Positions 1 through 59,763 of a stretch of DNA of 59,763 nt are shown one piece after another. Location: positions 1-59,763 of the forward strand of contig JAUUWG010000002.1 in assembly GCA_030589165.1 (NCBI GenBank), given 5' to 3'. The position numbers and the translations under genes were made by a program. The notes under the pieces were generated by a model. That model saw nothing but the letters and a program-made list of their open reading frames with translations, did not search any database and was not told where the DNA came from. The DNA is from Desulfobacterales bacterium (GTDB lineage: Bacteria > Desulfobacterota > Desulfobacteria > Desulfobacterales > JAFDHS01). The stretch's first letter is position 1. Every line of letters starts with the position of its first letter.

Positions 1-96
1 GCCGATACCGGCTTCCCTTGCTATTTCATGTTGGGGCTTTTCACCCAACAACCCCTTTTTTATCACAGCTTCTTTCATTTCGATAGGATATCCCAT
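1..96 (-). CDS. Partial ORF (5' end only, runs off the window start) with a helix-turn-helix-like N-terminus, possibly an IS-family transposase OrfA
   Basis: Manual minus-strand translation from ATG at 96..94 gives MGYPIEMKEAVIKKGLLGEKPQHEIAREAGIG and stays open to position 1. The pattern resembles HTH N-termini of IS3/IS630-type transposases. It is too short to appear in the ORF track. Confidence 0.25.
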   Translation of the reverse strand, partial: MGYPIEMKEAVIKKGLLGEKPQHEIAREAGIG

Positions 97-149
97 CAAT
101 ATCACCTCAATGCCCCAGTGTTTAGTTCTCATTGGAGGCGACATCTATC

Positions 150-226
150 CTGCCACAGGGGGTCCGGGACATCACATGACAAACTGCCGGCTCAGAGGTT
201 CCACTCTATCCCGATAGGCGATCCAT
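150..226 (-). pseudogene. 5' fragment of a second RAYT/IS200-like Y1 transposase gene
   Basis: Minus-strand ATG at 226..224 is followed by an in-frame TAG after 6 codons. A 33-nt core (162..194) matches the 5' end of the intact gene (1882..1914, encoding EPAVYHVMSRT) with 2 mismatches. Similarity is lost after that. Confidence 0.5.
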
Positions 227-532
227 CTACGCAACCTTTAGCTTCGCTTTAGCCCATTGCCTTGCCATACGCTGCATTTCTTCTTCGTATTTCGGCCACT
301 CATGCAATGTTTCCGGATCAAAATCTGCCCCATTTGGCCACACCAAAGTGTGCAATTCTGGATTTATTTCAACTTGATTGAATTCGGTTTCGTCTTGCAA
401 TGGCCCAAATAGTGACCCTTCTAAAACAGGTCTAAAGTTTATAATTCGTTCCATATCGTCATCAAACTTTATCCGTAAAGTATAGGGTTTAATGATATCA
501 AAAGTAACAATCCGATAAATTTGATGTGACAT
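227..532 (-). CDS. DUF2442 family protein
   Basis: 101-aa ORF. N-terminus MSHQIYRIVTFDIIKPYTLRIKFDDD...NF and the WPNGADFDPETL motif are typical of DUF2442. It lies immediately downstream of a DUF4160 gene, the usual pairing. Confidence 0.85.
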   Translation of the reverse strand: MSHQIYRIVTFDIIKPYTLRIKFDDDMERIINFRPVLEGSLFGPLQDETEFNQVEINPELHTLVWPNGADFDPETLHEWPKYEEEMQRMARQWAKAKLKVA

Positions 533-563
533 TGTAAATTCCTTTCATCGAAGAGGTGCAATC

Positions 564-803
564 TTAAATGGTAGTTGCCCTGACTGTAGGCGTTCCCAAT
601 TCTCCTTGATGTAGTTCCGCCCATGCTTCCACAAGCCGCTGTTGTCTTCGAGATAATGTGCCACTTATCGTCTCAATAGTGTCAATCCCATAAACAGCAG
701 AGTGATTCTGATAGTATACATGAAAATGAGGTCGATGATGTGGTGCCCCAGGCTCCACATACATACAGATAATGACACCAAAAAAACAGGCAAGTTCAGG
801 CAT
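564..803 (-). CDS. DUF4160 family protein; the C-terminus appears frameshifted
   Basis: MPELACFFGVIICMYVEPGAPHHRPHFHVYYQNHSAVYGI matches the DUF4160 HxxPHFH core. The canonical C-terminus (KENWERLQSGQLPFKIAPLR-stop at 545) is present in a different frame from about 620 onward. Confidence 0.8.
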   Translation of the reverse strand: MPELACFFGVIICMYVEPGAPHHRPHFHVYYQNHSAVYGIDTIETISGTLSRRQQRLVEAWAELHQGELGTPTVRATTI

Positions 804-1028
804 GGATTTACCTCATAAGAGCAATTCGTAACATTTACTTGAGTTTTAGAATTTTATTCTATTGGCAAAATTTGTTGATTAAATCAATGTGTTTTACGAG
901 ACATTTTCGTCCGTCATTCCCGTGTAGGCGGAAATCCAGTAAAATTGTTTAATCAGAAAATTTGTCTCATCTTACTGTGAACAAACCGGCTTTTATATGT
1001 TCCGCGCCTCTACGGTAAAATTAAAACA

Positions 1029-1946
1029 TCATTCCGTCAACCGCTTCAACGAATAAATACCCCCCAACCCGTTAACCCGCCTGGGGATTTTATCCCTTCC
1101 GGATTGAAACAGATGCTTGAATTGCTGGTAATGGGTTGCCACAAAATCCTTGGTCCCAATGATTCCCGAATCGGTAAAATATCGCGTCCGGTATCTGAAC
1201 CGCTGCACCCGGTTCAGCTTAAACTCGTTTTCCCGCTCTTTTTCCAGAACCTGCGCATCAATCCGAGCGCCTTTCCCGGCATCGATTGCCCCGGCTTCAT
1301 ACACAAACCGGCGGTATCGTCTCAAGCGTTCGCCGGCATTCATGACGCCGAATTCCTTCAGCCCGAAATCCAGAGAGAGAAAGTTGGCTTTGTTCCCCGT
1401 TTGCACGTGATACCCGATGGAGTTCCAGCGATAGTCTTCCGGACGGTCAACAATCCCGGCTCTGACGGGATTCAGATCAATATAGGCCAGACAGTTAATC
1501 AGGGTCTCTCCATTTTCAACAATGACGCTTTTAAAGCGGTCTCCCCAGAAAAACCCCCGCCGGTTATGGCGTTTGTTGTAAAAGCGTGAAAACCCCAGTT
1601 TGATATCTTTGACAAATTCCGAAAGGCTGGACAACCGCTGCCTGAGCCAGGGGATCTGACCTTCGGCGAAATCCTCCTCTTTACCCGAAAACCGTTCATA
1701 CCGCTGCATCATCTGCCGGTCTGAAAAATCCGTTTCCGGCAGCATCCGCACCAGCAGGTGAAAGTGGTTGCCCATGCAGCAAAACCCAAGCACTTCCGTA
1801 AAATACAAGCCGCTGAATCGTTTAAGCAAATCGACAAAAAAATCCTTTTCCACATCGCCGAACGGAAACCCGTCCAGGGCCGTCCGGGACATCACATGAT
1901 AAACCGCCGGCTCACCGGATATCATCATACGAGCTATTCGTGCCAT
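1029..1946 (-). CDS. REP-associated tyrosine transposase-like (RAYT / IS200-like Y1 HUH transposase), long form
   Basis: 305-aa ORF with HUH motif GNHFHLLV and the catalytic-Tyr region AYIDLNPVRAGIV. No partner tnpB is adjacent. Confidence 0.8.
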   Translation of the reverse strand: MARIARMMISGEPAVYHVMSRTALDGFPFGDVEKDFFVDLLKRFSGLYFTEVLGFCCMGNHFHLLVRMLPETDFSDRQMMQRYERFSGKEEDFAEGQIPWLRQRLSSLSEFVKDIKLGFSRFYNKRHNRRGFFWGDRFKSVIVENGETLINCLAYIDLNPVRAGIVDRPEDYRWNSIGYHVQTGNKANFLSLDFGLKEFGVMNAGERLRRYRRFVYEAGAIDAGKGARIDAQVLEKERENEFKLNRVQRFRYRTRYFTDSGIIGTKDFVATHYQQFKHLFQSGRDKIPRRVNGLGGIYSLKRLTE

Positions 1947-1971
1947 CTTCTTTCTCCCCTTTTTTTAACAA

Positions 1972-2080
1972 TCTGAAACCAACTTTTATACAATAACTAT
2001 AAAAAAAATATGCTGTCAAACATTATTTACCTGTCACCGTTTTTCTTTTTTTGTTCTTAATATACCTGTCACCAGTTTTT
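1972..2080. repeat. Copy 1 of a local repeat family (AAACCAACTTTTATA ... ATGCTGTCAAACAT ... ACCTGTCACC(A)GTTTTT x2)
   Basis: Direct comparison with 2611..2683 shows shared blocks in the same order. The minus strand reads GGTGACAGGTAAATAATGTTTGACAGCAT, which contains a TTGACA -35-like hexamer. It lies between the hicB stop and the RAYT start. Confidence 0.7.
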
Positions 2081-2098
2081 GTTCTTTTCTTGCTTTTT

Positions 2099-2311
2099 CT
2101 ATGCATACATGAGTTTTCCGGCTGGTTCCGGTATGGGACGTCCAAGTTGGTGGGCGGTTTCAATCCATTCCTGAATGATAATCTCGGCATTTTTGACGGC
2201 TTCCTGATAGGTTGAGCCATCGGCCATGCAGCCCTGTAATTCAGGCACTTCAACGATGAAGCATTGGTCATCGTCGCTCCAGTAGATAACAAGTTCGTAT
2301 CGGCTTTGCAT
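2099..2311 (-). CDS. hicB: HicB family antitoxin (short UPF0150-type, no obvious DNA-binding domain)
   Basis: 70-aa ORF. YELVIYWSDDDQCFIVEVPELQGCMADGSTYQEAVKNAEIIIQEWIE is the HicB N-terminal fold signature. It starts 6 nt after the hicA stop. Confidence 0.85.
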   Translation of the reverse strand: MQSRYELVIYWSDDDQCFIVEVPELQGCMADGSTYQEAVKNAEIIIQEWIETAHQLGRPIPEPAGKLMYA

Positions 2312-2316
2312 GATTG

Positions 2317-2598
2317 TTACCTCGCCAGCTTGTATTTAAGAATCAGGTTTCGCACCTGCTTCACCTGATAAGCTTTTGCCTTGCCACCCAGCGGTTGCAG
2401 ATTGACAATTTCGGCCACACCAATCTTGCTGTAGATAAAGTGGTCACCCTTGATGCGCTCACTAAAACCAAGCGCATTGAGTATGTGGCGCAAGTCGGAA
2501 AACGGGATATTGTTGTCTGACGACCCACTAAGTATGCTAGCAAATATCTTGTCCAATTTCCCCACAGTTCCCCCATTCAGACAATCAAAATGCCACAT
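2317..2598 (-). CDS. hicA: HicA family mRNA-interferase toxin
   Basis: Only the C-terminal part of the 177-aa track ORF is HicA-like: SDLRHILNALGFSERIKGDHFIYSKIGVAEIVNLQPLGGKAKAYQVKQVRNLILKY. The start is placed at ATG 2598. A GTG at 2565 is an alternative start. Confidence 0.75.
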   Translation of the reverse strand: MWHFDCLNGGTVGKLDKIFASILSGSSDNNIPFSDLRHILNALGFSERIKGDHFIYSKIGVAEIVNLQPLGGKAKAYQVKQVRNLILKYKLAR

Positions 2599-2610
2599 TG
2601 AGTAGCATAA

Positions 2611-2683
2611 TCTAAAACCAACTTTTATATAAGAACCATGAAACAAGCATGCTGTCAAACATAATATACCTGTCACGAGTTTT
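2611..2683. repeat. Copy 2 of the local repeat family, upstream of hicA
   Basis: AAAACCAACTTTTATA (2614..2629), ATGCTGTCAAACAT (2649..2662) and ATATACCTGTCACGAGTTTT (2664..2683) are collinear with copy 1. Confidence 0.7.
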
Positions 2684-2767
2684 GTTCTCTCCCGTTTTTC
2701 CCGTTTAACATTCCGAATATAATCGTTGGTGGTCAATGATTTAAATGCCCCCAACCACATCCCCAAC

Positions 2768-2798
2768 TGTAGGGGCAATCCCTTGTGGTTGCCCCACA
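2768..2798. repeat. REP-like hairpin TGTAGGGGCAA-N10-TTGCCCCACA
   Basis: A 7-bp perfect stem GGGGCAA/TTGCCCC (2772..2778 and 2789..2795) is extended by TGT/ACA. This sequence class recurs in many genomes as an extragenic palindrome and yields spurious peptides of the GNHKGLPLQ type. Confidence 0.55.
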
Positions 2799-2810
2799 TT
2801 TTGGGTACCC

Positions 2811-2916
2811 TACGAATTCCTACGAATTCAACGATTCCATGAAAGAACATAATTTACCTGTCACCAGTTTTTTTTTGTCACCAGTTTTTTTTTTCTACGA
2901 ATTCAACGATTCCATG
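2811..2916. repeat. 21-nt perfect direct repeat TACGAATTCAACGATTCCATG (2821..2841 and 2896..2916), with copy 3 of the GTCACCAGTTTTT motif family between the two copies
   Basis: Exact duplication read directly from the sequence. A partial TACGAATTC is also present at 2811..2819. ACCTGTCACCAGTTTTTTTTT (2855..2876) and TGTCACCAGTTTTTTTTTTT (2877..2894) lie between the copies. Confidence 0.8.
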
Positions 2917-2942
2917 GATGAAATGATCCAATAATGCGCTTC

Positions 2943-3959
2943 TTATTCAATCAGGTTGAGTGTCAAAAGCGTCTCCCGCCAACCATCCTTCAGATGGTAA
3001 CGGGGTCGAAATCCAAGTTCCGTCTGTGCTTTTTCCCCGTTGACAGCCATGTCTTCAATCAGCTTATCGAGAAGATCCGGCTTCAAAGGAAAACGGATAG
3101 CGGTGATTTGCGTCAGCTTTTGCAACCCATAGAACAAAAAGCGTAAAAGTGCAACAGGGAGATAATATCGGGGACGAGATTTATCCAGCAGTTGATAAAT
3201 GGTGCGTTGAATTTCTTTGAGCGGATAGAAAGATCCATCGGTAATATTATAAATTTGGCCCGCAGCGCTTGGATGTTCGGCAGCAAGCAGTGCCGCCAAG
3301 GCGACATCCTTGTCATACACCAACGTTCGGCGGTTGCCGCCCGGACCGACCGGCACAAACCACCCTTGCCGAATCGCCTTGAGCATGTGCAAATAATTCC
3401 CTTTCATGCAGCCGCCATAGACCGCTGCCAATCGTAAGACCACAGCCAAGGGCGTATCGTTTTTTTTTCGTTTGGCATTCAGCGCTATCTGCTCTGCCTG
3501 ATATTTGGTCCGTTCATACAATGTCCGGGGATGCGGCGGGGACGATTCATCATAGATGACACCTGGACGGGAAGGACCGTATACGGAAATGGTACTGAAA
3601 TAAACAACGCGCCGGACATCTTGCGCGCGGGCGGCATCCATCAGGCATCGGGTGCCTTCAACATTGACGCGGTAATATTCATCTTCAAGGGCCGGATCCG
3701 GATCGTTGATATGCAGTTTGGCCGCCAGATGAAAAACCACGTCAACGCCCTGAAGGGCTGCATTCAAAGCAGAGCGGTCTGCAATATCTCCTTGAAAGAC
3801 TTCAATATCTTCGTTCTGACAATCCAAAGAGAGGGCGCGTCTGACATAAGCCCTGACACGATAGCGGTGCTCCAGCAGAGTTTGGATCAGTACCGGCCCA
3901 ATGCTGCCGGTGGGACCGGTTACAAGCGCAATCTTTTTCAAAACAGTCGGTAACCCCAT
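2943..3959 (-). CDS. NAD-dependent epimerase/dehydratase (extended SDR) family protein
   Basis: 338 aa. Rossmann motif VTGPTGSIG at the N-terminus, and catalytic YxxxK in YERTKYQAE. Confidence 0.85.
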   Translation of the reverse strand: MGLPTVLKKIALVTGPTGSIGPVLIQTLLEHRYRVRAYVRRALSLDCQNEDIEVFQGDIADRSALNAALQGVDVVFHLAAKLHINDPDPALEDEYYRVNVEGTRCLMDAARAQDVRRVVYFSTISVYGPSRPGVIYDESSPPHPRTLYERTKYQAEQIALNAKRKKNDTPLAVVLRLAAVYGGCMKGNYLHMLKAIRQGWFVPVGPGGNRRTLVYDKDVALAALLAAEHPSAAGQIYNITDGSFYPLKEIQRTIYQLLDKSRPRYYLPVALLRFLFYGLQKLTQITAIRFPLKPDLLDKLIEDMAVNGEKAQTELGFRPRYHLKDGWRETLLTLNLIE

Positions 3960-4723
3960 TTGTTAAAATAGCGAAATGCACTGGTCATAAATACGACGGC
4001 CCATTTCAATTCTTTATGCGCAGCCCTCTCCCATCGATGAATAATGCGCGCGTCCGGATGATAAACCGTACGATGGGTTCTCTGTACCCGCCGGCACAAA
4101 TCGACGTCTTCAAAGTACATGAAAAACCGCTCATCGAAACCCTTAAGTTTTTGAATCAGAGCCGTTCGCGCCAGCATAAACGCACCGGAAACAAACGGAA
4201 CATCGACGATCCGGTCATATCCGATATCACGCATCTCATAATAGTCCAATCTTTTTTTGAACATCTGTTGCAGCGCATGAGGGAAAAAGCGCCGTATAAA
4301 CAAGTCAAGACAGGTCGGATAGCGTTTGTTCAAAAACTGCAATGATCCGTCTTCGTTCAAAATTTTGGCGGTCATAATGCCGATCGCCGGATGTTGCTTC
4401 ATATATTCCAAAAGGATCTGAAAACATGCCGGATCAACAATCATATCGGCATTCATCAGGACGATATAACGGCCCTTGGCAACCGCCAAATTTTGGTTGT
4501 GATTGGCACCGTATCCTTGACGCAGCCGATTTTTTCGAAGGCGGATCTGAGGATAGTTTTTTTTGATAAATGCTACCGTATCATCATCAGAATTGTTATC
4601 CACAAGTAATATCTCACTTGAAATCGAACGTAAGGCAAGGAGCAAAGAAGGCAGCAGCCGCTCCAAATCCTTCCGGCTGTTATGGGAAATCAGTGACACG
4701 GATAAGTCAACAAATTTGTTCAT
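3938..4723 (-). CDS. Glycosyltransferase family 2 (rhamnosyltransferase-like)
   Basis: 261 aa. LSVSLISHNSRKDLERLLPSL...VDNNSDDDT and the FMYFEDVDLCRR motif are typical of the GT2 WbbL-like group. Confidence 0.85.
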   Translation of the reverse strand: MNKFVDLSVSLISHNSRKDLERLLPSLLLALRSISSEILLVDNNSDDDTVAFIKKNYPQIRLRKNRLRQGYGANHNQNLAVAKGRYIVLMNADMIVDPACFQILLEYMKQHPAIGIMTAKILNEDGSLQFLNKRYPTCLDLFIRRFFPHALQQMFKKRLDYYEMRDIGYDRIVDVPFVSGAFMLARTALIQKLKGFDERFFMYFEDVDLCRRVQRTHRTVYHPDARIIHRWERAAHKELKWAVVFMTSAFRYFNKWGYRLF

Positions 4724-4782
4724 CCTACCTGCTTTTCCATTCCATCAAGTGAACTTTTGCTTGGGCAACACCGATTTTGGCA

Positions 4783-4825
4783 TTTCAGGTCTGATTCAAG
4801 ATTAAGTCTCGAATCAGACCTGAAA
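4783..4825. repeat. 15-bp perfect inverted repeat (hairpin) in the intergenic gap
   Basis: TTTCAGGTCTGATTC (4783..4797), a 13-nt loop, then GAATCAGACCTGAAA (4811..4825). There is no flanking U-run on either strand. Confidence 0.8.
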
Positions 4826-4900
4826 CGGATGATGTTTATATCATAGCCTGTTCTTCAGAGCGGCTATGCTGGTCAAACTTTATCATAGTGATTAGATGTT

Positions 4901-5521
4901 TTATTCAGTTGAAACGGACTCGGTTTGTTCATCTTCATCAGACACTGTACCATTCGGTGGCTCCGAAGTGAAAGAAATGAGTTCAAAATTACTGGATGCC
5001 CCTCTTTGTTTCATTTCTACATCATAATACGTTGGACCATCGACAACCTGGACTACACCGATCGTCAAGACCGATTTTTTCAAATCGAAGCTGGCACTTT
5101 CTGTTTTTTGGGAGCTATCGTCGGATTGCGACGTGTCGCTTGAATCGGCTGGATCTTGAAAGCCATCGCTGGTTTGTGACGTGCTGCTGGGGTCGATGGC
5201 AAAGACCACCAGTTTGTCTTCATTGCTAGTAACATACGCATACGAACCTGAAACCACAACATTCTTGGCTCCGACTACGGCTCCGTCTACGGCGCTACCT
5301 GTAACAGGAATGACTGTTTGGACGGTGGGACTATTGATATCGAAAATTACAAGACCATCATCATTGGCAACGTACGCCGTTGTTCCGACCACATCAATCC
5401 CGTTCACCTGAACATCACCGATATCAATCGGCTGCTGATCCTCACATTGCGCGATATGGGGAGAAAAAACCCAAATGAGACCCAGAAAAAAAACTGCAAA
5501 AGCTAATAGTTTCCTGTTCAT
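4901..5521 (-). CDS. Secreted protein with LVIVD-like beta-propeller repeats and an acidic S/T/D-rich linker
   Basis: Signal peptide MNRKLLAFAVFFLGLIWVFSPHIAQC. Repeats are TTAYVANDDGLVIFDI and GSYAYVTSNEDKLVVFAI. Confidence 0.6.
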   Translation of the reverse strand: MNRKLLAFAVFFLGLIWVFSPHIAQCEDQQPIDIGDVQVNGIDVVGTTAYVANDDGLVIFDINSPTVQTVIPVTGSAVDGAVVGAKNVVVSGSYAYVTSNEDKLVVFAIDPSSTSQTSDGFQDPADSSDTSQSDDSSQKTESASFDLKKSVLTIGVVQVVDGPTYYDVEMKQRGASSNFELISFTSEPPNGTVSDEDEQTESVSTE

Positions 5522-5788
5522 GAAAAGCCCTCCTTAAATTTTTGATTTTAGGGTACATTATTGTAATTGCAGTATATTCACGACCGAATATGCTGTAAAG
5601 ATAACAGATAGACTAGGCCACTTGATGGCTGGGCAATCTGATCAAATTGCAATATGATTTTATGAGGGAATGGTGTTAGAGAAAAGCAGTTCGGCATATG
5701 CCGGTGGAAGGTTCTCTCAGAGGTTAATTAATTGCAACCCTGCTACCATATCCTCTTAATCAAAGCTTTAGGCCAGTGGCTTTGCGTC

Positions 5789-5804
5789 CTACTCTTTCGA
5801 GTAG
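5789..5804. repeat. Palindrome CTACTC-TTTC-GAGTAG
   Basis: Read directly from the sequence. It shares the core TACTC-N3/4-GAGTA with the palindrome at 5974..5996. Confidence 0.6.
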
Positions 5805-5876
5805 TTTGCCTTCATAATTATTTTTTATCTTTGGATAAGGCTATTGTCAAGAACTAATTTCCAGGAAACGCATTTT

Positions 5877-5904
5877 AAAAAAAAGCGGCTCGGTAGGAAA
5901 GCCG
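5877..5904 (-). terminator. Weak rho-independent terminator candidate downstream of the 6066..7691 gene
   Basis: The minus strand reads CGGCT-9 nt-AGCCG-C followed by T8. The stem is only 5 bp. Confidence 0.3.
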
Positions 5905-5973
5905 ACTGGAAATGCCGATTCATCCCCCACCGAATCAAAGATTCGGAAAGGGGACTTCTCGGCATAGGAGTTA

Positions 5974-5996
5974 AAATATACTCTTCGAGTATATTT
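5974..5996. repeat. 10-bp perfect palindrome AAATATACTC-TTC-GAGTATATTT
   Basis: Read directly from the sequence. The core is related to the palindrome at 5789..5804. Confidence 0.7.
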
Positions 5997-6065
5997 CGGC
6001 CCATTTGCTAAAAAACTTGAATCATATCTGCAGGACTTGTGGTATTCGCTTTTTTTCAACCGATT

Positions 6066-7691
6066 TTAATGCAGTTCATCATACAAAATATTGGACCATG
6101 TAAAAAAATAAGGCGAAGGAATGGAGAGAGAATTGTCAAAAATTCCGACCCAGTCCCCGTCAGCCGGTGTGGTGGCCGTTCCGTCGGCATTCGTATCGCC
6201 TTTGCGAGAATCATCCTTATACGATGTAAAATAGACCCCTTGGCCGTCACGATTCACGATAGCGGAAGCGCCATCGCCCAGAACCATCGCACTGCCCGCT
6301 CTAAACTTCAAAACAACATTATTCCCCATTGTAAGCGTGGCACCGGAATTAACCCAAAAATCATTGTCGTCAATCACAAAGGGCACTTCCGTCTCCTGCC
6401 AGCTGATCGCGCTGTGGATTTCATTGATCGTATCCACAAAAATACCGTTGTAAACGTTGGTTTGAGATGGATCGGCGGGATTGTGAAATATATTTGAATC
6501 ATCGATATCAAAATTTGTACTGGCGGAGAATGGACGAATATTGTCGTAGAAGATATTATTTCTTATCACCGTCCCGGCAACCGCGCTCTTGGCATCCAAA
6601 GCGCCATACCATCCCGTGGCGTCGCTGCCGTCATTATGCGCAAACGTACAATTGGTGACGGTTGCTCTGGAACCCGCCGATAAAGAGAGGGTCGAAGTAT
6701 ACGAGGTATTTCCGCCGTAATAGAACTCACAGTGATTAAAAATGGAACCGTTTAAGCCATTGGTATCTATGGTGCCCCAGTCTTTACGGGCCGGTTGGGT
6801 AGTCGCTCCATCGCCGTTAGTATCCCCTCCGTGGGCGTCATCTTTATAAGACGTGAAAATGATCGGCTGACATTCCGTACCGTCGGCGATGATGGTACCG
6901 GCCCCGCCCAGCGTCAGGAAAGGCCCTTCCGAAGGATGAAATTTGATGATAGCACCCGGTTCGATGACCAGGGTATCGTTAACGTAAAAGTCCCATGCCT
7001 TGATGACATACGTATTGTATCCCTTCCAGGTCGTATACGTATTGATATTCTCTGTGACCTCGATGACTTCGGATAGATAACAGGTAACCTGAACATCGTT
7101 TACATCCTGTCCTTCGATCGTTCCGGAGCAATTGGTTACAAGGCAGCGTTGGCCGGCCGGCTGCGATTTTACACTCACCTGGTAAGCGGTTTCATCAGTA
7201 AGCTGCCTGCCGAAAGTAAATGGACCGTCGGCCTGGATCGACAATTCATCCGAGCCGCTATTCTGCAGGACCAAACCGCTGCCCGAAAGTCCGGTTACGT
7301 TGCCGCCGATCGTATATCCCAAAATTCCGGTGCTTCCAAAATTATCAAGGACAAAGCTGAGAGTTGATGGATCCGTCAGCTTCAAATCGATCCAGTACGG
7401 AGCGCCCAGATCCAGACTGGGAATATGAAGTATACTGGTTAAAGAATTGTACGTGCTGCACTGCCCCCGGCTTTCAGTGCTGCCGAAGTTCTTGAGCTGA
7501 AAGGTGAAATTTGAAGCATCGATGAGCTCCAGATCCACCCAGTATGGAGTTCCCAGATCGAGACAGTAAACATGCAGCACGCCATTTGCTCCGTCATATC
7601 TAGCGCCCGGCTCAATCGTTTGAGCGGACACCGCACTGCAAAGCAGAAAAAAGATACTTCCCAAAATACCCAAAACCAGACGATTTTTCAT
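6066..7691 (-). CDS. Secreted protein: two N-terminal tandem domains, an Ig-like domain and a right-handed parallel beta-helix region
   Basis: Signal peptide MKNRLVLGILGSIFFLLCSAVSAQT. Duplicated segment LHVYCLDLGTPYWVDLELIDASNFTFQLKNFGST / LHIPSLDLGAPYWIDLKLTDPSTLSFVLDNFGST. Repeated motif DD..GGDTN(G/A)DG..TT.PA..DW. NxxF/NxT ladders typical of a beta-helix. Confidence 0.6.
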   Translation of the reverse strand: MKNRLVLGILGSIFFLLCSAVSAQTIEPGARYDGANGVLHVYCLDLGTPYWVDLELIDASNFTFQLKNFGSTESRGQCSTYNSLTSILHIPSLDLGAPYWIDLKLTDPSTLSFVLDNFGSTGILGYTIGGNVTGLSGSGLVLQNSGSDELSIQADGPFTFGRQLTDETAYQVSVKSQPAGQRCLVTNCSGTIEGQDVNDVQVTCYLSEVIEVTENINTYTTWKGYNTYVIKAWDFYVNDTLVIEPGAIIKFHPSEGPFLTLGGAGTIIADGTECQPIIFTSYKDDAHGGDTNGDGATTQPARKDWGTIDTNGLNGSIFNHCEFYYGGNTSYTSTLSLSAGSRATVTNCTFAHNDGSDATGWYGALDAKSAVAGTVIRNNIFYDNIRPFSASTNFDIDDSNIFHNPADPSQTNVYNGIFVDTINEIHSAISWQETEVPFVIDDNDFWVNSGATLTMGNNVVLKFRAGSAMVLGDGASAIVNRDGQGVYFTSYKDDSRKGDTNADGTATTPADGDWVGIFDNSLSIPSPYFFTWSNILYDELH

Positions 7692-7765
7692 ACCTATTCC
7701 CTCCTTCTTTCAGTGGTTTTAAAAAAAATGAGAATAACAAGACCTGATGAATTACCTTTTGTGGA

Positions 7766-8443
7766 TTATCCATTATTCTTGCGGGTATATATGTAATTTA
7801 ATACACTGGGTGCTCCTTGGGCACCCTTGATAAAAAGATTGATGGAATAGTCATGAGCATCAGGATAAAGAAAAAACATAAGCCCGCCATTAAATATATC
7901 GAGATTATCAATGTAATAACGAAACGTTCTTTTAACTTCATCAAGCATCCGTTTTTCAACGAGTAATTGTGGCTGCCCCGGTTCTATGTTCCCCCGACTG
8001 TCAAATTCCAGCAAGCCGTTTGCACTGGATTCCCCGATAAGCATTATTTTTAAATCATTCCGTCCGGATTCATGATTTTCTTTCATCAAGAGCTCTAAAG
8101 AAGACCGCATTCGACAATTAAATGCCATGTCAAGAATATCACAATCCAACTTTTGACTTTCCATATCATCCGTCATCGGTCCATCTTTGAAAAAAGAAAG
8201 CGCACGACGAATGTTTTTAATATCTTTCTCTTCAAAACATTTACATGCTTTATTCTTACCATTCCGGCTAAACCAGTCGAGCATTTCAGCGTACATGTGA
8301 TCAAAAAGCAAAGTAGATAAATAAAAATCAAACGCTATTAAATTAAGACCGTTGGGAATTTTGCCATCCGTTATAATATTGTTGCTTGTGTCATAGCTGA
8401 TGGTTTCGTAAAAAGTCCAAAAAGAAATTTTTGACCACCACAT
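7766..8443 (-). CDS. Hypothetical protein in a visibly AT-rich segment
   Basis: 225-aa ORF with no recognisable motif. It is in the same reading frame as the upstream ORF 8492..9382, separated from it by two TAA codons. Confidence 0.45.
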   Translation of the reverse strand: MWWSKISFWTFYETISYDTSNNIITDGKIPNGLNLIAFDFYLSTLLFDHMYAEMLDWFSRNGKNKACKCFEEKDIKNIRRALSFFKDGPMTDDMESQKLDCDILDMAFNCRMRSSLELLMKENHESGRNDLKIMLIGESSANGLLEFDSRGNIEPGQPQLLVEKRMLDEVKRTFRYYIDNLDIFNGGLMFFLYPDAHDYSINLFIKGAQGAPSVLNYIYTRKNNG

Positions 8444-8491
8444 GAAGTAGTCGGCTTGATTAACAGATACAACCGATTGTGGTTAAAATTT

Positions 8492-9382
8492 TTACCTGCG
8501 ACTTTTTACGAGTTCATCATAGCTTGTAATTCTGTTTTTCTGGAACTCGGCAACCCACCTTTGAAATGCCATAGCTTCTTTGGATTTTTTACCCAATAAA
8601 TGCGCATGTTGGAAATAATAATCATCTATTTGCTTGACATATTTTGTAAGTGAAGCCTCGACTTGTCTGGCGAATTCCGCATTGAACATTGCTCCGGCAA
8701 ATATCAAGCCGAATTGCATGTCAAAAATTTTTTCCCGTTCAAACAATGCTCGCAGTTTGGTGATTGCCCTTTCGAGTTCCTGCCGCTTGATACCATTCAG
8801 ATAAGGCTCATCCGCGATGAATATGGCCCCGATATTCTCCTTATATTTTTTTACGAGGCTGACAAATCCTTTGAGTCTCCTTTCAATTTCATTATTACCA
8901 ACAATGTCGAGAAGCTTATTGTCAACGAGAGGAGGGAATACTTTTGTACGAACGTTTCCTTTCTCGGTTGTATAGTTGACGTTGATGCGGTCAACCTCGC
9001 GAACTTTGGTTATCACCGGCCCGATGTCGATATTGAGTTTATGATTCAATCCTTTTATGCGCTTTAAACTGTGCTCCAAATGGTCTAAATTGATCACCGG
9101 CAGTCCGGTCTCAGGATCATTTTCAGGAATTGCATTCATCATTGAAAAATCCACATGGTAAATGAATTCATCAACCCCTGCCGGCGAAAAGAAACCGATC
9201 TGAAGATTTTTTCCGGAATCCGCTTTTTGATTTGCGCTCCAGGCCGATGCTTCGAAATTAAAAATCAGAGTTAAAAAGAAGCCGAATACAAATCCACCAA
9301 TCACCCACTTTTTAATTTTGGAACGTCTGATTTGTAAAATTTGATCATTTTTCGGGATGTATTTATCAGACATCTTTTTCAT
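8492..9382 (-). CDS. Hypothetical membrane-anchored protein in a visibly AT-rich segment
   Basis: 296-aa ORF with an N-terminal TM/signal-anchor WVIGGFVFGFFLTLIFNF. No recognisable catalytic motif. Confidence 0.5.
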   Translation of the reverse strand: MKKMSDKYIPKNDQILQIRRSKIKKWVIGGFVFGFFLTLIFNFEASAWSANQKADSGKNLQIGFFSPAGVDEFIYHVDFSMMNAIPENDPETGLPVINLDHLEHSLKRIKGLNHKLNIDIGPVITKVREVDRINVNYTTEKGNVRTKVFPPLVDNKLLDIVGNNEIERRLKGFVSLVKKYKENIGAIFIADEPYLNGIKRQELERAITKLRALFEREKIFDMQFGLIFAGAMFNAEFARQVEASLTKYVKQIDDYYFQHAHLLGKKSKEAMAFQRWVAEFQKNRITSYDELVKSRR

Positions 9383-9437
9383 CTTTCCCGCGGTTTTGGA
9401 AAATCAATAAGTTAAATTTTAACCTGCATCGATTCCA

Positions 9438-12224
9438 TCATTGCCCGGATAAAGGCTTCGGCAGATTCATCGCTTCATGGATTTTCATCAGTTTCTTTTT
9501 GAGTTCATCCCGCGTCAATTTACCCAGCTCATTCTCTTTCCATACATATTCATCATGAATAATAAGACCATTCTCAGCATAAAATGAAGCAATGGCCCGC
9601 AACATGCCAAAGCGGTCATACCGGTCCTTCAAGTATTTGTTTTTCATACTGATCTGTTTTCGGTAGACAAAATGATTGTGCAAAACCTGAGCGGCGGGGG
9701 CGTTGATCAGGCGATAGCCTTTCTTGCGTAAACCGAAAGAGACGCCGGCATCTTCAAAGGCATTCTGATAACCGGCATGCAGATAGGAAGATGGATCGAC
9801 CTTAAATAAGGTCGCGCCGATCGGAAGCCAGTCACAATCCCGAAAGAGCGCCGTCCGCGCATCAAAACGCGATTTCCCCTCATCGAAACGCACCAGTTCG
9901 ATCAATTCATCGTCAATAGGGTTAATTCCCCCGCCTGAAAACTGGAGGGTATTATCAGGGAAAAAAACGCGTGTTCCCACGGCGGCGATAGCCGGATCGG
10001 ATTCAGCCCGCACCAGCAGTTCTTCAATCCAGCCGGCCTGAGCAATTTCATCATTATCAAAAACAAGATAATAAGGTCCTTTGGCGTATTTCAGGGCTTG
10101 CCGGCGCCCCTCGGCCGGTCCGAGATTCGTTGAGTTAAACACCATTTTAACAAATGGAAATCTTACCGCTGCTTTCGATTTCAGATAATTGACGGTTGCC
10201 GCCTCCGAACCGTTGTCAAACAGGATGATATCAAAGGGAACGCTGACAGTGTCCACGATACTCTGGATGGCCTCAACGGTCTGTTCATGTTTTCCATAGG
10301 ACAACATGATAAAACTGATATTTTTATCAAACTTTCCTTCGCTGATATTTTTTCGCAAACAGGCTTCATTCTGGATGGTCAAGGTCGATCGGAGTTGCCG
10401 CTCCTCACTGTTCGAGGTTTCCTGATGCCCATGAATTCGATGAAAATAGGCAAATGGCGGCGCAAAGACAAAACTGTCAGAAGGATAATAAAAGGCAATA
10501 CGCATCAGCATATCATAATCCTGCGCCGAATCAAATCGGGGATCGAACATTCCAACTCTGGCAAAAACGTCTTTACGAATCAATTTGAAATGGGTGGCAT
10601 ACATTCTTTCCAGATTCTCGGTAAAATAATCCTTGCGAGGCAAATGCTCGAACGAAATCCGCTGTATCTTATCGCCTTTTTCATCGACATTGGTGCGGGC
10701 GGTGTGCAAATATACGGTTGACGCTTTCCAATACTTCAAAACGCTGGATATTGCATCGGCGGCCAAATAGTCATCACAATCCAGAAAGGCAATGATATCC
10801 CCCGAGGAATATTGAATCGCAAGATTTTGGGTCTCCGATATCCCCCTGTTTTTCTCATTGAAATACAATCGTAGCCGTTTGTCTGCCGCATATTTTTTCA
10901 AAAGCGGTCTGACATTCGAGTCTGTCGAGGCATCGTCAACAACAATAATTTCAAGCTCGGGATAGTCCTGAGCCGTCGCACTGCGAAGACATTGATCCAG
11001 ATATGCGACATGATTAAATACGGGAATAATCAGAGAAACCCTGGGACGGGCAAGATCCATCTGCGGAGAAGGAACGATTGCAGCAGGCATCTTTATCCAG
11101 GATTTTATTGTTTGCTTCAAGGGTGCCGGAAAAAACCGCAGCCACCCGCCGACCAAAGGCGAATGATACAGTTCGACCAACGTCCTTTTGATAACCGTTT
11201 CCGCCCTGTTGGTTTTCACATAATCGATAACTTTTGTCAGATGACAGACGCAACTTTTAAGCCGGCGCAGAGGAGACGTAATCTTCCATGATCTGGAATT
11301 TCGAAGCAGCGCAAGTTCCTCATTGCTTGCCTTGAGTGCTTCATTGAGCCGATCGATCTCCGTATTCTGACGCTCGATCTCCGTGTTCTGACGCTCGATC
11401 TTATCACGTAAAAACTGCAATTCATCTTCATGTTTAGGGATCAGATAACCGGAATAAAAGTCTTCCCAATCCTTACCGCTGATTCGCCCCTTGTGTTTGT
11501 CAAAGACCGCCCTGAACCATTTGGAGTGAATCGTTTTGCGATCCAATTCAATCTGATCGACCGCCTCGCGTGATTCATCTTTGGGAAAAATCCGGTACTC
11601 AGCCGTAACATCCGCCAAATGAAAAAAACGATACGATTGGGAAAGCCGGATGATCAGATCCCAGTCTTCATTGATTTCCAGATTTTCATCAAACCGGTTT
11701 TCCAAAAGAACGCGTTTTGAAAATAACAGCGCATTTAAGGGAATGTAATTTTCAAATAATAACCGCGCCCGGTTAAAATCGAAATTGTATAAATGGAAAT
11801 CTTTTATTTTAATAAAATCGGCATACGCACTCCCCGTCCATTGATAATACACGGATTGAACCGCGGAATAAGAAATTTCGACCCCGTTCTTTAAACAGGC
11901 ATCGACTAACTTTTCGACATGATCGGGATAATAGATATCATCATCATCCAGAAATGATGCAAATTCACCCTTCGCCGCTTCGATTCCAGCGTTAGCAGCC
12001 CCTGAGCGGCCATGTGTTTTTTCGAGGGCGACATACGTGAAAAAAACATCACGCATATTTTTTTGAAGATCTTCGATCAACAAAGGGGCGCCGCCGTCAT
12101 TGACGACGACAACTTCCAAAGGTCGGTAAGTTTGGGCGTTGATACTTTTCAATGCCTTTTTCAGCAGAAAAGGCCTGTTCTGTGTTCTGATGATGATGGA
12201 TACCAGTGAATTTTGTGACTTCAT
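9438..12224 (-). CDS. Triple-GT2 glycosyltransferase (three GT-A domains) with a central coiled coil
   Basis: Three separate GT2 N-terminal signatures: VSIIIRTQNRP...VVVVNDGG; VSLIIPVFNHVAYL...IIVVDDASTD; ISFIMLSYGKHE...IILFDNGS. Coiled coil ERQNTEIERQNTEIDRLNEALKASNEELALLRNSRSWKITSPLRRL. Confidence 0.85.
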   Translation of the reverse strand: MKSQNSLVSIIIRTQNRPFLLKKALKSINAQTYRPLEVVVVNDGGAPLLIEDLQKNMRDVFFTYVALEKTHGRSGAANAGIEAAKGEFASFLDDDDIYYPDHVEKLVDACLKNGVEISYSAVQSVYYQWTGSAYADFIKIKDFHLYNFDFNRARLLFENYIPLNALLFSKRVLLENRFDENLEINEDWDLIIRLSQSYRFFHLADVTAEYRIFPKDESREAVDQIELDRKTIHSKWFRAVFDKHKGRISGKDWEDFYSGYLIPKHEDELQFLRDKIERQNTEIERQNTEIDRLNEALKASNEELALLRNSRSWKITSPLRRLKSCVCHLTKVIDYVKTNRAETVIKRTLVELYHSPLVGGWLRFFPAPLKQTIKSWIKMPAAIVPSPQMDLARPRVSLIIPVFNHVAYLDQCLRSATAQDYPELEIIVVDDASTDSNVRPLLKKYAADKRLRLYFNEKNRGISETQNLAIQYSSGDIIAFLDCDDYLAADAISSVLKYWKASTVYLHTARTNVDEKGDKIQRISFEHLPRKDYFTENLERMYATHFKLIRKDVFARVGMFDPRFDSAQDYDMLMRIAFYYPSDSFVFAPPFAYFHRIHGHQETSNSEERQLRSTLTIQNEACLRKNISEGKFDKNISFIMLSYGKHEQTVEAIQSIVDTVSVPFDIILFDNGSEAATVNYLKSKAAVRFPFVKMVFNSTNLGPAEGRRQALKYAKGPYYLVFDNDEIAQAGWIEELLVRAESDPAIAAVGTRVFFPDNTLQFSGGGINPIDDELIELVRFDEGKSRFDARTALFRDCDWLPIGATLFKVDPSSYLHAGYQNAFEDAGVSFGLRKKGYRLINAPAAQVLHNHFVYRKQISMKNKYLKDRYDRFGMLRAIASFYAENGLIIHDEYVWKENELGKLTRDELKKKLMKIHEAMNLPKPLSGQ
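11354..11401. repeat. Tandem 21-nt repeat (2.3 copies) inside the triple-GT2 gene
   Basis: CGATCTCCGTATTCTGACGCT / CGATCTCCGTGTTCTGACGCT / CGATCT. It encodes the duplicated heptad ERQNTEI. Confidence 0.85.
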
Positions 12225-13109
12225 TTAACAGCCTAACCGTTCTTTAATTTTGTAATAGATCTTATAAACCCTGTGAGATCGAACCTGTTCCAAGGAGCGC
12301 AAGCATTTCCGCTTCAATCTCTCCACTTGCGCCGGTTTTGCTTTTCGTTGCGGTTTTACCCCTTGCTTATTCCCTGCCGAGCAATGCCGGATAGCGGACA
12401 AGATGAGAGGCACGATTTCTTTGTTGCGGATTTCAGCCGCCGACCATACCGAGAATCCTTCCGCATGGGACGCTGCTGCCGGCAACGTCAAACTCCTGAA
12501 ACGGTTCAACGCGAGACCAATCTCTTTATACGATCGCTCAAGCAGCTGAGTTTCATAGGCCTCCATTGCCCGCACTTTACGATCCAAAACCGGAGTGATA
12601 TCGATCAGGCAGTTGACAATCACCGGCTGGCCGATTTCCATAAAGGCCACTTGAAAGCAGTAATCCGTGCTTTGAATAAACGTCTGCATTATCTGCGTCG
12701 CCGCGCAATGGTCCGGGTGCATTTCAAATGGGGACGGAACATACACCAATTCGGGACGGTACGCCTGAAAAAGATCCCCCAGCCGTTGGAGCACATCTTG
12801 CGAAACGCCGAGATGACGATCGGCATACGGCCAGAACTCGATGTCATTCACATCCAGACAGGCACAAGCCTTGCGAGCCTCCGTCCGTCTCAGTTTGATG
12901 TAGGTCTCTTTGTCAAACCGGCCCGAAAAATCGCCCTGGGCTCCATCGGTCAAAAAAACGACTTTCACCGGGTCATCGGCCGCCCGATGAAGCGCAACAC
13001 TGCCCCCACATCCGATGGTCTCATCATCCGGATGAGGAGCCAGCACGAGGATCCGCTTCCCGGTCATGTCGGTTGCATGGTATGGAATCCGTTGTTGCTC
13101 AAACTGCAT
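12225..13109 (-). CDS. PIG-L / LmbE family N-acetylglucosaminyl deacetylase
   Basis: ILVLAPHPDDETIGCGGS and HPDH metal-binding motifs. Confidence 0.85.
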   Translation of the reverse strand: MQFEQQRIPYHATDMTGKRILVLAPHPDDETIGCGGSVALHRAADDPVKVVFLTDGAQGDFSGRFDKETYIKLRRTEARKACACLDVNDIEFWPYADRHLGVSQDVLQRLGDLFQAYRPELVYVPSPFEMHPDHCAATQIMQTFIQSTDYCFQVAFMEIGQPVIVNCLIDITPVLDRKVRAMEAYETQLLERSYKEIGLALNRFRSLTLPAAASHAEGFSVWSAAEIRNKEIVPLILSAIRHCSAGNKQGVKPQRKAKPAQVERLKRKCLRSLEQVRSHRVYKIYYKIKERLGC

Positions 13110-13149
13110 TCGTCAATCACCTGTTACGTAGAGTCTATCCGCTAATTTT

Positions 13150-14334
13150 TTAATAAAGATCCGCATCGGCCATGGTGTAATAAATCCTCTCGGAAAGCTT
13201 TTGCCACGGCCAATTCGGATCCATGGATCGTATGGTGGGGATGATGCCCAGCGGTTCCGGCGCCGGTTTCAACCCGGAAGTGATCAGCGCCCGGGTAATA
13301 AAATGACCTTCGGGCAGCCAGGTACTGATAGTTTCGATATCCCGCTTTTGGTACTCTTTCGCCAGGCGGAAGAGAAAATCGCTGATGATGGCGGGGGAAT
13401 CCGGCGCCAGGATATCAATCAGGCAGGCGGCTTGCTCCCTGATGGTAAACACCGCATAGGCTTTTAATTCGTTGTGAAAATAGGGCCGATAGCCCCAGAT
13501 TTCATACGTATATTGCGGATGTTCGCAAAAGCGCCACTTCAGAAAAGCGGCATCCCGAATCACGAAAAGGGGATACGATGATTGGCAGCGCTCAGCCAGA
13601 CGGTCGAATTGATAGGTGACCCTCTGAATTCGTTCAATCCGGCCGCCAAACCGTTTTCTGCCGCCGATATCCTCTGGAAGGGCACTCAAAAAAGACACGT
13701 TTTTAGCCAAATGGTACTGGAGAATCCGCTGCCCGAGTTTGAAATGAAATCTTCCCGGAAAACCGTAAAAAAAGACCGAACCCTCGGGAGGAGCGAAATA
13801 TTCATAGAATTCCCGCCCGGTCCTGGCAAACACCCGGTCGGCGCGATAGGCCGGATGCGACATGCTATCGGTCAGTTGCGTCATCCGAATGGTTTTTCCT
13901 TCCAGATGGGCGCGATACGGTATACCCGAATACATGGTCACAATTTGCCCGGCTTCGCTGACACACAGCAAAATCTGGCAGCCGTAGGGATTGTTCAGAT
14001 ATTTCCAGCGCCAAACTTCCGGGGCCATTTTTTTACCGAAGGCCACCTCCCAGAGCGCCAAAACCCCCTCTTCATCCCCGGAACGGTAGGGGCGGATGAC
14101 AAATTTTCCTTTTCGAGTTTCAAAATGCCTTTCCACTTTTTCAAACTCCGCAGCAATTATTTTATGACAGTCCAAGTGAATTGCAGGGCATCCCGGCCGG
14201 AACCATGCGGAGGTCCCAGCCGCCCGAAATAATTTCCCGCTGCCATCAGATTCCAATAGGTTTCGGAAAATTTCATCCGGGGTCCGCGGCCGAAACACCC
14301 CATGGCCGGAATAAAATCGGGATTCGGGCTCCAC
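13150..14334 (-). CDS. GNAT family N-acetyltransferase; the true start is probably downstream of 14334
   Basis: IRPYRSGDEEGVLALWEVAFGKKM...WRWKY is a GNAT N-terminal pattern. The maximal ORF overlaps the upstream GT2 by 178 nt. An in-frame TTG at 14175 would reduce the overlap to 19 nt. Confidence 0.7.
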   Translation of the reverse strand: MEPESRFYSGHGVFRPRTPDEIFRNLLESDGSGKLFRAAGTSAWFRPGCPAIHLDCHKIIAAEFEKVERHFETRKGKFVIRPYRSGDEEGVLALWEVAFGKKMAPEVWRWKYLNNPYGCQILLCVSEAGQIVTMYSGIPYRAHLEGKTIRMTQLTDSMSHPAYRADRVFARTGREFYEYFAPPEGSVFFYGFPGRFHFKLGQRILQYHLAKNVSFLSALPEDIGGRKRFGGRIERIQRVTYQFDRLAERCQSSYPLFVIRDAAFLKWRFCEHPQYTYEIWGYRPYFHNELKAYAVFTIREQAACLIDILAPDSPAIISDFLFRLAKEYQKRDIETISTWLPEGHFITRALITSGLKPAPEPLGIIPTIRSMDPNWPWQKLSERIYYTMADADLY

Positions 14335-15284
14335 TCGAACAGCCAGCTTTGCCGCAGAGAGGACGGCACTTCGAGTTCAAAAGGCGCTTTAAAACCGGTG
14401 CTGCCGGAACGATCAGCCGCTGAATCCTGCGGTCGCATTAACTTGCGCAGCAATATTGCTCCTCGGTAAAGCCGGTTTGCGGAGTATTTTTCCATAAAGA
14501 CGCCATGGGACTGGGTCATCAGCGATCGTTTTTGTTCAATGTGGCGTTGATCGCACTGATCATAATGATGCACGGCTTCCGCCGCCGGATCGATCACCAG
14601 CGAATAGCCTGCTTTTTTCAAACGCAGGAACAGATCCAGATCCTCAAAATACAAAAAAAAACGCGGATCGAACAAGCCGCCTGCTGCTTGAACGGCCGAG
14701 CGCTTTAAAAGGGCCAGGCCGCCGGAAAGGTTGGAGGCCTTGAGCGGCCGCTTGGATCGCCACACGCGGATGGCATGACGCCGCCACAAACCGCTGATCA
14801 GCCTTCGGATAGTGCCGTGCGCCAATGCCGCGGCCAAAAACGGTTGCGCAAAGACAAGTTCCGGCGGAAGGGACGGCGGCAATAAAAACCGCCGTTCATC
14901 GTCCCAAAAAACCCGGGCGGAAACCGCGCCGGTGGATTGGGCCTGAAAAAGGGTCTCCTGCAAGCGCTCCAGGCAGCCGGGCAAAAGCCGCGCATCGGGA
15001 TTGAGAAGCAGGATGCAATCATCGGAAAAGTCCTCAAAAACCCGGTTGCAGGCTCTGCCGAATCCCATATTCTCCGGATTGATGATTAATTGCACGCCAT
15101 CCGGCAGAGAGCGCGCCAAAACAGCCGCCTCATCAGCATCTTCACTGTTATCCACCACCACCACCTGCACCGGTCCATGGGATGCGGAAGCGCAAACGGA
15201 TGCTGCCGCTTTCAGCGTCAGGCCGGCGGCTTTGTAATTCACAATAATCGCCAGAGTTGAACGGCATTCATCAGGGAGAGTCAT
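14157..15284 (-). CDS. Glycosyltransferase family 2
   Basis: LAIIVNYKAAGLTLKAAASV...VVVVDNSEDADE and FFLYFEDLDLFLRLKKAGY motifs. Confidence 0.85.
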   Translation of the reverse strand: MTLPDECRSTLAIIVNYKAAGLTLKAAASVCASASHGPVQVVVVDNSEDADEAAVLARSLPDGVQLIINPENMGFGRACNRVFEDFSDDCILLLNPDARLLPGCLERLQETLFQAQSTGAVSARVFWDDERRFLLPPSLPPELVFAQPFLAAALAHGTIRRLISGLWRRHAIRVWRSKRPLKASNLSGGLALLKRSAVQAAGGLFDPRFFLYFEDLDLFLRLKKAGYSLVIDPAAEAVHHYDQCDQRHIEQKRSLMTQSHGVFMEKYSANRLYRGAILLRKLMRPQDSAADRSGSTGFKAPFELEVPSSLRQSWLFEWSPNPDFIPAMGCFGRGPRMKFSETYWNLMAAGNYFGRLGPPHGSGRDALQFTWTVIK

Positions 15285-16693
15285 CAGATAATATTACGCA
15301 GTAATTTCATGCCGTAACGGCAATAATTGACAGCCGCCCGGCGGTCTTTTGCCATTTCCCTGAGCCGGTCAAACAGATAAGCAGGTCGTAAATAGACGGT
15401 TCGCAGCGCCAGTTTGCGCAGCTGCATCAACTCTTCGGCCGTGAGGTGCGGCGTTCCCGCCCCTGCTCTGGCATGGTGATGGTTCTGCATATCGGGCACG
15501 GCAATTCCGTTGCGACGCATCTCTTTATAAATTTCCGTCCCGGGATACGGCACAAAAATGCTGAACTCATAAAAATCACACCGAAGCTGTTTGGCAAATT
15601 CGATGGTTTGCATAACCTCCGTTTTGCGCTCCCACGGAAATCCCAGCATGAAAAATCCGTAACTTTTGATTCCCGCCTGCCGCAGAAGCGACATGGCCGT
15701 TTCTGCCTGGCTGCAGGTCGTTCCCTTCCTGATGCGTTTGAGTCCCTCGTCATAACCAAGCTCAACGCCCAGGGCCACCAGCCAGCAGCCTGCCGCTTTC
15801 ATCCATTGCAGCCGTTCGGCGTCCAGGGTATCCACCCGACTGTTGGCCACCCAGGAGATTTGCCCGGAAATAGGACTTTTTAAAATTTGAGTACACAGCG
15901 CTTTGACCCACGCTGCGTTGGCCGTGAAGGTATCCGCCCGGAAAAAAAAGTTGCGGATGTTATGCTGCGTCACACAGCACTCCATTTCGGCCACGATACT
16001 TTCAGGACTTCGGCGTTTGATGCGGTGGCCGTCGAGTTGATAGGCCAGGCAGTAGGTGCAATGATAAGGACAGCCCTCTGCCGCCTGAATCGTGGTTTGG
16101 GGCTCTCCGGTATCAGGCCGGACGTAGCGCTCATTGGCCACCAGTGCCCGGCACGGAAACGGAAAATCGTCCAGAGCGTAGGTCAGGGGCATGGGAGGAT
16201 TGATCACGATTTGATCCGCCCGGCGGTAAACGATGCCGCGGCAGTCTTCGATGCCGGTTCGAACGAACTCCTGAAAGATCGGCTTGTATTCTCCCCGAAT
16301 AATAACGTCCAGCTCGGGATGGCGGGTCATGACCTCCTCGACACCCTCCAGAAACGGCGCCCCCTTGGCAAGGGTCAGGATGGCCGGATTGATTTCCCTG
16401 GCCACAGCAAAGGCCTGCATGTCGTCCGCAAAGGAACTCGAAATTGCGGACATCACCAGAACATCGGGTTTGCAGTCCTGCAAATCCCGGATATAGTCCT
16501 GCCAGCTTTTTCCCTCGGCCGGATAATCCCTGATCCAAACGCGGTGCCCTGCTTGCCGGGCCATCGCCGCCATATAGGCAAGATCCAGCGGCGGACGCAT
16601 GGATGTCGCAGCCAGATCGCTGACCGCCACCTGGCAGCGGTCTTCGCCGCGGATATATTGGCCGCCGGGAGGATAGAAGAAAAAATAATTCAT
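15284..16693 (-). CDS. B12-binding domain-containing radical SAM protein (class B)
   Basis: 469 aa. N-terminal cobalamin-binding-like Rossmann region, then a CxxxCxxC cluster in AEGCPYHCTYC. Confidence 0.85.
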   Translation of the reverse strand: MNYFFFYPPGGQYIRGEDRCQVAVSDLAATSMRPPLDLAYMAAMARQAGHRVWIRDYPAEGKSWQDYIRDLQDCKPDVLVMSAISSSFADDMQAFAVAREINPAILTLAKGAPFLEGVEEVMTRHPELDVIIRGEYKPIFQEFVRTGIEDCRGIVYRRADQIVINPPMPLTYALDDFPFPCRALVANERYVRPDTGEPQTTIQAAEGCPYHCTYCLAYQLDGHRIKRRSPESIVAEMECCVTQHNIRNFFFRADTFTANAAWVKALCTQILKSPISGQISWVANSRVDTLDAERLQWMKAAGCWLVALGVELGYDEGLKRIRKGTTCSQAETAMSLLRQAGIKSYGFFMLGFPWERKTEVMQTIEFAKQLRCDFYEFSIFVPYPGTEIYKEMRRNGIAVPDMQNHHHARAGAGTPHLTAEELMQLRKLALRTVYLRPAYLFDRLREMAKDRRAAVNYCRYGMKLLRNII

Positions 16694-16737
16694 AGCTTCT
16701 GCTCGTAGTAGTTTGGTTCGTCATCGGTCTATCGCCA

Positions 16738-17700
16738 TCACGGCTTGGGCCGAACGACGGCAATCATCGACATGCCGCTCCATCCCAGTAGCCGTCCCAA
16801 AGCGGTCAGCGGCCAGAGGCCGGATTTAATCATCCCGGCCATCCACAGGAAACCATCGGGACTGATGTCCAAAAGCCGGCCTGAAATATCCTGAATCCAG
16901 GCCAGACGGCCCCTGATCGACGCATTCGGCGCCGCCGCCAGCGACAGGACCATGGCATCAAACGGTATTTTCCAGAATTCAAGAACCTCGAAATCCAGCT
17001 CAACAAAAAGATTTCCGAACGCCTCCTCATTCCACCAGGTCAAATGGTGCGGCGGATACTCGGTGAGCTCACGATGACCGAGCAGGCGTTGCAATCCTTT
17101 GGCCAGCACGTTATCCCGGTCCGGCACGCTGAGCACCAGACATCCGCCGGGATTCAACCTTTCCGCCAATTTTTGCAGGGTTGCAGCCGGTGCCGTGAGG
17201 TGTTCCAGCACTTCAAACATCGTAATCACCGAAAATTTTTGGGGAATGTTCAGGAATTCCTCAAGCAGCTCGTGATAAAACGCGATCCCCGGCAAGGCAT
17301 CGCGGTTGCGGGCGATGACATCCCCCGCCGCGTCCAGTCCGTGCAGGTTGCGGAAGCCGCCCATCTGCAGATCCCTCAGAAAATCGGCTGTTCCGCAGCC
17401 GATATCCAGGATCGGCTGATCGGGCGCGACATGGTTTCGAATCCAGTGCCGGCAGCTGCGCGTCCGATCCGGAATCAGATAGCGCTGCAGGCGCTTGACA
17501 TGCGGACGTTGATGCCCGTCAACAAACGCCTTCAAATAGTACAAATGATCACGGTTGGCATAAAAGTTTCGCGGCACCCTGCGCGGCAGGGCGAACTCGA
17601 CGCCGCAATTTGCGCAATGGTAAATGCGGTAATCGATCTCACACGCAGGAACTTTTTGCCGCAAAATAAGGCGGCGGTTATTACAGATGATACAGTTCAT
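16738..17700 (-). CDS. Class I SAM-dependent methyltransferase with an N-terminal Zn-ribbon
   Basis: The start is placed at the internal ATG 17700 (MNCIICNN...CANCG), which avoids overlap with the upstream gene. SAM motif ILDIGCGTADF. VITMFEVLEHL. Confidence 0.8.
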   Translation of the reverse strand: MNCIICNNRRLILRQKVPACEIDYRIYHCANCGVEFALPRRVPRNFYANRDHLYYLKAFVDGHQRPHVKRLQRYLIPDRTRSCRHWIRNHVAPDQPILDIGCGTADFLRDLQMGGFRNLHGLDAAGDVIARNRDALPGIAFYHELLEEFLNIPQKFSVITMFEVLEHLTAPAATLQKLAERLNPGGCLVLSVPDRDNVLAKGLQRLLGHRELTEYPPHHLTWWNEEAFGNLFVELDFEVLEFWKIPFDAMVLSLAAAPNASIRGRLAWIQDISGRLLDISPDGFLWMAGMIKSGLWPLTALGRLLGWSGMSMIAVVRPKP

Positions 17701-17735
17701 GACGGTTATTTCTGCTGGCACGCTCAAAAATCCAT

Positions 17736-18677
17736 TCAGACCGACGAAGGCCCTGAGCCTAAAAACAAAACGAGGAACAACAAAACCCAAAGCAAAACGG
17801 AAATCTGCAGCGGACGATCCCTCCACAGGGTTTCCGTAGGATCTCCGTCCTGATCGGATTCGTAAAGTAAGTAGATATATCGGAAGACACCGTAAAAGAC
17901 AAGGGGCACGGTTAAAAAAAGTTCCTGGCCGAAGCGAGCGATCGTGTCCATATCCTTGCAGTATAAAAGGTAGGAGATCAGGGTGGAACCGGCCGCAACG
18001 CCCAGCATCACATCCAGAAAAATATTACTGTAGGAAGCCAGCACCGGCCGATGCTTCACGGCCTCGGCTCCCAAAGCCCGTATTTCGTAACGCCGTTTGC
18101 CAAGAGCCAGAAAGAGGGAAAGGTTCACCGCTCCGATCAGAAGCCAGGTCGATATGACGGCATCAATGGCCGTCGCCCCGGCGATGATTCGCAAGGCGAA
18201 GCCGGCCGAAATCGAAAAAAAATCAAGAATCACCACATGCTTGAGATAAAAGGTGTAAAGGCAGCCGTTCAGCATGTACGTTAGAATCAGCAGACTCAAA
18301 AAAAAATCGATGCGCATCCCCAGCGTCAAGGCCCCCAGCGCTGAAACGGCGGCCAGAGCCAGCGCCGTTTTGACACTTACCTGCCTGCAGGCCAGCGGCC
18401 GGAGTTTTTTGCGGGGATGAAGCCGATCCTGCTTGCGGTCCACCACATCATTGACCATGTAAACCGCGCTGCTGGCCATACAAAAACAGACAAAGGCCAC
18501 TATTGCGGCAGCCTGGCTGGAGGGCTGCAGGAGACTGCCGGAAAAAAAAAGGGGGATAAAAACAAAAACGTTTTTGACCCATTGCTTCACCCGGAGCAGC
18601 CGCAGCAGACAGGTTAATTGTTGATATCGATGATTCGATCCCATTGGCTCGGATTCTCCGGAGGTTTTTGTCCCCAT
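17736..18677 (-). CDS. UbiA-family prenyltransferase, decaprenyl-phosphate phosphoribosyltransferase-like
   Basis: Polytopic membrane protein. NDVVDRKQDRLHPRKKLRPLA matches the NDxxDxxxD...HPxKxxRPxA signature of the Rv3806c-type family. Confidence 0.75.
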   Translation of the reverse strand: MGTKTSGESEPMGSNHRYQQLTCLLRLLRVKQWVKNVFVFIPLFFSGSLLQPSSQAAAIVAFVCFCMASSAVYMVNDVVDRKQDRLHPRKKLRPLACRQVSVKTALALAAVSALGALTLGMRIDFFLSLLILTYMLNGCLYTFYLKHVVILDFFSISAGFALRIIAGATAIDAVISTWLLIGAVNLSLFLALGKRRYEIRALGAEAVKHRPVLASYSNIFLDVMLGVAAGSTLISYLLYCKDMDTIARFGQELFLTVPLVFYGVFRYIYLLYESDQDGDPTETLWRDRPLQISVLLWVLLFLVLFLGSGPSSV

Positions 18678-20119
18678 GCAACTTCTTTTTTCCAGTTTTG
18701 AACGTCAAACTCCCCGCCGGCTCTCCAGGCCTTGAAATCAATCGCAAATTCCGGATCGAGGGTCAGATTGACGGCAGGATTGATTCCGTTTCGAAACTGG
18801 TAGGCCCCCTTGTGAGTATCGAGATCGCCGACTACAAAAATTTTGCGTTCTTCAGGGGAGGTTTGAAAAACGATTTGACGGCAGAGCTCGTAGGAGTTTG
18901 CGGCGGCCGTATGCCAAGAGGTATTGTTAATCTGCAGCAAAACGGTCCATACGACCAGAAACACCACCCAGACTGCCTGCTTGAGCCATTTTGGTTTCGG
19001 ATTCGCACCTGACGGTGACAACAGAGCAGCGAGCAACATCGCAAATCCGGCCCCCGGCAGGTAGAGATAGCGGGTATTCTGCAGATCAGGGCTCACGGTC
19101 TGCAGCAAATTGAAAACCGGGGTTGACGTCAGAACAATCCAGGCCACCCCCAGGATCAGAAGGGACCCGGTTTTGTTGCGGCGGTGCCAGCCCGCATGAT
19201 ACAGCGCCCATAAAATGGCCGCGCCGTAGAGCGCCGCCAACAAGACAAGCGTGGCACGATAATAAACGGGACCCAGAATGGCACTATTCAGTGGAAAGGC
19301 AATGGTTTTGAGCGGAACCCACGTCAGATTGGAAATCAAAAGTGCCGGCGACCAAATCGCATGAATCGAATGCCCCTGACTGTCGAGGTAGCCCTTGATG
19401 CCGCCCAGCGTCAGCAACCGGAAAACCATATAACCGGCAGCGATCAGCCAGTAGAAAACCACCGCCCGCCGATATCGGGAAGCTTTGGCATAAAAAACCG
19501 CCAAAAGTGTGGCGACCAGCGGAAAGGAAAGCGCCATCTCCTTGTTCAGGAGTGCCGCCGCAAACGCCAGCAGAGAGAGAATCAGGTGCGAGGTCTGCCC
19601 TCCCTTAAGATAGCTGACCAGCAGACAGGCCGACAGAAGATAAAAAAAGACACAGGAGGGATCGTTCAATGCCGCCAACCAGGTCACTGCATCGGGATTC
19701 AAGGGCGAGAGAGCAAAGATCAGCCCCGCCGCAAAGGCTCCGCCGGCTGTCATTGCAAGCTGCCGGCATAATACGGCCAAAAGACCGGCATTCAATCCGT
19801 GCAAAACGACATTGGTCAAATGATAGCCAAGCGGGTCCAAACCCCACAAGCGGCTGTTGACCCACCAGGGTACAAACGAAAGCGGGCGGATAAAGTGGAA
19901 CACATCGGTTTCACGGGGCAGAAAAAGACCGAGCAGATCCCGCAACGAGGCACTTTTAAGAAGTAAAAGCAGGTTCCAGTCGTCACTCAGGAAATAATCG
20001 CCCAGAATATAAAAAAAGCCGCCAAGGGCAATCAGAACATACAGCCCCAGCAGCCGGCAGCGGGCGGCGAAGGTCGGTTCAAAAAAAAACAAGCTCAGTT
20101 TGTCGCTGGAGGAGCACAT
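18614..20119 (-). CDS. GT-C fold membrane glycosyltransferase (PMT/ArnT/TMTC-like, no TPR tail)
   Basis: 501 aa with more than 10 predicted TM helices. First-loop acidic motif YFLSDDWNLL resembles FYLDDFSSI of the TPR-GT-C at 49856. Confidence 0.65.
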   Translation of the reverse strand: MCSSSDKLSLFFFEPTFAARCRLLGLYVLIALGGFFYILGDYFLSDDWNLLLLLKSASLRDLLGLFLPRETDVFHFIRPLSFVPWWVNSRLWGLDPLGYHLTNVVLHGLNAGLLAVLCRQLAMTAGGAFAAGLIFALSPLNPDAVTWLAALNDPSCVFFYLLSACLLVSYLKGGQTSHLILSLLAFAAALLNKEMALSFPLVATLLAVFYAKASRYRRAVVFYWLIAAGYMVFRLLTLGGIKGYLDSQGHSIHAIWSPALLISNLTWVPLKTIAFPLNSAILGPVYYRATLVLLAALYGAAILWALYHAGWHRRNKTGSLLILGVAWIVLTSTPVFNLLQTVSPDLQNTRYLYLPGAGFAMLLAALLSPSGANPKPKWLKQAVWVVFLVVWTVLLQINNTSWHTAAANSYELCRQIVFQTSPEERKIFVVGDLDTHKGAYQFRNGINPAVNLTLDPEFAIDFKAWRAGGEFDVQNWKKEVAWGQKPPENPSQWDRIIDINN

Positions 20120-20715
20120 AGCATCTTCTCTACCGGTCCGAATATATCAATCAGGTTAACCGCAAGCCCTTCAAGGACTTGAGACTTGATAATATCTTCT
20201 TCTGCGTATATAATAGCTTTTGTATACTGCTCATCTGATCCTAAATGATAGATTAAAACCATCTTATCTGTTGGATGCACCAGCCAATATTCTTTAACAC
20301 CGTGTCTTTCATATAAATCACGCTTGATCTTGAGATCTTTTGCGGCAGTGGATGGTGACAGTATTTCTATAATCAAATCCGGAGCGCCTTTGCACCCTCT
20401 GTCATCCAGTTTTGACAGGTCACAGACAACTAAAATATCCGGTTGAACAACAGTAAAAATCTTATCATCTTCGGCATTGTCAGTGTCAGGCAGGCGAACA
20501 TCAAATGGCGCAATATTAATCTCGCATTCCTTATCATCCAAAAAATCAGCAAAGATTCTCGCTAATTTGAGAAGCAGGTTTTGATGAGAACGCGAAGGCG
20601 CCGGGCTCATATTATAAGCGATTCCATCAATCAGCTCCCATCTTTCATCATCCTTCCAGCCATAGTAATCTTTATATGTAAATTTTTTTTCTATCTTCTG
20701 TGCCAAAGGTGACAT
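20095..20715 (-). CDS. Uma2 (DUF820) family endonuclease
   Basis: FTYKDYYGWKDDERWELIDGIAYNMSPAPSRSHQ and the PDILVV...APDLIIEILSPST motifs. Confidence 0.85.
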   Translation of the reverse strand: MSPLAQKIEKKFTYKDYYGWKDDERWELIDGIAYNMSPAPSRSHQNLLLKLARIFADFLDDKECEINIAPFDVRLPDTDNAEDDKIFTVVQPDILVVCDLSKLDDRGCKGAPDLIIEILSPSTAAKDLKIKRDLYERHGVKEYWLVHPTDKMVLIYHLGSDEQYTKAIIYAEEDIIKSQVLEGLAVNLIDIFGPVEKMLCAPPATN

Positions 20716-20761
20716 AGACTATTCCCTGATATCTTAATGTCGAAGTTAACCATTTATCGTT

Positions 20762-21694
20762 CTAGCTTTTCAGGGCCCCGAATCTTCCCAGCAGGGCATC
20801 GCGCAGGCCTTGGACGACAAACCGGAAGCACTGCCGGGGAGCGCTGCCGTGGCGCTGCAGGGCTTTCAGATGGCGGTAAAGCTCGCCCCGGAAATACCAA
20901 AGCCCTTTCCAGCCTCCGAGCCGCAGGTAGCCCTCCGTCATGTTGCGCGCCATGTAGTAGTACCGAAAGGGAGCATGCTCGATCCAGAGTCCGTCCGCAG
21001 TGATGCGCTGAATGGTTCCGAGATGGTGATACAAGGTGGCTTTTTTCAGCCACCAGAACGCCCAGCCGGCATTCAGCAGACGAATGTGACATTCATGGTC
21101 GACAAAATCAATAAAATAATCTTCCCTGAAGCCGCCCACGGCTTGCAACGCTTTGACCCGGTACAGCGTGCCGGAGGTTATGGCCGAAGCGACGGCCACC
21201 GGCGGCCCGTCGGATTCGCCGTCCGAGACAGGCTCCAGCCGGAATCCGTTCCAGCGGTAGGGATGATGAATGACATCCGGAAATTGAATGCTGCGGGCCG
21301 TGGGACAAACCGCGCCCACCTGCCGGCCCTCCTGGACGAGTTGCTCGGCCGTAGTCAGTAAATCGTCCAGATCAGACGGGCTGCAAAGGCTGTCCTGGTC
21401 CAGCATGAAGATCCACTCCACTCCCATTCCGGCGGCGTGTTCGATTCCGAGGTTATACGCCTTGGCAACACCGTAATTCTCGGGCAACGGCATCACGGCG
21501 ACATCCGGCAGTGAAAGATCTACGATAACGTCAAGCGTCGAATCGGTCGAGGCATTATCGATAATTAGAATCGGCCGCCGGCAAGACGCTTCATCGGAGT
21601 ACAACGATTGGAGCAAAGATCCGATGGTTGCGGCACCATTGCAGGTCACGATCAAAATCAGGAGACGGTTTGGAGACGAGAGGTTTAGCGGCAC
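20762..21694 (-). CDS. Glycosyltransferase family 2
   Basis: LILIVTCNGAATIGSLLQSL...ILIIDNASTDST and the FMLDQDS motif. Confidence 0.85.
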   Translation of the reverse strand: MPLNLSSPNRLLILIVTCNGAATIGSLLQSLYSDEASCRRPILIIDNASTDSTLDVIVDLSLPDVAVMPLPENYGVAKAYNLGIEHAAGMGVEWIFMLDQDSLCSPSDLDDLLTTAEQLVQEGRQVGAVCPTARSIQFPDVIHHPYRWNGFRLEPVSDGESDGPPVAVASAITSGTLYRVKALQAVGGFREDYFIDFVDHECHIRLLNAGWAFWWLKKATLYHHLGTIQRITADGLWIEHAPFRYYYMARNMTEGYLRLGGWKGLWYFRGELYRHLKALQRHGSAPRQCFRFVVQGLRDALLGRFGALKS

Positions 21695-22926
21695 GCCCTA
21701 CCCCCGCAATCTTTCGGTTCGGTTGCGGCAGGTGCCGACTTTGCATCCAGAACCCATTCATGTGCCATCCACAGCATGCCGAATTCGGGATGGTCGCTCT
21801 CTACCAGAAACGGTTCGCATTTAAGCTCATGGATCGCCCTTACGACGTGTTCATCCGCAATCACGACTTTAGCCAGATAATTGCCGCTGAAAAAGGGAAT
21901 CGAAGGCACCACCAGCCGCATGGTCTGTCGGCCCGCAAATTCAAGGGGGGCAAACCCCGCGCTTTGGGTGGTCGTCGTGAAGATCGGCTGACCGTCCGGC
22001 CGTTCAATGATCAGGCCGAGATGCCCTTTGATGGGGGGGCCGATACAGCACGTTTTAATCTGAAAAATGAGGGTTTGGAACTGACGAGCCGTATCGATCG
22101 GATTTTCGCTCTCATCCAGCAGCAATAGTTCTTCAGCCATGATCTGCGGCATGGGCGCACCCGGCCCAGAAGCCGCCGCTTTGTCCTCTTTTGTTTTTGA
22201 GACTCCCTCTTCGAGATATGCAAGGTATTCGGAAATGACGGTTGAGGTTTTTCCATGGCTGCGCATGCCGCCGTCCGCCAGCCAGATGGATTCGGCGCAG
22301 AGCGTATTGATCATAAACATACTGTGACTGCAGACAATGATCGTTTTGCCGGCCTCCTTGAATCCCATCATGCGGTCGACGCATTTCTGCTGGAACTTCT
22401 GATCGCCGACGCCCAGAGCTTCGTCAATAATCAGGATATCGGGATCGACACTGGTAGCAATCGAAAAGGCCAGCCGCATATACATGCCGGAGGAATAGGT
22501 TTTCACCGGGCGGTCGATCACCTCTGCCAGTTCGGCAAACTCGATAATAGCGCCTTCCTGCTCCCGGATCTCGCTCTCGGTCAGTCCCAGCAGGGCCGCA
22601 TTGAGATGAATATTGCCCCTGCCGCTGAATTCGGGATGAAATCCGGAGCCCAGCTCCAGCAGCGCCGCCACCCGCCCCTTTTTTTTCAGGTGCCCGGAAC
22701 TGGGGGTCACCGTTCCGGCCAGAATTTTCAACAGGGTCGATTTGCCGGCCCCGTTTTCGCCGATAATTCCGAGGGTCTGCCCGTGAGGGATCTGAAACGA
22801 CACATTCTCCAAGGCTCTCACCAGCTGATGACAGGGCCGGCGGGTAAGGGCTTCCTTGAGGCGATCCAGCGGTCGCAGATAGACCCGGTAGTGTTTTGTC
22901 AGATTTTGTGCTTTTATTGCATACAT
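21685..22926 (-). CDS. wzt: Polysaccharide ABC exporter ATP-binding protein with a C-terminal Wzt_C-like extension
   Basis: Walker A GENGAGKSTLLKIL, signature YSSGMYMRLAF, Walker B ILIIDEAL. An extra tail of about 160 aa (LLLLDESENPI...FLVESDHPEFGMLWM) resembles the Wzt carbohydrate-binding domain. Confidence 0.85.
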   Translation of the reverse strand: MYAIKAQNLTKHYRVYLRPLDRLKEALTRRPCHQLVRALENVSFQIPHGQTLGIIGENGAGKSTLLKILAGTVTPSSGHLKKKGRVAALLELGSGFHPEFSGRGNIHLNAALLGLTESEIREQEGAIIEFAELAEVIDRPVKTYSSGMYMRLAFSIATSVDPDILIIDEALGVGDQKFQQKCVDRMMGFKEAGKTIIVCSHSMFMINTLCAESIWLADGGMRSHGKTSTVISEYLAYLEEGVSKTKEDKAAASGPGAPMPQIMAEELLLLDESENPIDTARQFQTLIFQIKTCCIGPPIKGHLGLIIERPDGQPIFTTTTQSAGFAPLEFAGRQTMRLVVPSIPFFSGNYLAKVVIADEHVVRAIHELKCEPFLVESDHPEFGMLWMAHEWVLDAKSAPAATEPKDCGGRACR

Positions 22927-22934
22927 AGGTAATA

Positions 22935-22974
22935 GGTTAGGGGTTAGGGGTTAGGGGTTAGGGGTTAGGGGTTT
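22935..22974. repeat. Tandem heptamer array (GGTTAGG), about 5.5 copies
   Basis: Read directly from the sequence. It lies between the wzt start codon (22926) and the 3' end of the four-helix-bundle pseudogene. It is complementary to the array at 23328..23367. Confidence 0.9.
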
Positions 22975-23327
22975 ACGCCTTGCTTTGATAAGTGCACCGA
23001 TCATTTTGCCAAGCTGACTGCATTCTTTATCGAGATTTTCAAAAAGATCCTTTTCAATATAACCAATTTCAAATGCTATCTGGAGCTGGGTACGTAATTC
23101 GGCCAACGAATCTTTAGAAATATAAAAAACCTGACTGCATCTTTATTGGTATCACGTTCATCCCCTTCAGCCAAATTACTAGAGATACTTACAGCACACC
23201 TTCGTATTTGATCTCTAAGCCCAAAATCTTTACCCAAAAGCCCTTTATTAGACATCTTATAAATTCTCACCGCCAAATCTTTGGCCCTTTGCCAAACCAA
23301 CAATCCCTTAAATCCCTTCTTTTCCAT
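22951..23327 (-). pseudogene. Four-helix-bundle protein gene (23S rRNA intervening-sequence protein / Avd-like family), interrupted by a -1 frameshift in a homopolymer
   Basis: N-part MEKKGFKGLLVWQRAKDLAVRIYKMS...QIRRCAVSISSNLAEGDERDTNKDAVRFF. C-part in another frame: YISKDSLAELRTQLQIAFEIGYIEKDLFENLDKECSQLGKMIGALIKARRKPLTPNP-stop. Adding one T to the T6 run (plus-strand A6 at 23124..23129) restores a 125-aa ORF. Confidence 0.8.
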
Positions 23328-23367
23328 TACCCCTAACCTCTCACCCCTAACCTCTCACCCCTAACCT
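23328..23367. repeat. Tandem 14-nt array (TCACCCCTAACCTC), about 3 copies, inverse complement of the GGTTAGGGG array
   Basis: Read directly from the sequence. It is followed by hairpin AGGGGC-GAA-GCCCCT (23369..23383), which overlaps the wzm stop codon. Confidence 0.9.
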
Positions 23368-23381
23368 GAGGGGCGAAGCCC

Positions 23382-24266
23382 CTATAACACATCCGCAAAT
23401 GCATGGCGGGCACGTCCGAAAAAGGCGACCCCGCTTAGAAAGAAAAAGACTGCCAGCGCCGTTGCATACGCCACCAATCCCCAGGAAATCGTGTGCTGCA
23501 GCAATATCTGATGATAGAGTTCAATAAAGGGATACATGGGATTCAGCTTAAATATCCCCATAAATTTTTCCGGCACCATGCTGACCGGATACAGAATGGG
23601 CGTCAAATACATCCACAATTGCAGCACCACACCGATAAACTGCCGGATATCCCTCACAAAAACACTCAACCCCGCAATCAGAATCACCAGCCCCAGCGTA
23701 AACAACACCTGCGTCATGACCACCAGCGGCAGATAAAGCCACATCCAGTGAAAATAGCCCTTGATCACGAGATAGCCGATCAGCAGCATAAAACCCAGCC
23801 CGTTCAGAATAAAGGTCACCACGACCTCGGCCACGGGCAGAATTTCAAAGGGAAACGCCACCTTGGTAATCAAATTGGCCTTGTTCAGAATAATGCCGGG
23901 GGAACTGCCCAGCGCCTCCGAAAAGGCGATCCACGGCAAGAGTCCTACCAGCAGGTAAACCACGAAACTGTCCGTTCCGGTTTCAATCGGCTTCAAACGA
24001 ATCTGGAAGATCACGGAAAAGACAAAAATATAAATCGGTAAATTGGCCAGCGGCGTCAGCACACTCCAGGCCAATCCCCCGATGGAGCCGGCGTAGCGCC
24101 CCCGGATTTCCTGACTGACAAATCCTTTAAAAAGGGTCTTGAAACGAAAAGGCGCCACCAGCCAGTGCCAGGCCATGAGCGGTAAACCTCGCATGCTGCG
24201 CACAAGCGCATAGATCCATTTTTTGAAAACCATTATTTGCTCCGCCATACCGTCGTCAATGGCCAA
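23382..24266 (-). CDS. wzm: ABC-2 type polysaccharide exporter permease
   Basis: 294 aa with 6 TM segments. N-terminal FVSQEIRGRYAGSIGGLAWSVLTPL matches the ABC-2 Wzm/TagG pattern. Confidence 0.85.
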   Translation of the reverse strand: MAIDDGMAEQIMVFKKWIYALVRSMRGLPLMAWHWLVAPFRFKTLFKGFVSQEIRGRYAGSIGGLAWSVLTPLANLPIYIFVFSVIFQIRLKPIETGTDSFVVYLLVGLLPWIAFSEALGSSPGIILNKANLITKVAFPFEILPVAEVVVTFILNGLGFMLLIGYLVIKGYFHWMWLYLPLVVMTQVLFTLGLVILIAGLSVFVRDIRQFIGVVLQLWMYLTPILYPVSMVPEKFMGIFKLNPMYPFIELYHQILLQHTISWGLVAYATALAVFFFLSGVAFFGRARHAFADVL

Positions 24267-24271
24267 AACCT

Positions 24272-25000
24272 TTAGTAGCCCCGCGCCCTGCGCAGCGCTT
24301 GCGAAAACGGATTGTTTTCATCAGGCGCTTGATTTCCGCCGGCCTGCCGCTTCTCGCGGGCTCTTTTCAATGCTTCCGCAAAGGGATTGGATGTTTTTGC
24401 GGAAGACGATTTTACCGTTGGGGAAACCACTGAACTCCCTTGCGCTTTATTTTTCGCGCTTTTGGAAAGCTGAGCAGCTTTTTGAGACGAATCAGCGGCG
24501 GATTTTTGAAGTCTGTGCGTTGAACCGCCGGCTGCCGGCGCCGACTTCGACTGCCTCGCAGCCGCGCCCGCCGTCGTCGATGGCAATGCCGGCGGCGCCG
24601 CCGGGCGGCGTTTCTCTCCCTGGAACAAGTTCAATCGCACCTCGGAGCCCTCACCCGTCAGAACAAGGTAATTACTACCGATCTCCTTGATCAGCAAGCC
24701 TCTGATTTCATCGCCCTCCTCGTAGCGTTTGATGGCTTCCTGCTGTCCTTTTCTCCCCCGGGCCTTTCGGTCGCGGATCATCGCCCAGTTACCCTGAGAA
24801 GATTTAATGATGCCGGAGAAGATCAGCTCTTTTTTCAGTTTCTCCACCAGCGGTGACTTCTGCAAGCCTTTCAGGAATTTATTTGTTTCAGACTCGGGGG
24901 TAAAAAGATGGCGCTTGACCATCGGGGAAGCATCAGCCCGCCCAATCGGCAAAGCCCACATGCAAAAAACCACTACCCAAAACCATACGCTGTGCTTCAA
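24272..25000 (-). CDS. Secreted low-complexity protein of unknown function (TTG start)
   Basis: Signal peptide KHSVWFWVVVFCMWALPIGRADA. A/P/S-rich centre. Duplicated C-terminal NPF..AL(K/R)RAR motif. RBS AAGGAA lies upstream of TTG 25000. Confidence 0.55.
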   Translation of the reverse strand: MKHSVWFWVVVFCMWALPIGRADASPMVKRHLFTPESETNKFLKGLQKSPLVEKLKKELIFSGIIKSSQGNWAMIRDRKARGRKGQQEAIKRYEEGDEIRGLLIKEIGSNYLVLTGEGSEVRLNLFQGEKRRPAAPPALPSTTAGAAARQSKSAPAAGGSTHRLQKSAADSSQKAAQLSKSAKNKAQGSSVVSPTVKSSSAKTSNPFAEALKRAREKRQAGGNQAPDENNPFSQALRRARGY

Positions 25001-26330
25001 TGATTAACTGTTCCTTTCTTCTTACTCATTCTTACTTACTCATTTTCAAAAATGAAGGGAAATTCCTGCTTCACGGAGGCTGCCCGAACGAACTGCTTAG
25101 GTCTTACTTCCTCTCCACAGGCTGTCACCGTAGAACCTACGGCCAGTTTTTCTAAATTAATCGCTGCATTTAAGTCTCGGTCTATTTTAAAACCGCAATT
25201 ATCACAGCGAAATACCCTATCCGATAAAGTTAAATTGTCTTTCTTAAATCCACATCTGCAACAGGTCTTGGAAGAAGGATAAAAGCGATCTGCCTGCACG
25301 ATCTCAACAGCAAACATCTTGGCTTTATAACTCAACTGCCTTACAAATTCTCCGAAGCCCATGTCTAAAATAGACCGGGAAAGCCGTCGGTTTTTCACCA
25401 TGCCATTGACGTTCAAATCCTCAATTCCGACTATGCTGAAATTCTGCACCAGCATGGTCGTTAACTTGTGGAGCGCGTCCTTTCTAATGTTGGCAATTCG
25501 CGCATGTAATCGAGATAGTTTAAGCTTTCCCTTCTTCCAATTATTAGAACCTTTTTCTTTTCGGGATAAAGACTTATTGAGTCTGCGAAGCCTTTGAAAT
25601 AAGACTTTATGAGGTTTCGGGCCTTCAACAATAGTTCCGTCACTTAAAGTGGCCAAATGCTTAACCCCAAGATCTACCCCGATAACCACGTGGTTCTTGC
25701 TAATTGCCGGGGTTAAATCTGTTTTGAGATTGATTGCAACAAACCACTTATCTGCAATTCTTGAGACCGTTGTTGATAAAATTTTACCTGTAAATCTCAA
25801 CTGTTTCCGCATTCTGATCCATCCCAACTTAGGAATTTTGATTTTACACCTATCAAGTCGGAATTTGTCATTAGCTATGTAAAAACTGTCATGTATTCCC
25901 CTTTTCTTAAAAACCGGGTACTTGCCGGTTCCTTCAAAGAATCTAACAAATGCTTTTCCAAGATTGGTAAAAGGTTGGCTGTTTGCATCCCGGAGGACAC
26001 TTGAAATCCAAGGGAATTCTTCATGCTTAAGAGCGTTGAATTGTTTTTTTAACGCAAAAGTTGATGGTTTTAAACCTTCCTGATACTGACGATTCCATTC
26101 TCCCAAGGCCCAATTATAGGTAAATCTGGCAGTCCCACAGGCTTGTCTAAAATAACCCTTTTGGATATTGTTAGGGCTGAGTTCTATCTTGTGGGCTATC
26201 TGGAACAGCATTTTATTCAGGTTCCTTTTTATATCTTGCTCATAGTGAGTAAGTATAGATAATTTTGATTAAGAAATTAACAACTATTCATAGCTCCCTA
26301 TTATTTACAAAACCTTAAATGTTGCACTTT
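25001..26330 (-). mobile_element. Solo TnpB (IS200/IS605-family, IS1341-like) element; approximate bounds
   Basis: Contains only tnpB, with no Y1 or serine tnpA. Sub-terminal 10-bp inverted match TACTTACTCA (25033..25042) / TGAGTAAGTA (26246..26255). The flanks are AT-rich. Element ends are not defined by sequence alone. Confidence 0.4.
25036..26211 (-). CDS. tnpB: TnpB-like RNA-guided endonuclease (OrfB_IS605 + Zn-ribbon)
   Basis: 391 aa. RuvC-I VIGVDLG, RuvC-II GIEDLN, Zn finger CCRCG...CDNCG, RuvC-III DRDLNAAINL. All catalytic acidic residues are present. Confidence 0.9.
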   Translation of the reverse strand: MLFQIAHKIELSPNNIQKGYFRQACGTARFTYNWALGEWNRQYQEGLKPSTFALKKQFNALKHEEFPWISSVLRDANSQPFTNLGKAFVRFFEGTGKYPVFKKRGIHDSFYIANDKFRLDRCKIKIPKLGWIRMRKQLRFTGKILSTTVSRIADKWFVAINLKTDLTPAISKNHVVIGVDLGVKHLATLSDGTIVEGPKPHKVLFQRLRRLNKSLSRKEKGSNNWKKGKLKLSRLHARIANIRKDALHKLTTMLVQNFSIVGIEDLNVNGMVKNRRLSRSILDMGFGEFVRQLSYKAKMFAVEIVQADRFYPSSKTCCRCGFKKDNLTLSDRVFRCDNCGFKIDRDLNAAINLEKLAVGSTVTACGEEVRPKQFVRAASVKQEFPFIFENE

Positions 26331-26372
26331 ACACCTTCGACCTTGAACTTTGAACATTAAACCTTAAACCTT
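26331..26372. repeat. Degenerate tandem heptamer array (ACCTTNA), about 6 copies
   Basis: ACCTTCG ACCTTGA ACTTTGA ACATTAA ACCTTAA ACCTTTT, followed by a T-run. No complementary partner array was found nearby. Confidence 0.7.
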
Positions 26373-26459
26373 TTTTTTTCAACCCCATTTCATCCTGATA
26401 ACAAAAAAGAAAACCTATGCTTTAAATTCGTTCACCCCTGCATTTGTTTTTTTATAGTG

Positions 26460-26488
26460 TTGACAACTAACTATCTATTTAATATGTT
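26460..26488 (+). promoter_or_regulatory. Sigma70-type promoter candidate for the plus-strand operon
   Basis: TTGACA (26460..26465), a 17-nt spacer, then TATGTT (26483..26488), about 120 nt upstream of ATG 26609 in an AT-rich gap. Confidence 0.35.
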
Positions 26489-26608
26489 GCACTGCTTAAT
26501 AAAGTAAGCATAGTTAATAAAATAAAATGATTATCGATTTAATACAACCTATTAAATTAAAGCTGCAAAAATCATTTTTCGGGAAAAGAAGTCGATGGTT
26601 GTGGAGAT

Positions 26609-27757
26609 ATGGCAGAAAAAATTAAACTGATCGTCAATGCCATTCCCCTTACCTATGTCAACACCGGGATCGGCCGTTATCTGCAATCTCTCTACAGCCA
26701 GATGGAAAGGCTCTATGGCAACAGAATTGAGATCGCATACTTTGACGGCCGGAAAGTTTGTACACAGATACCCAGGCAACCTGTAAATCTATCGCAATGG
26801 TCCAAGGCCGCGGACCTGTTCTGGAAACTTCCGACCTGCTGCGCCCTTGCCCTGCGTCTGGCTTTGCACGCCAGGCGGGAGATTCTTTTCCGCCGTCATG
26901 CCAGAGGCTTTGACATCTATCACGAGGTCGCTTTTTTCCCATTTTCGACGCCATCGCATGTAAAAACCATCTTTACGGTTCACGATCTGTCATTAATCCG
27001 TTTCCCTGAACATCATCCCAGGGAAAGAGCTCTCTATTCCAGACTCTTTTTCGAGCGCAGATGCAAAAATGTCGATCATTTCATCGCGGTATCCGAGTTT
27101 ACCCGAAAAGAGATGCAGACTCACCTCGGCATTCAACCCGGCAAGATCACCACGACTCGCCTGGCTCATTCCCCCGATATTTTTTTCCCGAAATCATCCG
27201 AACAGATCCAAAGATTCCTCAGAAAGCACTCACTGCCGCGGGAATACTTTCTCTTCGTGGGAAGCGGTGATCCCAGAAAAAACATGGATATCATTCCCGA
27301 AGCCCTTGAAAAATCCGGCCTGGATATCCCTCTGGTGGTTATCGGCTGGTCGGGATGGTCAACCGGAGGGCTGGGGAAAAAGGTGATATCCCTTGGATAT
27401 GTGGATGATGAAGATTTAGCCTTAGCCTATTCAGGTGCTCTGGCTCTGGTACTGCCCAGCACCTATGAAGGCTTCGGCCTGCCGGTTCTGGAAGCCATGG
27501 CTTGCGGGTGTCCTGTGGTGACTACCAAAAAGGCCAGTTTGCCGGAAGTGGGCGGAGATGCGGCCCTCTATATCAAAGATCCGCGGGACAACACCGAGCT
27601 TGCAGGATTACTTAAGGAACTTTATCTAGATCGAACCTTGCGAGCAGAACCGGTTCAAAAAGGCATCAAGCACACCGGCCAATTTTCGTGGGAACAAACC
27701 GCCGGGCAAACCTTTGAGGTGTTTGAGCGAGCGCTTGATACCCCTGCGTCAGGATAG
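26609..27757 (+). CDS. Glycosyltransferase family 4 (GT-B, group 1)
   Basis: EGFGLPVLEAMACGCPVV E-x7-E region and the N-terminal GT4 donor-binding pattern. Confidence 0.85.
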   Translation: MAEKIKLIVNAIPLTYVNTGIGRYLQSLYSQMERLYGNRIEIAYFDGRKVCTQIPRQPVNLSQWSKAADLFWKLPTCCALALRLALHARREILFRRHARGFDIYHEVAFFPFSTPSHVKTIFTVHDLSLIRFPEHHPRERALYSRLFFERRCKNVDHFIAVSEFTRKEMQTHLGIQPGKITTTRLAHSPDIFFPKSSEQIQRFLRKHSLPREYFLFVGSGDPRKNMDIIPEALEKSGLDIPLVVIGWSGWSTGGLGKKVISLGYVDDEDLALAYSGALALVLPSTYEGFGLPVLEAMACGCPVVTTKKASLPEVGGDAALYIKDPRDNTELAGLLKELYLDRTLRAEPVQKGIKHTGQFSWEQTAGQTFEVFERALDTPASG

Positions 27758-27827
27758 ATATCGACCCGAATCGAACCTCAGACAGGAGAAACGTTTTATT
27801 TCCGGAACCCTAAATAAAACAGTTGTC

Positions 27828-28970
27828 ATGGGCTGTACCCAACCTTACTGGTCGGCATTGCAGGTGGGCAGTCAGCATCTGGCCAGGCAGTTTGCAAAAC
27901 ACGGCTGGAAGGTACACTATTTTTCCGCGCCCATCTCATTGCTGCATCTGCCTAAACTGTTTGACACCGAAATCATAAAGCGTATCCAATGCGCCAGGCA
28001 GTCCCCGACACCGCATGCCAATGGAAGAATTCGATCGTATGTGCCCTCTTCTTTTATAGCTCCGGCAGGACTTTGCCTGTTAAGGAATAAGATGGTCACC
28101 CATAACTGGTTTAAAACGATGGTTCCATCCCTGAAAAGCATGCAGCATAAATCGGGATTTGAACGGATTGATCTTTTGTATATTGATAACCTCTCTTATC
28201 ATTTTTTACTGGATCGTCTTTCATATCAAAAAAGCATATTCAGGGTTATGGATATACATGAAGGCTTTCCAGGATGGCAGGGTAAAGCCCGGCATTTGGC
28301 GCAAAAAATTGCCGGACAAGTGGACGCAACCATATATTCCGCCCAGGGATTGGAGAAATATGTGCATACCCTTGGCTCCGGTAAATCGGCTTTAGTGCCC
28401 AATGGGGTGGATTTCGACTCTTTTAACCTGCAAAAACGATCGGGACAACGGCATCCGCTTCTCCAGGAGATACCTGATCCTGTCCTATTGTACACAGGAA
28501 TGATTGATTCGCGCCTGGATTTTGATCTTATCCGTTCAGCCGCACGCACCTTGCCCCACGCTTCGTTTATTTTTGCAGGTCCTGTGTCCTGCTCTGCCAC
28601 ACGGTTGACTGACCTGCCGGCTAACGTATATTTAATTGGTCCCGTGCCCCATGATGATCTGCCTGAACTTTTAGGCTCGGCCACAGCCGGTCTGATACCG
28701 TTTGACGTGAACAATCGAATGGACGTGATCCAGGGCATCAGGCCACTGAAACTTTTTGAGTATCTGGCCGCCGGCATCCCCGTCATCTCCGCCAAATGGC
28801 CTGAACTTGAGAAAATGAACAGCCCTGCCTGGCTTTATGACAATGAACAGGAGTTTGTAGAGCTTGTGCACAAAGCAACGACTGATAACCATGACCCAAT
28901 TGCCGCATGGAATTTTGCAAAGGAGCACGACTGGAAACATTCGTTTGAATTGATGTTGAACGCTTTGTAA
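27828..28970 (+). CDS. GT-B fold glycosyltransferase (TuaH-like)
   Basis: The start is placed at ATG 27828 (MGCTQPYWSALQVGSQHLARQFAKHGWKVHYFSAP). The C-terminal half has the pattern LLYTGMIDSRLDFDL...GIRPLKLFEYLAAGIPVIS. Confidence 0.75.
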   Translation: MGCTQPYWSALQVGSQHLARQFAKHGWKVHYFSAPISLLHLPKLFDTEIIKRIQCARQSPTPHANGRIRSYVPSSFIAPAGLCLLRNKMVTHNWFKTMVPSLKSMQHKSGFERIDLLYIDNLSYHFLLDRLSYQKSIFRVMDIHEGFPGWQGKARHLAQKIAGQVDATIYSAQGLEKYVHTLGSGKSALVPNGVDFDSFNLQKRSGQRHPLLQEIPDPVLLYTGMIDSRLDFDLIRSAARTLPHASFIFAGPVSCSATRLTDLPANVYLIGPVPHDDLPELLGSATAGLIPFDVNNRMDVIQGIRPLKLFEYLAAGIPVISAKWPELEKMNSPAWLYDNEQEFVELVHKATTDNHDPIAAWNFAKEHDWKHSFELMLNAL

Positions 28971-28977
28971 GAAAAGC

Positions 28978-29085
28978 CAGTGACGAGTGAATAGTGAACA
29001 GTGAATAATTGAGGAATTCTATCAATTTATAATGATAGCGCGGCAGCGCTACCTTCACTATTCACTATTCACTATTCACTACTTC
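28978..29085. repeat. Inverted arrays of tandem heptamers, (AGTGAAT)n ... (ATTCACT)n, forming a gene-less stem-loop
   Basis: Left arm AGTGACG AGTGAAT AGTGAAC AGTGAAT (28979..29006). Right arm (TTCACTA)x4 (29054..29081). About 28 bp are pairable with 3 mismatches. The loop of about 45 nt contains the palindrome TAGCGC-GGCA-GCGCTA. Confidence 0.85.
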
Positions 29086-29173
29086 ATAGTTCGATGAAGG
29101 CTGGTAACCATGGCGGTTTATTAAAATTCAAATATTTCTGGGTTAGAATCACTCTGAAAAGAAAACAGCAGGT

Positions 29174-31579
29174 ATGAATGTAATGGAGAAGAAAATCGAC
29201 TGTCTCATCATCCTTGGAATGCATAGAAGCGGAACCTCTACGCTGGCTGGATGCTTAAACCTGCTCGGCCTGGATCTTGGTGAAAATCTCATGCCTCCCG
29301 GTCAGGGCAATGGAGACGGACATTTTGTAAACAATGACCTGATCCTGGTCCATGACATCCTGTTGCGGGACCTCGGCTGCAAATGGGACATGGTCGGCAA
29401 CCTGCCCCGGGATTGGCAGGAATCCGAGGCTGCGGACAGGGCCGGAAAAAGCATCAAATCGATCCTGGAACGTAATTTTCCCTCTAATAAAATCTGGGCA
29501 GTCAAGGATCCCCGCATGTGCAGGTTCATGCCTCTGTGGCTTCCTCTCCTGAAGGAGATGGGAATCAATCCGGGCCTTATTTTGAACCTGCGCCATCCCC
29601 TGGAAACGGCCCGATCCCTCGCCCAAAAGGATGAATTCGACCTGCGAAAAGGTTTTCTCCTCTGGCTCTCTCATTACAGAGAAGCCTTCAGTGCCTGCCG
29701 GGACAATTCAAACGTGGTCATCACCTATGACCAGCTCTTGGCCGATCCTGTATCCACGCTCAAATTCATCAGCGAATCCCTTGATGTCGATTATCCCAGG
29801 TCTCTGCGAAAAACCTACCCGGAAATTCTGGATTTTATCCGCCCCGAAATGAAACACCAACACAGTGGCCCCTCCCAAAACAAGGAAGAATCCGGGTTTG
29901 CCCATTTTATTCATTTTTATGAGCAGATTCGCCGGTTCTGTGTGGAAAGAACAACGCAGCTCACTGCCGAAGCCGGTAAAAAGCCCGGGAGTTTTCAATA
30001 CGATACGAAATTGTTGCCATCAGTACTGCAACATTTCTCTTACAAGGATTCTGTTTCAGGTGTCCGAAATTCAAAGCAGGAAATGACCGTACTCGCCTCA
30101 GGCCGTTTATTCAACGATATTCTGTCCCTTATCGGCGATCATGAACGGGTTCAGCACAGCCTGCATTTGGAAAAAGAGCGCAGGCTTATGAACAGTACAA
30201 AGCCTGGAACCACTCTTTTCGCTCAGGTGTATTTCCCACAAGAGCAGGGTGCCGTCTTTATTGAGGAAAAGTCCAAAAAAATTCTGCTGGCCCCGGTCGA
30301 ATGGCAGGAGATCACAGTATCGGTACCTGATCCGATTCTTGTCAAAGACAAAGGTTTGCGCCTGAACCCGTTGAATACCAGAGGGATTGTACATATTTCC
30401 AGCATCAGGCTGGTGAATTCAGCCACCGGGGAAACGGTCTTCAAGATTGAAAAACCCGAAGAATTTGAGAAGTGCCGGATCAAGGAGGATGGCTTCTCCC
30501 TGCCCGGACAGGATGGTTTGGCCCTTTTTGTATTCAGTCATGACCCGCGGATCATTCTTCCTTCAATCCCTGACTTACCGGACTGCCCTCTGGAACTGCG
30601 GGTCTGGATCAAGGCCCAGACAAATCAGGAGGAGATCAAAAATCTCTGGATGCAGGAACAAACGGCCAAAGAAGCGCTGGAATCAGTAAAGCAGCAGATG
30701 GAAACCGACCTCGCCGAGGTCAAAACTCAATTGACTGCAGCGCGTGCAGAAACACAGCAAGGGCAGGAGCGGATTAACCAGTTGAATCTGGAAAATTCCA
30801 GGCTTTCCAGCAGTAATCATCTTTACGCCGAAAAAAACAAGCAGCTCAAACGCTGGATGGACCAACTCCAAAACGATTTCAACGCGCTCATGGACTCTAA
30901 ACGATGGCGGACAGGCAATGCGCTTATCCGATTCATTGAGATAGTTCTTTTAAAAGGCCGAAAGCCAGGCGCTGCTCACCACATGCAACAGACATTTGCA
31001 TCTTTTAACTCCATGCCGGATAAGAAACAGACTGAATCCCAGTTTCACCAATCATGGAATTTTGATCAAAAAGTTACTCTTGACCGCCTGATGCGGCAAC
31101 TGAAAAACGATGTATCAGCCTTGTCCAAATCAGCCCGATGGAAGACGGGAAACGCCGCGATACGAATTGTTGAAATCATGCTTCTGCGAGGCAGACCCCG
31201 CCTGGCCCTGAACCATATGCAGGAGATATTCAGCGAGTTTCACACAAAGAAAGATCATGGCCAAAATATTTCGCCCTGGTTAATGCAGGAATGGATGCGT
31301 CAGCTTGAATCCGACTGCCAAGATATTCTGGCATCAAGGCGTTGGCAGGTGGGCAACAGCCTGGTCCGAGGATTGGAAATGCTTTTGCTGCGAAAAAAGA
31401 GGCCCCTGGCCACTGATCACATGCAGAAATTGTTCATTCAATTCAGTCAAGGGGAATACTCATATCATAGCAATGATACGTATGAACAGACTGCTAATAT
31501 ATATCCTTCTCAATTCAACACGTATGTCTCTGTTGAGCAAGCGGCAGGCGAGCCTTATACGCTTCGGTCACCGCTTTAG
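29174..31579 (+). CDS. Sulfotransferase-domain fusion protein: N-terminal sulfotransferase, beta-rich middle domain, coiled coil, three C-terminal RW repeats
   Basis: PAPS P-loop-like ILGMHRSGTSTLAGCL. The middle domain is homologous to that of ORF 40567. The three repeat modules centre on SKRWRTGNALIRFIEIVLLKGRKP, SARWKTGNAAIRIVEIMLLRGRPR and SRRWQVGNSLVRGLEMLLLRKKRP. Confidence 0.75.
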   Translation: MNVMEKKIDCLIILGMHRSGTSTLAGCLNLLGLDLGENLMPPGQGNGDGHFVNNDLILVHDILLRDLGCKWDMVGNLPRDWQESEAADRAGKSIKSILERNFPSNKIWAVKDPRMCRFMPLWLPLLKEMGINPGLILNLRHPLETARSLAQKDEFDLRKGFLLWLSHYREAFSACRDNSNVVITYDQLLADPVSTLKFISESLDVDYPRSLRKTYPEILDFIRPEMKHQHSGPSQNKEESGFAHFIHFYEQIRRFCVERTTQLTAEAGKKPGSFQYDTKLLPSVLQHFSYKDSVSGVRNSKQEMTVLASGRLFNDILSLIGDHERVQHSLHLEKERRLMNSTKPGTTLFAQVYFPQEQGAVFIEEKSKKILLAPVEWQEITVSVPDPILVKDKGLRLNPLNTRGIVHISSIRLVNSATGETVFKIEKPEEFEKCRIKEDGFSLPGQDGLALFVFSHDPRIILPSIPDLPDCPLELRVWIKAQTNQEEIKNLWMQEQTAKEALESVKQQMETDLAEVKTQLTAARAETQQGQERINQLNLENSRLSSSNHLYAEKNKQLKRWMDQLQNDFNALMDSKRWRTGNALIRFIEIVLLKGRKPGAAHHMQQTFASFNSMPDKKQTESQFHQSWNFDQKVTLDRLMRQLKNDVSALSKSARWKTGNAAIRIVEIMLLRGRPRLALNHMQEIFSEFHTKKDHGQNISPWLMQEWMRQLESDCQDILASRRWQVGNSLVRGLEMLLLRKKRPLATDHMQKLFIQFSQGEYSYHSNDTYEQTANIYPSQFNTYVSVEQAAGEPYTLRSPL

Positions 31580-31666
31580 GGTGGATATTGATGACGAGAA
31601 ACCGACCACGGAAACCTTATTGAACCGCCATGAAAACTTGAACAGGCCCTCAAGCGTTTCAGATCG

Positions 31667-34600
31667 ATGAATAAAAACCATGACATTCAGCTTTTAAAGA
31701 CATCGGACCTGTCCGGATTCCATTATTCCAATCCGGAAGGCATTGCCGTTGTCATGCCTTGCATTGATACCGAAAAGGGCATGACAACGGCCCGGAATCT
31801 TTCTCGGCGGGCTGGCATGCCTTGTAAGGTCCTGATCGTTCATGACAGCCGACACCAAGGGTTCATCAAAACATTGAATGACGCTGCCCTGAAAATATCC
31901 GCTCGCCATATCGTCTATTTGGCTGAAGATGCCTATCCGGGACGCAATTGGCTTGTCTGCGCCTATCACACTTTGGAGAAAAGCGGTAAGGGGTTGCTGG
32001 CTTTTAACGACGGCAAATGGAAGGGACGCATTGCCTCTTTCGGTATGGTCAGAACCAAGTGGGTCAAGTCATTGTATGATGGCAAGCTTTTTTATCCGGG
32101 ATACGAATCCCATGGGGCAGACAACGAACTGACTGTCATTGCCCGGGTCCGGAATATGCATGCGTATAACCCGGACTGTACGCTTGTGGAGTATGACCCG
32201 GTCAAAGACTTTGGCGGTTCCAACCCAAGAGATAGAGAGCTCTTTCAAACTCGCTTTGTAAACGGCTTTGATGGAATGGTGCCCTTGAAAAAGCTTAAAA
32301 AACTGGCAAAAGAGTATAATGTAAAAATGCACCTGAAAAATCATGAAAATTTGACAAAGGGGTACAATGTGATTTGTGAGCCACAAAAAAACAGAATCGG
32401 CATCTCCATTATCATTCATGCACGTAGTGGCGCAACCCCGCTGGATCGCCTGCTCTCTGCTTTTTACCAAGTCAACACCTATCAACCAGTTGAATTCATT
32501 GTCATTGATAATACCCTCAACGATCAGACACGAAAGGTTGTTGCCAAATATGCAGCAAATGATTCTATTCGTCATCTAAAACGTAACGAAAATGAATCCT
32601 TTGCAATTTCCAATAATTTGGCTGTCAAAAAGGCAAACTATCCTTATCTGCTTTTTTTGAGCACGGATATCATCTACACCAGCGATGTGCTGCCCCTGGC
32701 AGTTGCCCAGTTGCAGGATGCGAACATCGGCGTAGTGGGCATTCGGCTGGACGATTCCCCCCCGAGCCTGCCGCCCGGCAATCTCCCCGGCGTACGGCAC
32801 ACGGGCATCAAGTTCGTCCATGATCCGGCCCATGAATTCTACAGGCCTCTTCAGTTGAGTCTGAAAACCATTGAGGAAGCAAAAAAAGTTCCCAGCAGCA
32901 TTTATCCGGCCGTGGCCGGAGCCTTCCTGCTCTGCCGCAAGGGGGAGTTTGAAAAGCTGGACGGATTTTGCGAGGAGTACGACTACGGGTTCGAGGATAT
33001 TGATTTCTGCCTGCGGATAGGCTCGAAGCTGAAGAAGAAGTGTTTGTGCATCAATGAGGTCAGCCTGGGGTATGTTGGCGGAAACACACGGCATATGGAG
33101 CCTGGTGTTGCGGGGACAATTCAGGTCAAAAACTTACAACTGCTGAACAAGAGAGCAGGAGGCCAAATCAGCAAGTTTCCGACCCAAAAAACCGGATCAC
33201 AAAAATCATTCCACATATCCCAAGAACATGCGCCATTCATAAAACAAACATCAACCGTTTTCAGCAAATCATCGCCAAATATTGGCCAACGAATTTTATA
33301 CATTATTCATGATGGTGGTGGTGGTATGGTTTATACATCGTTTGATTTGATGAAATCGATGAATCAACGTAATACATCTTTTTTATTAAAAACAGGCAAA
33401 AAAGAATGGAAGCTTTATGAGTACATTAACAATGAAATAGCTTGTAAACATAAGTATGATTTCAAAATAGACTGGAAGGAAATTGTTGATATTAATAATG
33501 AACGAAAAGCTGCTTTAGATGATATCTATAATAAACTCAACCCTACTCTGATACATTTGAGAGTCCTTATCGGCAACGGACCTTATCTCATTGATTTTTT
33601 TAAAAATAAAAAACTGCCTGTTGTGCTCTCATTTCATGACTTTTCCGCGATATGCCCGAATATACAACTAATCAATAATGGCAAGTTCTGCTATGGAGAT
33701 TGTGAACTGCATCACCATCAAAATGATTGCCATTATTCAAAAAGCTGGTTTGGAAATAGAAGACGACTGCGTGGAGTTTTTCGCTACAATTGGGCTGAGA
33801 GGGTTGCTGAGTCTCTTTCTAAATGTGACGCTTATATCGTAACATCAAATTATACTAAGGAAATTATTTTAAAAAATTATCCGATGTTGGATCCTGAGAA
33901 ATTTCACAATATTGAACATGGTAGAGATTTTGAAAAAAAATATTCATTTTTTAAGGAATATAAGAATGGAAATTGCTGCGATATAATTTTCTTTGGCGCG
34001 CTAAATGAGGCGAAAGGATGTTCACTTGTGTCTGACATCATCAGGATAAATGAGGACAACGACGGGCCACTGAAATTTCATATCATCGGTGGGATCACGA
34101 ATAAGTATAAAAAACGATTTTCCGCGTACAAAAATGTTATTTTATACGGTAAGTATGAACGAGATGATTTAAGAAATTACTTTGAAGAGATTAAACCAAC
34201 CCTTACTATTTTACCATCAATATGTCATGAAACATATTCTCACGCGCTCACGGAGTCATGGGCTTATGGTGTTCCTGTTTTAGGGTCTTCGCTTGGAGCA
34301 ATTGGCGAAAGAATACGCGTTCATGATGGAGGATGGACGTTGGATCCAGTTCATAAACAACAATGGTATAATAAAATATTAAAAATAATCAAGGACAAAA
34401 AGGATTATTTACAAAAACTTAGTAATATTAAACAAATTGATATAAAAAGTCTGGATCATATGGCAGATGAGTATTGTATGGTTTATCGTAACTTGTTGAA
34501 GCCTCAGCAAAAGATTTCATCTGCAGCGAAAATTCAATCGTTCTTAAAAAAAGTAAAATTTAAATCACCAGAAAAGAAAGAGAAAAATAATCAGAAACGG

Positions 34601-37600
34601 AAAAATGAACGTCATGTCAAACTCCTGAGGCTTAAGCTGCTGAACCTTGGTATAACCGAGCGTGCTTTCGCGGACTTGAAAAAGCTGGCAGCGGACGATT
34701 CGGAACCTTACACGCAAAGGCTGGCCGCCTGGGAGTTGGCTTTATGGCACGCCAACAAGTGTAATAGAGAAGACGCCCGTCAATGTTTAGATCTGTTGCC
34801 CATAGCCACTCAAGATGAAAACGATCCGGAGCGTTTGCGCCGGGTTGCCATCCTTAAAGCTGAATGTCATGATATTCTGGGTGACTTAGAGGCTGGAAAA
34901 AAAGTAATCCAACATGCCCTATTTTCAGGCGACGATGCAGATCTTTACTTTGCCGCCGCGAACTTGGAGCCATCGATTTCGGGACGAATAGATTATATCA
35001 ATAAAGCACTTGAGCTATACGGCATTTCAAAAATCACATTTGACCCTATCGCCGGCCGACCACCCTATGACTGCCTGCGCCCAGGGCCTGGAACAAGAAA
35101 GCGGCCACAAATAACCAAGGATTCTTCCAAAGTTACCGTGATAGTACCAGCATATAACGCTGAAAAGACTATACAGACTGCCCTTGATTCCATTCTTGCT
35201 CAAACTTGGACCAACTTGGAAGTATTGGTGGTTGACGATTGCAGCACGGATGGCACCGTGGAAGTGGTCAAAGAGTATGAAATGAAAGATTCCAGGGTTA
35301 GACTGATCAAGGCTGAAACCAACCAGGGGCCTTATGTGGCGCGCAACTTGGCGCTCAAAGCGGCAACAGGAGATTTCGTAACCTGTAATGATGCTGACGA
35401 CTGGTCCCATCCCGAAAAAATTGAAATACAAGCAAAACATCTAATCCAAAATTCAAATTTTTTGGCCAACGTTTCACGATGGGCACGGGTTACCAATGAT
35501 CTGAAATTCTATCGGCGGGGCAATCCTGGTTTTTATATACAATTAAATATATCTTCATTAATGTTTCGTCGTGGGCCTCTGATGAAGGCTTTAGGCTACT
35601 GGGACAGCGTAAGATTCGGTGCTGACACTGAACTGTTCAATCGAATAAAAAAGGTGTTCGGGAAAGATGCGATTGAAGAGAATACGCTTGGACTCCTCTC
35701 TTTCGCAAGATATACTGAGTATTCTCTTACAGAGAATAAGAAATTTGGTTATCCGGGCTTCCCCATGGGTGCGAGAAGTGAATATCGTGAGAGTTATTTG
35801 CACTATCATGGTTTGGCAAACAAACTGCACTACGAATTTCCTATGAAATCTCGACCTTTTCCCGCACCCGGAGTCATGCGTCCGGTCAGAGAGACTAATT
35901 CTTTCTCAAATCGGCATTTTGAAGTAGTCTTCGTATCTGATTTTCGACATCCTGGCAATGCCATCTCTATTGCTGAGGGAATCAAGGCACAAAAAAGAAA
36001 GGGCGTTCGAACCGGCCTTGTCCAGATAGCGCGCTATGACTTGGCCTTAAGAAATTATAATATTGATAAGGAGATACGTGAGTTAATTGATGGTGATCAT
36101 GTTCAACTGCTTGTTTACGGAGAAGAGATCACTTGTGACATGTTGATAATCAGAGATCCTTCCATCCTTCAGGAAAAACAGCGCTATATTCCAGAAGTGA
36201 AAACAGGAAATGTTAGCGTTGTCGTAGAACAAGCGCCTGAGAAAGATTCTGGTTCTGGAGGCCTTGTCTATGACATCAGGCGATGCGCAAAGCATCTTTA
36301 TGAATACTTTGGCAAAAGCGGTGTTTGGCATCCCACTGACGCTCAGGTCCGACATGCGCTTTATAAACTCCACGGCGATGACTTGAAGGCAATAACCCTG
36401 GCAAATGAAGATTGGTCTAATAATACAGATGTAAAAGAATTCCAAAAGACCTCGCGCCCTCAAAGTGGATATAAGATCACTAACCAAAATTTTGATATGG
36501 TGAATGATAATGAAGTTATAAAACTTATGGACGTAAAAGATCTCTGGTCATTTGCATATACGGATACTGAAGGTGTAGCGGTAATCATGCCCTGCATTGA
36601 TACAAAAAAGGGCATGGATACAGCTAGTATCCTTTCCAAAAGGGCTGGAATTGATTGCAAAATATTGATAATTCATGACACCTTATGTCAAGGGTTTATC
36701 AAAACCCTGAACGATACGGCAGCGAGGGTCTCTACCAGATATATTGTATATCTTGCAGAAGATGCCTTTCCGTCGATAGACTGGCTGCGTTGCGCCTATG
36801 ACATCTTGGGAAAAAGCGGTAAAGGACTGCTGGCATTCAATGATGGTAAATGGAGGGGACGTATTGCGGCATTTGGTATGGTCAGGATCGAGTGGGTCAA
36901 AACTTTGTATGGGGGCTTGATATTTTATCCGGAGTATAATGCTCACAAGGCGGATAATGAACTGACGGTCATTGCCCGAGCCCAAGGAATGCATGTGTAT
37001 AATCCGGAATGTACGCTTATAGAGTATGATCCGAATAAGGTGTTTAAAGAAAATATTCCAAAAGATAAAGAGATTTTCAGAAAACGATTTCAACAGGGCT
37101 TTGACGGGCTTGTACCTTTGGAGAAACTCGCGCCAATGGCGAAAGAATATTTTGTCCCATGGAATGTTGAAAAGCCAATGTCAGCACAAAAAAAAACAAA
37201 TTTTAAACAGAAAAATTTTAGCAAAATTGAATCATATTCTCAAGGCGCTAAATCAAATAAATTTACTTTTTTTAAAAAAAAATCTAAGTCAAAAGCTTTA
37301 CGTAATGTTTCGGATACCTTTGCTCTGTATCGTATTATCGGCAATGATTTGCACCCGAGACACAAAAAAAGACAATCACGTGAGAACCTGCGGTTTATAT
37401 TAGAAAATGAGCCTGATTTCGAAAATTGTGAAAAGAGATTCATCATCAATCGCATTATTGATCAGAATGAAGAACAGGCTATCATTAAATTGCTCAAAGA
37501 CCATAAACGTGAATATATACAGATCCGGTTTAATCCCGATGAATATCGCAAAATCGGATTTGACACCGACTGCTTTCCGGAGCCGGGGTACCTTTCCAGT

Positions 37601-40408
37601 AAAAAATTCGAAGCTTTTGACAATATCAAAAAAGATAGAGCTACCGCTGCAATTTACCGTTTGAAAAATAACTATGTTATGAACAACAACGGCGCTCGGA
37701 ACGCCGCGCTGCGTGATGGAAGGAGACGGGCAAAGTGGGTCCTCCCCTGGGACGGCAACTGTTTTATTACAACAAAAGCGTGGGAGCGAATCCATACCGA
37801 TGTCACTGCCTCGCCCCACCTGAAATATTTTGTCGTGCCCATGGCTCGCGTCCTTGATAATACGCAATTGTTATCAAAGGGATTTGCCCCTGCGCCGGTT
37901 GAGGAGCCGCAGATTATCTTTCGCAACGATGCCAAGGAAGAGTTCAACAAAGCTTTTTGTTATGGACGTAGACCCAAGGTGGAGCTTTTCTGGAGGCTCG
38001 GCGTCCCTGGCAAATGGGATCACTGGCCGGAAGACGATCCGTGGGATCAAAAGCGTTTACCGGAATCCATTGAAGCCCGCCAATTCGGGGTGGCAGGCTG
38101 GGTGGCCAGGTTGTTTTCCGGTATGAAGGATTTGGAACTTGAGAACAAGCAAAGTATTACAAAAAGAGTTTTAGCACGAAATGAAGCGATCATTACAACA
38201 CTGAATCATGTGGATACAATGGTTGCAGGCATGTCCAATGATAAGCCCACCAGTTTTCGGTCCGATATTCTGGAAGCAGAGTGCTTGAAATACCAAGCAG
38301 GAGATGACCCGGCGCTTGCCAATGTTGTTGAAAGGCTGATCTTGGATGCCGAAGATGCGCTAACGCACGGGCCCTATTCAGTCACGGACAAAACAACGTT
38401 GCCACCAAGCGGCAACGCAAACGACTACTGGCATCCTGCCCCTTACTGGTGGCCCAACCCGGATACGCAAGACGGTTTGCCTTATATTCGAAAAGACGGG
38501 GAGCGGGCGCCCGGCACCAGTATGTATGAGGCGGAAAGTGATAAGTATGATCGCACGCGTTTGCAGCGTGTGTTCGATGATTCCTTCATTCTGGCGCTGG
38601 CATGGAAGTTTTCAGGTGAAAAGAAGTATGCTGAGCATGGCGCACGAATTCTGGAACGTTTTTTCGTGGATCCAATTACGCGAATGACGCCTCACTTAAA
38701 ATACGGCCAAGTCAGAATGGGACACAATAAGAATATTGGTTCCAGCACCGGGATCATCGAGATGAAGGATATGTATTATTATCTCGATGCCGTGCGCATG
38801 ATGACCGCGGCCGGTGTTGTTTCAAGTGACGATCTCGGTAGTTTTAAAGATTGGCTGAAAACATATTTGGACTGGCTGTTGTATTCCCCCCAGGGAAGAG
38901 TCGAATGCGGATCGGCCAACAATCATGGCGCCTGCTATGATCTTCAAGTATCTTCCATTGCCTCTTTTTTGAATGATAAATCAGTCCTGTTTGAAACCTT
39001 GGCTCGCGCTCAGTCCAGAATCTCTCAGCAATTTGCACCTGACGGCTCACAGCCCGATGAATTAAAACGGAAAACGACAGCGCATTATTGCCTTTTTAAT
39101 TTTCAAAGCTGGTTAAACCTGGCAGAAATAGCCTCTCGGTATAATACGGATTTCTGGTCCTATGAAGCACCAAATGGTGCAAGCTTGATTAAGGGTGCGC
39201 AATGGCTTCTGGGTCATATGGGGAAAAAGTGGCCCTATCAGCAGATAGATGATTTTGACGCAGAACGCTTTTACCCCATATGGTTTGCTGTTTCTGCCGT
39301 CTCAATTAATCCACTGGGAGTCACCAATTTACCAGACTCAAAATACAAGGTAAAACCGAGATTTTTCCCACATGACGGGATTCGACCGTTTTGGAATTTG
39401 GGAGCCCAGTGCCACTCTTGTCACCACGATTCGGGTAGTAGCAGCCAACAGGTCAGTAACACCACAAAAACCAGCGTCAGATCTCAGAAGGCAGTTGCCA
39501 AAATGGATATAAATATGGTTGAATCACAACAAGTTTTCATTAACATAGACGATGCAATGAAATACGCTGAAGAAGCTATGAAGCAAAAAGACTGGTCTGA
39601 GGCGGAGAAATGCTGGCAAGAAATTTTGAATGTTTTTAGCACTACAGCAAAACCGCGTGTTACAGAGATTGCAGATGCTATGTCTGCAAAAGCTGAATGG
39701 CAAGACTATCGGTATTGCAATATCTGCGGTTGCCCGCTATTTGGCAAAATGGGATCAAGAAAAAATGTAAAATGTTTAAATTGTGGATCTTTAGAGCGAA
39801 CCAGGTTGCTATATTTACATTTACAAAATTTTGAATTAATTACTCCAGATATAAAAGTTTTTCATCTGGCGCCAGAGAAAGCGCTGTACCAAGCTATATC
39901 AAAAATTATTCCTCCGTCAAATTATTTCGTTACGGACTATGATCCAAGTAGATATAGTTTTGCGAAGGGGATACAAAAGTTTGATTTATGTAATGATGTT
40001 GAGGGATTGCCTGACAATTTTTTTGATCTTATTATTCACAGCCATGTTATGGAACATGTACCTTGTAATTATAGTTTTGTTCTTAAGCATTTACATCGGG
40101 CCCTTAAAGACAATGGAAGACATCTTTGCGTGATACCGTTCATGGCAGGCTACTATGATGAATGTTTTGCCCCTCTCAGTGTTGAGGAGGCAAAAACGCG
40201 GTTTGGTCAATTTGATCATGTCAGACGTATTGGCACTAATGATATTCATAATACTCTTGGTCGTGTCATTCCAATTGATCCTGATTACGATGCTACAAAA
40301 CTATTTTCACCAGAGATTCTTTTAAAAGCCAACATTCCAGAGAATTGCTGGAAAGGTTTGACAATTCATACAGTTCTTCTACTCAAAAAGGAAGATTACA
40401 AGCTCTAA
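31667..40408 (+). CDS. Giant multi-module glycan-biosynthesis protein (2,913 aa)
   Basis: Uninterrupted ORF. Approximate modules:
- A1, unknown GT-A-like: 31690-32320
- GT2: 32393-33100
- GT-B/GT4: 33285-34500 (HETYSHALTESWAYGVPVL)
- TPR-like: 34650-35040
- GT2: 35129-35800 (VIVPAYNAEKTI..VVDDCSTDGT)
- unknown: 35909-36420
- A2, duplicate of A1: 36500-37150
- unknown B domain: 37315-38130
- alginate-lyase (PL5)-fold domain: 38250-39405 (NNHGACYD)
- Zn-ribbon + class I methyltransferase: 39706-40405. Confidence 0.85.
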   Translation: MNKNHDIQLLKTSDLSGFHYSNPEGIAVVMPCIDTEKGMTTARNLSRRAGMPCKVLIVHDSRHQGFIKTLNDAALKISARHIVYLAEDAYPGRNWLVCAYHTLEKSGKGLLAFNDGKWKGRIASFGMVRTKWVKSLYDGKLFYPGYESHGADNELTVIARVRNMHAYNPDCTLVEYDPVKDFGGSNPRDRELFQTRFVNGFDGMVPLKKLKKLAKEYNVKMHLKNHENLTKGYNVICEPQKNRIGISIIIHARSGATPLDRLLSAFYQVNTYQPVEFIVIDNTLNDQTRKVVAKYAANDSIRHLKRNENESFAISNNLAVKKANYPYLLFLSTDIIYTSDVLPLAVAQLQDANIGVVGIRLDDSPPSLPPGNLPGVRHTGIKFVHDPAHEFYRPLQLSLKTIEEAKKVPSSIYPAVAGAFLLCRKGEFEKLDGFCEEYDYGFEDIDFCLRIGSKLKKKCLCINEVSLGYVGGNTRHMEPGVAGTIQVKNLQLLNKRAGGQISKFPTQKTGSQKSFHISQEHAPFIKQTSTVFSKSSPNIGQRILYIIHDGGGGMVYTSFDLMKSMNQRNTSFLLKTGKKEWKLYEYINNEIACKHKYDFKIDWKEIVDINNERKAALDDIYNKLNPTLIHLRVLIGNGPYLIDFFKNKKLPVVLSFHDFSAICPNIQLINNGKFCYGDCELHHHQNDCHYSKSWFGNRRRLRGVFRYNWAERVAESLSKCDAYIVTSNYTKEIILKNYPMLDPEKFHNIEHGRDFEKKYSFFKEYKNGNCCDIIFFGALNEAKGCSLVSDIIRINEDNDGPLKFHIIGGITNKYKKRFSAYKNVILYGKYERDDLRNYFEEIKPTLTILPSICHETYSHALTESWAYGVPVLGSSLGAIGERIRVHDGGWTLDPVHKQQWYNKILKIIKDKKDYLQKLSNIKQIDIKSLDHMADEYCMVYRNLLKPQQKISSAAKIQSFLKKVKFKSPEKKEKNNQKRKNERHVKLLRLKLLNLGITERAFADLKKLAADDSEPYTQRLAAWELALWHANKCNREDARQCLDLLPIATQDENDPERLRRVAILKAECHDILGDLEAGKKVIQHALFSGDDADLYFAAANLEPSISGRIDYINKALELYGISKITFDPIAGRPPYDCLRPGPGTRKRPQITKDSSKVTVIVPAYNAEKTIQTALDSILAQTWTNLEVLVVDDCSTDGTVEVVKEYEMKDSRVRLIKAETNQGPYVARNLALKAATGDFVTCNDADDWSHPEKIEIQAKHLIQNSNFLANVSRWARVTNDLKFYRRGNPGFYIQLNISSLMFRRGPLMKALGYWDSVRFGADTELFNRIKKVFGKDAIEENTLGLLSFARYTEYSLTENKKFGYPGFPMGARSEYRESYLHYHGLANKLHYEFPMKSRPFPAPGVMRPVRETNSFSNRHFEVVFVSDFRHPGNAISIAEGIKAQKRKGVRTGLVQIARYDLALRNYNIDKEIRELIDGDHVQLLVYGEEITCDMLIIRDPSILQEKQRYIPEVKTGNVSVVVEQAPEKDSGSGGLVYDIRRCAKHLYEYFGKSGVWHPTDAQVRHALYKLHGDDLKAITLANEDWSNNTDVKEFQKTSRPQSGYKITNQNFDMVNDNEVIKLMDVKDLWSFAYTDTEGVAVIMPCIDTKKGMDTASILSKRAGIDCKILIIHDTLCQGFIKTLNDTAARVSTRYIVYLAEDAFPSIDWLRCAYDILGKSGKGLLAFNDGKWRGRIAAFGMVRIEWVKTLYGGLIFYPEYNAHKADNELTVIARAQGMHVYNPECTLIEYDPNKVFKENIPKDKEIFRKRFQQGFDGLVPLEKLAPMAKEYFVPWNVEKPMSAQKKTNFKQKNFSKIESYSQGAKSNKFTFFKKKSKSKALRNVSDTFALYRIIGNDLHPRHKKRQSRENLRFILENEPDFENCEKRFIINRIIDQNEEQAIIKLLKDHKREYIQIRFNPDEYRKIGFDTDCFPEPGYLSSKKFEAFDNIKKDRATAAIYRLKNNYVMNNNGARNAALRDGRRRAKWVLPWDGNCFITTKAWERIHTDVTASPHLKYFVVPMARVLDNTQLLSKGFAPAPVEEPQIIFRNDAKEEFNKAFCYGRRPKVELFWRLGVPGKWDHWPEDDPWDQKRLPESIEARQFGVAGWVARLFSGMKDLELENKQSITKRVLARNEAIITTLNHVDTMVAGMSNDKPTSFRSDILEAECLKYQAGDDPALANVVERLILDAEDALTHGPYSVTDKTTLPPSGNANDYWHPAPYWWPNPDTQDGLPYIRKDGERAPGTSMYEAESDKYDRTRLQRVFDDSFILALAWKFSGEKKYAEHGARILERFFVDPITRMTPHLKYGQVRMGHNKNIGSSTGIIEMKDMYYYLDAVRMMTAAGVVSSDDLGSFKDWLKTYLDWLLYSPQGRVECGSANNHGACYDLQVSSIASFLNDKSVLFETLARAQSRISQQFAPDGSQPDELKRKTTAHYCLFNFQSWLNLAEIASRYNTDFWSYEAPNGASLIKGAQWLLGHMGKKWPYQQIDDFDAERFYPIWFAVSAVSINPLGVTNLPDSKYKVKPRFFPHDGIRPFWNLGAQCHSCHHDSGSSSQQVSNTTKTSVRSQKAVAKMDINMVESQQVFINIDDAMKYAEEAMKQKDWSEAEKCWQEILNVFSTTAKPRVTEIADAMSAKAEWQDYRYCNICGCPLFGKMGSRKNVKCLNCGSLERTRLLYLHLQNFELITPDIKVFHLAPEKALYQAISKIIPPSNYFVTDYDPSRYSFAKGIQKFDLCNDVEGLPDNFFDLIIHSHVMEHVPCNYSFVLKHLHRALKDNGRHLCVIPFMAGYYDECFAPLSVEEAKTRFGQFDHVRRIGTNDIHNTLGRVIPIDPDYDATKLFSPEILLKANIPENCWKGLTIHTVLLLKKEDYKL

Positions 40409-40566
40409 TAAAGTTCTTGTATACGGTATTAAGGATTGGAGCCACCGCAGGCGTGCTAAAAATTATCAGCTTGAACCATGCACGTATGGAGCGGGGCGAT
40501 TGAAAAAAGACCAGTCCCCGCAAAATCAGTCACAAGTAATAAGCTTTTCGAAGCATTGGAATACAT

Positions 40567-43014
40567 ATGGCCAAACCTACCATTATATTAATAGGTGCGC
40601 CCAGAAGTGGCATATCCATACTCGGCGAATGCTTGAGCAAGCTTGGACTGCACGCTCTTGACGAACGGAGCCGGGCAGAAATTTCCACTATCAACCGTCT
40701 GCTTTTCCAAGACACAGACCATTCTCCAACCATGGTTGGCCCTTTGCCTCAGGGGTGGTTGAACTCGTATGGCGCGGACAAGGCCAGAGGGCGCATCCGG
40801 GGTCTGCTCGCCTCCCGACGGAATGCTGGTGGCCTCCTGTTTCTGGCTGACCCCTTGCTGTGCCGTATTCTGCCCCTATGGATGGAAGCCTTTCAGGATC
40901 AAGATCTGGAGCCACGCTTCATTCATATGGTTCGCCATCCTTATGAAGTCGCTCTTTCCTTGCAGGAAGACCAAGATATCGACCTTCTCAAAGGCCACCT
41001 AGTCTGGCTGGCATGGGTGCGGGATGCTCTAACCGGCTCTGCAAATCGTAAAAGTGTTCTGATCACTTTTGATCAGCTCATGGCAAACCCGATCACTACC
41101 CTGAATTCAGCCGGGAGATCCCTGGATATAAAATTTCCTATAGACCTGAGCACCTCATACCACGCCCTTCTAAATTTTGTTAAGCCAGGCTTGATGCACC
41201 ACCATGCAGGGATTGCTTCGGAGGCCGACAGGAAACGATTCACCCCGTTCAATCGCTTCTATGATGCCTTGCAGCTGCTCCAGGCCGGCGCCGGGGTTCA
41301 GGCAACAACACATTCCAGCCGCGGCATGATGGCCATTGGCGACCACGAGGCGGTTTCCGGCGGCGATGGTCTCCTGGACATGATGTTTCAGGTACTTGGG
41401 CATTATGAGCACAAAGAACATGGCCTGCGCACACGGGAAGAGCGGCTTTTGAGCGCCTCCCATGCGGGGCAGGCCTTGTTTGCCACGCTCTCTATCCCCA
41501 CAAGCGTCGGCGAATACAGGGCAAAGCGGATTCCTATTTTGCCTGACCAGTGGCAAAAGATCACCCTGGATATCCCCAGGCCAGACCTGCTCAACGACAC
41601 GCCTTTGCGCTTTTGTCCCCTGAATACCACGGGGGCGGCAACCATATCAGCCGTCAAACTCGTCAACCGGGCTACGGATGAGGTGCTCTGGTCCGCCCAG
41701 ACATCCGAGGACAACAACCTTGTGGCCGTGGAAGGAACAGCCTTGCGGGTTCCGGCAAAGGACAATCTCGCCTTACTCATCACCGGCAAGGAGCCTGTCG
41801 TTGTCCTTACAGGTCCTGCCCAAATGCCGGACTTTCCGGCACGAGTAGAGATATGGCTCAAGGTAAGCCAAAATCAGGGATTGCACCATGAGTCATTGCG
41901 GGCTTTTCTCAGCTTGGAGAGTTGGAAAACACTCCTGGGGACAACTCCCCAAGACTCGGATTCCGACAACTTGCTGCATTTGGCCACAGCGTTTGAAGAC
42001 GCAGGATGCTTGGCCGAAGCCGATGCAGTATTGCGCAAGGGTGTGGAAGATGAGCCAGGGGCAGTGACACTGAGAATGGCCTTTGCTGAACTCTCCATGA
42101 AGCGCAAAGACTGGCCCGAGGCTGTCAGGCGCTGGCAGGATGTGGCAGCACTTCAGGGAGAAAGCACCCCTGCCCAGGTCTACCAACGCCTGGATGAAGC
42201 TTATCAGAAGCAAAAGTCTTTTCCCAAGGGGAGCCCTGAAGAGGAAGTGCGCATTGGTGACGGTGACAAGCATGAAATGCTCTCCTTGATCCATCGCATC
42301 CTCGCACCTGAGATGTACCTGGAAATCGGTGTTCAGAGCGGGAAAAGCCTGGCTTTGGCGTCATGTGATGCAATTGGCGTTGATCCCATGCCCCAAGTAA
42401 GTGTTGTGTTGTCCGAGGGGGCCAAGGTAGTGGCCATGACCAGCGATGATTTCTTCCGCGGCCCTGCCGTTTCATTGGTGAAGAACCCACCGGATCTGGT
42501 GTTCATCGACGGCATGCACCTTTTCGAGCACACCCTGCGTGACTTCATGCATGTGGAACGAATGGCGGCTCCGTGGACCCTGGTGGTCATCGACGACATC
42601 TTTCCCGCACATCCGGCCCAGGCGGAGCGGCGGCGAAGAACGCGCGCCTGGACTGGCGACGTGTGGAAGATCTACGAGATCCTGAGCCGATACCGGCCCG
42701 ACCTGTTTCTCCTGCCTGTAAATACCTCGCCCACCGGTCTGCTCCTGATCGCCGGTTTCCAACCAGCCAACCAGGTTTTGTGGAACAACTACGACGCCAT
42801 TGTCAGCAAATATTCCGCCGGCAGGAAGCCACCGGAAGCGATATTGAAACGAGACGGTGTCCTATCCTCCAGGCACGACGCCATTCCACGCATTCTGGCG
42901 GCATTGAAAACGGGGCGGGAGGAACTGCTTGAATCAGTAACGATCATAAGTCATCTGGAGAAAGAACTCACAGATGCTTGTAATGGCTCTCGGCCGAGAT
43001 TCCCATTTATGTGA
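40567..43014 (+). CDS. Sulfotransferase - beta-rich domain - TPR - class I SAM methyltransferase fusion protein
   Basis: N-terminus IILIGAPRSGISILGECL. The middle domain (RIPILPDQWQKITLDIP...RFCPLNTTGAATISAVKLVNRATDEVLW) is paralogous to ORF 29174. The C-terminus EIGVQSGKSLALAS...VFIDGMHLFEHTLRDF...VVIDDIFP is a Methyltransf_24/CmcI-like pattern. Confidence 0.75.
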   Translation: MAKPTIILIGAPRSGISILGECLSKLGLHALDERSRAEISTINRLLFQDTDHSPTMVGPLPQGWLNSYGADKARGRIRGLLASRRNAGGLLFLADPLLCRILPLWMEAFQDQDLEPRFIHMVRHPYEVALSLQEDQDIDLLKGHLVWLAWVRDALTGSANRKSVLITFDQLMANPITTLNSAGRSLDIKFPIDLSTSYHALLNFVKPGLMHHHAGIASEADRKRFTPFNRFYDALQLLQAGAGVQATTHSSRGMMAIGDHEAVSGGDGLLDMMFQVLGHYEHKEHGLRTREERLLSASHAGQALFATLSIPTSVGEYRAKRIPILPDQWQKITLDIPRPDLLNDTPLRFCPLNTTGAATISAVKLVNRATDEVLWSAQTSEDNNLVAVEGTALRVPAKDNLALLITGKEPVVVLTGPAQMPDFPARVEIWLKVSQNQGLHHESLRAFLSLESWKTLLGTTPQDSDSDNLLHLATAFEDAGCLAEADAVLRKGVEDEPGAVTLRMAFAELSMKRKDWPEAVRRWQDVAALQGESTPAQVYQRLDEAYQKQKSFPKGSPEEEVRIGDGDKHEMLSLIHRILAPEMYLEIGVQSGKSLALASCDAIGVDPMPQVSVVLSEGAKVVAMTSDDFFRGPAVSLVKNPPDLVFIDGMHLFEHTLRDFMHVERMAAPWTLVVIDDIFPAHPAQAERRRRTRAWTGDVWKIYEILSRYRPDLFLLPVNTSPTGLLLIAGFQPANQVLWNNYDAIVSKYSAGRKPPEAILKRDGVLSSRHDAIPRILAALKTGREELLESVTIISHLEKELTDACNGSRPRFPFM

Positions 43015-43029
43015 TCATAGTGCAAAAGG

Positions 43030-44478
43030 ATGTTCGTTTCTTCTTCCTCAAACGGTTTGATAAGGCCAATAAATATGGATTCTATAAAATTTCATCGTCT
43101 ACTGTTTACTGTTGCGGTTTTTACCTTTGCAGTTTTGATTTTTTCGACAAGTCAGGCGCATTCACAGGCAAGCAACGTCATCCAGCCTAAAAATACAATC
43201 AACCTGGGTAATGGCTGGGCCACAAACACCATCAATACTGTGATCTTCCGTCATCATGGGGTGATCACCTCCAAAAACTTTCAATTTACCGCTTTTTACG
43301 ACTCTGAGGGTAACATAAAACTGGTCCAGAGAAATCTGGATAGCAACAAAATAATGACGCATCTTATTCCGGGTGAATACAACCTTTTTGATGCGCACAA
43401 TTCCATTAGCATTGGCATTGACCGCCTTGGCCATTTGCATATTAGCTACGATCATCATGGAAATGATCTTCGTTACCGCAGGTCCTTGGAACCTTTATCA
43501 ATCAATTTATGGACTGATATGGTTCAAATGACGGGACGGCGTGAGAGCCTGATAACGTACCCAGCTTTTATTTATGACGGAGCAGGGGAAGTGCAAAGGC
43601 CCATGCTTTTCCTGTATCGTTATGGAAGTTCTGGAAAGGGAGAAGCATGCATCAAGGAATATGATGAGCAGTCATCAGAGTGGAAAGACAGGGAACCGTG
43701 CATTCTGTCCGGATCGCAACAAAACCCCTGGACCAGCAACGCCTATTGGAACCACCCGATTATAGACCATACAGGCAGGATGCATTTATCTTTTGTCTGG
43801 AGGACAAACTCCATCGGTTCAGAGAAAAGAATCAATAACATAAATGTGGATTATGCCTATTCGGATGATCACGGTTGTACTTGGCATAGTTCTAAGGGCC
43901 GGGAACTGAAAACTCCTATTACGCAGGTGAATTCGGAGACGGTTTGGACCGTTTCCCCAGGATCGAATCTGATCAACCAAACCAGCATGGCTGTGGATAG
44001 CAAAGGCCGCCCGCACATTGTGTTTTACTCTGATGATCCAGACAAGATTCCCCAGTATGAACATCTGTGGTTTGATGGAAAGGTGTGGCGGCATCATTAC
44101 ATAAGCACGCGGGACAAGCCGTTTGTTCTTGCCGGCGGGGGAGCCCTTCAAATACCCATCAGCCGGCCGGAGATTGTTATTGATAAACAGGACCGGGTTT
44201 ACGTGATTTTCAGGGGTGATTTCACAAAAGACCGAATGGTTGTGCAAAGGTTGCTTTCCCCGGAATATAAACCAGATGCAAGTGAAACAAAGATACTCTG
44301 GCCGGCGCCTCTGGAGTTCGCGGAACCGGTCATTGACCGCATCCGCTGGGACAGGGACGGCATATTAACCATGCTTATTCAACGAAACGGCCAACCACCT
44401 CATGACAAAGGCGGAGTTCCAAGAAGCGAGCCTGTTTATTTGGTTGATTGGGATATAGTAGGTGGGTGGAATAATTGA
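43030..44478 (+). CDS. BNR_4-type beta-propeller protein with an N-terminal membrane anchor or signal
   Basis: TM/signal segment LLFTVAVFTFAVLIFSTSQA. HNSISIGIDRLGHLHISYDHHGNDLRYRRS and NAYWNHPIIDHTGRMHLSFVWR are typical of the BNR_4 family. Confidence 0.65.
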   Translation: MFVSSSSNGLIRPINMDSIKFHRLLFTVAVFTFAVLIFSTSQAHSQASNVIQPKNTINLGNGWATNTINTVIFRHHGVITSKNFQFTAFYDSEGNIKLVQRNLDSNKIMTHLIPGEYNLFDAHNSISIGIDRLGHLHISYDHHGNDLRYRRSLEPLSINLWTDMVQMTGRRESLITYPAFIYDGAGEVQRPMLFLYRYGSSGKGEACIKEYDEQSSEWKDREPCILSGSQQNPWTSNAYWNHPIIDHTGRMHLSFVWRTNSIGSEKRINNINVDYAYSDDHGCTWHSSKGRELKTPITQVNSETVWTVSPGSNLINQTSMAVDSKGRPHIVFYSDDPDKIPQYEHLWFDGKVWRHHYISTRDKPFVLAGGGALQIPISRPEIVIDKQDRVYVIFRGDFTKDRMVVQRLLSPEYKPDASETKILWPAPLEFAEPVIDRIRWDRDGILTMLIQRNGQPPHDKGGVPRSEPVYLVDWDIVGGWNN

Positions 44479-44570
44479 GTCAGATGAGATAAATGATTGG
44501 CGGGTCCCTGATGCCATCTACAGGGAAATGAGAATTTTCCTCGAAATCAAATCTTTGTTGAGAATGAAAT

Positions 44571-45467
44571 ATGCACGATTGGCCATTTGTTTCCGTGATT
44601 ATTCCCGTACATAATGATCCTTACGGAATACAGCAAACGCTTCGATCATTGTTCAGGCAAGACTACCCCAAAAAACAGTATGAGATTATTGTTGTCGATA
44701 ATAATTCAAATGATGATACAATCTCAATGATTCAGAAAACAGTATCTGAATTTGAAGGTAATGTCATTGTTGAAACTGAAGAAATGCAAGGTTCGTACGC
44801 TGCGCGGAACAAAGGATTCAGTGTGTCACGTGGTGAAATTATTGCTTTTATTGATTCGGACATGACTGTTGGTTCAGACTGGATTTATAAGGGTGTTCAA
44901 TGTTTCACAAATAAAAAAAAGGATTATGTCGGTTGTAATATTGAAATATATTCATCAAAGAAAATACCGTCTTTATGGGAAAAATATGATATTATTTTGG
45001 GATTTCCCATAAAAAATTATATGAAAATCGATGGATACGCGCCAACAGCATGTCTCTTTGTAGCAAGGAACGTCATCGAAAAAGCCGGTAATTTTGATTC
45101 CAGGCTTTTATCTGGCGGTGATTGTGAATTTGGCAATCGTGCACGTAGCCACGGTTTTAAAATGTACTTTGACCAGGACAATATCATGTATCATCCAGCC
45201 AGGAATTCTTTTTCATCACTCTTTCAAAAACAAAAAAGGGTTACCCCGGGTCAGATACGCCTGCGCAGGCTTTTTCCTGAAAGATTTCCGCATAACCGAT
45301 TCAAGGATGTCGCCATTTGCTGTATTCACCTGTTCCCTGTCGCAAGTCCTGCGGTATTGTTTAAATTGTCCCGTTCAAGGGTTGACTTTTTCCCCTTGTT
45401 TGGCATTTTTTATGCTTTGCGATTGTATACGTGCTGGTTCAAATTTGCCAATAAATGTTTTTTTTGA
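44571..45467 (+). CDS. Glycosyltransferase family 2
   Basis: VSVIIPVHNDPYGIQQTLRSL...IIVVDNNSNDDT and FIDSDM motifs. Confidence 0.85.
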   Translation: MHDWPFVSVIIPVHNDPYGIQQTLRSLFRQDYPKKQYEIIVVDNNSNDDTISMIQKTVSEFEGNVIVETEEMQGSYAARNKGFSVSRGEIIAFIDSDMTVGSDWIYKGVQCFTNKKKDYVGCNIEIYSSKKIPSLWEKYDIILGFPIKNYMKIDGYAPTACLFVARNVIEKAGNFDSRLLSGGDCEFGNRARSHGFKMYFDQDNIMYHPARNSFSSLFQKQKRVTPGQIRLRRLFPERFPHNRFKDVAICCIHLFPVASPAVLFKLSRSRVDFFPLFGIFYALRLYTCWFKFANKCFF

Positions 45468-45510
45468 GATAAATAAATTAGCAGCTGATTAGATAAGGTT
45501 TTAATCCTCC

Positions 45511-47784
45511 ATGCACTTTTGGGAAACTTTCAAAAAACTAGTGAGTCAGGTTCCTGGATCAGTTACTCTGTATCATTTTCTGAAGGGACTGCACGGACCT
45601 GAAAAAGTGGTGCGGACCTCTCTGGACCGAGGATCATATCCAACGGTTACTCTTTCTAATTTAAAAGAAAAATACCTGCAATGCCCAATATCCAATGAAC
45701 CTGACACATTTGTGCTCTACCGAATACTTGGCAATGATCTGGTGCCCCGCCATCGCAAAGGTCAAACCCGAGAAAATCTCGGGTTCATCCTTGAAAATGA
45801 ATCGGAGTTTCCGGAATGCGAGAAACGCTTTGTGGTCAACCGTATTGTCGATCCGGGCGAAGAAAAAATCATTCTGCGCATGTTGAAAGAAGCGAACCGC
45901 TCCTATCTCCACATCCCTTTTCATCAGGATGAATACCTGAACGTGAGCTGGGACATTGAGGGGGTGCCTGTAGAATTCGTTCCCTACTCCCGCCGTTTCA
46001 AGGCTCTCAGCCCGGATGAACAAGGGCGAGTACTGATGCGTCTTTACCGGCATAAAAACAACTATGTGATGAACAATAACGAGGCACGCAACGCGGCCCT
46101 TGCTCAAGGCAAGGGACTGGCCAAATGGGTATTGCCCTGGGATGGCAACTGCTTTATCACAAAACAGGGATGGGATGACATTGTTACAACCGTGCAAGCC
46201 TCACCTGAAATCCCGTATTTTGTGATACCCATGGCCCGAATCACGGATAACCGTCTGGTATTGGATCCGGATTTCAGCCCAGCGGCAGTGGAAGAACCCC
46301 AGATCCTGTTTCGAAGGGACAGCTCGCTTTCCTTTAACGAGTCCTTTTTTTACGGGCGCCGGCCCAAGGTAGAATTGCTCTGGCAGCTGGGCATACCAGG
46401 AAACTGGGATGAATGGAAGCTGGAGCCCTGGGACCTGCCCGGACCCCGCTATGCAAAGGAGGCAGGTGCTTTTTCTTATGCCGGTTGGGTGGCCAGATTG
46501 AATTCAGGTCAGGAGCGATTGGAAAAGGATCCCGTCCAGGGCAAGGTTGATCGAGGTGTGGCACGGGTCGAGGCCGTCATCGGCTTGCTGGATCATCTGG
46601 ACACACAGGCAAGGATCGGGAGACAGGATAATGCACTCGTAATCATCGGAAAAGCATTGGCGCCCTGTGATAAGACGAGCGATTCTCACAACACGCTCCT
46701 TGATAAACTTCGGGAAGAGGCTGAACAGGCCGTGGTGCAAGGTCCCTACTCTGTTCTGGACAAGACCACCCGGGCTCCAAGCGGAGACCCTCATGATTAT
46801 TGGCATCCCGCACCGTACTACTGGCCCAACCCCCTGACTCCATCGGGCCGGCCCTACGTGAGCCGCGACGGACAGCGGGTTCCCGGGACCCGGTTATATG
46901 AACCACTCAGTGATCAATATGACCGAACCCGCCTGCAACGCCTTTTTGATGACACTATGGTGCTGGCGCTGGCCTGGCATCATCTGGGGGAACAACGCTT
47001 TGCCCAACACGGCGCCCGATTGATCCGTCGCTGGTTTCTGGACCCCGATTCGGCCATGAATCCACACCTCACCTATGCCCAGGTACGACTGGGACACAAT
47101 AATGACAAGGGAAGCAGTTCCGGCATTATCGAGATGAAGGATCTATACTTTTTTCTGGACGCGGTCAAACTGCTTGTGCGCGCCGGAATAATTTCACCTG
47201 AAGAACACTCTCGGTTACAGGAATGGTTTGAGCATTACCTTCACTGGTTGAGAACCAGTCCGCAGGGACAGAAAGAGCGAGCAGCACAAAACAATCACGG
47301 CGTTTACTATGATCTGCAGGTAGCATCCATTGCTGCCTTCCTGGGGGAGACCCTGCTGCTCCGTGATACCCTGCGCGACAGCCGGTTCAGGCTGCTGCAG
47401 CATTTTGATGCCCAGGGACGACAACCGGAAGAGATGAAACGAACCACAACTGCCCATTATTGCTGTTTTAATCTTCAGGGGTGGATTCATTTAGCCCAAT
47501 TGGCTGCAACTTTTCATGAAGATTTGTGGCGTTTTGAAGGACAGGATGGCCAAGGCATACGAAAAGGTATGTGGTGGCTTCTTGCATACCTGGGCAGGGA
47601 CTGGCCTTACCAGCAGATCGATGCATTTGATCACGAGCGTTTTTATCCCATTTACCATGCCTGCAAGGCCACCTATGGGTTGCCTTCGGAATTGGAGTCG
47701 CTGAACGTTCCTGATGCGGAGGCAATCAAGCCCCTGTTCCACCCCCACGATGGCATTCGACCCTTCTGGCAGTTATCTGGTTGA
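45511..47784 (+). CDS. Unknown B domain + alginate-lyase (PL5)-fold domain protein; a standalone paralog of giant-ORF residues encoded at about 37315-39405
   Basis: Shared blocks: LYRILGNDLVPRHRKGQTRENLGFILENE, NNYVMNNNEARNAAL, AKWVLPWDGNCFIT, GPYSVLDKTTRAPSG..DYWHPAPYYWPNP, YDRTRLQRLFDD, NNHGVYYDLQV, HPHDGIRPFW. No signal peptide is evident. Confidence 0.7.
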   Translation: MHFWETFKKLVSQVPGSVTLYHFLKGLHGPEKVVRTSLDRGSYPTVTLSNLKEKYLQCPISNEPDTFVLYRILGNDLVPRHRKGQTRENLGFILENESEFPECEKRFVVNRIVDPGEEKIILRMLKEANRSYLHIPFHQDEYLNVSWDIEGVPVEFVPYSRRFKALSPDEQGRVLMRLYRHKNNYVMNNNEARNAALAQGKGLAKWVLPWDGNCFITKQGWDDIVTTVQASPEIPYFVIPMARITDNRLVLDPDFSPAAVEEPQILFRRDSSLSFNESFFYGRRPKVELLWQLGIPGNWDEWKLEPWDLPGPRYAKEAGAFSYAGWVARLNSGQERLEKDPVQGKVDRGVARVEAVIGLLDHLDTQARIGRQDNALVIIGKALAPCDKTSDSHNTLLDKLREEAEQAVVQGPYSVLDKTTRAPSGDPHDYWHPAPYYWPNPLTPSGRPYVSRDGQRVPGTRLYEPLSDQYDRTRLQRLFDDTMVLALAWHHLGEQRFAQHGARLIRRWFLDPDSAMNPHLTYAQVRLGHNNDKGSSSGIIEMKDLYFFLDAVKLLVRAGIISPEEHSRLQEWFEHYLHWLRTSPQGQKERAAQNNHGVYYDLQVASIAAFLGETLLLRDTLRDSRFRLLQHFDAQGRQPEEMKRTTTAHYCCFNLQGWIHLAQLAATFHEDLWRFEGQDGQGIRKGMWWLLAYLGRDWPYQQIDAFDHERFYPIYHACKATYGLPSELESLNVPDAEAIKPLFHPHDGIRPFWQLSG

Positions 47785-47955
47785 AACCCTCCCATGGATC
47801 ATGGCAAGTTATTGAAGCATATCTTGAAACTGAAAAAAACTACTTTGCCAATTGTTGGTGTATTTATTATAGGAGAAATAACGTGAGTTTCTCCCAATTA
47901 TTGGATACATTGAATTCATTAAACACAAATAATCGAAAATGAAAATGGACGTTGG

Positions 47956-48741
47956 ATGTTAAGACTTAGCAAAGATATCTGGGAAAACCGTCACGCCTTG
48001 CGCAGTCAATTTTATGTAAACACCAAAACCACGGTGGCAACCACCAAATTGGGAATGCTCTGGTGGATTTTAGATCCTTTGTTTCTCATGCTGATTTATT
48101 ATTTTGTGGTAAAAGTCATTTTTAACCGCGGCGGGCCCAATTACCATCTATTTCTTCTCTGCGGCCTTGTAACGTATCAGTTTTTTTCCCGTTCGATTGC
48201 TTTATGCACGGGAGCCCTTGTTCGCAGCGAAGGCCTGATCAAGCAGGCATCCCTGCCCATGGTAATTTATGTAATCATTTCCCCCCTGGTGCAGGCCTTC
48301 TTTTGCATAATCGGCTTCATCGTCATCATGATCTGGAATTATCATGCGTTGGGATTGCACACCTTGAGTATTGTAGTTCCAGTGTTCTTGACGATTATGA
48401 TATCGTTTACCGCGGGGTTGTTTTTGTCAATATTTGAAGTCTATATCAGAGACACCGGTAAATTGATCTCCTATGTGTTGCGTTTCGGTATGTATCTAAG
48501 CCCTGTTTTATACGCTTCGGACAGAATTTATGACAATCCGTCCATTCCTGAATACGCCAAGGCCCTTTATTCGTTGAACCCCATGGTTCATGTCATAACC
48601 GCTGTTAAAGACCTTCTTTTTCATGGGAGGATGTTCGATCCCGTTCCCCTGCTGATTGTCTTTGCAGCTGTTTTTGCTATCATGCAGTTCGGATTGTTCT
48701 TTTTCCGCAGGTCATCACCCTATGTTCCCAAAATGCTGTAA
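47956..48741 (+). CDS. ABC-2 type polysaccharide exporter permease (second copy)
   Basis: 261 aa with 6 TM segments. The N-terminal RSQFYVNTKTTVATTKLGMLWWILDPL pattern is Wzm/KpsM-like. Confidence 0.85.
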   Translation: MLRLSKDIWENRHALRSQFYVNTKTTVATTKLGMLWWILDPLFLMLIYYFVVKVIFNRGGPNYHLFLLCGLVTYQFFSRSIALCTGALVRSEGLIKQASLPMVIYVIISPLVQAFFCIIGFIVIMIWNYHALGLHTLSIVVPVFLTIMISFTAGLFLSIFEVYIRDTGKLISYVLRFGMYLSPVLYASDRIYDNPSIPEYAKALYSLNPMVHVITAVKDLLFHGRMFDPVPLLIVFAAVFAIMQFGLFFFRRSSPYVPKML

Positions 48742-48769
48742 AACCATTGCGCAGGTTTGATTTTGACTT

Positions 48770-49597
48770 ATGACTGAATTTTCAAATGACACGTGTCAAC
48801 CATTATCGAAAAACCTTTCACCCATAGTCGTCTTTGATAATGTAAGTTTATGCTTTCGCAAGCATTCATCCATTTTTGAGCTGTTTTTTAAAAACAAAAA
48901 CAGAGATAAGAATTTCTGGGCACTGCGGGGTGTTTCTTTCTGCATCCATGAGGGTGAAACCCTGGGTATTATCGGTCGCAACGGATCAGGAAAGAGCACA
49001 TTATCCCTGGTCTGTACAAAAGTATACCAGCCGGACAAAGGAGAGATAGAGATTAACGGCCGGGTACAGCTTCTGGCCCTGGGAGTAGGGTTTCAAAAAC
49101 AGCTTTCCGGCCGGGAAAACGTTTACATCAGCGGCAGCCTGCTGGGCCTTAAAACATCTGAAATAAGAGAGCGAATGGATGAAATAGAAGCGTTTGCCGA
49201 TATCGGAGAGTTCATGGATGAGCAGGTGCGCACGTATTCCAGCGGGATGAGAAGCCGCCTGGCATTTGCCATTGCCACTGCCATCCGCCCGGACATCCTT
49301 ATCCTGGACGAGGTAATGGCAACGGGTGACAACGCTTTTCGGGATAAGGCAATGGATAGAATGAAAAACCTGCACTCACTGACCAAGTGCGCCATTGTCA
49401 TTTCACACAGTCCTGCCCAGCTTAAACAACTCTGCAATAAAGTAATCTGGCTGGAAAAAGGAAGAATGGTGATGCAGGGGGAACCGACTCCGGTTTTGGA
49501 TGCATATCAGGCATTTTGCAAGAATCCCAAAGAATGGATGGAAAAACATCCGGAATATTTACATGATTCGAATATTACAACATCAAATCAATCTTAA
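48770..49597 (+). CDS. Polysaccharide ABC exporter ATP-binding protein (short form, no Wzt_C tail)
   Basis: Walker A GRNGSGKSTL, signature YSSGMRSRLAF, Walker B ILILDEVM. Confidence 0.85.
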   Translation: MTEFSNDTCQPLSKNLSPIVVFDNVSLCFRKHSSIFELFFKNKNRDKNFWALRGVSFCIHEGETLGIIGRNGSGKSTLSLVCTKVYQPDKGEIEINGRVQLLALGVGFQKQLSGRENVYISGSLLGLKTSEIRERMDEIEAFADIGEFMDEQVRTYSSGMRSRLAFAIATAIRPDILILDEVMATGDNAFRDKAMDRMKNLHSLTKCAIVISHSPAQLKQLCNKVIWLEKGRMVMQGEPTPVLDAYQAFCKNPKEWMEKHPEYLHDSNITTSNQS

Positions 49598-49855
49598 AAA
49601 GAACCCTTTGGTTGATGAAGTGGCCAAATTACAAAAAGAAAACGCAGGGATTCATGGTTCAGGCCGATTGCGAATCCGTTCTTGACCGCCTGCGGCTTCA
49701 GGACGGGACGATCTCCACACCGGCTTAAAGCAAAAGACACACAAACCGTATGATGTAAAATTAGTATTTGTTTCCTCATTTCCAGTACCAACATCGCATC
49801 ATCCAACGACTGACAGACAAATTGGAACACTGAAAATTCGGTCGCAATACCAGGC

Positions 49856-51790
49856 ATGAGCAAAAAAAAGAAACATAAAAAACGAAACTCGGGTTCCGGA
49901 CAGGCCCGTCCGCCGGCACAGCGCGAGGTCCGGAAAAAGAAAAATCATCCCGCGCCGGCGAATAGGGAGACCGCTCTTCCGCGTACTACCGGGCTTCTGC
50001 AAGCAGCCGGTCTATGGTGGTTTCAGGCCGCTGTTCTTGCCCTGGCCGTCGTCATGGCCTGTGGCCATACCCTGGATGTCCCCTTCTACCTGGACGATTT
50101 TTCATCCATCGTTGAAAACCCAACTATTTACAACTGGCTCGATATCGACAGGTTGTGGCGCTTTGCGCCACTCAGGGTGGTTGGATACTTTACCTTTGCC
50201 CTGAATTATCACTGGCACCAGTTTCAGGTGGAGGGATACCATGTTGTCAACATCCTGATCCATTTTCTTGCGGGGTGTGCCGTTCTCGCGTTCGGGAAAG
50301 GGATCGTACGCACGCCGGCCATGGCCGACCGAATCCCGCCGGGTGCCGCCAAATGGCTGCCCTTGCTGGCGGCCATGCTTTTTGCGCTCCATCCGCTTCA
50401 GACCCAGGCCGTCACCTATACGGTTCAGCGGCTGGCCTCAATGGCTGCTTTGTTCTACATCGCCGCCCTCGCCTGCTATGTCCATGCCCGGCTTGCCGGA
50501 AAAAATCGGCTGAAGTGGCTCCAGTCGGCGGCTGCGATCATGTTTGCCCTGCTGGCATTCTTTACCAAGCAGAATACCATTACCCTGCCCCTGGCGATCC
50601 TCATCATCGAGATGGTCTTTTTCCCGGCAAACCGAAAACGGCTTGCAATTATAACAGGCGCCATGCTGCTGGGACTGGGGGCGGCATGGGCCGTTCTGGG
50701 ATTGATCCTCCACTATGATCCGTTTTCCCTGGATGCCATGCAGGCCCTGACCCGCGAGACCACCACCATCTCACGGGGAGAGTATCTCTTCACACAGTCC
50801 AAGGTTTTATGGATATACCTCCGGCTCTTTTTCTGGCCGCTGGGGTTGCATCTGGACTATGACGTACCCCTGGCCGCGGGGTTTTTCGACTGGAAGGTTA
50901 TTGCGTCCATGACAGGGCATCTGGGTCTTCTCACCGGAGCGCTGCTGTTCTTGAGACGTTTTCCGATGGCGGCCTTTGCCGTGCTGTTCTATTATCTCGC
51001 GCACCTTATAGAATGGAGTTTGATTCCCATCAGGGATGTCTGCTTTGAGCATCGGACCTATCTGCCGAACCTGGGGCTCTGCCTGGGAACCGGATGGCTT
51101 CTGGCTATTTTGGTAACAAAATTCAAAAGAAGCTATGGGGCATCATTAATCCCTGTGGTTTTGGTTTTGATCATGGGCACCATGACCTGGCAGCGTAATC
51201 AGGTATGGAGGGATCCGATTCTTTTCTGGCAGAATTGCACGAAATATTCACCCCAAAAAGCCAGGCCTTGGAACACCCTGGCAAAGCACCTCCTTAATGC
51301 CGGGGAAAATGAGGCGGCGGCAAAAGCACTGTATCATGCAATAAAACCTTGGGACGCCGGGGATCATAACGGGATCAAGATGAACGAGACCGCAGCCGTC
51401 AATCTCTTAATCGTACTTCGACGCCTTGGGCGGTACGATGAAGCACTTGAGAAAGCAGATGTTTTTTTGAAACAACGGATGAACTCGCTGAATCGTTCGA
51501 AGATACTTAACAATAAGGGGAATATATACTTCATAAAGAAGCAATATCCCGAGGCTGAAACGTGTTACCGCAAGGCCGTCGAAGCTTACCCCGAAAACCT
51601 CTCTGCCGTGACCAACCTGGGCAATGTACTTGCACTCCGGGGACGCATATCCGAGGCAAGAAAAATGTTTTTGAAGGTCCTCAAAAGGGACCCGCAGCAC
51701 AAGGAGGCGAGGCATAATCTTGCTTTGCTTGGGAACCCGCAATCCGCAACCAGCAAACCACAACCTGTAACCAAACAGTCCGGCTTATAA
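49856..51790 (+). CDS. GT-C fold membrane glycosyltransferase with C-terminal TPR repeats (TMTC/PMT_2-like)
   Basis: Basic N-tail, about 10 TM helices, and first-loop motif PFYLDDFSSIVENP. C-terminal TPRs include NNKGNIYFIKKQYPEAETCYRKAVEAYPENLSAVTNLGNVL. Confidence 0.75.
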   Translation: MSKKKKHKKRNSGSGQARPPAQREVRKKKNHPAPANRETALPRTTGLLQAAGLWWFQAAVLALAVVMACGHTLDVPFYLDDFSSIVENPTIYNWLDIDRLWRFAPLRVVGYFTFALNYHWHQFQVEGYHVVNILIHFLAGCAVLAFGKGIVRTPAMADRIPPGAAKWLPLLAAMLFALHPLQTQAVTYTVQRLASMAALFYIAALACYVHARLAGKNRLKWLQSAAAIMFALLAFFTKQNTITLPLAILIIEMVFFPANRKRLAIITGAMLLGLGAAWAVLGLILHYDPFSLDAMQALTRETTTISRGEYLFTQSKVLWIYLRLFFWPLGLHLDYDVPLAAGFFDWKVIASMTGHLGLLTGALLFLRRFPMAAFAVLFYYLAHLIEWSLIPIRDVCFEHRTYLPNLGLCLGTGWLLAILVTKFKRSYGASLIPVVLVLIMGTMTWQRNQVWRDPILFWQNCTKYSPQKARPWNTLAKHLLNAGENEAAAKALYHAIKPWDAGDHNGIKMNETAAVNLLIVLRRLGRYDEALEKADVFLKQRMNSLNRSKILNNKGNIYFIKKQYPEAETCYRKAVEAYPENLSAVTNLGNVLALRGRISEARKMFLKVLKRDPQHKEARHNLALLGNPQSATSKPQPVTKQSGL

Positions 51791-51792
51791 AT

Positions 51793-52947
51793 ATGCGTGT
51801 ACTCCATATCGGCAAATTCTATCCGCCCTTTGCCGGGGGAATGGAAAATTTCCTGGGTGATCTGCTCCCGGCCTTAAAGCGTATCGGAGTCAATGCAAAA
51901 GCCCTGGTCCATGATCAGCCATCATTACGAAAGCGCTCATGCTGCAACAATATATCTTCTCCGGTCTATCGCGTACCCTGTTACGGAAGCCTGATGTATG
52001 CGCCGGTCAGCCCGGGGTTTCCGCTGGTGTTAAATAAGTTTATCCATACGTTTCACCCGCAAATTTTGCACCTGCACCTGCCGAACACTTCCGCCTTCTG
52101 GGCAATGACGCTTGCATGCGCCCGGCGAATCCCCTGGGTGGTTCACTGGCATTCGGACGTGGTGCCTTCGGAGATCGACCGCAGGCTGGCCGTTGCCTAC
52201 AGGCTGTATCGGCCGGTTGAACAGCGCCTTTTGCAACGCACCCAAACGATTGTTGCCACTTCTCCCTCCTATCTTGCCACGAGTGAAGCCCTGACACCCT
52301 GGAGGGATAAATGCCGGGTAGTTCCGCTTGGATTGGATGCGATGCGGTTGAAAATACCTGCCGAAGCTCTCAAAAAGTGGGCAGAGGGAATATGGCAACA
52401 AAAACATATCAGGGTACTTGCCATTGGCAGACTGACGTATTATAAGGGGCACGAGGTCCTGATAAGGGCGGCGGCACACGTGCCGGGTATCAGGGTTCTC
52501 ATTGTTGGAGAAGGAGATCGTAAGGAACGCCTGCAAAGCCTTATCAAGGAACTGGGACTTGCGGAAAGGGTGGAACTTTCAGGTTTTATGGAAGAGACGA
52601 AGCTTCAGGCGCTGCTGGCTAGCTGCGACTGCCTCTGCCTTCCCTCCGTGGAGCGGACCGAAGCGTTCGGGCTGGTTCTTTTGGAGGCCATGCGGTATGC
52701 CAAGCCTGTTGTGGCGAGTGACGTGGCGGGATCAGGTATCGGCTGGGTAGTAACGCACGGAGAAACCGGTTTTTTGGTTCCCCCCGGAGATGCAAGCGGC
52801 CTGGCGCGCGCGTTACAAGCCATGGCCGAAAAACAGCATTTAAGGAAAAGTATGGGCAGGGCCGCGAAAGAGCAGTTTAATAACTTTTTCCAGATAGACC
52901 AAGTGGCTCGCAAGGTCATATCCCTGTATCGGGATATTGTGCAATGA
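51793..52947 (+). CDS. Glycosyltransferase family 4
   Basis: MRVLHIGKFYPPFAGGME N-terminus and TEAFGLVLLEAMRYAKPVV E-x7-E region. Confidence 0.85.
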   Translation: MRVLHIGKFYPPFAGGMENFLGDLLPALKRIGVNAKALVHDQPSLRKRSCCNNISSPVYRVPCYGSLMYAPVSPGFPLVLNKFIHTFHPQILHLHLPNTSAFWAMTLACARRIPWVVHWHSDVVPSEIDRRLAVAYRLYRPVEQRLLQRTQTIVATSPSYLATSEALTPWRDKCRVVPLGLDAMRLKIPAEALKKWAEGIWQQKHIRVLAIGRLTYYKGHEVLIRAAAHVPGIRVLIVGEGDRKERLQSLIKELGLAERVELSGFMEETKLQALLASCDCLCLPSVERTEAFGLVLLEAMRYAKPVVASDVAGSGIGWVVTHGETGFLVPPGDASGLARALQAMAEKQHLRKSMGRAAKEQFNNFFQIDQVARKVISLYRDIVQ

Positions 52948-53636
52948 GATCGAGTAAATTCTCACGCAGCCGATCATTGGTGGTTCTGATCCCGGCGCTA
53001 AACGAAGTGCTTACCATAGGTCGCATTGTTCGGGACGTCAAGGCGGCAGTTAACGGCGATGTGGTCGTGATCGACGATGCCAGCACGGACGGTACCGCGG
53101 AGGCGGCTCGGGCGGCAGGAGCTGTGGTCTTGCCGCACACCTTGCGCTCAGGTGCGTGGGGTGCCATGCGGACAGGTTTTCGCTACGCCGCCGCCCATGG
53201 TTACGAGATTGCGGTGACAATGGATGCGGACGGCCAACATCCTGCCGATTCCGTTCTATCCGTTGTTGCCCCTGTTGAATCGAATCAGGCGGATGTGGTT
53301 ATCGGATCGTGTCTGCATCGGGGAAGTCCGGCCAGGAAATTTGCGTGGGCCTTTTTTCGTAAACTTGCAATGCTTGAGATCAAAGATTTGACGTCGGGGT
53401 TCCGCGCTTACAATCGTGATGCCATTTGCGCCCTCATATCGGCTGACACCGGCCTTCTCGATTATCAGGACATCGGGGTTCTGCTTTGTCTGCAAAAGAG
53501 AGGCCTTAAGATATCAGAAACACCGGTAAAGATGTGCCCCAGAATTTCGGGACATTCAAGAGTCTTTTCATCGTGGTTTGCTGTCTTTCAGTACCTGGTC
53601 TTTACAGGGATTTTGTGTTTATCCAAATTGAAATAA
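52944..53636 (+). CDS. GT2 polyprenyl-phosphate sugar synthase-like (Dpm1/GtrB/ArnC-type)
   Basis: Short GT2 of 230 aa. LIPALNEVLTIGRIV...VIDDASTDGT...MDADGQH. Followed by a DUF2304 gene, the common pairing. Confidence 0.75.
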   Translation: MRSSKFSRSRSLVVLIPALNEVLTIGRIVRDVKAAVNGDVVVIDDASTDGTAEAARAAGAVVLPHTLRSGAWGAMRTGFRYAAAHGYEIAVTMDADGQHPADSVLSVVAPVESNQADVVIGSCLHRGSPARKFAWAFFRKLAMLEIKDLTSGFRAYNRDAICALISADTGLLDYQDIGVLLCLQKRGLKISETPVKMCPRISGHSRVFSSWFAVFQYLVFTGILCLSKLK

Positions 53637-53750
53637 CGGCCTGAGTTTTCGAAATTCAGCAAAGGAAAGATCCTGTGCCTGGTAAGGATCGGGCAACCGT
53701 CTATCCCATTCCATAAATAAATGGTTGCGCTCCATTAGAGCGTTCCGGAG

Positions 53751-54167
53751 GTGCCATTGTTTACTTATCGTTTGACATCATTAGTATTGGGTTTTGTGAT
53801 AGCAGGCGTTATAATTCAACTGGTTCGCAGAGATCTTCTGCATACCAGATATTCCGTCCTGTGGTTTCTGATTGCCATCGCAGCTGTCGTGTTTGGGGCC
53901 TTTCCGCACCTGAACGACTGGATCGCGGTAAAGCTGGGTGTCCATTATCCACCGATCCTGTTTATTATCACCGGAATGGGGATAATTCTGATCAAGATCC
54001 TGACGATGGACATTGACCGTTCAAAGCAGGAACAAAAACTCCGCATACTCAATGAGAAAATTGCCATATTGGAAGGCGAAAAACATTCCGGAGCGAGAAA
54101 ACAAGAGAACCATCGGTCAACTTTCTGCCCAAACGATCAAATAGATCCACATCACCGTCTTTCATAA
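53751..54167 (+). CDS. DUF2304 family small membrane protein
   Basis: Three or four TM helices plus LVRRDLLHTRYSVLWFLIA. GTG start at 53751, or TTG at 53757 after GGAGG. Confidence 0.65.
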   Translation: MPLFTYRLTSLVLGFVIAGVIIQLVRRDLLHTRYSVLWFLIAIAAVVFGAFPHLNDWIAVKLGVHYPPILFIITGMGIILIKILTMDIDRSKQEQKLRILNEKIAILEGEKHSGARKQENHRSTFCPNDQIDPHHRLS

Positions 54168-54188
54168 CCGGAACACTTTGCATTTCAC

Positions 54189-54205
54189 AATTGCAAATTG
54201 CAATT
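54189..54205. promoter_or_regulatory. Perfect palindrome AATTGCAA-A-TTGCAATT, 16 nt upstream of a sigma54 -24 element
   Basis: Read directly from the sequence. 8-bp arms with a 1-nt spacer. Candidate operator. Confidence 0.35.
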
Positions 54206-54220
54206 TTGAAATAGGGCTAT

Positions 54221-54236
54221 TGGCATGGTCATTGCA
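54221..54236 (+). promoter_or_regulatory. Sigma54 (RpoN) -24/-12 promoter candidate for the CAP-domain gene
   Basis: TGGCAT-GGTCA-TTGCA matches TGGCAY-N5-TTGCW with correct GG/GC spacing. It lies about 20-35 nt upstream of the candidate start codons. Confidence 0.55.
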
Positions 54237-54255
54237 TCTCTGATTAAAAAATCTT

Positions 54256-55158
54256 TTGGAGACCATGAGTATGAAAATTTTAAAAATAGCCCTCATATAT
54301 TTTTTTTTGGCCCTTTGTATGGCCCCGGCAGTTCCTGCGGACGACTATTTGGATGCCTCTTTTTACCTGTGGCGGCTGATCAATGAGACCAGAAATAAAC
54401 CGTTACAAACCTTGGCAAAGTTTGGGATCGAGGAACAATCGGCCCGCGAAGCCTTGGGAGCGGAGGGCTGGATTCTGGATCAGGGGCTTCCGCCGCTGGC
54501 CTGGAACCAGAATCTCTTTGACTCGGCCTGGGGTCATAATCAGGATATGATCGACAATCTTTATTACGCCTACAATTCCCCGGATGGCACCACTGTTACC
54601 GAAAGAATCGCGGCTGCCGGATACGATGCCCTGAATACGGGTGAGAGTCTGGGCGCCCTGCTTTTTGACACGTATCTGGAGCCGATGGAAGCGGTGGATA
54701 TCATCTTCACCAACATGCTGAAGGACGAACTGGCCCCCGGCAACCCTTTGGCAAGGAATATCTTCAATCCCGCTTTTACCGAGATCGGGATCGCGCTTAC
54801 GGCGGCCCGGCTTGATCTCGGGGATGATCTTTCTACGAACGCCTACGTTGCCGTGGCCGACTTCGGGCAGCCGCTTCAGCCGCGGGCCTTTCTGCTGGGC
54901 AACGTCTATCACGATCCTGATGGCGACGGGACCATGAATCCGGCGGATGCGGCTTCCGGGGTGAATGTGGTACTCAGACTACTGGCTCCGAATATTGAGC
55001 TGGAAATGCCGGTCGGGCCTCTCGGCGCTTACCAGTTTGAGCTTCCCGCCGGTTTTCTGCTGCTTGAGGCAAGGAATGCCGCCGGGCAGGTTGTGGCCCG
55101 GAGGAGCGTTTTCAGGCAGGAGAACAATCAGCTGGTGGACTTGAGGGTCGGGGATTGA
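54256..55158 (+). CDS. Secreted CAP (SCP/PR-1, YkwD-like) domain protein
   Basis: Signal peptide MKILKIALIYFFLALCMAPAVPA. CAP pattern LINETRNKP...LAWNQNLFDSAWGHNQDMI...SPDGTTVTERIAAAGY...GESLG. The track start is TTG 54256. ATG 54271 after GGAGA is more likely. Confidence 0.75.
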   Translation: METMSMKILKIALIYFFLALCMAPAVPADDYLDASFYLWRLINETRNKPLQTLAKFGIEEQSAREALGAEGWILDQGLPPLAWNQNLFDSAWGHNQDMIDNLYYAYNSPDGTTVTERIAAAGYDALNTGESLGALLFDTYLEPMEAVDIIFTNMLKDELAPGNPLARNIFNPAFTEIGIALTAARLDLGDDLSTNAYVAVADFGQPLQPRAFLLGNVYHDPDGDGTMNPADAASGVNVVLRLLAPNIELEMPVGPLGAYQFELPAGFLLLEARNAAGQVVARRSVFRQENNQLVDLRVGD

Positions 55159-55208
55159 GGAACGTTGGCTATATTTAACCAACTGTGTTTTGATCTAACC
55201 AGAGGAAA

Positions 55209-55378
55209 GGGTTAGGGGATAAGAGTATAGTGTATAAGAAAAATTTTCATTATATCATAAGGGAGTGCCATGCTATTTCGTGCATGTTAAACCGGCTTAT
55301 CCAGGCCAGGATTGTATCCGTTAATGAAAAAAGTAGGCCCGTTATCATACTTTTTGCACCTTAATATTTAAACCCTAA
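55209..55378. repeat. GGGTTAGGGG word (55209..55218) and its complement AACCCTAA (55371..55378) bracketing an ORF-free segment; possibly a decayed four-helix-bundle cassette
   Basis: Same word and same left/right polarity as the cassette at 22935..23367. The minus strand between them encodes AKSMITGLLFSL, weakly reminiscent of the C-terminus of four-helix-bundle proteins. The arms are not collinear enough for a clean hairpin. Confidence 0.3.
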
Positions 55379-55407
55379 ACTTTATACTTGATGCCCTTAT
55401 CCTTTGC

Positions 55408-55423
55408 TGGCACAATTTTTGCT
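55408..55423 (+). promoter_or_regulatory. Sigma54 (RpoN) -24/-12 promoter candidate for the 887-aa surface protein gene
   Basis: TGGCAC-AATTT-TTGCT is an exact match to TGGCAC-N5-TTGCW. It lies about 155 nt upstream of ATG 55579. Confidence 0.6.
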
Positions 55424-55578
55424 CATCTCTATCGTTTCAAAGCTATTTAAAAACAAGAAAGGAGGTGATACGGTTAAGGTAAATGAATGATTAAATTAGT
55501 GCTCATTAATAGGGTACGAGAAAATGGATTAATGGAAATTAATATTTTGAACCACTAAAATTTTACAGGAGAAAGTGA

Positions 55579-58242
55579 ATGATAGGAATTAAAAAAAAGC
55601 TTGTTGCTCCCATTGTTGCGCTAATGTTTGTATGCGGCACGATGGTGAGTGGGGCGTGGGCCGAAACCTCAACCCAAAGTGGTTATTTTGTTATTGATAA
55701 AACTACTGTTACGGCCGGAGAAACCATCAATTTATCCATTCTGGGTCTTGATGAAGAAGGCAAGGTAGACCTTTTCGGAGAACAGTTCGGCGCAACTATT
55801 ATGGCCGTGGTGAGCAGCCAATTAGGTGAGGTTAAGGATGGTGGCACTAGTGGAAACTGGCCTGTAACGGGATCTTGGGCTGCAACTATTAAGTATATCG
55901 AACTTGTTCAAGGAGTTGGTCAAGTACATATTAAGTACCCAGCTACCGTATCAGGCACCGATAAGCTAACCGTAACGCTGCAGGAAAAATTTTTTAATGA
56001 ACAGGGAGGTGTCACTTACAATACCATCGATACCTTTTCGCAGAATGTCACGGTCAATGCAGCCTCGGCTGTCGTTAAATCGCTTGATATTACGAAATTT
56101 GAACCTAGCCCTGCAGATGACGATGGTGATGATACTCCAGCTGATGGTATTAATGGCGCAATGACAGCAGGCATTGCCGGCGGTCAGGTAACGATAAAAG
56201 CCGATAACGACGCAGCAAGCGGACCTGTAACATTAACCCTTTACACGGCTCTCGGTACCGCATACACCTTTACCGGTACAATGGGTGCAGGTACTGCCAC
56301 TATCACCTTTGATTCATCGGTCACAAAAGCTGGAAAATATTACATTAAGGCCGAATTGGAAGGATTTGACGGCGACTCGATTGATTTTAATGACAGCGAT
56401 ACTCTCACCGTCAAGGCTAAGCAAACCGTTAAAGGGCTTTTGCTGGCCTCAGAGAAATCGGTTATCAGTAATGATAATATCCCTAATGCAAGCACTGTGG
56501 TAACCGCTTATGTTCTGGATGAATATGGCAATAAGACCACAAATAATACCGGGACTGACATAACGTTAGAGATTAAGGATGATAACGAGGTAGTAAGTGA
56601 TACGGCTCTCACAATTACCATTATCGATGGCGCTTCAGAAGGTACTGACTATTTGGGCGAAGGGAATAATGATGTATTGAAGCTGGGAACCGCCTCTCTT
56701 GTAGCCAGTACTCCTGCTATAGCTACGATTGCTGATTCCGCTCCGCTTGAAATTAAGGTTGTGGATAAGAACCTGATAGCTCAACTTGATGCGACCTTTA
56801 CTTCTTCTAAAAAAGCTGGAGAGAACTTCGATGCGTTTAATGTACGTGTTGATGCAGATGTGTTTGGAGATTATGCGGTAACTGATTCAGTCCTCTCCGA
56901 TGCCGTAGCAACAACAATGGTGATCAAACATGTGGTCAATGGATTTGTGATAGAAAGCATCGAAGCTAATATTGCCGCGGATTATGCTGACCTCGAGGCG
57001 CTGTTCCAGAAGGCGACCGGAACGATTACCGCTGCCGCTGATGAATATTATATCATTGCCGATAAGAAGAATCGTTATGGGGAATGCATAGTGGCTAACC
57101 AAGGCGGTGATACGAACTCGGATATTCTTACAGCCGCACCAAATTCGGCCAAGGTGGTAAACGGTCATAATGAAGAAGTGACAACAATTCCGGTGAACTT
57201 GGACTTAGTTACTGGCAACTACGTAGCCAAGATTCCCGAAGCACAACTGAAAATGGCGGATTCCTTTGGAAACTCCATAACTTCTGTTGATGCTGGAACT
57301 TTCTCTATTACTTCGGAAAAAGGCGAGGTGGGTCTATTTGTAGCTGGTGATGGTGATTTAACGCCTGGAGGCACGGATGGAACCATTGCAAGCATTACGT
57401 ATGATCCTAATGTGTTTACAGGAACGGATACCATCGAACTCGCCTACACCAAACCAGGCGTAGAAACAAACACGTTAGAGGCAACCGTTCCGGCCAAGCC
57501 TGAGCTGAATTCCATCGTAATCAGCGTCTCACAAGCGAATATTCCTCTCAACGGCGTGATTGCCGTGAGCGTGGAAACACTGGATCAGAATGGCGCTAAA
57601 TACGATGATCCGACGGGTATTATCATCGGAATCAGCGGTACGGTAACCCCTACAGTCGAAGCGAAGAATCCTTCGTGGACTACCTTGAGCTCAGGACAAA
57701 GAGTTGATTTCACTACTGGTCCTGGTCGAAATGTCTTAGCTATTACGGTGCAAGATATCACCGGCGAATTTACGCTGAGCTTCTCTAATGCAGACGGAAC
57801 AGTGACCGCTGAAAAGAAATTCACAGTGACTGAGATCGCGCAACCAGGGCCGACAGTGATCGGCGAAGCAGCCGGTGCATCGACCACTGAAGTCGCAGCG
57901 ACTGATTCACTTGAACTGAACCTCAACGTCACCCCTGAAGCCGGTGATACCCCGGCCCAGGAATATCTGGCGATCAACTTCACGCAGGGCGGCGTTGATT
58001 TCGGCTGGTTCGTTTTCACACCGGCAGCCGGTTTTGTACCGGTCGGCCAGACGGGTTGGGAAGACGTGCAGCTTGATACCAGCGGCGCGGTTAACGGCGT
58101 TCTCTCCCTGGCGGTATTGTCCATGGACGATCTGACGCTGGGCGCAGGCGACACCTTCACCTACGGTTATGCCTACACCACGACTGCGAGTGATTTCGAT
58201 ACGCTCGTATTCAGCAATGTCAATACAATTGTCGTAAAATAA
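55579..58242 (+). CDS. Large secreted T/G/A/D/V-rich surface protein with Ig-like (Big-type) repeats; candidate S-layer or adhesin
   Basis: RBS AGGAGA. Signal peptide MIGIKKKLVAPIVALMFVCGTMVSGAWA. Only one Cys follows the signal peptide (GECIVANQGG). Repeated beta-strand-like segments. A strong terminator follows. Confidence 0.6.
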   Translation: MIGIKKKLVAPIVALMFVCGTMVSGAWAETSTQSGYFVIDKTTVTAGETINLSILGLDEEGKVDLFGEQFGATIMAVVSSQLGEVKDGGTSGNWPVTGSWAATIKYIELVQGVGQVHIKYPATVSGTDKLTVTLQEKFFNEQGGVTYNTIDTFSQNVTVNAASAVVKSLDITKFEPSPADDDGDDTPADGINGAMTAGIAGGQVTIKADNDAASGPVTLTLYTALGTAYTFTGTMGAGTATITFDSSVTKAGKYYIKAELEGFDGDSIDFNDSDTLTVKAKQTVKGLLLASEKSVISNDNIPNASTVVTAYVLDEYGNKTTNNTGTDITLEIKDDNEVVSDTALTITIIDGASEGTDYLGEGNNDVLKLGTASLVASTPAIATIADSAPLEIKVVDKNLIAQLDATFTSSKKAGENFDAFNVRVDADVFGDYAVTDSVLSDAVATTMVIKHVVNGFVIESIEANIAADYADLEALFQKATGTITAAADEYYIIADKKNRYGECIVANQGGDTNSDILTAAPNSAKVVNGHNEEVTTIPVNLDLVTGNYVAKIPEAQLKMADSFGNSITSVDAGTFSITSEKGEVGLFVAGDGDLTPGGTDGTIASITYDPNVFTGTDTIELAYTKPGVETNTLEATVPAKPELNSIVISVSQANIPLNGVIAVSVETLDQNGAKYDDPTGIIIGISGTVTPTVEAKNPSWTTLSSGQRVDFTTGPGRNVLAITVQDITGEFTLSFSNADGTVTAEKKFTVTEIAQPGPTVIGEAAGASTTEVAATDSLELNLNVTPEAGDTPAQEYLAINFTQGGVDFGWFVFTPAAGFVPVGQTGWEDVQLDTSGAVNGVLSLAVLSMDDLTLGAGDTFTYGYAYTTTASDFDTLVFSNVNTIVVK

Positions 58243-58303
58243 CAAACCATACCATCACTCCGGATCGGATTCCTTCGGTCCGGGGTTGATCTGATCAACT
58301 TGA

Positions 58304-58339
58304 GGCAAGGGGTGAGTTTATCCCCTTGCCTTTCTTGTT
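58304..58339 (+). terminator. Rho-independent terminator
   Basis: GGCAAGGGG-TGAGTTTAT-CCCCTTGCC is a 9-bp perfect GC-rich stem, followed by TTTCTTGTT, 62 nt after the stop codon. Confidence 0.8.
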
Positions 58340-58388
58340 GATGCAGTAGAGGATTGGGGTTGAATCAGGAGAAACCAAGGAAGCAACA

Positions 58389-59763
58389 ATGACCAAACAC
58401 AATGTTCTAAGAATCGCGTATACCATTTTGCTGATCGGCCTGTTTTTGGTGCCCAGCGTTTACGGAACGGAGACGGTTGAGGTGCTGGTCGGGATAAAGG
58501 CGGATGCCGGGCCCTACTCATGGCCGCAAGAGGTGGTTGAGAAGCGCTGTATCCCGGCTTCCCGTATCTGTCGCGTATGGGTTGCGGCTGACCAGGTTGA
58601 TGGTTTCCTCTCGAAGCTTAAACAGGCGGACTGGGTGGAATTCGTTGAACCGTCCGGCACTGCTAAAATCGAAACTGCAATCTTTGATTCCCAATTTGCA
58701 AACGGCAATTCGCCATCCGACTGGCAGGCTATCATCAACCTCTCCTCTTTTGCAAAATTGGCGGACGGCGAAGGGGTTATGGTGGCGGTGCTTGATACCG
58801 GAATTGACCTTGCAAACCCCTTTTTTTCTTCCCGCCTGTGGCAAAACACGAGGGAAATACCGGATGACGGGATCGATAATGACGGCAACGGCTACCCGGA
58901 TGATGTGAGCGGCTGGGATTTCGGTGACAACGATAACGATCCGCAGGACGAGAACGGTCACGGCACGAATGTCTCAGCCCTGTTCCTTGGCGTTGCAGCG
59001 GCCGGCAGGGTTCTGCCGCTAAAGCTGAACCCGGGCGGCAGCAACATGTTCACCATCGGGGAGGCCGTGGAAGGGATTTTTTATGCAATTTCGGCCGGCG
59101 CAGGGGTGATCAATATGAGCTTCACCGCAGAAGCCGATTCCGAGGCATTGGCAGCCGCAGTCCGGGCCGCGCATGAGGCAGGGGTCGTGCTGGTGGCTGC
59201 CGCCGGAAACAACGGCGCCGGGGTGGAATTTCCGGCCAGCATGCCTGAGGTGATCGCGGTCGGCTCCCTCGATGTTGCCGATGATGTCGCCTGGTTTTCT
59301 CCCCAGGGACCAGAGATCGATATCACGGCTCCCGGCGTGGCGATCGAAACCACAGCCCTGGGCGGCGGCACGACATGGGTATCGGGCACGTCAATGAGTG
59401 CCCCCATGGTCAGCGGCGCGGCGGCGGTTCTGCGTTCCATGAACCCCCACCTCAAGGCCGCTACGGTGCGGATCCTCCTTTTGGATGGCACCAAAGATCT
59501 GGGAGAAGCCGGCCGGGACACCTTCTTTGGGGCCGGTGCCCTGGACAGCGCGGCGCTCCGGGCCGCGGCGACGCCGCGGATTATCCTCCCCTCTTCTTTC
59601 TTTGGCATTTTGGGGCGAGAAAACCCGATGACAGTCAGTTTTCACCTTCCGCCGATGGATACGCGGGCCGAAATCTTTGTCGGGCTTTTGGGACCTGACG
59701 GCTTGAACTGGCTCGATCCTTGGGGAGCATGGCACGATGCGGCGGCGGAACCCCTCGCGAGCC
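58389..59763 (+). CDS. Subtilisin-like S8 serine peptidase (partial, open at the window end; absent from the ORF track)
   Basis: Manual translation from ATG 58389 gives signal peptide MTKHNVLRIAYTILLIGLFLVPSVYG. The catalytic triad is in VAVLDTGID, NGHGTNV and GTSMSAPMVSGAAAVL. No stop codon occurs before 59763. Confidence 0.85.
   Translation, partial: MTKHNVLRIAYTILLIGLFLVPSVYGTETVEVLVGIKADAGPYSWPQEVVEKRCIPASRICRVWVAADQVDGFLSKLKQADWVEFVEPSGTAKIETAIFDSQFANGNSPSDWQAIINLSSFAKLADGEGVMVAVLDTGIDLANPFFSSRLWQNTREIPDDGIDNDGNGYPDDVSGWDFGDNDNDPQDENGHGTNVSALFLGVAAAGRVLPLKLNPGGSNMFTIGEAVEGIFYAISAGAGVINMSFTAEADSEALAAAVRAAHEAGVVLVAAAGNNGAGVEFPASMPEVIAVGSLDVADDVAWFSPQGPEIDITAPGVAIETTALGGGTTWVSGTSMSAPMVSGAAAVLRSMNPHLKAATVRILLLDGTKDLGEAGRDTFFGAGALDSAALRAAATPRIILPSSFFGILGRENPMTVSFHLPPMDTRAEIFVGLLGPDGLNWLDPWGAWHDAAAEPLAS

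Follow-up and report, generated by a model that had tools for sequence, protein, structure and literature searches.

A paralogous pair of sulfotransferase-like module proteins in a Desulfobacterales Wzm/Wzt glycan operon, one of them fused to a methyltransferase: candidates for decorating or capping a sugar chain

A terminator of the WbdD type modifies only the non-reducing terminal residue of a polysaccharide and sets the length of the chain. To our knowledge, bacteria with ABC-transporter pathways cap their chains with methyl, methylphosphate or Kdo, and each of these caps is tied to a carbohydrate-binding module (CBM) of the transporter. In the literature that we searched, no sulfate terminator was found described in bacteria, so an earlier note's remark that such a mechanism is undescribed appears to be true for bacteria; a eukaryotic precedent may exist. 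The HNK-1 sulfotransferase reportedly 3-O-sulfates glucuronic acid on matriglycan (Sheikh et al. 2020, Glycobiology). Such sulfation may stop extension of the chain. This would be a case of terminal-sugar sulfation halting polymer extension, but the enzyme is a eukaryotic Golgi protein of an unrelated pathway, with neither a ruler nor an ABC transporter. In ORF6-O7, WbbB and WbdD, a coiled coil carries a catalytic module at its distal end, with or without C-terminal glycosyltransferases (GTs) and with a CBM-like domain between, and this layout is the hallmark of terminator-rulers (Kelly et al. 2024, PMC11231755). The terminator ORF7-O4 contains a TPR-like bundle, and a CBM is present on Wzt in every characterised terminated system (PMC11231755).

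We analysed a stretch of 59,763 nucleotides from a Desulfobacterales bacterium (contig JAUUWG010000002.1), referred to here as the window. One strand carries genes for GT4, GT4, a giant GT, GT2, Wzm, Wzt, GT4 and GT2, and the glycan locus is ABC-transporter dependent; a homologue of a GH145-like rhamnosidase is also encoded in the operon, which spans 26609-53636. The host of ORF 40567 is a marine sulfate-reducing bacterium, and the gene lies within this surface-polysaccharide operon. The features discussed below are as follows.

29174 to 31579, + strand: ORF 29174, the paralogue of ORF 40567, with a 445-aa module, a short coiled coil (~aa 473-537) and three repeats of ~55 aa.
31667 to 40408, + strand: giant glycosyltransferase of 2913 aa (GT2, GT4, GT2, alginate-lyase-like, Methyltransf_11), the presumed polymerase of the operon.
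40567 to 43014, + strand: ORF 40567, whole; 815 aa, ATG start, predicted to be soluble with 0 TM segments.
40567 to 41211, + strand: PAPS-sulfotransferase-like P-loop domain, aa 1-215, from the AF2 model and Foldseek; sub-threshold for Sulfotransfer_3.
40594 to 40617, + strand: 5'-phosphosulfate-binding-type loop GAPRSGIS, aa 10-17, from the family alignment; no Walker-A lysine.
40933 to 40959, + strand: 3'-phosphate-binding-type motif RHPYEVALS, aa 123-131, from an alignment of 174 sequences.
41212 to 41466, + strand: helical linker, aa 216-300, poorly modelled (pLDDT 31-67).
41479 to 41868, + strand: beta-sandwich (jelly-roll, lectin-like), aa 305-434, model pLDDT 89.
41944 to 42231, + strand: TPR region, ~2-3 repeats, aa 460-555, from the family profile against the PDB.
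42289 to 42771, + strand: class I SAM methyltransferase domain (Methyltransf_24, CmcI/TylF-like), aa ~575-735, with the Pfam match at aa 585-678.
42772 to 43011, + strand: C-terminal tail, aa 736-815, kept in full-length orthologs.
47956 to 49597, + strand: Wzm (261 aa; from 47956) and Wzt (275 aa; 48770-49597), the latter ABC_tran only, without a CBM.

ORF 40567 thus has four parts, a sulfotransferase-like P-loop domain, a beta-sandwich, two to three TPRs and a Methyltransf_24 domain, and the domain reading of the earlier note was correct. The sulfotransferase label for the N-terminus held on fold, motifs and relatives but not on Pfam score: Sulfotransfer_3 reached 13.3-15.4 bits in ORF 40567 and 24.1 bits in ORF 29174, both under the cutoff of 27. 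This was nevertheless the sole recurrent Pfam family, matched by 8 of 14 relatives (E<0.1, best 6.5e-5). When an AF2 model (pLDDT 76) was compared with the PDB by Foldseek, the top matches were all sulfotransferases (E 2e-6 to 1e-4, probability 1.0), namely TPST1/2, the sulfotransferase domains of OLS and CurM, SULTs, Stf9 and Teg12, and P-loop kinases ranked slightly below them. As a PAPS-binding signature we sought a 5'-PSB loop of the form x-[RK]-S-G-[TS]-[TS] and a 3'-PB Arg...Ser pair, with no Walker-A lysine; ORF 40567 carries GAPRSGIS and R123...S131 and has no such lysine. In an alignment of 174 family sequences, the P-loop consensus is G-x-[HP]-[RK]-S-G-x-S, with Arg or Lys in 133 (~83% of those with a residue there), S14 in 86% and G15 in 91%, and the 3'-PB-type motif has R123 in 98%, P125 in 99%, E127 in 96% and S131 in 90%. 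D95 (87%), R100 (84%) and W147 (99%) are further conserved positions, all retained in ORF 40567. We rejected a kinase identity on three grounds: the P-loop has no Walker-A lysine, the protein carries the Arg...Ser motif for the 3'-phosphate, and Foldseek ranks sulfotransferases above kinases. Sequence and model together support the prediction of a PAPS-type sulfotransferase-like domain, which shares its fold, its 5'-PSB-type loop and its R...S 3'-PB-type motif with the PAPS sulfotransferases of the Sulfotransfer_3, TPST and CurM/OLS groups; it differs from these in its sub-threshold Pfam score and in the helical linker and beta-sandwich that always trail it. A profile of 97 family representatives retrieved mostly coiled coils from the PDB, with the sulfotransferase 4gox at only E 0.059, and no genes for PAPS synthesis were seen in the window.

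In the linker of ORF 40567, pLDDT falls below 50 at aa 241-270 and in two short segments. The middle domain is a genuine nine-strand beta-sandwich, for which Pfam returned nothing and Foldseek no significant match in the PDB; its weak matches, when searched in isolation, were to ConA-type lectins, CBM3a and CBM4 (E 5.6e-3 to 0.1, TM<0.4). The TPR signal was weak with the ORF 40567 sequence alone, and single-sequence searches of the PDB, with the whole protein and with the tail separately, gave TPR matches only. Over its positions ~460-565, the 14-sequence family profile matched designed consensus TPR proteins (E 7e-32 to 2e-18), which puts the proposed repeats at about two to three. Pfam likewise placed the proposed CmcI/Methyltransf_24-like methyltransferase above threshold: it scores 37.7 bits (E 4e-9) where the gathering score is 26.3, and the match spans the full profile (positions 1-105 of 105). 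Its motifs are LEIGVQSG, GVDP, FIDGMH and VIDD; in the glycine-rich SAM-binding motif I (LEIGVQSG) and the acidic motif II (GVDP), E586 is invariant among 14 orthologs, and G588, G592 and D606 are each found in at least 90% of them. An ortholog in related locus L007 additionally matches RMNT_CmcI and TylF. No specific NCBIfam match was obtained for ORF 40567 or ORF 29174. Elsewhere the TPR-Methyltransf_24 tail (aa 446-815) is common as an enzyme on its own, with rhamnose genes and large polymerase-like glycosyltransferases as neighbours; stand-alone homologues have rmlBDAC directly upstream and a large GT2-GT4 gene next downstream. Such proteins from Vreelandella, Halomonas, Rheinheimera and Desulfonatronovibrio are 45-64% identical to the tail, keep its TPR-then-methyltransferase order and sit in glycan loci, but lack the 445-aa module; they are uncharacterised and annotated as 'class I SAM-dependent methyltransferase'.

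The 445-aa N-terminal module proved to belong to a large uncharacterised family, found in this analysis. An exhaustive search gave 16,135 matches at E<1e-3 and 2,093 clusters of 50% identity at E<1e-30, and nearly all of the best 150 matches have the full module N-terminal. This search revealed the size of the family; a word-indexed one recovered only 17-34 relatives. Look-ups of cluster names returned nothing beyond 'FkbM family methyltransferase' and 'hypothetical protein'. Among 129 tails, 64 were coiled-coil-like, 16 TPR-Methyltransf_24 and 14 FkbM, and the others comprised GT2, GT8, WbsX+RgpF, Sulfotransfer_1/3 and coiled coil with GT4; in the consensus of 97 representatives, a coiled coil follows the module. 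All relatives that we examined stand among glycosyltransferases, and many adjoin Wzm/Wzt or rml genes. This setting, together with direct fusions of the module to GT2, GT4, GT8 and WbsX/RgpF domains, makes it very improbable that ORF 40567 modifies lipids, proteins or small molecules and lies in the operon incidentally, even though sulfotransferases of the tyrosylprotein, polyketide and glycopeptide kinds are among its best structural matches.

Within the window, ORF 40567 (residues 5-467) and ORF 29174 are 28% identical over 510 aa (BLASTP, E 2e-74). The paralogous stretch runs from the N-terminal domain through the linker and the beta-rich domain, as the earlier note had claimed for the two outer elements. 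A crude heptad scan that detects the coiled coil of ORF 29174 found none in ORF 40567. Copies of both kinds, one coiled-coil and one enzyme-tailed, stand together on a contig in the window and in related loci L003, L005, L004/L021, L006/L019 and L002, and the two recur as a pair in Wzm/Wzt glycan loci of Desulfobacterales; L014 and L015 have the coiled-coil copy and a second, incomplete module gene of untyped tail.

Family proteins P0030, P0026 and P0075 run from the module through a coiled coil to GT4. Their order of catalytic domain, beta-sandwich and coiled coil, with or without GTs, is that of the terminator, (CBM), coiled coil and GT modules in ORF6-O7 of K. pneumoniae O7 and WbbB of O12 (PMC11231755). 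Because the family layout mirrors these two proteins, a capping role is favoured, mainly for ORF 29174, which is likely a ruler or scaffold partner. The head of the family differs in being sulfotransferase-like instead of a methyltransferase-kinase or Kdo transferase, and ORF 40567 itself has TPRs and a methyltransferase in place of the coiled coil and GTs, with no CBM-bearing Wzt. With WbdD (E. coli O9a, K. pneumoniae O3; kinase and methyltransferase with a coiled-coil ruler), ORF 40567 has in common two transferases in one chain, one of them a SAM methyltransferase and the other a P-loop-type phosphoryl- or sulfuryl-transfer domain, as well as a cytoplasmic location and a Wzm/Wzt operon. However, its domain order is reversed, it has neither a coiled coil nor a membrane helix, its sulfotransferase-like domain stands where WbdD has a protein-kinase-like fold, and its partner Wzt has no CBM, whereas the WbdD cap is read by one. 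No WbdD chain in the PDB was retrieved at E<=1 with the single sequence or the 14-sequence profile. The 370-aa domain of ORF 45511, considered as a WbbB-like Kdo-transferase terminator, found no support in the PDB, Pfam or NCBIfam.

Altogether, these results indicate that ORF 40567 probably decorates or caps a sugar chain, with sulfate possibly the group added. The domain identities, the paralogy, the operon setting, the architectures of the family and the recurrent pairing are observations; from these we infer its catalytic activity, its substrate, the terminal or internal position of the mark and any effect on chain length. Our tentative preference, which we place slightly short of an even chance, is that ORF 40567 is a cytoplasmic two-enzyme fusion that caps the chain with methyl and sulfate together with ORF 29174, stopping elongation. 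Its substrate would be the lipid-linked polysaccharide assembled by the Wzm/Wzt operon. The C-terminal half would use SAM to O-methylate a sugar, probably one of the rhamnose type, and the TPRs would dock the methyltransferase to the polymerase complex, while in the N-terminal half the lectin-like beta-sandwich and the sulfotransferase-like domain would bind the chain and most likely transfer sulfate. ORF 29174 would serve as ruler or scaffold; a second modification of the non-reducing end, one that can be exchanged, would come from ORF 40567, after which the methyl and sulfate cap would end elongation. A methyl-sulfate diester cap, the analogue of methylphosphate, was rejected as chemically implausible; methyl and sulfate are more plausibly placed on separate hydroxyls than joined as a methylated sulfate.

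The terminator idea of the earlier note draws support from the module, coiled coil and GT4 layout of the wider family but not from ORF 40567 itself, which has neither a coiled coil nor detectable WbdD homology. The sub-threshold Sulfotransfer_3 score, the lack of a significant structural match for the beta-sandwich and the failure to see PAPS-synthesis genes in the window also count against capping. So do the proteins in which the module is joined to another, canonical sulfotransferase, for it is not obvious what purpose a second one would serve. The suggested co-occurrence with Wzt_C-bearing ATPases fails: the Wzt of the operon has no Wzt_C, and Wzt proteins beside module genes in six other loci are likewise CBM-less (232-270 aa in L002, L004, L015, L019 and L026; methyltransferase-fused in L007).

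It is quite possible, though we think it somewhat less probable than capping, that sulfate and/or O-methyl groups are instead placed internally, once per repeat unit, with no role in termination or chain length, giving a sulfated, methylated acidic polysaccharide. The CBM-less Wzt proteins here and in related loci resemble those of non-terminated ABC systems, and the missing coiled coil of ORF 40567 fits as well. Several stand-alone sulfotransferases lie in related loci L002, L028 and L029, as heavily sulfated polymers would need, and the lyase-like and rhamnosidase-like genes of the operon suit an ulvan-like or rhamnan-sulfate-like polymer. There is also precedent in Cobetia marina, whose sulfated capsule is made by the ABC-transporter pathway with ordinary sulfotransferases (PMC11766843). 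Internal decoration does not account, however, for the frequent position of the module at the distal tip of a coiled coil, in some proteins with polymerase GTs opposite, or for the recurrent pairing of coiled-coil and enzyme copies.

We consider it improbable that the module transfers no sulfate and is a nucleotide- or glycan-binding docking unit for exchangeable tails, leaving the methyltransferase as the sole catalyst and recruiting it to the assembly complex, perhaps by module-module pairing with the coiled-coil paralogue. The constancy of the module beside widely varied tails, canonical sulfotransferases included, would fit such a scaffold, as would the weak Sulfotransfer_3 score and the substitution of the P-loop Arg/Lys in some members (PCSG in P0005, PASG in P0016). 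Against it, the PAPS-binding residues and a candidate catalytic base are strongly conserved, to a degree atypical of pseudo-enzymes, and ORF 40567 has all five (R123, S131, D95, R100 and W147).

Extending the capping reading to the whole family, the module would define a large class of sulfate-capping bacterial terminators acting in two-protein sets of a coiled-coil ruler and an exchangeable copy, with the beta-sandwich reading the chain end; we regard this as unlikely. In such sets the exchangeable copy would supply the second mark, methyl in this operon and another sulfate in the closest relative. The beta-sandwich would take the place of the Wzt CBM, which would explain the CBM-less Wzt proteins nearby. 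If true, a sulfate cap would be new chemistry, arising from a family whose members number in the thousands, and ruler-plus-accessory pairs with CBM-less transporters would represent a new coupling of termination to export. It would also offer a handle on the sulfated and methylated surface polymers of abundant marine sediment sulfate reducers, with relevance to carbon and sulfur cycling. Even if the role is internal decoration only, the module and its fusions are a useful unannotated marker for glycan-modification loci.

Finally, the closest syntenic relative, L004, has Sulfotransfer_1 at the locus position where ORF 40567 has TPR-Methyltransf_24, and base composition is a mosaic of 55-57% and 41-45% GC. 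This tail swap and the GC mosaic fit a variable, epitope-defining function.

ORF 40567 is a single ATG-initiated reading frame of 815 aa with exact boundaries, and it lies within a long same-strand gene run (26609 to 53636) in DNA from a marine sediment metagenome. The run reads as follows:

from 26609, + strand: two GT4 genes
29174-31579, + strand: ORF 29174, 801 aa, the paralogue of ORF 40567
31667-40408, + strand: multi-domain glycosyltransferase, 2913 aa
40567-43014, + strand: ORF 40567
43030-44478, + strand: BNR_4 protein
next, + strand: GT2
next, + strand: 757-aa protein with an alginate-lyase-like domain
next, + strand: Wzm, then a 275-aa Wzt
end of the run, + strand: TPR protein, GT4, GT2

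No convincing promoter or terminator signal was found on the + strand between ORF 40567 and its neighbors, and no hydrophobic segment of membrane-spanning length was found in its product. The G+C content of the gene is 55-57% versus 41-45% for its neighbors, and across the operon (26000-54000) it forms a mosaic of 36% to 57% in 1-kb windows, which suggests that cassettes of differing origin were joined together.

The earlier note described a sulfotransferase-TPR-methyltransferase fusion sharing its N-terminal and beta-rich parts with ORF 29174. Residues 5-467 do align with ORF 29174 (28% identity, E 2e-74), and the C-terminal half also bears out the description. The Methyltransf_24 match (aa 585-678) covers the entire Pfam model and scores 37.7 bits (cutoff 26.3); among 14 orthologs there is conservation of LEIGVQSG (the glycine-rich SAM motif), GVDP (the acidic one), FIDGMH and VIDD, and the ortholog at locus L007 also matches RMNT_CmcI (rhamnosyl O-methyltransferase/CmcI) and TylF. 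The TPR region was weak from the single sequence and matched consensus TPR proteins at E 7e-32 to 2e-18 with a family profile.

The sulfotransferase label stood only in part, and by HMM it is the least secure element of the description: Sulfotransfer_3 scored 13-15 bits in ORF 40567 and 24 bits in the paralogue, both under the cutoff of 27. We nevertheless keep the label because of the recurrent Pfam family, the modeled fold and the conserved PAPS-type residues. Sulfotransfer_3 was the sole Pfam family to recur among relatives (8 of 14). Modeled with AlphaFold2 (pLDDT 76), aa 1-445 best matched tyrosylprotein sulfotransferases, the OLS and CurM sulfotransferase domains, cytosolic SULTs, Stf9 and Teg12 in the PDB (E 2e-6 to 1e-4), with P-loop kinases ranking slightly below. 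Across 174 family members the loop consensus is G-x-[HP]-[RK]-S-G-x-S, lacking the Walker-A lysine; R123 (98%) and S131 (90%) are conserved, as are D95, R100, W105, E127, W147 and D169, and ORF 40567 retains every one of these residues. R123 and S131 are spaced like the Arg/Ser pair with which PAPS sulfotransferases bind the 3'-phosphate. Modeled alone, the beta-rich domain folds confidently as a nine-strand beta-sandwich (pLDDT 89) that is lectin-like by shape, its best PDB matches being only weak ones to concanavalin-A-type lectins, CBM3 and CBM4 (E >= 5.6e-3, TM < 0.4).

The 445-aa N-terminal module (sulfotransferase-like domain, helical linker and beta-sandwich) belongs to a large, unannotated family. 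An exhaustive profile search returned 16,135 proteins at E<1e-3 and 2,093 at E<1e-30, counted as representatives of 50%-identity clusters, and in nearly all of the best 150 matches the complete module was N-terminal with a variable tail behind it. When 129 tails were clustered, 64 were coiled-coil-like, as in the paralogue, 16 were TPR-Methyltransf_24, as in ORF 40567, 14 were FkbM methyltransferases and 7 were of one further type, the remainder falling into smaller groups; the one member scanned of the 7-tail type (P0022) had no Pfam match in its tail. Pfam scans of other examples found a coiled coil followed by GT4 (P0030, P0026 and P0075), GT2, GT8, WbsX plus RgpF, Methyltransf_23/11, TPR plus a TRM5-like methyltransferase, and canonical Sulfotransfer_1/3. 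The consensus immediately behind the module (97 representatives) is a coiled coil, with PDB matches to SMC, dynactin and myosin. This family-level pattern was new to us.

Relatives of ORF 40567 come almost entirely from Desulfobacterales MAGs. Among the 25 loci retrieved, the close ones are glycan loci with many glycosyltransferases, and seven (L002, L004, L007, L008, L015, L019 and L026) have Wzm/Wzt within 10 kb. In the nearest syntenic relative, a Desulfobacteraceae MAG (L004 and L021), identity to the window is 78% for GT4b, 72% for the paralogue, 74% for the giant glycosyltransferase, 89% for GT2, 86% for Wzm and 82% for Wzt; the gene in the position of ORF 40567 keeps the module at 42% identity and carries a canonical Sulfotransfer_1 tail (E 2.5e-22), not TPR-Methyltransf_24. 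The higher G+C of ORF 40567 fits cassette exchange. True orthologs in L003 (52%) and L005 (47%, both over nearly full length) lie directly downstream of the paralogue's ortholog. Genes with module plus coiled coil and module plus enzyme tail occur together on six contigs (the window, L003, L005, L004/L021, L006/L019 and L002), and L014 and L015 pair a coiled-coil copy with a second module gene that is incomplete and could not be assigned a tail type.

Elsewhere, the TPR-Methyltransf_24 tail occurs as a stand-alone enzyme. With aa 446-815 as query, 1,623 proteins were found at E<1e-5; homologues are 45-64% identical, 450-550 aa long, annotated as 'TPR repeat protein' or 'class I SAM-dependent methyltransferase', and come from sources that include cultured Vreelandella, Halomonas, Rheinheimera and Desulfonatronovibrio. 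The gene precedes a large GT2-GT4 protein in all three contexts examined and follows rmlB, rmlD, rmlA and rmlC in two of them (Vreelandella and Rheinheimera); one stand-alone locus also encodes a Sulfotransfer_1-hexapeptide protein. The BNR_4 protein beside ORF 40567 shows homology to BT3686, a GH145 alpha-L-rhamnosidase (NCBIfam NF052497, E 4e-101, below the equivalog cutoff), and is kept beside the ortholog in L003 at 72% identity; its N-terminus is signal-peptide-like, and its gene lies within a biosynthetic operon. From the rml neighbors and the GH145 homologue it is reasonable to infer that the methyltransferase has a rhamnose-type acceptor.

The earlier note had likened ORF 40567 to the chain terminator WbdD. 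According to Kelly et al. 2024 (PMC11231755), all characterized systems place the terminating enzyme on a coiled-coil ruler, at its distal end; ORF6-O7 runs methyltransferase, kinase, extra CBM, coiled coil and GT modules, some of its orthologs stop after the coiled coil, and ORF7-O4 contains a TPR-like bundle (PMC11231755). The module family closely follows the first of these patterns, with catalytic head, beta-sandwich and coiled coil, with or without GTs, and by analogy this lends real comparative support to capping by the sulfotransferase-like head, above all in ORF 29174. There, a short coiled coil (~aa 473-537) leads into three tandem ~55-aa repeats (aa ~545-780; 30590-31579, +; W..QL..D...L..S.RW.TGN..IR..E..LL[KR]G[RK]) that matched no known family and may form an amphipathic region for binding a membrane or a partner. 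For ORF 40567 itself the evidence is mixed, as no coiled coil and no homology to WbdD were found in it. Whereas Wzt bears a CBM in all terminated systems (PMC11231755), the operon Wzt and every other Wzt seen beside a module gene (232-275 aa) lack one, so the proposed co-occurrence with Wzt_C-bearing ATPases fails. The L007 Wzt (7473-9059, Thermodesulfobacteriota MAG), 76% identical to that of the window, is instead fused to a C-terminal Methyltransf_23, located where terminated systems have the carbohydrate-binding module. Within the window, only one transporter might by its sequence carry a CBM, that of a second Wzm/Wzt pair (21685-24266, -) in a separate divergent glycan cluster; the C-terminal region of its 413-aa Wzt weakly resembles Wzt_C (E 0.002, below threshold).

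With the architecture of ORF 40567 confirmed, we infer its function tentatively, and favor, at somewhat less than an even chance, a two-protein capping set. ORF 29174 would serve as ruler or scaffold with a sulfotransferase head, and ORF 40567 would dock through its module and/or TPRs and add to the chain end an O-methyl and possibly also a second sulfate; its exchangeable tail would define the terminal epitope. A methylated sulfate, analogous to the methylphosphate of WbdD, is chemically unlikely. The main rival, which we regard as credible if rather doubtful, is that a sulfated acidic polymer is sulfated and methylated in the ordinary way on each repeat, as predicted for the ordinary sulfotransferases of ABC-transporter capsule loci, for example in Cobetia marina (PMC11766843); the terminator-like layout of the module family speaks for capping. 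That the module is a non-catalytic docking unit is unlikely, given its strongly conserved PAPS-binding residues.

The earlier note's statement that a sulfate-based terminator is undescribed held for bacteria in the literature searched, where we found no paper on such a terminator or on the module; priority is uncertain, as the 2019 terminator census was not covered. That census (Mann, Kimber and Whitfield) is said to predict new terminator chemistries. A possible eukaryotic precedent is the HNK-1 sulfotransferase, which, to judge from the Sheikh et al. 2020 title, 3-O-sulfates glucuronic acid on matriglycan. This sulfation is reported to halt chain extension. In Aeromonas salmonicida, a sulfotransferase-domain ORF adjoins WbbB and was left unexplained by the authors (PMC4483657).

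The 2913-aa ORF combines GT2, GT4, GT2, an alginate-lyase-like domain (PF05426, E 2e-72) and a C-terminal Methyltransf_11, with a duplicated, unannotated ~234-aa domain (aa 1-234 vs 1611-1844, 60% identity, E 8e-111); in relatives its parts are spread over several genes. A conserved ~370-aa domain (45511-46620 and 37262-38270, both +; L004:13594-14799; L007:5439-6641) with invariant YRIxGNDLxPRH, NNYVMNNxARN and LPWDGNCF had no match in Pfam, NCBIfam or PDB. Both window copies are fused to an alginate-lyase-like domain, and in relatives it forms a gene of its own directly upstream of wzm. Its function may be a new one, in glycan processing or as a transferase.

Directly downstream of the operon lie genes for a CAP/SCP-domain protein (54256-55158, +) and an 887-aa protein with no family match (55579-58242, +). 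The minus-strand glycan cluster (12225-18677, -) encodes a B12-binding radical SAM enzyme, a Methyltransf_23 protein, a UbiA-family prenyltransferase, a GNAT protein and a PIG-L deacetylase alongside GT2 genes, an unusual set for a polysaccharide locus. Three further genes were noted, the first exactly between the two divergent glycan clusters:

25036-26211, - strand: TnpB/IS605 OrfB
1029-1946, - strand: IS200-like Y1 transposase fragment
20095-20715, - strand: Uma2-family endonuclease

What the first reader, a model, noticed from the sequence alone, without database searches (positions are those of the whole stretch)
45511..47784. Unknown B domain + alginate-lyase-fold module present twice: standalone here, and embedded in the giant ORF at 37315-39405
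Both copies share long collinear blocks:
- LYRI(I/L)GNDL.PRH.K.Q.RENL.FILENE
- CEKRF(I/V)(I/V)NRI(I/V)D
- NNYVMNNN.ARNAAL
- AKWVLPWDGNCFIT
- GPYSV.DKTT..PSG...DYWHPAPY.WPNP
- YDRTRLQR.FDD
- NNHG..YDLQV.SIA.FL
- HPHDGIRPFW

Established: NNH followed by a downstream R...Y is the catalytic signature region of PL5 alginate lyases (AlgL, A1-III).

Seen in the sequence: the standalone copy has no signal peptide, and both copies sit in a biosynthetic operon.

Inference: the lyase fold is probably not degradative here. It could act as a uronate C5-epimerase-like enzyme or as a chain-end-forming or releasing enzyme, coupled to an uncharacterised transferase-like domain.
Basis: partly seen in the sequence, partly recalled or inferred. 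Interest (0 to 1): 0.75.

Follow-up and report, generated by a model that had tools for sequence, protein, structure and literature searches.

The report
Glycosyltransferase-like domain fused to cytoplasmic lyase-fold domain
A sugar-polymer gene cluster carries two old copies of an unstudied two-part enzyme: a new glycosyltransferase-like domain joined to a lyase-type domain whose active site is intact, which stays inside the cell and probably remodels acidic sugars during synthesis rather than degrading them.

Summary
ORF 45511-47784 (757 aa) and residues 1878-2580 of the 2913-aa ORF 31667-40408 share 51% identity over 705 residues.

- **C-terminal half:** It matches Pfam Alginate_lyase. By sequence and predicted fold it is PL38-like, not PL5. 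All nine active-site residues of the solved enzyme BoPL38 are kept in both copies, and in 83-87 of 87 fused sequences aligned.
- **B domain:** It has no Pfam, NCBIfam or PDB sequence match. A confident model places it in the GT-A glycosyltransferase fold, with D-G-N where the DXD motif normally sits. It forms a discrete family of about 1,450 clusters.
- **Location and context:** The protein has no signal peptide. The window locus is an ABC-transporter-dependent glycan locus. Homologues in many phyla sit in glycan-synthesis loci, often near UDP-glucose dehydrogenase.
- **Natural variant:** A syntenic Desulfobacteraceae locus, 84-85% identical in DNA, has the same gene without the lyase half.

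My best reading is a cytoplasmic pair: a transferase plus a domain that modifies uronic acid residues, most likely by C5 epimerisation. BoPL38 itself shows both lyase and epimerase activity. A true chain-end-forming lyase is not excluded. I found no paper describing this fusion.

The parts
45511..47784 (+). 757-aa ORF: standalone B + PL38-like protein with no signal peptide
   Evidence: ORF list, translation, Pfam. AF2 model has pLDDT 94.5 and pTM 0.92. Hydropathy shows no signal or membrane segment.
45688..46617 (+). B domain (aa 60-369): divergent GT-A-fold glycosyltransferase-like domain. D211-G212-N213 sits at the usual DXD position, at the end of strand 206-211.
   Evidence: No Pfam hit even at E = 10 and no PDB sequence hit. 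Foldseek returns mainly GT-A glycosyltransferases. Invariant residues come from 147- and 76-sequence alignments.
46681..47781 (+). PL38-like (alpha/alpha) barrel domain (aa 391-757). Its residues Y436, D453, Q524, E589, N595, H596, R644, H649 and Y650 correspond to BoPL38 Y91, D108, Q173, E236, N242, H243, R292, H297 and Y298.
   Evidence: phmmer against PDB: 3nfv E 3e-66, BoPL38 8bdq E 3e-45. Foldseek TM 0.82-0.84. Residue roles come from the BoPL38 paper.
46619..47924 (+). Cassette holding the lyase-domain coding part. It is present here and replaced by 176 bp in the otherwise 84-85% identical syntenic locus L083.
   Evidence: blastn: window 44557-46618 matches L083 9062-11108, and window 47925-49560 matches L083 11285-12942. 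tblastn finds no lyase remnant in L083.
31667..40408 (+). 2913-aa multidomain ORF. Order: X domain, GT2-like, GT4, GT2, X domain, B, PL38-like, C-terminal methyltransferase.
   Evidence: Pfam and NCBIfam, self-comparison, BLASTP to the 757-aa protein.
37298..38230 (+). Embedded B domain (giant ORF aa 1878 to about 2188)
   Evidence: Aligned to aa 60-369 of the 757-aa protein. No Pfam hit at E = 10.
38309..39406 (+). Embedded PL38-like domain (giant ORF aa about 2215-2580) with all nine BoPL38-equivalent residues kept
   Evidence: Pfam PF05426 E 2e-72 at aa 2238-2517. Catalytic columns checked.
44571..45467 (+). 298-aa GT2 glycosyltransferase directly upstream. It is the most frequently conserved neighbour of B + lyase genes.
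   Evidence: Pfam GT2. Its neighbour cluster is present in 31 of 79 loci. It is 89% identical to the L083 orthologue.
47956..49597 (+). Wzm-like ABC-2 permease (47956-48741) and Wzt-like ATPase (48770-49597) directly downstream. They mark an ABC-transporter-dependent pathway, in which the glycan is completed in the cytoplasm.
   Evidence: Pfam ABC2_membrane and ABC_tran. NCBIfam partial matches to Wzm/KpsM and Wzt/TagH, all below curated cut-offs.

Best explanation
**Shown.** The 757-aa protein and residues 1878-2580 of the giant ORF are two anciently diverged copies of a widespread two-domain cytoplasmic module.
- The N-terminal B domain is a divergent GT-A-fold, glycosyltransferase-like domain from a family not in Pfam.
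- It is modelled as one compact unit with a PL38-like (alpha/alpha) barrel.
- That barrel keeps the complete residue set used by BoPL38 to pull the C5 proton from a uronic acid.
- The module sits in an ABC-transporter-dependent glycan assembly locus.

**Inferred.**
- The B domain transfers a sugar from a nucleotide sugar onto the lipid-linked chain, either a uronic acid or the sugar next to one.
- The barrel domain then acts on the uronic acid in the nascent chain before export.
- Its most likely reaction is C5 epimerisation (for example GlcA to IdoA, or ManA to GulA), not cleavage.
- The barrel is an optional modifying add-on, since the B domain works without it in close relatives.
- Two modules in one locus would then handle two different uronic acid positions in the repeat.
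For: - **Paralogy:** 51% identity over 705 aa.
- **Model:** The full-length AF2 model has pLDDT 94.5 and pTM 0.92.
- **Barrel assignment:** Foldseek TM is 0.82-0.84 to 3nnb/3nfv and BoPL38, against about 0.6 to PL5. phmmer gives E 3e-66 and 3e-45.
- **Active site:** The nine BoPL38 active-site residues are present in both copies and in 83-87 of 87 fused sequences aligned.
- **Epimerase precedent:** BoPL38 is reported to catalyse M-to-G epimerisation as well as lysis, using the Tyr/His pair.
- **B domain fold:** Foldseek returns mainly GT-A glycosyltransferases from PDB (E 1e-4 to 1e-2). From BFVD it returns a true homologue in a Megaviridae 'GT2' protein (E 4.5e-15, 27% identity).
- **Localisation:** No signal peptide or membrane segment in the query or in 110 homologues.
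- **Context:** The window holds Wzm/Wzt, GT2/GT4 genes and methyltransferase and sulfotransferase-like domains. Related loci carry a GT2 neighbour in 31 of 79, UDP-glucose dehydrogenase in 16 of 79, Bac_transf, Alg13/14-like genes and sulfotransferases.
- **Recurrent pairing:** B and lyase-like domains recur as B-lyase, lyase-B-lyase and B-lyase-B. B-only genes also sit next to separate Hepar_II_III, Alginate_lyase or pectate-lyase/epimerase-fold genes.
- **Optional cassette:** The lyase half is a clean presence/absence cassette between loci 84-85% identical in DNA.
Against: - No activity has been measured for any member, and no glycan structure is linked to any of these loci.
- Sequence cannot separate epimerase from lyase, because the same residues serve both reactions.
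- The window contains no UDP-glucose dehydrogenase, and only about 30% of related loci have one within 10 kb.
- The DXD position reads D-G-N, so metal-dependent nucleotide-sugar use by the B domain is not assured.
- Foldseek TM scores for the B domain against solved glycosyltransferases are low, at 0.3-0.4.
- Many B proteins carry degenerate helical tails that have lost the catalytic residues. The barrel may therefore also have a non-catalytic role.
Confidence: 0.45

Rival explanations
1. The barrel is a true cytoplasmic lyase used in synthesis. After the chain is built, it cleaves at a 4-linked uronic acid. This would leave a 4,5-unsaturated non-reducing end as a chain terminator or cap, or would trim or release the chain from a primer before ABC export.
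For: - The full lyase residue set is kept.
- All characterised PL38 enzymes are lyases on alginate or beta-1,4-glucuronan.
- In the giant ORF the module lies just before a C-terminal methyltransferase. By analogy from my own knowledge of O-antigen systems, that is where chain-terminating domains sit in ABC-dependent polymerases.
- The N-terminal barrel of lyase-B-lyase proteins keeps only the Tyr side of the active site (Y, N, R, Q). In BoPL38 that is enough for syn-elimination, but an epimerase would seem to need both Tyr and His.
Against: - The same fusion occurs in loci with Bac_transf and Wzy_C genes, which suggest Wzy-type repeat-unit assembly, and in two-gene units without ABC transporters. 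Terminal capping has no obvious role there.
- Cleaving a chain just made costs energy.
- I found no report of a native glycan with a biosynthetically made unsaturated uronate end (uninformative).
- The orthologous locus works without the domain.
Confidence: 0.25
2. The barrel is mainly an acceptor-binding or scaffolding domain that holds the acidic chain for the B-domain transferase. Catalysis by the barrel would be irrelevant or vestigial.
For: - Many B proteins carry shortened helical tails weakly similar to the barrel core that have lost the catalytic residues.
- B-only proteins are common.
- The model shows a tight two-domain unit.
Against: In full-length fusions the nine active-site residues are kept in 83-87 of 87 sequences, at only 55-65% overall identity. 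They are also kept in both window paralogues, which are 51% identical. That degree of retention is expected for a working active site.
Confidence: 0.1
3. Ordinary degradative or housekeeping lyase. It would be either an AlgL-like enzyme clearing stray polymer, or a cytoplasmic oligo-uronate lyase for catabolism, fused by chance to an unrelated domain.
For: - The Pfam name and the source annotations read 'alginate lyase family protein'.
- Lyases encoded inside biosynthetic loci are known, for example AlgL (my own knowledge) and a periplasmic depolymerase in an ABC-transporter-dependent capsule system (abstract listed).
Against: - No signal peptide in 110 homologues, so it is not periplasmic.
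- One copy is embedded between cytoplasmic transferase domains.
- The fusion to B is conserved across phyla and in several arrangements.
- Neighbours are biosynthetic genes. No sugar-uptake or uronate-catabolism genes appeared among the recurrent neighbour families I annotated.
- The locus has a separate exported glycosidase-like protein (BNR_4) that could serve turnover.
Confidence: 0.07

Closest known systems
BoPL38 (Bacteroides ovatus CP926, PL38; PDB 8bdq, 9fh*) and BACOVA_01668 (PDB 3nfv/3nnb)
   Same: Same (alpha/alpha) barrel, with TM 0.82-0.84. Significant sequence similarity (E 3e-45 and 3e-66, 26-33% identity). All nine active-site residues correspond. BoPL38 has both lyase and M-to-G epimerase activity.
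   Different: BoPL38 is a roughly 400-residue degradative alginate lyase of a gut bacterium. The module here is cytoplasmic, fused to a GT-A-like domain and encoded in glycan-synthesis loci. It also has an extended loop with invariant Y470-D471-R472.
PL5 alginate lyases (A1-III, AlgL)
   Same: Related (alpha/alpha) barrel with an Asn-His ... Arg ... Tyr catalytic arrangement. AlgL is also encoded in a biosynthetic operon (my own knowledge).
   Different: No PL5 structure reaches E <= 1 by sequence, and TM is only about 0.6. AlgL is periplasmic and is not fused to a transferase.
Polymer-level uronate C5 epimerases with lyase-like folds (dermatan sulfate epimerase 1, heparan sulfate Glce, AlgG/AlgE); archaeal Agl32/VNG1058H
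   Same: Same concept: a lyase-type or alpha-barrel active site abstracts the C5 proton of a chain-bound uronic acid during biosynthesis. Loss of the archaeal enzyme also greatly reduced sulfation of the glycan (the rest is my own knowledge).
   Different: No detectable sequence relationship was tested or found. Those enzymes belong to different fold subtypes, and none is fused to a GT-A domain. Epimerase activity here is only inferred.
Multidomain polymerases and terminators of ABC-transporter-dependent O-antigen or capsule pathways (WbdA/WbdD, WbbB, K4CP, PmHS2)
   Same: Large cytoplasmic proteins that string several transferase modules together with a terminal methyltransferase, exported by Wzm/Wzt. 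K4CP and PmHS2 GT-A domains are among the Foldseek hits for the B domain.
   Different: To my knowledge none of these carries a lyase-fold domain. The B domain has no sequence-level link to GT2.

Membership tests
PL38 polysaccharide lyase family | Significant sequence similarity to characterised PL38 members | tested here: met
   phmmer against BoPL38 (8bdq) gives E 3e-45 over aa 400-715. Against 3nfv it gives E 3e-66.
PL38 polysaccharide lyase family | (alpha/alpha) barrel fold superposable on BoPL38 | tested here: met
   Foldseek TMt is 0.82-0.84 with rmsd 2.3-3.2 A over about 360 columns.
PL38 polysaccharide lyase family | Catalytic and substrate-positioning residues Y91, D108, Q173, E236, N242, H243, R292, H297, Y298 | tested here: met
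   All nine are present in both window copies, and in 83-87 of 87 fused sequences aligned.
PL38 polysaccharide lyase family | Beta-eliminative cleavage of alginate or beta-1,4-glucuronan | not testable with these tools
   This needs an enzyme assay. The four characterised PL38 activities are listed.
   No PL5 chain appears among PDB hits at E <= 1. PL5 structures are found only by fold, at E 1e-5 to 1e-3 and TM about 0.6.
   No signal peptide in the query or in 110 homologues.
GT-A fold glycosyltransferases | Rossmann-like GT-A fold | tested here: met
   The B-domain model has pLDDT 95. Nearly all top PDB and BFVD matches are GT-A transferases, including GalS1, SpsA, PmHS2, K4CP and TarS/TarP. 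A few nucleotidyltransferases appear at lower rank.
GT-A fold glycosyltransferases | DXD metal and nucleotide-sugar binding motif after strand beta-4 | tested here: inconclusive
   The position reads W210-D211-G212-N213. D211 and G212 are invariant and N213 is at least 90% conserved. Only one acidic residue is present.
GT-A fold glycosyltransferases | Membership of GT2 or another described family by sequence | tested here: not met
   No Pfam hit at E <= 10 for five members, no NCBIfam hit, and no PDB hit with a 76-sequence profile. CAZy itself could not be queried.
GT-A fold glycosyltransferases | Sugar transfer from a nucleotide sugar | not testable with these tools
   This needs an assay.
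Polymer-level uronate C5 epimerases | Two groups on opposite faces of C5, one to abstract and one to return the proton (Tyr/His pair) | tested here: met
   Y650 and H596, equivalent to BoPL38 Y298 and H243, are present. The BoPL38 paper links this pair to its epimerase activity.
Polymer-level uronate C5 epimerases | Formation of the C5 epimer without chain cleavage | not testable with these tools
   This needs NMR or product analysis.
ABC-transporter-dependent glycan assembly locus | Wzm/Wzt-type ABC-2 exporter next to cytoplasmic multidomain transferases | tested here: met
   ABC2_membrane and ABC_tran lie at 47956-49597. GT2, GT4 and methyltransferase domains lie upstream.

The most novel reading that the evidence does not exclude
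The B + PL38-like module is an 'add-then-epimerise' machine. A founding member of a new glycosyltransferase family would be coupled to the first cytoplasmic, PL38-derived, polymer-level uronate C5 epimerase. Bacteria from many phyla would use it, along with at least one giant virus for the B domain, to build IdoA- or GulA-containing polymers. These polymers would often be sulfated and glycosaminoglycan-like. The barrel cassette would be swapped in and out to switch the polymer's stereochemistry.
Probability: 0.3. Interest if true: 0.8.

Novelty: new variant of a known kind. Interest (0 to 1): 0.62.

Why it matters
- **Annotation:** In public records, named members of this widespread protein family are called only 'alginate lyase family protein' or 'hypothetical protein'. 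That wording implies degradation. The evidence here points to a cytoplasmic biosynthetic role.
- **New transferase family:** The family gives a clear candidate for a new glycosyltransferase family of about 1,450 clusters at 50% identity, with no Pfam model.
- **Epimerase question:** It is also a candidate for a bacterial enzyme that epimerises or trims uronic acids within a growing chain. Only one bacterial glucuronyl C5 epimerase comes to mind from my own knowledge, and enzymes of this kind are wanted for making heparin-like and alginate-like polymers.
- **Ready-made experiment:** Cultured carriers are available (Halomonas, Chromohalobacter, Microbulbifer, Fulvimarina pelagi, Mesorhizobium loti, Bacillaceae). 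Near-identical loci with and without the barrel cassette would make a ready comparison once a related pair is cultured or expressed; the pair seen here comes from uncultured sequence.

Tried and rejected
- **Sequence searches for the B domain.** I tried Pfam at E <= 10, NCBIfam, and a 76-sequence profile against PDB. The only hit was a chance-level methyltransferase at E 0.055.
- **PL5 assignment.** Rejected in favour of PL38-like.
- **Recent tandem duplication.** Rejected. The embedded module is 59-63% identical to modules in other giant proteins but only 51% identical to the standalone copy. GC content also differs, 0.47 against 0.52.
- **Assembly or frameshift artefact for the fusion.** Rejected, because 110 full-length homologues have the same architecture.
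- **Obligatory link to UDP-glucose dehydrogenase.** Not met. It is present in 14 of 51 full-flank loci and absent from the window.
- **Literature.** Seven full-text searches found no paper on this fusion or on the B domain. The archaeal GlcA C5 epimerase paper concerns an unrelated fold. The Moraxella capsule paper was irrelevant.
- **Conserved roughly 595-aa neighbour.** It has about 6 membrane segments plus a soluble domain. It has no Pfam or PDB match and no counterpart in the window.
Full report
**1.

ORF 45511-47784 (+, 757 aa) and ORF 31667-40408 (+, 2913 aa) are both open. BLASTP aligns residues 60-757 of the first with residues 1878-2580 of the second. The alignment has 361/705 identities (51%), 9 gaps and E = 0. 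Both copies hit Pfam PF05426 Alginate_lyase, at E 5e-70 and 2e-72. Nothing in Pfam or NCBIfam hits the N-terminal 'B' part.

**2. The lyase-like half is PL38-like**

- **Sequence.** phmmer against all PDB sequences finds BACOVA_01668 (3nfv, E 3e-66) and the PL38 enzyme BoPL38 (8bdq and 9fh*, E 3e-45). No PL5 structure is found at E <= 1.
- **Fold.** A full-length AlphaFold2 model built on 147 sequences is very confident (pLDDT 94.5, pTM 0.92). Foldseek gives TM 0.82-0.84 to 3nnb/3nfv and BoPL38. It gives only about 0.6 to PL5 A1-III and AlgL.
- **Active site.** The BoPL38 paper names Y91, D108, Q173, E236, N242, H243, R292, H297 and Y298 as the active-site set. It also reports that BoPL38 epimerises mannuronate to guluronate in addition to cleaving. 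Counting along the printed alignment, these correspond to Y436, D453, Q524, E589, N595, H596, R644, H649 and Y650.
- **Conservation.** All nine are kept in both window copies, and in 83-87 of the 87 fused sequences aligned.

R ... Y' signature is therefore real and intact. The family assignment should be PL38-like rather than PL5.

**3. The B domain has a GT-A fold and belongs to a new family**

- **No sequence match.** A 76-sequence profile finds nothing in the PDB by sequence. Five members give no Pfam hit even at E = 10.
- **Fold.** A B-only model (pLDDT 95.1) matches mainly GT-A glycosyltransferases in the PDB. The hits include GalS1, SpsA, heparosan synthase 2, chondroitin polymerase K4CP, TarS/TarP and ThuS, all weakly (E 1e-4 to 1e-2, TM 0.3-0.4, at most 13% identity).
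- **Viral homologue.** In BFVD the top hit is a genuine homologue inside a Megaviridae 'GT2' protein (E 4.5e-15, 27% identity, TMq 0.61). GT-A-type proteins follow.
- **Motif.** The strand order fits GT-A. The usual DXD position, at the end of strand 206-211, reads W-D211-G212-N213, with D211 and G212 invariant.
- **Family size.** An exhaustive profile search finds 1,457 representatives at 50% identity with E <= 1e-3, of which 814 have E <= 1e-30. This is a discrete family. Many members lie inside proteins of 600-2600 aa.

**4. Location and context in the window**

- **Cytoplasmic.** The 757-aa protein has no signal peptide or membrane segment. The same holds for 110 full-length homologues.
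- **Gene order.** The + strand array from about 26.6 to 53.6 kb contains, in order:
  - two GT4 genes;
  - an 801-aa protein with a sulfotransferase-like N-terminus;
  - the giant ORF;
  - an 815-aa paralogue of the 801-aa protein carrying Methyltransf_24;
  - a BNR_4 protein;
  - a 298-aa GT2;
  - the 757-aa gene;
  - Wzm and Wzt;
  - a TPR protein, a GT4 and a GT2.
- **Giant ORF domains.** The order is X domain, GT2-like, GT4, GT2, X domain, B, PL38-like, methyltransferase.

This is the layout of an ABC-transporter-dependent glycan pathway. In such pathways the chain is finished in the cytoplasm (my own knowledge of these pathways).

**5. Relatives elsewhere**

- **Spread.** The roughly 750-aa fusion is found at 55-65% identity in Halomonas, Chromohalobacter, Microbulbifer, Thioalkalivibrio, Fulvimarina, Pirellulaceae and Desulfosalsimonas. 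Where a source names it, the name is 'alginate lyase family protein' or 'hypothetical protein'. A scan of one genome per species returned 238 confirmed stretches. These add Rhodobacteraceae, Mesorhizobium loti/ciceri/amorphae, Devosia, Hyphomonas, Bacillaceae, Rikenellaceae, Chloroflexia, cyanobacteria, Trueperaceae and others.
- **Neighbours.** I clustered neighbouring ORFs over 79 loci. The commonest partners are the 298-aa GT2 (31 loci), an unknown membrane protein of about 595 aa (17), UDP-glucose dehydrogenase (16), a 708-aa protein with a GT28 C-terminal domain (14), NAD epimerase/dehydratase (11), Wzt (11), Bac_transf (7) and sulfotransferase (6).
- **Recurring layouts:**
  - Halomonadaceae type: B+lyase, unk595, GT2, Alg14-like, Alg13-like, Bac_transf, with UDP-glucose dehydrogenase upstream.
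  - Rhodobacteraceae/Devosia type: a two-gene unit of the 708-aa GT28C protein plus a B+lyase protein of about 940-1570 aa.
  - Bacillaceae type: EPS loci with UDP-glucose dehydrogenase.
  - Giant-protein type: loci with 2600-2900-aa proteins, with Wzm/Wzt alongside in the window and Rikenellaceae, and a sulfotransferase alongside in Hyphomonas and Parvibaculum.
- **Individual look-ups** agree with this picture.

**6. The two domains travel together but can be separated**

- **Arrangements.** They include B alone (about 365 aa, very common), B-lyase, lyase-B-lyase, B-lyase-B and GT28C-B-lyase.
- **B-only genes.** The three B-only genes I looked up on long contigs sit in capsule-type ABC loci that include a Poly_export protein. 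Two of the three loci also carry separate lyase- or epimerase-fold genes (Hepar_II_III; Alginate_lyase and Pect-lyase_RHGA_epim).
- **Variant active sites.** In lyase-B-lyase proteins the N-terminal barrel has lost H596, E589 and H649 but keeps Y, D, Q, N, R and Y. Many 'B + 250 aa' proteins carry a shortened helical tail with no catalytic residues.
- **Cassette.** The most telling case is the Desulfobacteraceae MAG contig L083.
  - It is collinear with the window at 84-85% DNA identity. Window 44557-46618 matches L083 9062-11108, and window 47925-49560 matches L083 11285-12942.
  - Its GT2, Wzm and Wzt are 82-89% identical in protein.
  - Window 46619-47924, which encodes the barrel, is replaced there by 176 bp, giving a 400-aa B-only orthologue.
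  - The break falls right after the linker helix.
  
  The barrel is therefore a modular, dispensable add-on to a B-domain function that stands alone.

**7. The two copies are old paralogues**

The embedded module is 59-63% identical to modules embedded in other giant proteins. One of these is a 2592-aa protein with the module at the same position. It is only 51% identical to the 757-aa copy. GC content is 0.47 against 0.52, within an operon that ranges from 0.38 to 0.55. This is not a recent duplication.

**8. How it most likely works**

*Shown:* a cytoplasmic, biosynthetic, two-domain module with a GT-A-like domain and a PL38-like domain that has a complete C5-proton-abstracting site.

*Inferred:* the B domain transfers a sugar onto the nascent chain, and the barrel then acts on a uronic acid in that chain. 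I favour C5 epimerisation at about 0.45, for four reasons:
- The nearest solved enzyme does both reactions with the same Tyr/His pair.
- Cleaving a chain just made is wasteful.
- The fusion occurs in loci of several assembly types, not only ABC-dependent ones, which argues against a specific chain-terminating role.
- An optional cassette fits a modifying enzyme.

A true chain-end-forming or trimming lyase remains a serious rival at about 0.25. It is helped by the Tyr-only barrel variants and by the adjacent methyltransferase in the giant ORF. A mainly binding role (about 0.1) and ordinary degradation (about 0.07) are less likely.

**9. Novelty**

Seven full-text literature searches found nothing on this fusion or on the B domain. 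The PL38 literature I read treats the family as degradative. Lyase-fold enzymes recruited to biosynthesis are known, for example AlgL, dermatan sulfate epimerase and Glce (my own knowledge), and so are GT-A transferases. I therefore rate this a new variant of a known kind. It includes a probable new glycosyltransferase family and a testable candidate for a bacterial chain-level uronate epimerase.

Noticed in passing
window 31667-32368 and 36500-37201 (+): The giant ORF has a second internal duplication. An 'X domain' of about 234 aa is present twice (aa 1-234 and 1612-1845), 60% identical, with no Pfam or NCBIfam hit. Its motifs (VVMPCID, YLAEDA) look GT-A-like. The second copy lies directly before the B + lyase module. 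Relatives occur in 5 of 51 related loci.
   Followed up: partly
window 43030-44478 (+): A 482-aa BNR_4 protein (Pfam E 1e-65) partially matches the NCBIfam alpha-L-rhamnosidase BT3686 model (339 bits, below the 700 cut-off). Unlike the B + lyase protein, it has an N-terminal signal-like hydrophobic segment. It may be the exported trimming or turnover enzyme of this locus.
   Followed up: partly
window 29174-31579 and 40567-43014 (+): The 801-aa and 815-aa proteins are paralogues (E about 1e-69). The first has a weak Sulfotransfer_3 N-terminus and the second has TPR plus Methyltransf_24. Relatives flank B or B + lyase genes in L028 and L083. This hints that the polymer is sulfated and methylated.
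   Followed up: partly
window 46619-47924 vs L083 11109-11284: There is a domain-level presence/absence difference between two loci 84-85% identical in DNA. The lyase-domain coding part is present in the window and absent in a Desulfobacteraceae MAG. This also suggests the window comes from a close relative of that organism.
   Followed up: yes
window 9438-24266 (- strand): A second, divergent glycan or lipid locus lies on the other strand. It holds a Wzm/Wzt pair (21685-24266), a 928-aa triple-GT2 protein, a PIG-L deacetylase, a GNAT, a B12-binding radical SAM enzyme, a methyltransferase, a UbiA prenyltransferase and an Uma2 endonuclease-like gene.
   Followed up: no
window 25036-26211 (-) and 1029-1946 (-): An IS605 OrfB/TnpB-type gene sits between the two divergent loci, and an IS200-like Y1 transposase domain lies near the window start. 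Together with the GC mosaic of the operon (0.38-0.55 per gene), this suggests modular assembly by horizontal transfer.
   Followed up: no
L025 13101-14885; also L003 8205-9956, L004 8178-10004, L007 11141-12904: A conserved unknown protein of about 595 aa has about 6 N-terminal membrane segments plus a roughly 340-aa soluble domain, with no Pfam or PDB match. It lies next to B + lyase in 17 loci (Halomonadaceae, Fulvimarina, Chromatiales, Desulfohalobiaceae) but is absent from the window.
   Followed up: partly
L033, L040, L047, L052, L054, L055, L064: In Rhodobacteraceae and Devosia, a B + lyase-containing protein (about 1430-1570 aa in Rhodobacteraceae, 942 aa in Devosia) is paired only with a roughly 700-aa protein carrying a GT28 C-terminal domain. 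No other recognisable glycan genes are nearby. This may be a minimal two-protein polymer synthase.
   Followed up: no
BFVD entry A0A5J6VJ98_2 (Megaviridae environmental sample): A giant-virus multidomain 'GT2' protein contains a true B-domain homologue (27% identity, E 4.5e-15), so the family reaches into nucleocytoplasmic large DNA viruses.
   Followed up: no
window 55579-58242 (+): An 887-aa ORF downstream of the locus has no Pfam match. A 300-aa CAP-domain protein lies at 54256-55158.
   Followed up: no
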